A stretch of DNA of 20,888 bases from Neoechinorhynchus agilis (taxonomy: Eukaryota > Animalia > Acanthocephala). A program made the translations under genes and the position numbers. The notes below the pieces were generated by a model, which ran no database searches, was not told the DNA's origin, and saw nothing but the letters and a program-made list of their open reading frames with translations. Within the stretch, counting starts at the first letter, position 1. Each line of letters starts with the position of its first letter. The stretch lies in NCBI GenBank assembly GCA_051530055.1, contig JBMGUZ010000049.1, forward strand, positions 1 to 20,888, read 5' to 3'. Positions 1-20,888 of this stretch are shown piece by piece.

Positions 1-3000
1 AACGCATAACTAACGAACCATAACAGCTATTGCAAATCTAAATGGAGATTTGGAATCAGCGCGTTAAGGTAGACCAGAATAATTGACGTTCTAAACTACA
101 ACTGCAATATTCGAAGCGGGAATCGCATTATCATATTTGGTCAAAAGTCAAAAGAGTAAAAGATCACTAAATTAGCAAGATTAATTAAAATTAGATAACA
201 CAATTGAAATCAGCGCATTAGATATGCTCAAAATGTTTTATCATTTCCAAACAACTTACGAGTACTACATATTTAATTTAGGTGCATTTTATGAACTTCA
301 ATCCTTAAACTAAATGTTAAAATTTAAAAAGCCACATCAAACAGTGATTGCAGGTGAATTCAGCGTCAAAAGTAGATCTAGAAAAGTTAATTATATCTTT
401 AATTTATTGACGTTTTAATATCAATAATCAAGGTAGTTTGTCTCAGAATTGAACAACGCATAACTCACGAACCATTACAGCTTTTGCAAATCTGGGTGAA
501 GATTTGGAATCAGCGCGTTAAGGTAGACCAGAATAACTGACCTTCTAAACTACAACTGCAATATTCGAAGCGGGAATCGCTTTATCATATTTGGTCAAAA
601 GTCACAAGAGTCAAAAATCACTATATTTGCAAGATTCATTAAAATTAGGTAACACAATTGAAATCAGCGCATTAAATGTGCTCATAATGTTTTATCATTT
701 CCTTACAACTTACGAGTACTACATATTTAATTCAGGTGTCTTTGATGAACTTCAATCCTTAAACTAAGTGTACAAATTTAAAAAGCCACATCAAACAGTT
801 ATTGCAGGTGAATTCAGCGTCAAAAGTAGATCTAGAAAAGTTAATTATAGCTAAAATTTATGGACGTTTTTATCTCAATAATCAAGGTAGTTTGTCTCAA
901 AATTGAACAACGCATAACTCACGAACCATTACAGCTATTGCAAATCTGGATGAAGATTTGGAATCAGCGCGTTAAGGTAGACCAGAATAACTGACTTTCA
1001 AAACTACAACTTAAATGTTCGAAGCGGGAATCGCATTATCATATTTGGTCAAAAGTCACAAGAGTCAAAGATCACTAAATTTGCAAGATTCATTAAAATT
1101 AGATAACACAACTGAAATCAGCGCATTAGATGTGCTCATAATCTTTTATCATTTCCTAACAAGTTTTGAGTACTACATATTTAATTCAGGTGTCTTTTAT
1201 GAACATCAATCCTTAAACTAAGTGTACAAATTTAACAAGCCACATCAAACAGTGATTGCAGGTGAATTCAGCGTAAAAAGTAGATCTAGAAAAGTTAATT
1301 ATAGCTAAAATTTATTGACGTTCTAATATCAATAATCAAGGTAGTTTGTCTCAAAATTGAACAACGCATAACTCACGAACCATTACAGCTATTGCAAATT
1401 CGGATGTAGATTTGGAATCAGCGCGTTAAGGTAGACCAGAATTACTGACCTTCTAAACTACAACTTCAATATTCCTAGCAGGAATCGCATTATCATATTT
1501 GGTCAAAAGTCACAAGAGTCAAAGATCACAAAATTTGCAAGATTCATTTAAATTAGATAACACAATTGAAATCAGCGCATCAGATGTGCTCAGAATGTAT
1601 TATCATTTCCTAACAACTTACGAGTACTACATATTTAATTCAGGTGTCTTTTATGAACTTCAATCCTTAAACTAAGTGTACAAATTTAACAAGCCACATC
1701 AAACAGTGATTGCAGGTGAATTCAGCGTCAAAAGTAGATCTAGAAAAGTTATTTATAGCTAAAATTTATTGACGTTTTAATATCAATAATCAAGGTAGCT
1801 TGTCTCAAAATTGAACAACGCATAACTCACGAACCATTACAGCTATTGCAAATCTGGATGGAGATTTGGAATCAGCGCGTTAAGGTAGACCAGAATTACT
1901 GACCTTCTAAACTACAACTGCAATATTCGGAGCGGGAATCGCATTATCATATTTGGTCAAAAGTCACAAGAGTCAAAGATCACTATATTCGCAAGATTCA
2001 TTAAAATTAGGTAACACAATTGAAATCAGCGCATTAGATGTGCTCATAATGTTTTATCATTTTCTAACAACTTACGAGTACTACATATTTAATTCAGGTG
2101 TCTTTTATGAACTTCAATCCTTAAACTAAGTGTAACAATTTAAAAAGCCACATCAAACAGTGATTGCAGGTGAATTCAGCGTCAAAAGTTGATCTAGAAA
2201 AGTTAATTATAGCTAAAATTTATTGACGTTTTAATATCAATAATCATGGTAGTTTGTCTCAAAATTGAACAACGCATAACTCACGAACCATTACAGCTAT
2301 TGCAAATCTGGATGGAGATTTGGAATCAGCGCGTTAAGTTAGACCAAATTAACTGACCTTCTAAACTACAACTGCAATATTCGAAGCGGGAATCGCATTA
2401 TCATATTTGGTCAAAAGTCACAAGAGTCAAAGATCACTAAATTTGCAAGATTCATTAAAATTAGATAACACAATTGAAATCAGCGCATTAGATGTACTCA
2501 TAATGTCTTATCATTTCCTAACAACTTACGAGTACTACAGATTTAATTCAGGTTCCTTCTTTGAACTTGAATCCTAAAACTAAATGTAAAAATTTAAAAA
2601 GCCACATCAAACAGTGATTGCAGGTGAATTCAGCGTCAAAAGTAGATCTAGAAAAGTTAATTATATCTTTAATTTATTAAAGTTTAAATATCAATAATCA
2701 AGGTAGTTTGTCTAAAAATTGAACAACGCATAACTCACGAACCATTACAGCTATTGCAAATCTGGATGAAGATTTGACATCAGCGCGTTAAGGTAGACCA
2801 GAATAACTGACTTTCAAAACTACAACTTAAATGTTCGAAGCGGGAATCGCATTATCATATTTGGTCAAAAGTCACAAGAGTCAAAGATCACTAAATTTGC
2901 AAGATTCATTAAAATTAGATAACACAATTGAAATCACCGCATTAGATGTGCTCATAATGTTTTATCATTTCCTAACAACTTACGAGTACTACATATTTAA

Positions 3001-6000
3001 TTCAGGTGTCTTTTATGAACTTCAATCCTTAAACTAAGTGTACAAATTTAAAAAGCCACATCAAACAGTGATTGCAGGTGAATTCAGCGTCAAAAGTAGA
3101 TCTAGAAAAGTTAACACTAGCTAAAATTTATTGACGTTTTAATATCAATAATAAAGCTAGTTTGTCTCAAAATTGAGCAACGCATAACTCACGAACCAAT
3201 ACAGCTATTGCAAATCTGGATGTAGATTTGGAATCAGCGCGTTAAGGTAGACCAGATTAACTGACTTTCTAGACTACAACTTCAATATTCCTAGCGGGAA
3301 TCGCATTATCATATTTGGTCAAAAGTCACAAGAGTCAAAGATCAATAAATTTGCAGGATTATTTTAAATTAGATAACACAATTGAAATCAGCGCATTAGA
3401 TGTGCCGATAATGTTTTATCATTTCCTAACAAGTTACGAGTACTACATATTTAATTCAGGTGTCTTTTATGAACATCAATCCTTAAACTAAGTGTACAAA
3501 TTTAACAAGCCACATCAAACAGTGATTGAAGGTGAATTCAGCGTAAAAAGTAGATCTAGAAAAGTTAATTATAGCTAAAATTTATTGACGTTCTAATATA
3601 AATAATCAAGGTAGTTTGTCTAAAAATTGAACAACGCATAATTCACGAACCATTACAGCTATTGCAAATCTGGATAGAGATTTGGAATCAGCGCGTTAAG
3701 GTAGACCAGATAAACTGACTTGCTAGACTACAACTTACATATTCCTAGCGGGAATCGCATTATCATATTTCGTCAAAAGTCACAAGAGTCAAAGATCACT
3801 AAATTTGCAAGATTCATTTAAATTAGATAACACAATTGAAATCAGCGCATTAAATATGAACAAAATGTTTTATCATTTCCTAACAACTTACGAGTACTAC
3901 ATATTTAATTCAGGTGCATTTTATGAACTTCAATCCTTAAACTAAATGTTAAAATTTAAAAAGCCACATCAAACAGGGATTGCAGGTGAATTCAGCGTCA
4001 AAAGTAGATCTAGAAAAGTTAATTATAGCTAAAATTTATTGACGTTCTAATATCAATAATCAAGGTAGTTTGTCTAAAAATTGAACAACGCATAACTCAC
4101 GAACCATTACAGCTATTGCAAATCTGGATGGAGATTTGAAATCAGCGCGTTAAGATAGACCAGATTAACTGACTTTCTAAACTACAACTGCAATATTCGA
4201 AGCGGGAATCGCATTATCATATTTGGTCAAAAGTCACAAGAGTCAAAGATCACTAAATTTGCAAGATTCATTAAAATTAGATGACACAATTGAAATCAGC
4301 GCATTAGATGTGCTCATAATGTTTTATCATTTCCTAACAACTTACGAGTACTACATATTTAATTCAGGTGCCTTTTATGAACTTCAATCCTTAAACTAAG
4401 TGTAAAAATTCTATAAGTTACATCAAACAGTCGAATATTGCAGGTGAATTCAGAGTTAAAAGTAGATCTAGAAAAGTAAATTATATCTTAAGTTTGTTGA
4501 CGTTTTTATATATATAATATAGGGAGTTTGTCTCAAAATTGAACAACGGATAACTCACGAACCATTACAGCTATTGCAAATCTGGATGGAGATTCTGAAT
4601 CAGCACGTTAAGGTGGACCAGAAAAACTGACTTTCTAAACTACAACTGAAATATTCGAAGCGGGAATCGCATTATCATATTTGGTCAAAAGTCACAAGAG
4701 TCAAAGATCACTAAATTTGCAAGATTCATTTAAATTAGATAACACAATTGAAATCAGCGCATTAGATGTGCTCATAATGTTTTATCATTTCCTAACAACT
4801 TACGAGTACTACATATTTAATTCAGGTGCCTTTTATGAACTTCAATCCTTAAACTAAGTGTAAAAATTTAAAAAGCCACATCAAACAGTGATTGCAGGTG
4901 AATTGAGCGTCAAAGGTACATCTAGAAAAGTTTATTATAGCTAAAATTTATTGACGTTTTAATATCAATAATCAAGGTAGTTTGTCTCAAAATTGAACAA
5001 CGCATAACTCACGAACCATTACAGCTATTGAAAATCCGGATGGAGATTTTGAATCACCGCGTTAAGGTAGACCAGATTAACTTACTTTCTAAACTACAAC
5101 TGCAATATTCGAAGCGGGAATCGCATTATCATATTTGGTCAAAAGTTACAAGAGTCAAAGATCACTAAATTTTCAAGATTCATTAAAATTAGATAACACA
5201 ATTGAAATCAGCGCATTAAATATGAACAAAATGTTTTATCATTTCCTAACAACTTACGAGTACTGCAGATTTAATAAAGGTGTCTTTTATGAACTTCAAT
5301 CCTTAAACTAAGTGTACAAATTTAAAAAGCCACATCAAACAGTTATTTCAGGTGAATTCAGCGTCAAAATTAGATCTAGAAAAGTTATTTATATCTTCAA
5401 TTTATTGAAGTTTTAATATCAATAATCAAGGTAGTTTGTCTCAAAATTGAACAACGCATAACTCACGAACCATTACAGCTATTGCAAATCTGGATGGAGA
5501 TTTTGAATCAGCGCGTTAAGTTAGACCAGATTAACTGACTTTCTAAACTACAACTGCAATATTCGAAGAGGGAATCGCATTAGCATATTTGGTAAAAAGT
5601 CACAGGAGTCAAAGATCACTAAATTTGCAAGATTCATTAAAATTGGATAACACAATTGAAATCAGCGCATAAAATGTGAACAAAATGTTTTATTATTTCT
5701 TAACAACTTACGAGTACAACAGATTTAATTCAGGTGTCTTTTATGAACTTCAATCCTTAAACTAAGTGTAAAAATTCTATAAGCCACATCAAACAGTGAT
5801 TGCAGGTGAATTCAGAGTTAAAAGTAGATCTAGAAAAGTAAATTATATCTTAAATTTATTTACGTTTTTATATATATAATCAAGGGAGTTTGTCTCAAAA
5901 TTGAACAACGGATAACTCACGAACCATTATAGCTATTGCAAATCTGGATGGAGATTCTGAATCAGCACGTTAAGGTGGACCAGAAAAACTGACTTTCTAA

Positions 6001-8784
6001 ACTACAACTTCAATATTCGGAGCGGGAATCGCATTATCATATTTGGTCAAAAGTCACAAGAGTCAAAGATCACTAAATATGCAAGATTCATTGAAATTGG
6101 GTAACACAATTGAAATCAGCGCATTAGATATGCTCAAAATGTTTTATCATTTACTAACAACTTACGAGTACTACATATTTAATTCAGGTGTCTTTTATGA
6201 ACTTCTATCCTTAAACAAAGTGTAAAAATTTAAAAAGCCACATCAAACAGTAATTGCAGGTTAATTCAGCGTCAAATGCAGATCCAGAAAAGTTAATTAT
6301 TTCTTACATTTATTGACGTTTTAATATCAATAATCAAGGTAGTTATTCTACAAATTGAACAACGCATGACTCAAGAACCATTACAGCCATCGCAAATCTA
6401 GATACAGATTTGGAATCAGCGCGTTAAAATGCCCAGATTAACTGACTTCCCAAGCTGCAACTGCAATATTCGAAGCGGAAATCGCATGATCATATTTGGT
6501 CAAAAGTCACAAGAGTCAAAGATCACTAAATTTGAAAGATTCATTACAATTAGATAAATTAATTGAAATCAGCGCATTAGATATGCTCAAAATGTTTCAT
6601 CATTTCGTAACAACTTACGAGTACTACAGATTTAATTCAGGTGTCTTTTATGAACTTCGATCCTTAAACTAAGTGTAAAAATTTAAAAAGTCACATCAAA
6701 CCGTGACTGCAGGTCGATTAAGCGTCAACAGTAGATCTAGAAAAGTTAATTTTATCTTACATTTATTGACGTTATAATATCAATAATCAACGTAGTTTGT
6801 CTGCAAATTGAACGACGCACAACTCAAGAACCATTACAGCCGTCGCAAATCTGGATACAGATTTAGAATCAGCGCGTTAAAATTGACCAGATTAACTGAC
6901 TGCCTAAACTACAACTGCAATATTCGAAGCGGAAATCGCATTATCATATTTGGTAAAAAGTCACAAGGGTCAAAGATCGCTTAATTTGCAAGATTCATTA
7001 CAATTAGATAACTTAATTGAAATCAGCGCATTAGATGTGCTCAAAATGTTTCATCATTTCGTAACAACTTACGAGTACTACAGATTTAATTAAAGTGTCT
7101 TTTATGAACTTCGATCCTTAAACTAAGTGTAAAAATTAAAAAAGTCACATCAAACCGTGATTGCAGGTTAATTAAACGTCAACCGTAGATCTAGAAAAAT
7201 TGATTTTATCTTAAATTTATTGACGTTTTAATATCAATAATCAAGGTAGCTTGTCTACAAATTGAACAACGCATAACTCAAGAACCATTACAGCCATCGC
7301 AAATCTGGATACAGATTTGGAACCAGCGCGTTAAAACGGACAGGATTAACTGACTTCCTAAACTACAGCTGAATTATTCGAAGCGGAAATCGCATGATCA
7401 TATTTGGTGAAAAGTCACAAGAGTAAAAGATCACTAAACTTGCAAGATTCATTAAAATTAGATAACACAATTGAAATCAGCGCATTAGATATGCTCAAAA
7501 TGTTTCATCATTTCGTAACAACTTAAGAGTACTACAGATTTAATTCAGGTGTCTTTTATGAACTTCAATCCTTAAACTCAGTGTAAAAATTAAAAAAGTC
7601 ACATCAAACCGTGATCGCAGGTTAATACAGCGTCAAAAGTAGATCTAGAGAGGTTAATTTTATCTTATATTTATTGACGTTTTAATATCAATAATCAAGG
7701 TAGTTTGTCTCAAAATTGAACAGCGCATAACTCACGAACCATTAGAGCTATTGCAAATCTGGATGTAGATTTGGAATCAGCGCGTTAAGGTAGACCAGAC
7801 TAACTGACCTTCTAAACTACAACTGCAATATTCGAAGCGGGAATCGCATTATCATATTTGGTAAAAAGTCACAAGAGTCAAAGATAACTAAATTTGCAAG
7901 ATTCATAAAAATTAGATAACACAATTGAAATCAGCGTATTAGATATGCTAAAAATGTTTTATCATTTCCTTACAACTTACGAGTACTGCAGATTTAATTC
8001 AGGTGCCTTTTATGAACTTCAATCCTTAAACTAAATGTAAAAATTTAAAAAGCCAAATCAAACAGGGATTGCAGGTGAATTCAGCGTTAAAAGTAGATCT
8101 AGAAAAGTTAATTATATCTTTAATTTATTGACATTTTAATATCAATAATCAAGGTAGTTTGTCTCAAAATTGAACAACGCATAACTCACGAACCATTACA
8201 GCTATTGCAAATCTGGATGGAGATTTGGAATCAGCGCGTGAAGGTAGACTAGACGAACTGACTTTCTAAACTACAACTGCAATATTCGAAGCGGGAATCG
8301 CATTATCATATTTGGTCAAAAGTTACAAGAGTCAAAGATCACTAAGTTTGCAAGATTCATTAAAATTAGGTAACACAATTGAAATCAGCGCATTAGATAT
8401 GCTCAAAATGTTGTATCATTTCGTAACAACTTACGATTACCACAGATTTATTTCAGGTGTCTTTTATCAACTTAAATCCTTAAACTAAGTGTAAAGTCTA
8501 AAAAGCCACATAAAACTGTTATTGCAGGTGAATTCAGCGTCAAAAGTTGATCTAGAAAAGTTAATTTGATCCTAAATTGATTGACGTTTTAATATCAATA
8601 ATCAAGGTAGTTTGTCTCAAAATTGAACAACGAATAACTCAGGAACCATTACAGCTATCGAAAATCTGGATACGGATTTGGAATCAGCGCGTTAAGATGT
8701 ACTAAACTAACTGAATCCCTAAACTACAGCTGCAATATTTGGATCGGAAATCGCATTATAATATTTGGTAAATAGTCACAAGAG
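1..8784. repeat. Tandem satellite array, 454-bp monomer, about 19.3 copies (runs off the left edge)
   Basis: Anchor AACGCATAAC (or a variant) at 1, 455, 909, 1363, 1817, 2271, 2725, 3179, 3633, 4087, 4545, 4999, 5453, 5907, 6361, 6814, 7268, 7722, 8176, 8629; period 453-458, mostly 454. Ends abruptly at AGTCACAAGAG (8784). Confidence 0.98.
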
Positions 8785-10403
8785 CAATCGATTTCGGTTT
8801 TCCTGTATGTTATTCGCTCAAAATCTGGACATATCTCATGAGCACAGGATCTAATTTTTAAGCAGATGGCGTCATGTTTTCGACACAAACAACGAAAAAA
8901 TAAAGCAATAAGACACTGCCGTCGATCTCTGTTTTCCTGTATGTGATTTGCTATAAATCAGAAGATATTGCATCAGCACGTGTTGTAATTTTAAAACTGA
9001 AGACGTCATGGTTTCGATATAAAAAACGAATAAATTGAAGCACAAATTAAACGCTGTAGTCAATTTATGTTTCCGGTATGTTATTGGCTCAAAATCAGAA
9101 TATTTTGCCTTAGCACGCGTTTGAATTTGTAAAACTTCTGAAGTTTTTTGCAGCAAGTAAACGCCCGACGTAATCATGACTTTCTCAATGGTAGAGGAAT
9201 TATGGATTTAACATATAATCGTTGTAAACAACGAAAAAAATAAAGCAGCAATAAAACACTGCCGTCGATTTCTTTTTTCCTTTATATTATTTGCTATAAA
9301 TCATAAGATATTGCATCATCACGTGTTGTAATTTAAAACTGACGACTTCGTAATTTCGATATAAAAAACGAATAAATTAAAGCACCAATAAAACACTTCT
9401 TTTCATTTTTGTTTTCCTATATGTTATTTGCTCGAAATCGAAATGAATTGCATAAGCACGTGTTTTAATTTTTAAAACTCATTACGCTTTTTTCAACGAG
9501 ATAAGTTCGGACGTAACTCTGACTGTCTCGATGGTAGACGCGTTATGGATTTAACGTGTTTTCAATATAAACAACGAAAATAATAAAGCAGCAATAACAT
9601 ACTGCAATCGATTTCGGTTTTCCTGTATGTTATTCGCTCAAAATCAGGAGATATCTCATGAGCACAGGTTCTAATTTTTAAGCAGATGACGTCATGTTTT
9701 CGACACAAACAACGAAAAAAATAAAGCAGCAATAAAACACTGCCGTCGATTTCTGTTTTCCTGTATGTTATTTGCTATAAATGAGAAGATATTGAATGAG
9801 CACCTTTTTCAATTTTTAAACTGATGACGTTTTTGCAACGAGCAAACAGCGGGGGTAACTTGGTTTCGATGTAAACAACGAGAAAAGTAAAGGAGCAATA
9901 ATATACTGCGCTCAATTTTGTTTTCCTGTATGTTATTTGCTCAAAATGAGAAGATATTGCATGGCACGTGTTCTAATCTTTAGGCCGATCGAGTCATGTT
10001 CTCGATGTAAAAAACGAAAAAACCAAAGCACCAATAAAACACCGCAGTCGATCTCTGTTTTCTTGCATGTTATTTGCAATAAATATGAAAATATTGCATG
10101 ATCACGTGTTCTAATTTACAAACTGATGACGTAATGCTTTCAATATAAACTACGAAAAAGAAGCAGCACGGAAAAACTTCGGTGGATTTATGTTTTTCTG
10201 TTTGTCATTTTCTCAAAATCAGAAGACATTGCATGATCATGTGTTTTAATTTTTGAACTGATGACGTCATGTTTTTGTTAAAAACAACGAAAAGACTAAA
10301 GCAAGAATAAAACGCTGCTGTCGATTTCTGTATTTCTGTTTGTTATTTTTTCAAAATTGGAAGATATTGCATGAGTACGTGTTCTTATTTTTAAACTGAT
10401 GAT
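8785..10403. repeat. Diverged tandem array, ~137-bp unit, about 11-12 copies
   Basis: Anchor GTTTTCCTGTATG or a variant at ~8797, 8931, 9069, 9275, 9411, 9617, 9755, 9920, 10057, 10192, 10330. Most spacings are 134-138 bp; three units are expanded (~165 and ~205 bp). Recurrent AAACAACGAAAA, GCACGTG and GACGTCATG. Confidence 0.92.
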
Positions 10404-10448
10404 GGATAAACGGCGGACGTTGCTCATTTTTAAAGTTATTGGATCATT

Positions 10449-10842
10449 GAACGTTTTAAAAGCTTCTCTGCCCGCTAAGAGAGCTTTACTTGAAGTTATC
10501 AACAAGCCTTCCTCTCGTCATAGCTTATATACTAAACCTAACCCTTACATTGGTTTCCTGGAGAGGGGGCACTCTATGTATGCCCAGGTTTTTGACATCG
10601 TGCTGCAATGTAATTTTGCTAGCGTCACAAGGCTCTTTTTATGATACAATTCAATCGAAACAAAACACGTTCAATCAGCTAATGTTCAGAACTTTTTAAC
10701 TTTCAATGATGTAGTTAATTTCACGAAACGTCGAAAACAAATCTAGTCGTCAATTCTAGGCGGGTTCCGAGAGCTTCGACTGACGTCATTTATAAGCACT
10801 CATTCACGTCGTAGCTCATATGCTATGCCTAGCCCTTACTGG
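10449..10842. repeat. Non-tandem block, copy 1 of a dispersed duplication (copy 2 at 20495-20888)
   Basis: Direct match to 20495-20888 at offset 10046; I count 7 substitutions in 394 bp. Confidence 0.97.
10781..10796 (+). promoter_or_regulatory. Possible Pol II core promoter: CRE palindrome directly followed by a TATA-like box
   Basis: TGACGTCA-TT-TATAAG at 10781-10796, identical in copy 2 at 20827-20842. Motif match only. Confidence 0.25.
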
Positions 10843-10941
10843 GATCTCTTCTCCGAGATTAAGTGAACCTTTTTAAGATAAGGTGGCCGCTTGTCATTCT
10901 TCACGGCAAAGATAGGTTGCAAATTTTTGGATGCTGCATCC
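10820..10941 (+). ncRNA. Candidate Sm-class small RNA (spliced-leader-like geometry); 5' end uncertain
   Basis: ATAAG|GT at 10878-10884, GCCG/CGGC stem, Sm-site match AATTTTTGG at 10922-10930, terminal hairpin GGATG-CTG-CATCC at 10929-10941, then a T-run. Does not match any U snRNA I recognise. Confidence 0.2.
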
Positions 10942-11229
10942 TTTTTTAAAACGTAGTGATTTTTAACGTATCTAATTACGGCACCAATCGGTTCACCTGA
11001 TTAAATTTTTTATTCTACCAGCTTTAAAAATCGATTGTAAATTTTCATTTGAAAAAACATTAAAAAACACTTAAGAAGACGATTAAAATCGCAGTTGATT
11101 TAAAAAGACTTTCGAAAAGCACATTACGTGGTTACTCCTCATAAATTATTTTTCGATTAAAAAAACAGTGATAAAATTTTAAACGCGCGCCAAATGATTA
11201 CGCAAGTAATAATTCTTTCGTTTTTTTGC

Positions 11230-12119
11230 ACATTATAAATTGCTGCCCGTTTCCTAAAGCTGCCTCCATGTTCCTGTATCGTTCTTTTTTGTTCGCCTAT
11301 GAAATGAGCGATTTTGGAGCTATGGGATTATGAAGGCATCTTAGCGCGTCCGTGAACGTAAGTAATTTGTTGGAAACGTATTTTTCCCTATCAATGGAGC
11401 CTTCCGATCGATGGAGGATATCGCTCTCCGTCTCCAGAAAGCATCTGTACCTTGAATGGAAGTTATTTTTGCTTTATTCATCTACCACACTAAAGCGTTA
11501 CTTGGAGAGATTAGACTCAGCTCACACTCATCGAAAGCTCCTTCCCCTAAGTTCCTTGTAAGTTTAAGAATCTTCTTTAGTCTGCACCTCCATTGCTCTC
11601 TTTACGTCTGAGATTAGCGGGGCGATGTCGCATGAGGCTTCGAGCTTAACCATTAAGGATGGAATTGCATAGTCGTTTAGAAGGTTAACGTCTTTTAATA
11701 GGGTCGTGTGACTGCTTTGATTTCAGTCCTCGAGAGCTTTCGCAGGGATAAGTACCTGACTCATTAATCCAAACGATGAATTTTTGGCTGTGCGAGATCG
11801 AATTCGAAGAGGAACATCGTCGCTTGGAGTTTGCCCGACAAAATCGCATTGATAGGCAGTCGCTGCGGACCTCAAGATGAAGTGAACTGATAGTTCGTTG
11901 TAATTTTTAGTAGCATCCAGTGTGTCATTTAATGTGAGATTTGCATCAAGAATCATTTTTACTATATGAAGTGAAACAGGGTCCAAGATGCGGTCCTTTA
12001 CTCTCCTCCATTGTGTAGGTTTCTCGAGGACGACAAAGGCGGCGGTCACCAGTACCATTGTTGAATTTTTCTTTAGCTTTATAATTTTGAGGCCGAGACT
12101 TGAAGCCTTGACAAAATCT
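11230..12119 (-). pseudogene. Decayed coding-like sequence, probably further retroelement ORF remnants (thumb/linker-like)
   Basis: Long open stretch (ORF track 11723-12292) plus broken frames such as LLNDYAIPSLMVKL and AFWRRRAISSIDRKAP, which loosely resemble RLE thumb and linker segments. No decisive motif. Confidence 0.35.
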
Positions 12120-12242
12120 GTGGCTGTACGAAACGCATTTTGCTGGATTGAAGGACAATCCAATGCTTCGCAATTCTGTAACCGCAACATCGAGCTTATT
12201 CTGAAGTCCGGCCTTATCCTTACTGACCAACAAAATATCATC
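12120..12242 (-). pseudogene. Reverse transcriptase fragment (catalytic DD through NPAKC)
   Basis: Translates DDILLVSKDKAGLQNKLDVAVTELRSIGLSFNPAKCVSYSH, matching the non-LTR RT pattern ADD-x-LL...GLQ..LD.....L..GL..NPAKC. Confidence 0.75.
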
Positions 12243-12829
12243 TTCGCCATAACTGCTGCCCGTTCCAATGAGGTCTCATAGTAGACCGCCACGTCCTACT
12301 ATATAAACTCGATCATTTATGTTTGTCCTCACAATGAGGTCGGGCTTGTGTAAGTTGCCGCCGTCGTCCATAATGTGATTTTTTCTATCGACGGTATAAC
12401 TGATGCCTCGGATTGAATCTCTTTTGGCGGATTTTGCTTCTTCTGCATTTAATGCGTCTATAAAGACTTTCTCGACGTCGTCGTGTCTTTTAATCATTGC
12501 TTCCGTCGAGAAGTCACACTGATTAATTACGTGCAAGCACGTTTCTGTTTGATGGGCGCAATGGCGACAGGCTTTTGTCCTATTGTTTGAGATCCTTGCC
12601 ATAAGGGCACCAACCTCTAGAAGTTCATCTCGCATTTTTATCAATTCCGTGTATTGCCTGTGATGTCCCTGTCTGTATCTGAATGATAACATTTTTGGGT
12701 CTGCGAATCCGTTGGTAAAGGCCTGATATCCGTTTGCCTGTGTTTTTGCCTCCGCCCATTTTTTTCGTACTCTGCGTTAACGCCGCTTTTGCCTAGATCT
12801 CTCATAAACGATGCAAGCCATTTACTTTC
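12243..12829 (-). pseudogene. C-terminal linker, CCHC knuckle and restriction-like endonuclease fragment
   Basis: After correcting two frameshifts (T7 run at 12759-12765; extra base at 12295/12296) it reads ESKW...EKKWAEAKTQANGYQAF...CRHCAHQTETCLHVINQC...RHDDV...KPDLIV...YIVDVAVYYETSLERAAVMAK, then truncates. Confidence 0.9.
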
Positions 12830-12900
12830 TCATTCGAGAATGCCAATAAAACTGAAGCTATTGAAATCGTTAAAATTGACTGAATTTACATTACTATTTA

Positions 12901-12980
12901 TAAAGAAACAATGATGGTAGTGGTATTTCACCGGCGCGGCTTCCCACCTGTTCTACGCCCATCATGTTTCTTCACAGACT

Positions 12981-13018
<38 letters not shown>

Positions 13019-13025
13019 GTTACTC

Positions 13026-13059
<34 letters not shown>

Positions 13060-13103
13060 GCTGCAGACAGGGACAGTAGGAATCTCAATAATCCATTGAT
13101 GCA

Positions 13104-13135
<32 letters not shown>
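12901..13135 (-). rRNA. 28S rRNA: 28S (LSU) rRNA gene fragment starting exactly at the R2 insertion site; non-functional piece
   Basis: Minus strand reads TAGCCAAATGCCTCGTCATCTAATTAGTGACG...GCGAAACCACAGCCAAGGGAACGGGCTTGG...CAGCGGGGAAAGAAGACCCTGTTGAGCTTGACTCTAGT...GCGCCGGTGAAATACCACTAC; these are conserved eukaryotic LSU core motifs. 235 bp. Confidence 0.97.
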
Positions 13136-13233
13136 GACACAGATTTATTGGTAAAATAAATCACCCTGTATTCGAAATTATATCGATTTTATACTTGATA
13201 TTCTTTTTTTGTTCAATATTAGTTTTTATTCGG

Positions 13234-13404
13234 TTACTTGGTTTGCTTTATCAATTCGTTTTTTTTATTCGTCCCATAAATATGTGGTAAACGGCAAGAT
13301 TTTTCGGCCGCAGCGCGGCACATATTTATTGCACAGTCGGTATTTAAATTGAGGGAACGCAGTCTGCTCAATAATTCCTTGGAAAAAGTTACGAGCTGTA
13401 ACGC
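13234..13404 (-). pseudogene. Probable extreme C-terminal helix of the RLE ORF
   Basis: 57-codon frame ALQLVTFSKELLSRLRSLNLNTDCAINMCRAAAEKSCRLPHIYGTNKKNELIKQTK*. MCRAAAEKSCRLPHIY resembles the terminal helix of R2/NeSL proteins as I remember it, and the position fits (about 100 bp from the 3' junction). Confidence 0.45.
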
Positions 13405-13463
13405 TCAGTCGCTTCGTTTAACCAATCCTGGTTGAAATCTGTCTGAAATCTTAGTAAATGTAT

Positions 13464-14627
13464 TTATTTTTCAAGAAATGCTTTATATCGTGGATGCAAG
13501 GACTTTGTTTTTAGACTGTCGTTAATCGTCTCATATGCAAATTTCGGTGTAAAGATTGCAGATATGCTGGGTGGTTTTTCTGCGTGTTCGGTATAGCTGC
13601 TAGATTCGTGACTTAGACAGTGTACATTAACGCCAGATAAATTCGTGGTAAAATCGCGGGATACTTCGTCGATTAATGCGGTTGAATTGTTGGCATTCAT
13701 TCCCGGTGCATCATCTGCTTCCTCGACTAGGCTGATGGCGGCTTCGGTTTCATCTTCTTCAGGTATGGCATCAAGGACCAGGGACTGAGATAGCGCATTT
13801 ATCCAATTTCTATCGTGGCCAGGAATGATTTTGGTTCTAGATCCGGTCTGACTATTGGTGTCATCGGCTCTTACGGCGGAAGTGCATGACGGGCTGCGAT
13901 GGGACCGTGCACTCGCCGCAAGCGGTGTACTTTGCCTAGAAAGCACCACGTTGTGCGCGAGGTCAGGATTCTCTGCCCTACCATCCAACAAAACATTATT
14001 TTTCTGTGTGAGAGACTCGCCGGCTAGTGATGGAACATCCTGCTTTTTGAGCTACGAGCGCCTAGTACACTGCGTATGGTGAGCTCTGGCAGAGAACACC
14101 TTATCTGAGGGTTGAACCCTACATTCCCTGCACATATACGAGAGGCATTCGACGAGATGTGCAGTGCGCAGGTGATCTTCTAGCGCGTTCCACTGACCCA
14201 AACCGGAGATGTTTATTTTGCAAATCTTACAATGATCTAGGGAAGTGTTCCCAGTGTAAAACGTGACAACGCAACTGGACGTAGAGTGGCTTCCCTGGTC
14301 TTTGGTCTCCTTTTCTATTAGTCCTCTATGAATTGCAGAATTGGTTGCCCTGCATTTTCTGAGATGCGACCCTACGCTTCCAGGAACGGCGTGACGAAAA
14401 CCCTTACACACCTGACAAACCCAAGAGACTGGCCCACGTGAATGACTCTCTCTCATATGGTCCAGAAAGACGCGATGCTTCGTCTTTCCTACAGCTAGAA
14501 ATGGACACAGAGGGCATTGTAAAGGTTTCTCCGGAAATATCCAATATAAAACTTCGATTTGTGAAAGTTCAGAGCTTCCAGACGCCATTGAAGAAAACAT
14601 AGACACTCTCTCACACCAAAACCACAC
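13464..14627 (-). pseudogene. Retroelement ORF N-terminus: four zinc fingers plus a low-complexity linker, one in-frame stop
   Basis: ORFs 14052-14627 and 13464-13991 are in the same frame, separated by a single TAG (14052-14054). Fingers: CPLC..HMRESH, CQVC..HLRKC, CKIC..HLRTAH, CREC..HHTQC. First ATGs are at 14600 and 14588. Confidence 0.85.
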
Positions 14628-15015
14628 TCTGCAAATACTGCAAATTTAACTAAAATTAAGTAAAATTCGATAAAATTTCCTGTGGCGTCACACTCGACAC
14701 GGCAGAAAGCAATAAAAAACTGCGTCTTAAGAGATTCTTCAGCAGGATCGCTCAGAAGTGGCAGAAATTGATTCAGCGGTATCGAAAACCCCAAATCCCG
14801 TCTAAATAGTTCAAATGAAACCTTCTTTTCGAGAGCGAGTTAGGGGAAGGATTAAAAGGCTGTGCTCAGGTGAACGTCTCAATAGTTATGGCTCGGACCT
14901 TTCCAATTCAAATCGTCTTGATACCCAGTGAGAATTTTGTTTACAAACCTGAGGAGTAGAAAATCTGCAAGAATATCGATCGTTTGAGATTTTTCCTGCG
15001 ATGAAAGAAATTTTT

Positions 15016-15083
15016 CCACAATGCTTTGTTTTAATTAACCAGTTGGATTTCCCTTGTCCATACCAGTTCTAGGCCAGCTGTTT
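15016..15083 (-). rRNA. 28S rRNA: 28S rRNA gene fragment from upstream of the R2 site (may extend into variable sequence up to ~15139)
   Basis: Minus strand AAACAGCTGGCCTAGAACTGGTATGGACAAGGGAAATCCAACTGGTTAATTAAAACAAAGCATTGTGG matches the conserved LSU stretch AGAACTGG..CGGAC.AGGGGAATCCGACTGTTTAATTAAAACAAAGCAT. Confidence 0.88.
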
Positions 15084-15139
15084 AACGCAGATCGGATCCC
15101 CGCGCAAGAAGCGAGCGTACCCGCTGGATACGTCGAAAC

Positions 15140-15259
15140 CGTTGTGATGACCGGCCAACGTTCCTCTGGAGACTGCGTATAATTTGAAACAGCACTCTTT
15201 GGCAGACTCGCGGGTTGGACGTTCCCTTCAAATAAACGACGATAATGTTCAACTGTTTC
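15140..15259 (-). pseudogene. Small fragment of the pre-RT region of an RLE retroelement
   Basis: ETVEHYRRLFEGNVQPASLPKSAVSNYTQSPEERWPVITT resembles the Y/W..LF....W.PIT segment that precedes the RT in R2-like proteins. Short, so the assignment is tentative. Confidence 0.5.
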
Positions 15260-15265
15260 TTAACG

Positions 15266-18200
15266 GACTTCCTAAACTACAACTGCAATATTCGAAGCGG
15301 AAATCGCATGATTATATTTGGTCAAAAGTCACAAGAGTCAAAGATCGCATAATTTGCAAAATTCATTAAAATTAGATAACACCATTGAAATCAGCGCATT
15401 AGATATGCTAAAAATGCTTTTGTATTTCGTAACAACTTACGAGTACTACAGATTTAATTCGGGTGTCTTTTATGAACTTCGATCCTTAAACCAAGTGTAA
15501 AAATTAAGAAAAGTCACATTAGACCGTGATTGCAGGTTAATTCAGCGTCAAAAGTGGATCTAGAAAAGTTAATTGTATCTTACATTTATTGACGCTTTAA
15601 TATCAATAATCAAGGTAGTTTGTCTTCAAATTGAACAACGCATAACTCAAGAACCATTACAGCCATCGCAAATCTGGATACAGATTTGGAATCAGCGCGT
15701 TAAAATGGACAAGATTAACTGACTTCCTAAACTACAACAGCAATATTCGAAGCGGAAATCGCATGATCATATTTGGTCAAAAGTCACAAGAGTCAAAGAT
15801 CGCTTAATTTGCAAGATTTATTAAAGTTAGATAACACAATTGAAATCAGCGCATTAGATATGCTAAAAATGCTTTTGTATTTCGTAACAACTTGCGAGTA
15901 CTACTGATTTAATTATGGTGTCTTATATGAACTTCGATCCTTTAACTAAGTGTAAAAATTTAAAAAGCCACATCTTACCGTTATTGCAGGTGAATTCAGC
16001 GTCAAAAGTAGATCTAGAAAAGTTAATTGTATCTTACATTTATTGACGTTTTAATATCAATAATCAAGGTAGTTTGTCTACAAATTGAACAACCCATAAC
16101 TCAAGAACCATTACAGCCATCGCAAATCTGGATACAGGTTTAGAATCAGCGCGTTAAAATGGGCCAGATTAACTGACTTCCTAAACTACAACTGCAATAT
16201 TCGAAGCGGAAATCGCATTATCATATTTGGTCAAAAGTCACAAGAGTCAAACATCGCTTAATTTGCAAGATTCATTTAAATTAGATAACACAATTGAAAT
16301 CAGCGCATTAGATATGCTAAAAATGCTTTTGTATTTCGTAACAACTTACAAGTACTACAGATTTAATTCAGGTGTCTTAATTGAACTTCGATCCTTTAAC
16401 TAAGTGTAAAAATTTAAAAAGCCACATCAAACCGTTATTGGAGGTGAATTCAGCGTCAAAAGTAGATCTAGAAAAGTTAATTTTATCTTAAATTTATTGA
16501 CGTTTTAATATCAATAATATAGGTAGATTGTCTCAAAACTGAACAACGCATAACTAAAGAACCATTACAGCTATCGCAAACCTGGATACAGATTTGGAAT
16601 CAGCGCGTTAAAATGGACCAGATCAACTGACATCATAAACTACAACTGCAATATTCGAAGCGGAAATCGCATTATCATATTTGGTCAAAAGTCACAAGAG
16701 TCAAAGATCGCTTAATTTGCAAGATTCATTAAAATTAGATAACACAATTGAAATCAGTGCATTAGATATGCTAAAAATGCTTTTGTATTTCGTAACAACT
16801 TGCGAGTACTACTGATTTAATTATGGTGCCTTATATGAACTTCGATCCTTTAACTAAGTGTAAAAATTTAAAAAGCCACATCTTACCGTTATTGCAGGTG
16901 AATTCAGCGTCAAACGTAGATCTAGAAAAGTTAATTGTATCTTACATTTATTGACGTTTTAATATCAATAATCAAGGTAGTTTGTCTACAAATTGAACAA
17001 CGCATAACTCAAGAACCATTACAGCCCTCGCAAATCTGGATACAGCTTTGGAATCAGCGCGTTAAAATGGAGAGACTAACTGACTTCCTAAACTACAACT
17101 GCAATATTCGAAGCGGAAATCGCATGATCATATTTGGTAAAAAGTCAAGAGTCAAAGATCGCTTAATTTGCAAGATTCATTAAAATTAGATAACACCATT
17201 GAAATCGGCGCATTAGATATGCTAAAAATGCTTTTGTATTTCGTAACAACTTACGAGTACTACAGATTTAATTCAGGTGTCTTATATGAACTTCGATCCT
17301 TTAACTAAGTGTAAAAATTTAAAAAGCCACATCAAACCGTTATTGGAGGTGAATTCAGCGTAAAAAGTAGATCTAGAAAAGTTAATTTTATCTTAAATTT
17401 ATTGACGTTTTAATATCAATAAATAGGTAGTTTGTCTCAAAACTGAACAACGCATAACTAAAGAACCATTACAGCTATCGCAAACCTGGATACAGATTTG
17501 GAATCAGCGCGTTAAAATGGATAAAAGTCAAAGTAAAGATCCTAATTTGCAAGATTCATTAAAATTGATAAACATTGAAATCGCGCATTAGATATGCTAA
17601 AATGTTTTTATTTCGTAACAACTTACGAGTACTACAGATTTAATTCAGGTGTCTTTATGAACTTCGATCCTTAATCAATAATCAAGGTAGTTTGTCTACA
17701 AATTGAACAACGCATAACTAAAGTACCATTACAGCGATCGCAAATCTGGATACAGATTTGGAATCCGCGCGTTAAAATGGACCAGATCAACTGACATCAT
17801 AAACTACAACTGCAATATTCGAAGCGGAAATCGCATTATCATATTTGGTCAAAAGTCACAATAGTCAAAGATCACTAAATTTGCAAGATTCATTAAAATT
17901 GGATAATACAATTGAAATCAGCGCATTAGATATGCTCAAAATGTTTCATCATTTCGTAACAACTTACGAGTACTACAGATTTAATTCAGGTGTCTTTTAT
18001 GAACTTCGATCCTTAAACTAAGTTAAAAAATTTAAAAAGTCACATCAAACCGTGATTGCAGGTTGATTAAGCGTCAACAGTAGATCTAGAAAAGTTAATT
18101 GTATCTTACATTTATTGACGTTATATTATCAATAATCAAGGTAGTTTGTCTACAAATTGAACAACGCATAACTCAAGAACCATTACAGCTATCGCAAATC

Positions 18201-19957
18201 TGGATACAGATTTAGAATCAGCGCGTTAAAATGGACCAGATTAATTGACTTCCTAAACTACAACTGCAATTTCGAAGCGGAAATCGCATGATCATATTTG
18301 GTCAAAAGTTGAACTATAATTCTTTAACTAAATGTTAAAATTTAAAAAGCCGCATCAAACCGTTATTGCAGGTGAATTCAGCGTCAAAAGTAGATCTAGA
18401 AAAGTTAATTTTATCTTAAATTTATTGACGTTTTAATATCAATAATCAAGGTAGTTTGTCTACAAATTGAACAACGCATAACTAAAGTACCATTACAGCG
18501 ATCGCAAATCTGGATACAGATTTGGAATCCGCGCGTTAAAATGGACCAGATCAACTGACATCATAAACTACAACTGCAATATTCGAAGCGAAAATCGCAT
18601 TATCATATTTGGTCAAAAGTCACAATAGTCAAAGATCACTAAATTTGCAAGATTCATTCAAATTAGATAACAAAATTGAAATCAGCGCATTTGATATGCT
18701 CAAAATGTTTCATCATTTCGTAACAACTTACGAGTACTACAGATTTAATTCAGGTGTCTTTTATGAACTTCGATCCTTAAACTAAGTGTAAAAATTTAAA
18801 AAGTCACATCAAACCGTGATTGCAGGTTAATTAAGCGTATACAGTGGATCTAGAAAAGTTAATTTTATCTTAAATTTATTGACGTTTTAATATCAATAAT
18901 AAAGGTAGTTTGTCTCAAAACTGAACAACTCTGGATACAGATTTGGAATCAGCGCGTTAAAATGGAGCAGATTAACTGACTTCCTAAACTACAACTGCAA
19001 TATTCGAAGCGGAAATCGCATGATCATATTTGGTCAAAAGTCACAAGAGTAAAACATCACTTAATTTGCAAGATTCATTAAAATTAGATAACAAAATTGA
19101 AATCAGCGCATTAGATATGCTCAAAATGTATTATCATTTCGTAACAACTTACGAGTGCCACCGATTTATTTCAGGTGTCTTTTATCAACTTAGATCCTTA
19201 AACTAAGTGTCAAAGTCTAAAGAGCCACATAAAACTGTTATTGCAGGTGAATGCAGCGTCAAAAGTAGATCTAGAAAAGTTAATTTGATCTTAAATTGAT
19301 TGGCGTTTTAATATCAATAATCAAGGTAGTTTGTCTCAAAATTGAACAACGAATAACTCCAGAACCATTAAAGCTATCGCAAATCTGGATACAGATTTGG
19401 AATCAGCGCGTTAGGATGTACTAAACTTACTGACTCTCTAAACTACAGCTTAAATATTTTAATCGGAAATCGCATTATCATATTTGGTAAATAGTCACAA
19501 GAGTTAAAGATCACTAAATATGCAAAATTCATTAAAATTTGATAACACCGTTGAAATCATCTCATTAGATATGCTCAAAATGTTTTATCATTTCGTAACA
19601 ACTTACGAGTACCACAGATTTAATTCAGGTGTCTTTTATCAACTTAAATCCTTAAACTAAGTGTAAAAGTCTAAAAAGCCACATAAAACTGTTATTGCAG
19701 GTGAATTCAGCGTCAAAAATTGATCTAGAAAGGTTAATTTGATCCTAAATTGATTGACGTTTTAATATCAATAATCAAGGTAGTTTGTCTCAAAATTGAA
19801 CAACGAATAACTCAGGAACCATTACAGCTATCGAAAATCTGGATACAGATTTTGAATCAGCGCGTTGAGATGTACTAAACTAACTGAATCTCTAAACTAC
19901 AGCTGCAATATTTGAATCGGAAATCGCATTATAAAATTTGGTAAATAGTCACAAGAG
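15266..19957. repeat. Second 454-bp satellite array, about 11 monomers, several internally deleted
   Basis: Anchors at 15637, 16091, 16545, 16999, 17449, 17709, 18163, 18473, 18927, 19348, 19802; short units of 260, 310 and 421 bp. Same orientation as array 1 and the same end point, AGTCACAAGAG. Confidence 0.98.
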
Positions 19958-20494
19958 CAATCGATTTCGGTTTTCCTTTATGTTATTTGCTCAAAATCAG
20001 AACATATCTCATGAGCACAGGTTCTAATTTTTAAGCAGATGACGTCATGTTTTCGACACAAACAACGAAAGAAATAAAGCAATAAGACTGCCGTCGATCT
20101 CTGTTTTCCTGTACGTCATTTGCTATAAATCAGAAGATATTGCATCAGCACGTGTTGTAATTTTAAAGCTGAAGACGTCATGGTTTCGATATAAAAGACG
20201 AATAAATTGAAGCACAAATTAAACGCTGTAGTCAATTTATGTTTCCGGCATGTTATTGGCTCAAAATCAGAATATTTTGCTTAAGCACGCGTTTGAATTT
20301 GTAAAACTCATTACGCTTTTTTCAACGAGATAAGTTCGGACGTAACTCTGACTGTCTCGATGGTAGACGCGTTATGGATTTAACGTGTTTTCAATATAAA
20401 AAACGAAAATAATAAAGCAGCAATAACATACTGCAGTCGAATTCTGTTTTCCTTTGTGTTATTCGCTCCAAATCAGGAGATATCTCATGAGCAC
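19958..20494. repeat. Second, shortened ~137-bp array (about 3.5 units)
   Basis: Anchors at ~19970, 20103, 20241, 20446. Matches 8785-~9135, then ~9475-9667. Confidence 0.93.
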
Positions 20495-20888
20495 GAACGT
20501 TTTAAAAGCTTCTCTGCCCGCTAAGAGAGCTTTACTTGAAGTTATCAACAAGCCTTCCTCTCGTCATAGCTTATATACTAAACCTAACCCTTACATTGGT
20601 TTCCTGGAGAGGGGGCACTCTATGTATGCCCAGGTTTTTGACATCGTGCTGCAATGTAATTTTGCTAGCGTCACAAGGCTCTTTTTATGATACAATTCAA
20701 TCGAAACAAAACACGTTCAATCAGCTAATGTTCAGCACTTTTTAACTTTCAATGATGTAGTTAATTTCACGAAACGTCGACAACCAATCTAGTCATCAAT
20801 TCTTAGCGGGTTCCAAGAGCTTCGACTGACGTCATTTATAAGCACTCATTCACGTCGTAGCTCATATGCTATGCCTAGCCCTTACTGG
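20495..20888. repeat. Non-tandem block, copy 2 (runs off the right edge)
   Basis: Matches 10449-10842. Confidence 0.97.

Follow-up and report, generated by a model that had tools for sequence, protein, structure and literature searches.

R2 proteins are under engineering for site-specific gene insertion, and in R2 lineage A a single ZnF3:ZnF2 pair binds at -40 to -21 weakly. Utopia elements classically target U2 snRNA genes. In the latest survey of R2, ZnF1-Myb is treated as the hallmark of these elements (PMC13188248), and it has been found to be both necessary and sufficient for targeting in the two major R2 lineages; in lineage A, ZF1-Myb is essential and ZF3-2 is dispensable (PMC11204384). 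Myb-less elements of sponges have been reported outside 28S (PMC13188248, PMC13580325), and the R9 element of bdelloid rotifers (Gladyshev and Arkhipova 2009, cited in PMC5035012) is described as R2-derived and 28S-specific, with an odd spacing of strand breaks and a very long target duplication. A Myb-less element at the R2 site such as the one reported here is described in none of the three R2 surveys consulted (PMC13188248, PMC13580325, PMC5035012).

Here we analysed a window of 20,888 nucleotides that spans an entire Neoechinorhynchus agilis contig and carries on its minus strand, at 15018-13136, an element of ~1.9 kb whose parts are listed in Table 1. The best explanation of the whole, to which we assign a probability of about 0.8, is that the element is a dead, internally deleted copy belonging to an Acanthocephala family of R2-type non-LTR retrotransposons with a restriction-like endonuclease (RLE).

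Table 1. Parts of the element, its 28S flanks and the pieces next to it in the window, with positions counted over the full 20,888 nt.
Feature	Position	Strand	Remarks
Upstream 28S fragment	15019..15137	-	Ends ...TTAATTAAAACAAAGCATTG; about Rfam LSU model position 2163, read directly from sequence
Element 5' UTR	14628..15018	-	Blocks common to sister-family 5' UTRs: GAGCACAGCC, AAGACGCAGTTTTTT, GTGACG (alignment)
N-terminal ORF piece with four zinc fingers (14516-14067)	14055..14627	-	C2H2, CCHC, C2H2, CCHC
In-frame stop TAG	14052..14054	-	Absent from most related copies
Acidic, Ser-rich linker, ~195 codons	13467..14051	-	Closes with ..FTPKFAYETINDSLKTKSLHPRYKAFLEK, which leads into the OTU-like domain and is conserved
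Second in-frame stop TAA (13466-13464), then first helix of OTU-like region (..DFNQDWLNEATERYSS)	13392..13466	-	Truncated at 13392
Last ~50 ORF codons (..LSRLRSLNLNTDCAINMCRAAAEKS..) and stop	13234..13391	-	Joined directly to 13392
3' UTR, 98 nt	13136..13233	-	AATAAAT at 13149-13143, seven nt from end
Downstream 28S fragment	12890..13135	-	Starts at R2 nick (TAGCCAAATGCC...); Rfam LSU_rRNA_eukarya E 4.5e-36, model ~2283-2530
Adjacent scrambled pieces from a different family of this kind, outside the element	11726..12692	-	CCHC+RLE 12692-12279, RT palm fragment 12233-11949, OTU-like piece 12109-11759

The 3' end of the element at 13136 reads ...AATAAATCTGTGTC / ...ccaataaatctgtgtc and is followed directly by TAGCCAAATGCC (minus strand), and in the Rfam LSU alignment the window from 13135 downward corresponds to the model from position ~2283 onward (UAGCCAAAUGCCUCGUCAUCUAAUUAGUGACG). 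The downstream 28S flank of a Myb-bearing R2 control (L009) is the same as that of the four-finger elements; with this agreement and that of the Rfam alignment, the claim of an earlier note, made from the letters of the window, that the element sits at the exact R2 site is borne out for the 13136/13135 junction. Ten 3' junctions at this site were read in three assemblies (N. agilis, Pomphorhynchus laevis and GCA_028748465.1), and in all ten four-finger elements an AATAAAT motif lies at the same distance (6-7 nt) from the 3' end. The junction of the L006 element is followed by TAGCGAAATGCC. One of the related elements (L001a) has 28S on both flanks, with its 5' junction at -10. The family uses the exact R2 bottom-strand nick, immediately before TAGCCAAATGCC, on junctions from scrambled, partly non-rDNA arrays, in which every copy read sits; the WGS read set had been filtered of reads resembling human 28S. 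The U2 snRNA and spliced-leader targets of Utopia and NeSL were found at none of the junctions read, and Rfam gave no snRNA match in the window and neither an HDV-like ribozyme nor an R2 3' element in the window, L006, L007 or L008. The 5' junction of the window copy lies not at the R2 site but ~120 nt upstream of the nick.

The individual parts of the window copy could be matched to related loci. The upstream 28S fragment is 95% identical to L003 7393-7512, and past 15019, 27 WGS reads run on into true 28S; the 5' UTR shares 70% nucleotide identity with L004 6316-6502, the linker has matches in L001, L002, L003 and L004 that are spaced from the fingers as expected, and the stretch ending at 13392 is colinear with L004 (..EIDKVFIDAAARRYEQ). 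Beyond 13392, other copies continue as HLHCGKNTTS (loose ends in X1, X2 and X3); in the window, an internal deletion at 13392/13391 removed the OTU-like domain, the reverse transcriptase (RT), the CCHC knuckle and the RLE. At position 14054, 27 of 32 WGS reads have another base, the codon then being AAG, and L004 has Lys there; indel variants of the linker (13543-13642 and 13619-13689) are also present in reads. With two in-frame stops and the deletion, the window copy is immobile by its own protein. It lies outside functional rDNA, in a scrambled block of rDNA and retroelement pieces embedded in a 454-bp satellite. That the block might be a satellite-only artefact was rejected because its part 13149-8800 recurs on two other contigs (L002 and L003) at 92-96% identity. 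In an RNA-labelled contig that skips 422 nt (14600-15023), an intron reading was likewise rejected, the ends not being GT..AG and one side comprising only 25 letters.

The four fingers of the ORF (14627-14055) read CPLC..H..H, CQVC..H..C, CKIC..H..H and CREC..H..C, the first Cys codon starting at 14516 and the last ending at 14067. The order C2H2-CCHC-C2H2-CCHC had been noticed earlier at exactly these coordinates, and its Cys/His columns are invariant or nearly so in 10-11 relatives. A profile built from 16 lineage-A-type ZnF3:ZnF2 pairs matched both pairs of the window (domain E 4e-7 and 9.6e-7; best reversed decoy 0.088). The predicted structure of the fingers (m856f463305cc) has a pLDDT of 84, and one modelled pair superposes on that of R2Tg (9dou) with 1.8 A over 68 columns, the Foldseek E being weak (0.058). 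The co-folded pair of ZnF3 (CCHH) and ZnF2 (CCHC) by which R2 lineage A is recognised is present. Since each finger pair matches ZnF3:ZnF2 of lineage A, the N-terminus is not wholly ‘non-R2’, as it had been called; the accompanying suggestion that such paired fingers are typical of Utopia/NeSL elements holds in so far as the same pair fold occurs in sponge Utopia (PMC13580325), but the pairs also match R2 lineage A. A poorly supported tree of the finger pairs alone (66 columns) suggests no more than that pair 1 is shared across species and that pair 2 is as well. A search of 1.84 billion representative proteins returned the four-finger module from N. agilis, Pomphorhynchus laevis and a handful of further contigs alone, and a search of the ESM Atlas gave weak leads only, namely clusters of zf-C2H2 and, at 0.73, an OTU family.

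The deletion at 13392/13391 also removed the place where a Myb would adjoin the RT, so the absence of Myb from the window copy proves nothing alone. Full-length copies, whose retrieval the earlier note had proposed, were found with intact frames in L001 (12419-16414, L001b), where the open 1332-codon frame has YADD, CRHC..H..C and KPD..D intact, and in L006 (1396 codons, both finger pairs); both are four-finger and without Myb, and broken copies of the same kind occur in L003, L004 and Pomphorhynchus laevis. The order in all relatives is two finger pairs, an acidic linker (150-190 residues in full-length members), an OTU-fold domain, an R2-like RT, CCHC and a restriction-like endonuclease. L001b and L006 thus each hold in a single ORF the R2-type RT, CCHC knuckle and PD-(D/E)xK endonuclease that are deleted in the window copy. 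The best solved relatives of the L001 protein are R2Tg (E 2.8e-77), Platysternon R2 (2.7e-72) and R2Bm (6.9e-32), which it matches from RT(-1) to the endonuclease. Pfam scans miss Myb even in genuine R2 proteins, which makes a Pfam search for Myb invalid as a test, and a ZnF1-Myb profile with positive controls was therefore used. This home-made HMM, for which 14 R2 proteins were used, recognises ~45 further R2 proteins, the weakest match being to a ctenophore protein at 1.4e-8, and had no match in any frame of the window or of L001-L007. The ~200 residues without Myb that had been remarked past the fingers of the window copy proved to be 195 codons, up to the TAA, with no match to Pfam or to the ZnF1-Myb profile. 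The N-terminal ZnF1 and Myb that mark R2 are absent from the acanthocephalan frames, and the family is without Myb in its full-length copies; the HMM or structure check that had been suggested for the N-terminus revealed, as the sole folded domain between fingers and RT, an OTU fold that runs straight into the RT(-1) motif RALYF.

The OTU-like domain was modelled with a pLDDT of 68 overall and 80-90 in the core, and the best 50 Foldseek matches of the model were all OTU domains, the top one being OTUD3 (4bou; E 2.5e-5, TM (target) 0.69). Pfam OTU was not detected by sequence, only the fold search revealing it. OTU deubiquitinases have a catalytic His and, at the head of the first core helix, a catalytic Cys; in an alignment of eight copies, no Cys or His is conserved: the only invariant columns are G, V, P and V, and the DGNC position reads TATM, PTQA, SRMS, SNLT and similar (TSAQ in P0026). 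On the predicted fold, this is an OTU-fold domain without catalytic Cys/His, hence called catalytically dead. A literature search returned no report of an OTU fold in RLE elements.

In the RT tree, the acanthocephalan rows form one deep clade (100/100), and the group formed by this clade and R2 is split from the NeSL-like Ulp1 proteins at 100/99. These trees are without labelled Utopia, R4, HERO, CRE or R9 rows, and broken copies enter them with an X marking every break, without any repair or consensus building. A Myb-less tree neighbour (P0042) was set aside, its N-terminus being unrelated and its flanks uninformative. We considered whether the family could be a separate, Utopia-like RLE lineage that never had ZnF1-Myb and reached the R2 nick site by convergence, and regard this as unlikely. 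It would agree with the maximum-likelihood tree, in which the clade lies, weakly (59/92), outside the Myb-bearing R2 crown (45 Myb-type rows), with a quick RT-only tree that places it outside the Myb-type rows at 93 SH-aLRT, and with the cost of forcing it to group with lineage-A-type fish R2, which is 7.3 lnL units (p-AU 0.057, borderline acceptable); sponge Utopia, moreover, has a ZnF3:2-like pair without Myb, and Myb-less relatives are classed as Utopia (PMC13188248, PMC13580325). However, when the RT-RLE region is searched, the top ~40 database matches after the family's own clade are R2, with Myb in nearly all whose N-terminus is complete, the match to R2Tg extends over the whole span given above, the NeSL-like proteins stand well apart, and a bottom-strand nick at the same nucleotide as R2 is unlikely by chance. 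The exclusion from the R2 crown is itself weakly supported and the nesting with lineage-A-type fish R2 only borderline, so that an R2 that lost ZnF1-Myb is not demonstrated by the trees. What the earlier note had proposed, an undescribed RLE lineage that is either convergent or an R2 with a swapped module, stands as regards the lineage, which is Myb-less, at the R2 site and absent from the surveys, whereas the choice between the two origins is not decided by the trees. The same note had named full-length copies with a Myb and a position inside R2 as evidence against its proposal; Myb proved absent, and the clade lies outside the Myb-type crown at 59/92.

It had also been considered that fingers and 3' UTR might come from different elements fused in this mosaic. 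The window element could indeed be a chimera in which the 5' UTR, fingers and linker derive from one family (here W, for window) and the last ~50 codons and 3' UTR from a sister family, joined by a deletion running from one element of the scrambled array into its neighbour or by template switching in reverse transcription, and we consider this an appreciable possibility, if one below even odds. The 3' segment most resembles the L002 tail (identity in 54 of 66 nt; tail peptide FSK.LL.RLRSLNLNT.CAINM), and its AATAAAT-CTGTGTC end type groups with L002 and L001a (TTGTGAC), whereas the fingers are nearest to L004 6316-10712 (77% nt), which ends in GAAGCCC and has a tail only ~45% identical. Read depth over 13171-13365 (~20) is half of that just upstream of the breakpoint, and the arrays often hold elements in tandem or inverted arrangement. 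Yet none of the copies compared was full-length and at least 90% identical to the 5' part of the window copy, L004 shows 23% nucleotide divergence, and evolution is fast in tails and UTRs. As the two halves belong to one four-finger, R2-site kind, the conclusion for the family is the same under deletion or chimera; the suspected mosaic holds in part, for this copy, in that the 3' segment is nearest another family's tail, that family being four-finger and R2-site too. Very improbable, in our view, is that the deleted copy is a non-autonomous, SIDE-like derivative amplified in trans by full-length elements: it has kept what recognition requires, namely the 5' UTR, the 3' UTR and the terminal AATAAAT, and RNA-labelled contigs match it exactly over 13248-13687, but the labelling of those runs as ‘RNA’ is guesswork and they may contain carried-over DNA, its stops are private, it lies in a segmentally repeated block, and WGS depth is lowest over the 3' segment (~20 over the 3' UTR, compared to 40-200 over the fingers) and over the deletion junction (~20 reads; one 580-nt DNA contig), which fits one or two copies.

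A bolder reading of the family as a whole, held at a confidence just short of an even chance, is that of a Myb-less R2-site lineage, present in at least two classes of Acanthocephala, that nicks the canonical target by means of a doubled ZnF3:ZnF2 and a recruited, dead OTU domain beside the RT. Under the best explanation given above, the elements would insert by target-primed reverse transcription, as R2 does, with the doubled finger pair, through putative binding, providing the upstream target recognition that is the role of ZnF1-Myb in other R2; the dead OTU domain, beside the N-terminal extension of the RT, may aid target recognition. Within the bolder reading, the second-strand break may lie ~120 bp upstream, the ZnF3:2 pair, hitherto an accessory of unclear function, would be a self-sufficient target-recognition device, and it could mark the ancestral state that gave rise to lineage A. 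A natural lineage at the same 28S nucleotide without ZnF1-Myb is a ready-made test of the ZnF3:2 pair alone; the family offers a second solution to R2-site recognition, bears on the origin of lineage A and its finger pair, and shows a non-LTR retrotransposon protein that has recruited an OTU fold which has lost its catalytic residues. The window copy is only a decayed relic, and the value lies in the family with its open frames in L001 and L006.

Among the known systems, NeSL-1-type elements with Ulp1 (P0077, P0082, P0087) are likewise RLE non-LTR elements with a domain of cysteine-protease fold N-terminal to the RT; theirs is an Ulp1 fold, presumably active, and their targets differ, whereas the family has an OTU fold without catalytic residues. 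The hosts of R9 are the closest relatives of acanthocephalans (Syndermata), and R9 is described as R2-derived and 28S-specific; it uses another 28S site, whereas the family has an R2-site 3' junction and a recurrent ~120-nt target deletion instead of a duplication. Utopia and the Myb-less R2-homologues of sponges (Hassan et al. 2026, PMC13188248; review PMC13580325), compared here by description, are also Myb-less RLE elements with a tandem ZnF3:2-like pair, and the family differs from them in its exact R2 site and in its OTU-fold domain, none being reported for them (PMC13188248, PMC13580325). R2 lineage A (R2Tg of zebra finch, PDB 9dou and 9nl3; Platysternon R2, 9nl2) shares with the family a single ORF, the same 28S nick, a ZnF3:ZnF2-type pair and an RT with N-terminal extension, thumb, CCHC knuckle and restriction-like endonuclease that align end to end (E 2.8e-77). 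Unlike lineage A, the family has no ZnF1 and no Myb, carries the ZnF3:2 pair twice and a dead OTU-fold domain directly before the RT, bears AATAAAT 6-7 nt from its 3' end and forms a deep separate branch in RT trees.

Aligned to the window, the Rfam LSU model runs from position 13135 downward to ...UAGCCAAAUGCCUCGUCAUCUAAUUAGUGACG... (E 4.5e-36), directly after the element's end, ...CCAATAAATCTGTGTC, at 13136; the 3' junction at the R2 site claimed in an earlier note, made from the sequence alone, is thus upheld, and a Myb-bearing R2 control (L009) has the identical 28S flank after its own 3' end. The finger order and positions described in that note were recovered in one ORF with CPLC...H....H, CQVC...H...C, CKIC...H....H and CREC...H...C, as was the finger-less tail, in which the frame runs on for 195 codons past an in-frame TAG and no Pfam family was matched. 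The nearest relative obtained for this copy is an element on record L004, whose nucleotides are 77% identical in the finger region and 70% identical across a portion of the 5' UTR, and which reads fingers, acidic linker, a conserved domain of ~200 residues, RT, CCHC/endonuclease, 3' UTR and 28S. Colinearity between the window and this element extends as far as ...HPRYKAFLEK*...DFNQDWLNEATERYSS (L004: HPRYRAFLESE...EIDKVFIDAAARRYEQ) and then ends; the final ~50 ORF codons (..LSRLRSLNLNTDCAINMCRAAAEKS..) and a 98-nt 3' UTR follow, so that the window copy is without conserved domain, RT and endonuclease. Related copies continue at this break, where a loose end is present in three contig runs, one of DNA and two labelled RNA; the consensus of that end, when translated, gives HLHCGKNTTS, the counterpart in an intact copy being YLKCGKGVIQ. 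Of the two in-frame stops in the window copy, the first, the TAG, is mostly private (27 of 32 reads have a base giving a Lys codon), and read depth is ~20 over the 3' segment compared to 40-200 over the fingers, which fits one or two copies of the window's derivative. The NCBI gene model ACOME3_010691, which splices round an in-frame stop and starts in a different frame, is artefactual, having been annotated on a dead retroelement. Since the window copy is internally deleted, its missing Myb is uninformative alone and the question passes to full-length relatives. Within the acidic linker, most reads omit 69 nt (52 reads) and a minority swap 98 nt for 18 other letters, so related copies differ in length there. 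Related copies also occur in RNA-labelled contigs (the label is a guess; read/contig runs X2 and X3), one of 3906 nt and one of 1046 nt, and further such contigs are identical to the window locus; these contigs represent either transcription or DNA carry-over.

The window is one complete N. agilis contig in which a foreign block lies between satellite arrays. Because much of this block is found again on two further N. agilis records, L002 and L003, we regard it as a segmentally repeated unit and not functional rDNA. The retroelement/28S block within the satellite repeats on these records at 87-96% identity, and the subrepeat array that adjoins it resembles rDNA intergenic spacer.

Coordinates of features in the window and in the comparison records
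Feature	Record	Position	Remark
454-bp satellite	window	1-8800, 15280-20888	both ends
Foreign block	window	~8800 to 15280	minus strand: 28S piece; element under study; second 28S piece beginning at R2 site; scrambled other retroelement (endonuclease, RT fragment, OTU-like piece); ~137-bp subrepeat array
~137-bp subrepeat array	window	8800-10400	
Repeated segment	window	13149-8800	92-96% identity on L002, L003
Finger ORF	window	14627-14055	outermost Cys codons 14516, 14067
First in-frame stop	window	14054-14052	TAG
End of colinearity with L004	window	13392/13391	tail from 13391
ACOME3_010691	window	14404-14544 / 13467-14400	
Linker deletion in reads	window	13619-13689	omitted: 13620-13688
Linker replacement in reads	window	13543-13642	
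Related copies, RNA-labelled contigs	window	13892-14145	
Identical RNA-labelled contigs	window	13248-13687	
5'-truncated copy, RNA-labelled contig	window	15023->14600	joint
5' UTR with invariant blocks	window	14628-15018	
	L002	7525-8000	
	L003	7513-8000	
	L004	6250-6716	
5' break in 28S	window	15019/15018	
	L003	7512/7513	
GCATTG junction	L002	~7524	
AATAAAT before 28S junction	window	13143-13149	
	L001	11744, 16591	
	L002	10762, 6663(-)	
	L003	3581, 12522	
	L004	3216(-)	
	L005	5791	
	L006	4681	
Relatives	L001	12419-16414 (+)	5'-truncated, open frame
	L004	6316-10712	nearest relative
	L006	417-4604 (+)	open frame; also L007

A search of 1.84 billion representative proteins with the finger ORF gave 14 matches, every named one from N. 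agilis or Pomphorhynchus laevis. A 5'-truncated copy on L001 holds an open frame of 1332 codons with YADD, CRHC...H...C and KPD...D intact, and contigs L006 and L007, from two assemblies (GCA_028748465.1 and GCA_028748445.1), hold an open frame of 1396 codons with both finger pairs, intact YADD, CCHC and endonuclease motifs and a 28S junction at which ...GAATAAATTGGTTC meets TAGCGAAATGCC. The RT of the latter is sister to that of the P. laevis copy, and the identical part order is present in broken copies of at least four more N. agilis families and in one P. laevis copy. Judged by these open frames, the family may still be active. The window copy itself could be a fusion of two sister families, brought about by template switching or by loss of the DNA between two adjacent elements, a reading to which we give somewhat less than an even chance. 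Its 3' segment most resembles the L002 element's tail, with which it shares 54 of 66 nt, and in terminal heptamer type it goes with L002 and with L001a, one of two elements on L001; its fingers are nearest the L004 copy, in which the tail and end differ. Both candidate halves are of the four-finger kind found at the R2 site, and in L001a, L003 and L006 a single element combines this architecture with the junctions. The objection that fingers and 3' UTR come from different elements therefore touches the window copy only, through its L002-like tail.

All ten readable 3' junctions, from six loci in three assemblies, enter 28S at TAGCC (in one case TAGCG) after AATAAAT and 6-7 further bases. This motif, absent from the Myb-type control L009, could be a polyadenylation-like signal or a portion of the 3' end bound by RT. 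WGS reads over the site contain at least three more 3'-end types with the motif (211, 69 and 69 reads), compared with ~20 reads for the window type. At the other end, L001a is flanked by 28S on both sides and its 5' junction lies 10 nt upstream of the nick (...GTAACTATGACT), an ordinary small target deletion as in R2. In the window element and in the element family of L003 and L004, which are separate families, the 28S sequence is broken at ...AAAGCATTG, which lies ~120 nt upstream of the R2 nick. L002 retains a junction of GCATTG to the 5' end of the L003/L004 family, preceded by sequence with at most a weak likeness to 28S. In one RNA-labelled contig a 5'-truncated copy is attached to that same ...AAAGCATTG point of 28S, and 27 reads run on beyond this point in true 28S. 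The recurrence of this break is possibly due to a fixed second-strand break or to inheritance of an already deleted pseudo-target in the repeated unit. The 5' UTRs share invariant short blocks (GGTCYGAGC, GAGCACAGCC, GGGGTT, AAGACGCAGTTTTTT and GTGACG), though the families are only ~43% protein-identical; nothing in Rfam matched, and the blocks themselves suggest RNA structure, for instance that of a ribozyme or translation element.

Since Pfam is blind to Myb even in genuine R2 proteins, we trained a dedicated ZnF1-Myb profile on 14 R2 proteins with CCHH-CCHC-CCHH fingers. It detects the module in ~45 R2 proteins outside the training set, among them one from a ctenophore (E 1.4e-8) and lineage-D-type proteins with a single finger, and is silent in all reading frames of the window and L001-L007 (best matches E >2, in tiny ORFs), which bears out the earlier claim that Myb is missing. 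The domain between linker and RT, modelled from an 8-copy alignment (pLDDT 68 overall, 80-90 in the core), returned only OTU domains among its 50 best structural matches, first OTUD3 (E 2.5e-5, target TM 0.69); no Cys or His is conserved at the catalytic positions in this alignment. As the OTU-like domain abuts the RT N-terminal motif RALYF, there is no space for a Myb.

From RT to endonuclease, an intact copy matches R2Tg, the zebra finch R2 (E 2.8e-77), Platysternon R2 (2.7e-72), R2Bm (6.9e-32) and L1 ORF2p (~1e-16), and a search of 5.8 billion proteins returned its own clade and then R2 proteins, almost all of which carry ZnF1-Myb if their N-terminus is complete. In a quick tree of 85 RT rows the acanthocephalan clade (99%) fell outside a 67-row R2 crown (support 93). 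In a more careful tree of RT and RLE together (56 rows and 758 columns; root placed on Ulp1-bearing NeSL-like proteins), the clade (100/100) and R2 together split from the NeSL-like rows (100/99), and the base of R2 is a polytomy. On these alignments, which are without labelled Utopia, R4, HERO, CRE and R9, the acanthocephalan lineage is deep and distinct. The earlier note had offered a new RLE lineage or a remodelled R2; the distinct clade and its Myb-less full copies stand, and the lineage may be either an R2 that lost ZnF1-Myb or a sister that never had it. The Myb-type rows fall on one side of a branch supported 59/92 only, and a constraint uniting the clade with lineage-A-type fish R2 costs 7.3 log-likelihood units (p-AU 0.057). 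Our literature search found no R2 or other 28S-specific element reported in Acanthocephala and no OTU domain reported in RLE retrotransposons, and a 2026 survey (PMC13188248) and a review (PMC13580325) mention neither acanthocephalans nor R2-site Myb-less elements.

By homology, insertion would start from a nick made in the bottom strand at the R2 site and proceed by target-primed reverse transcription. High-affinity binding in lineage A comes from ZF1-Myb; ZF3-2 alone binds -40 to -21 at micromolar concentration only, is not required for in vitro TPRT and affects second-strand nicking and the position of the 5' junction (PMC11204384). With ZF1-Myb missing and the pair doubled, we propose that the two pairs would jointly provide upstream target recognition in the acanthocephalan elements, perhaps assisted by the catalytically dead OTU domain predicted beside the RT N-terminal extension.

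Contrary to the earlier note, the N-terminus is not foreign to R2: a ZnF3:ZnF2 pair profile built from 16 lineage-A-type R2 proteins matches both window pairs along the entire profile (domain E 4e-7 and 9.6e-7; 1.2e-12 for the whole sequence) and both pairs in every relative (top reversed-sequence decoy 0.088). ZnF3 (CCHH) and ZnF2 (CCHC) have been described as a co-folded pair specific to lineage A, and sponge Utopia elements, which have no Myb, are reported to possess a structurally similar pair (PMC13188248, PMC13580325); the likeness to Utopia drawn earlier therefore holds in part, but the pair is equally a feature of R2 lineage A. In the four-finger model (pLDDT 84, pTM 0.73), 68 columns superpose on R2Tg at 1.8 A, with a weak Foldseek E-value, whereas superposition with generic tandem-finger proteins gives 13-19 A.
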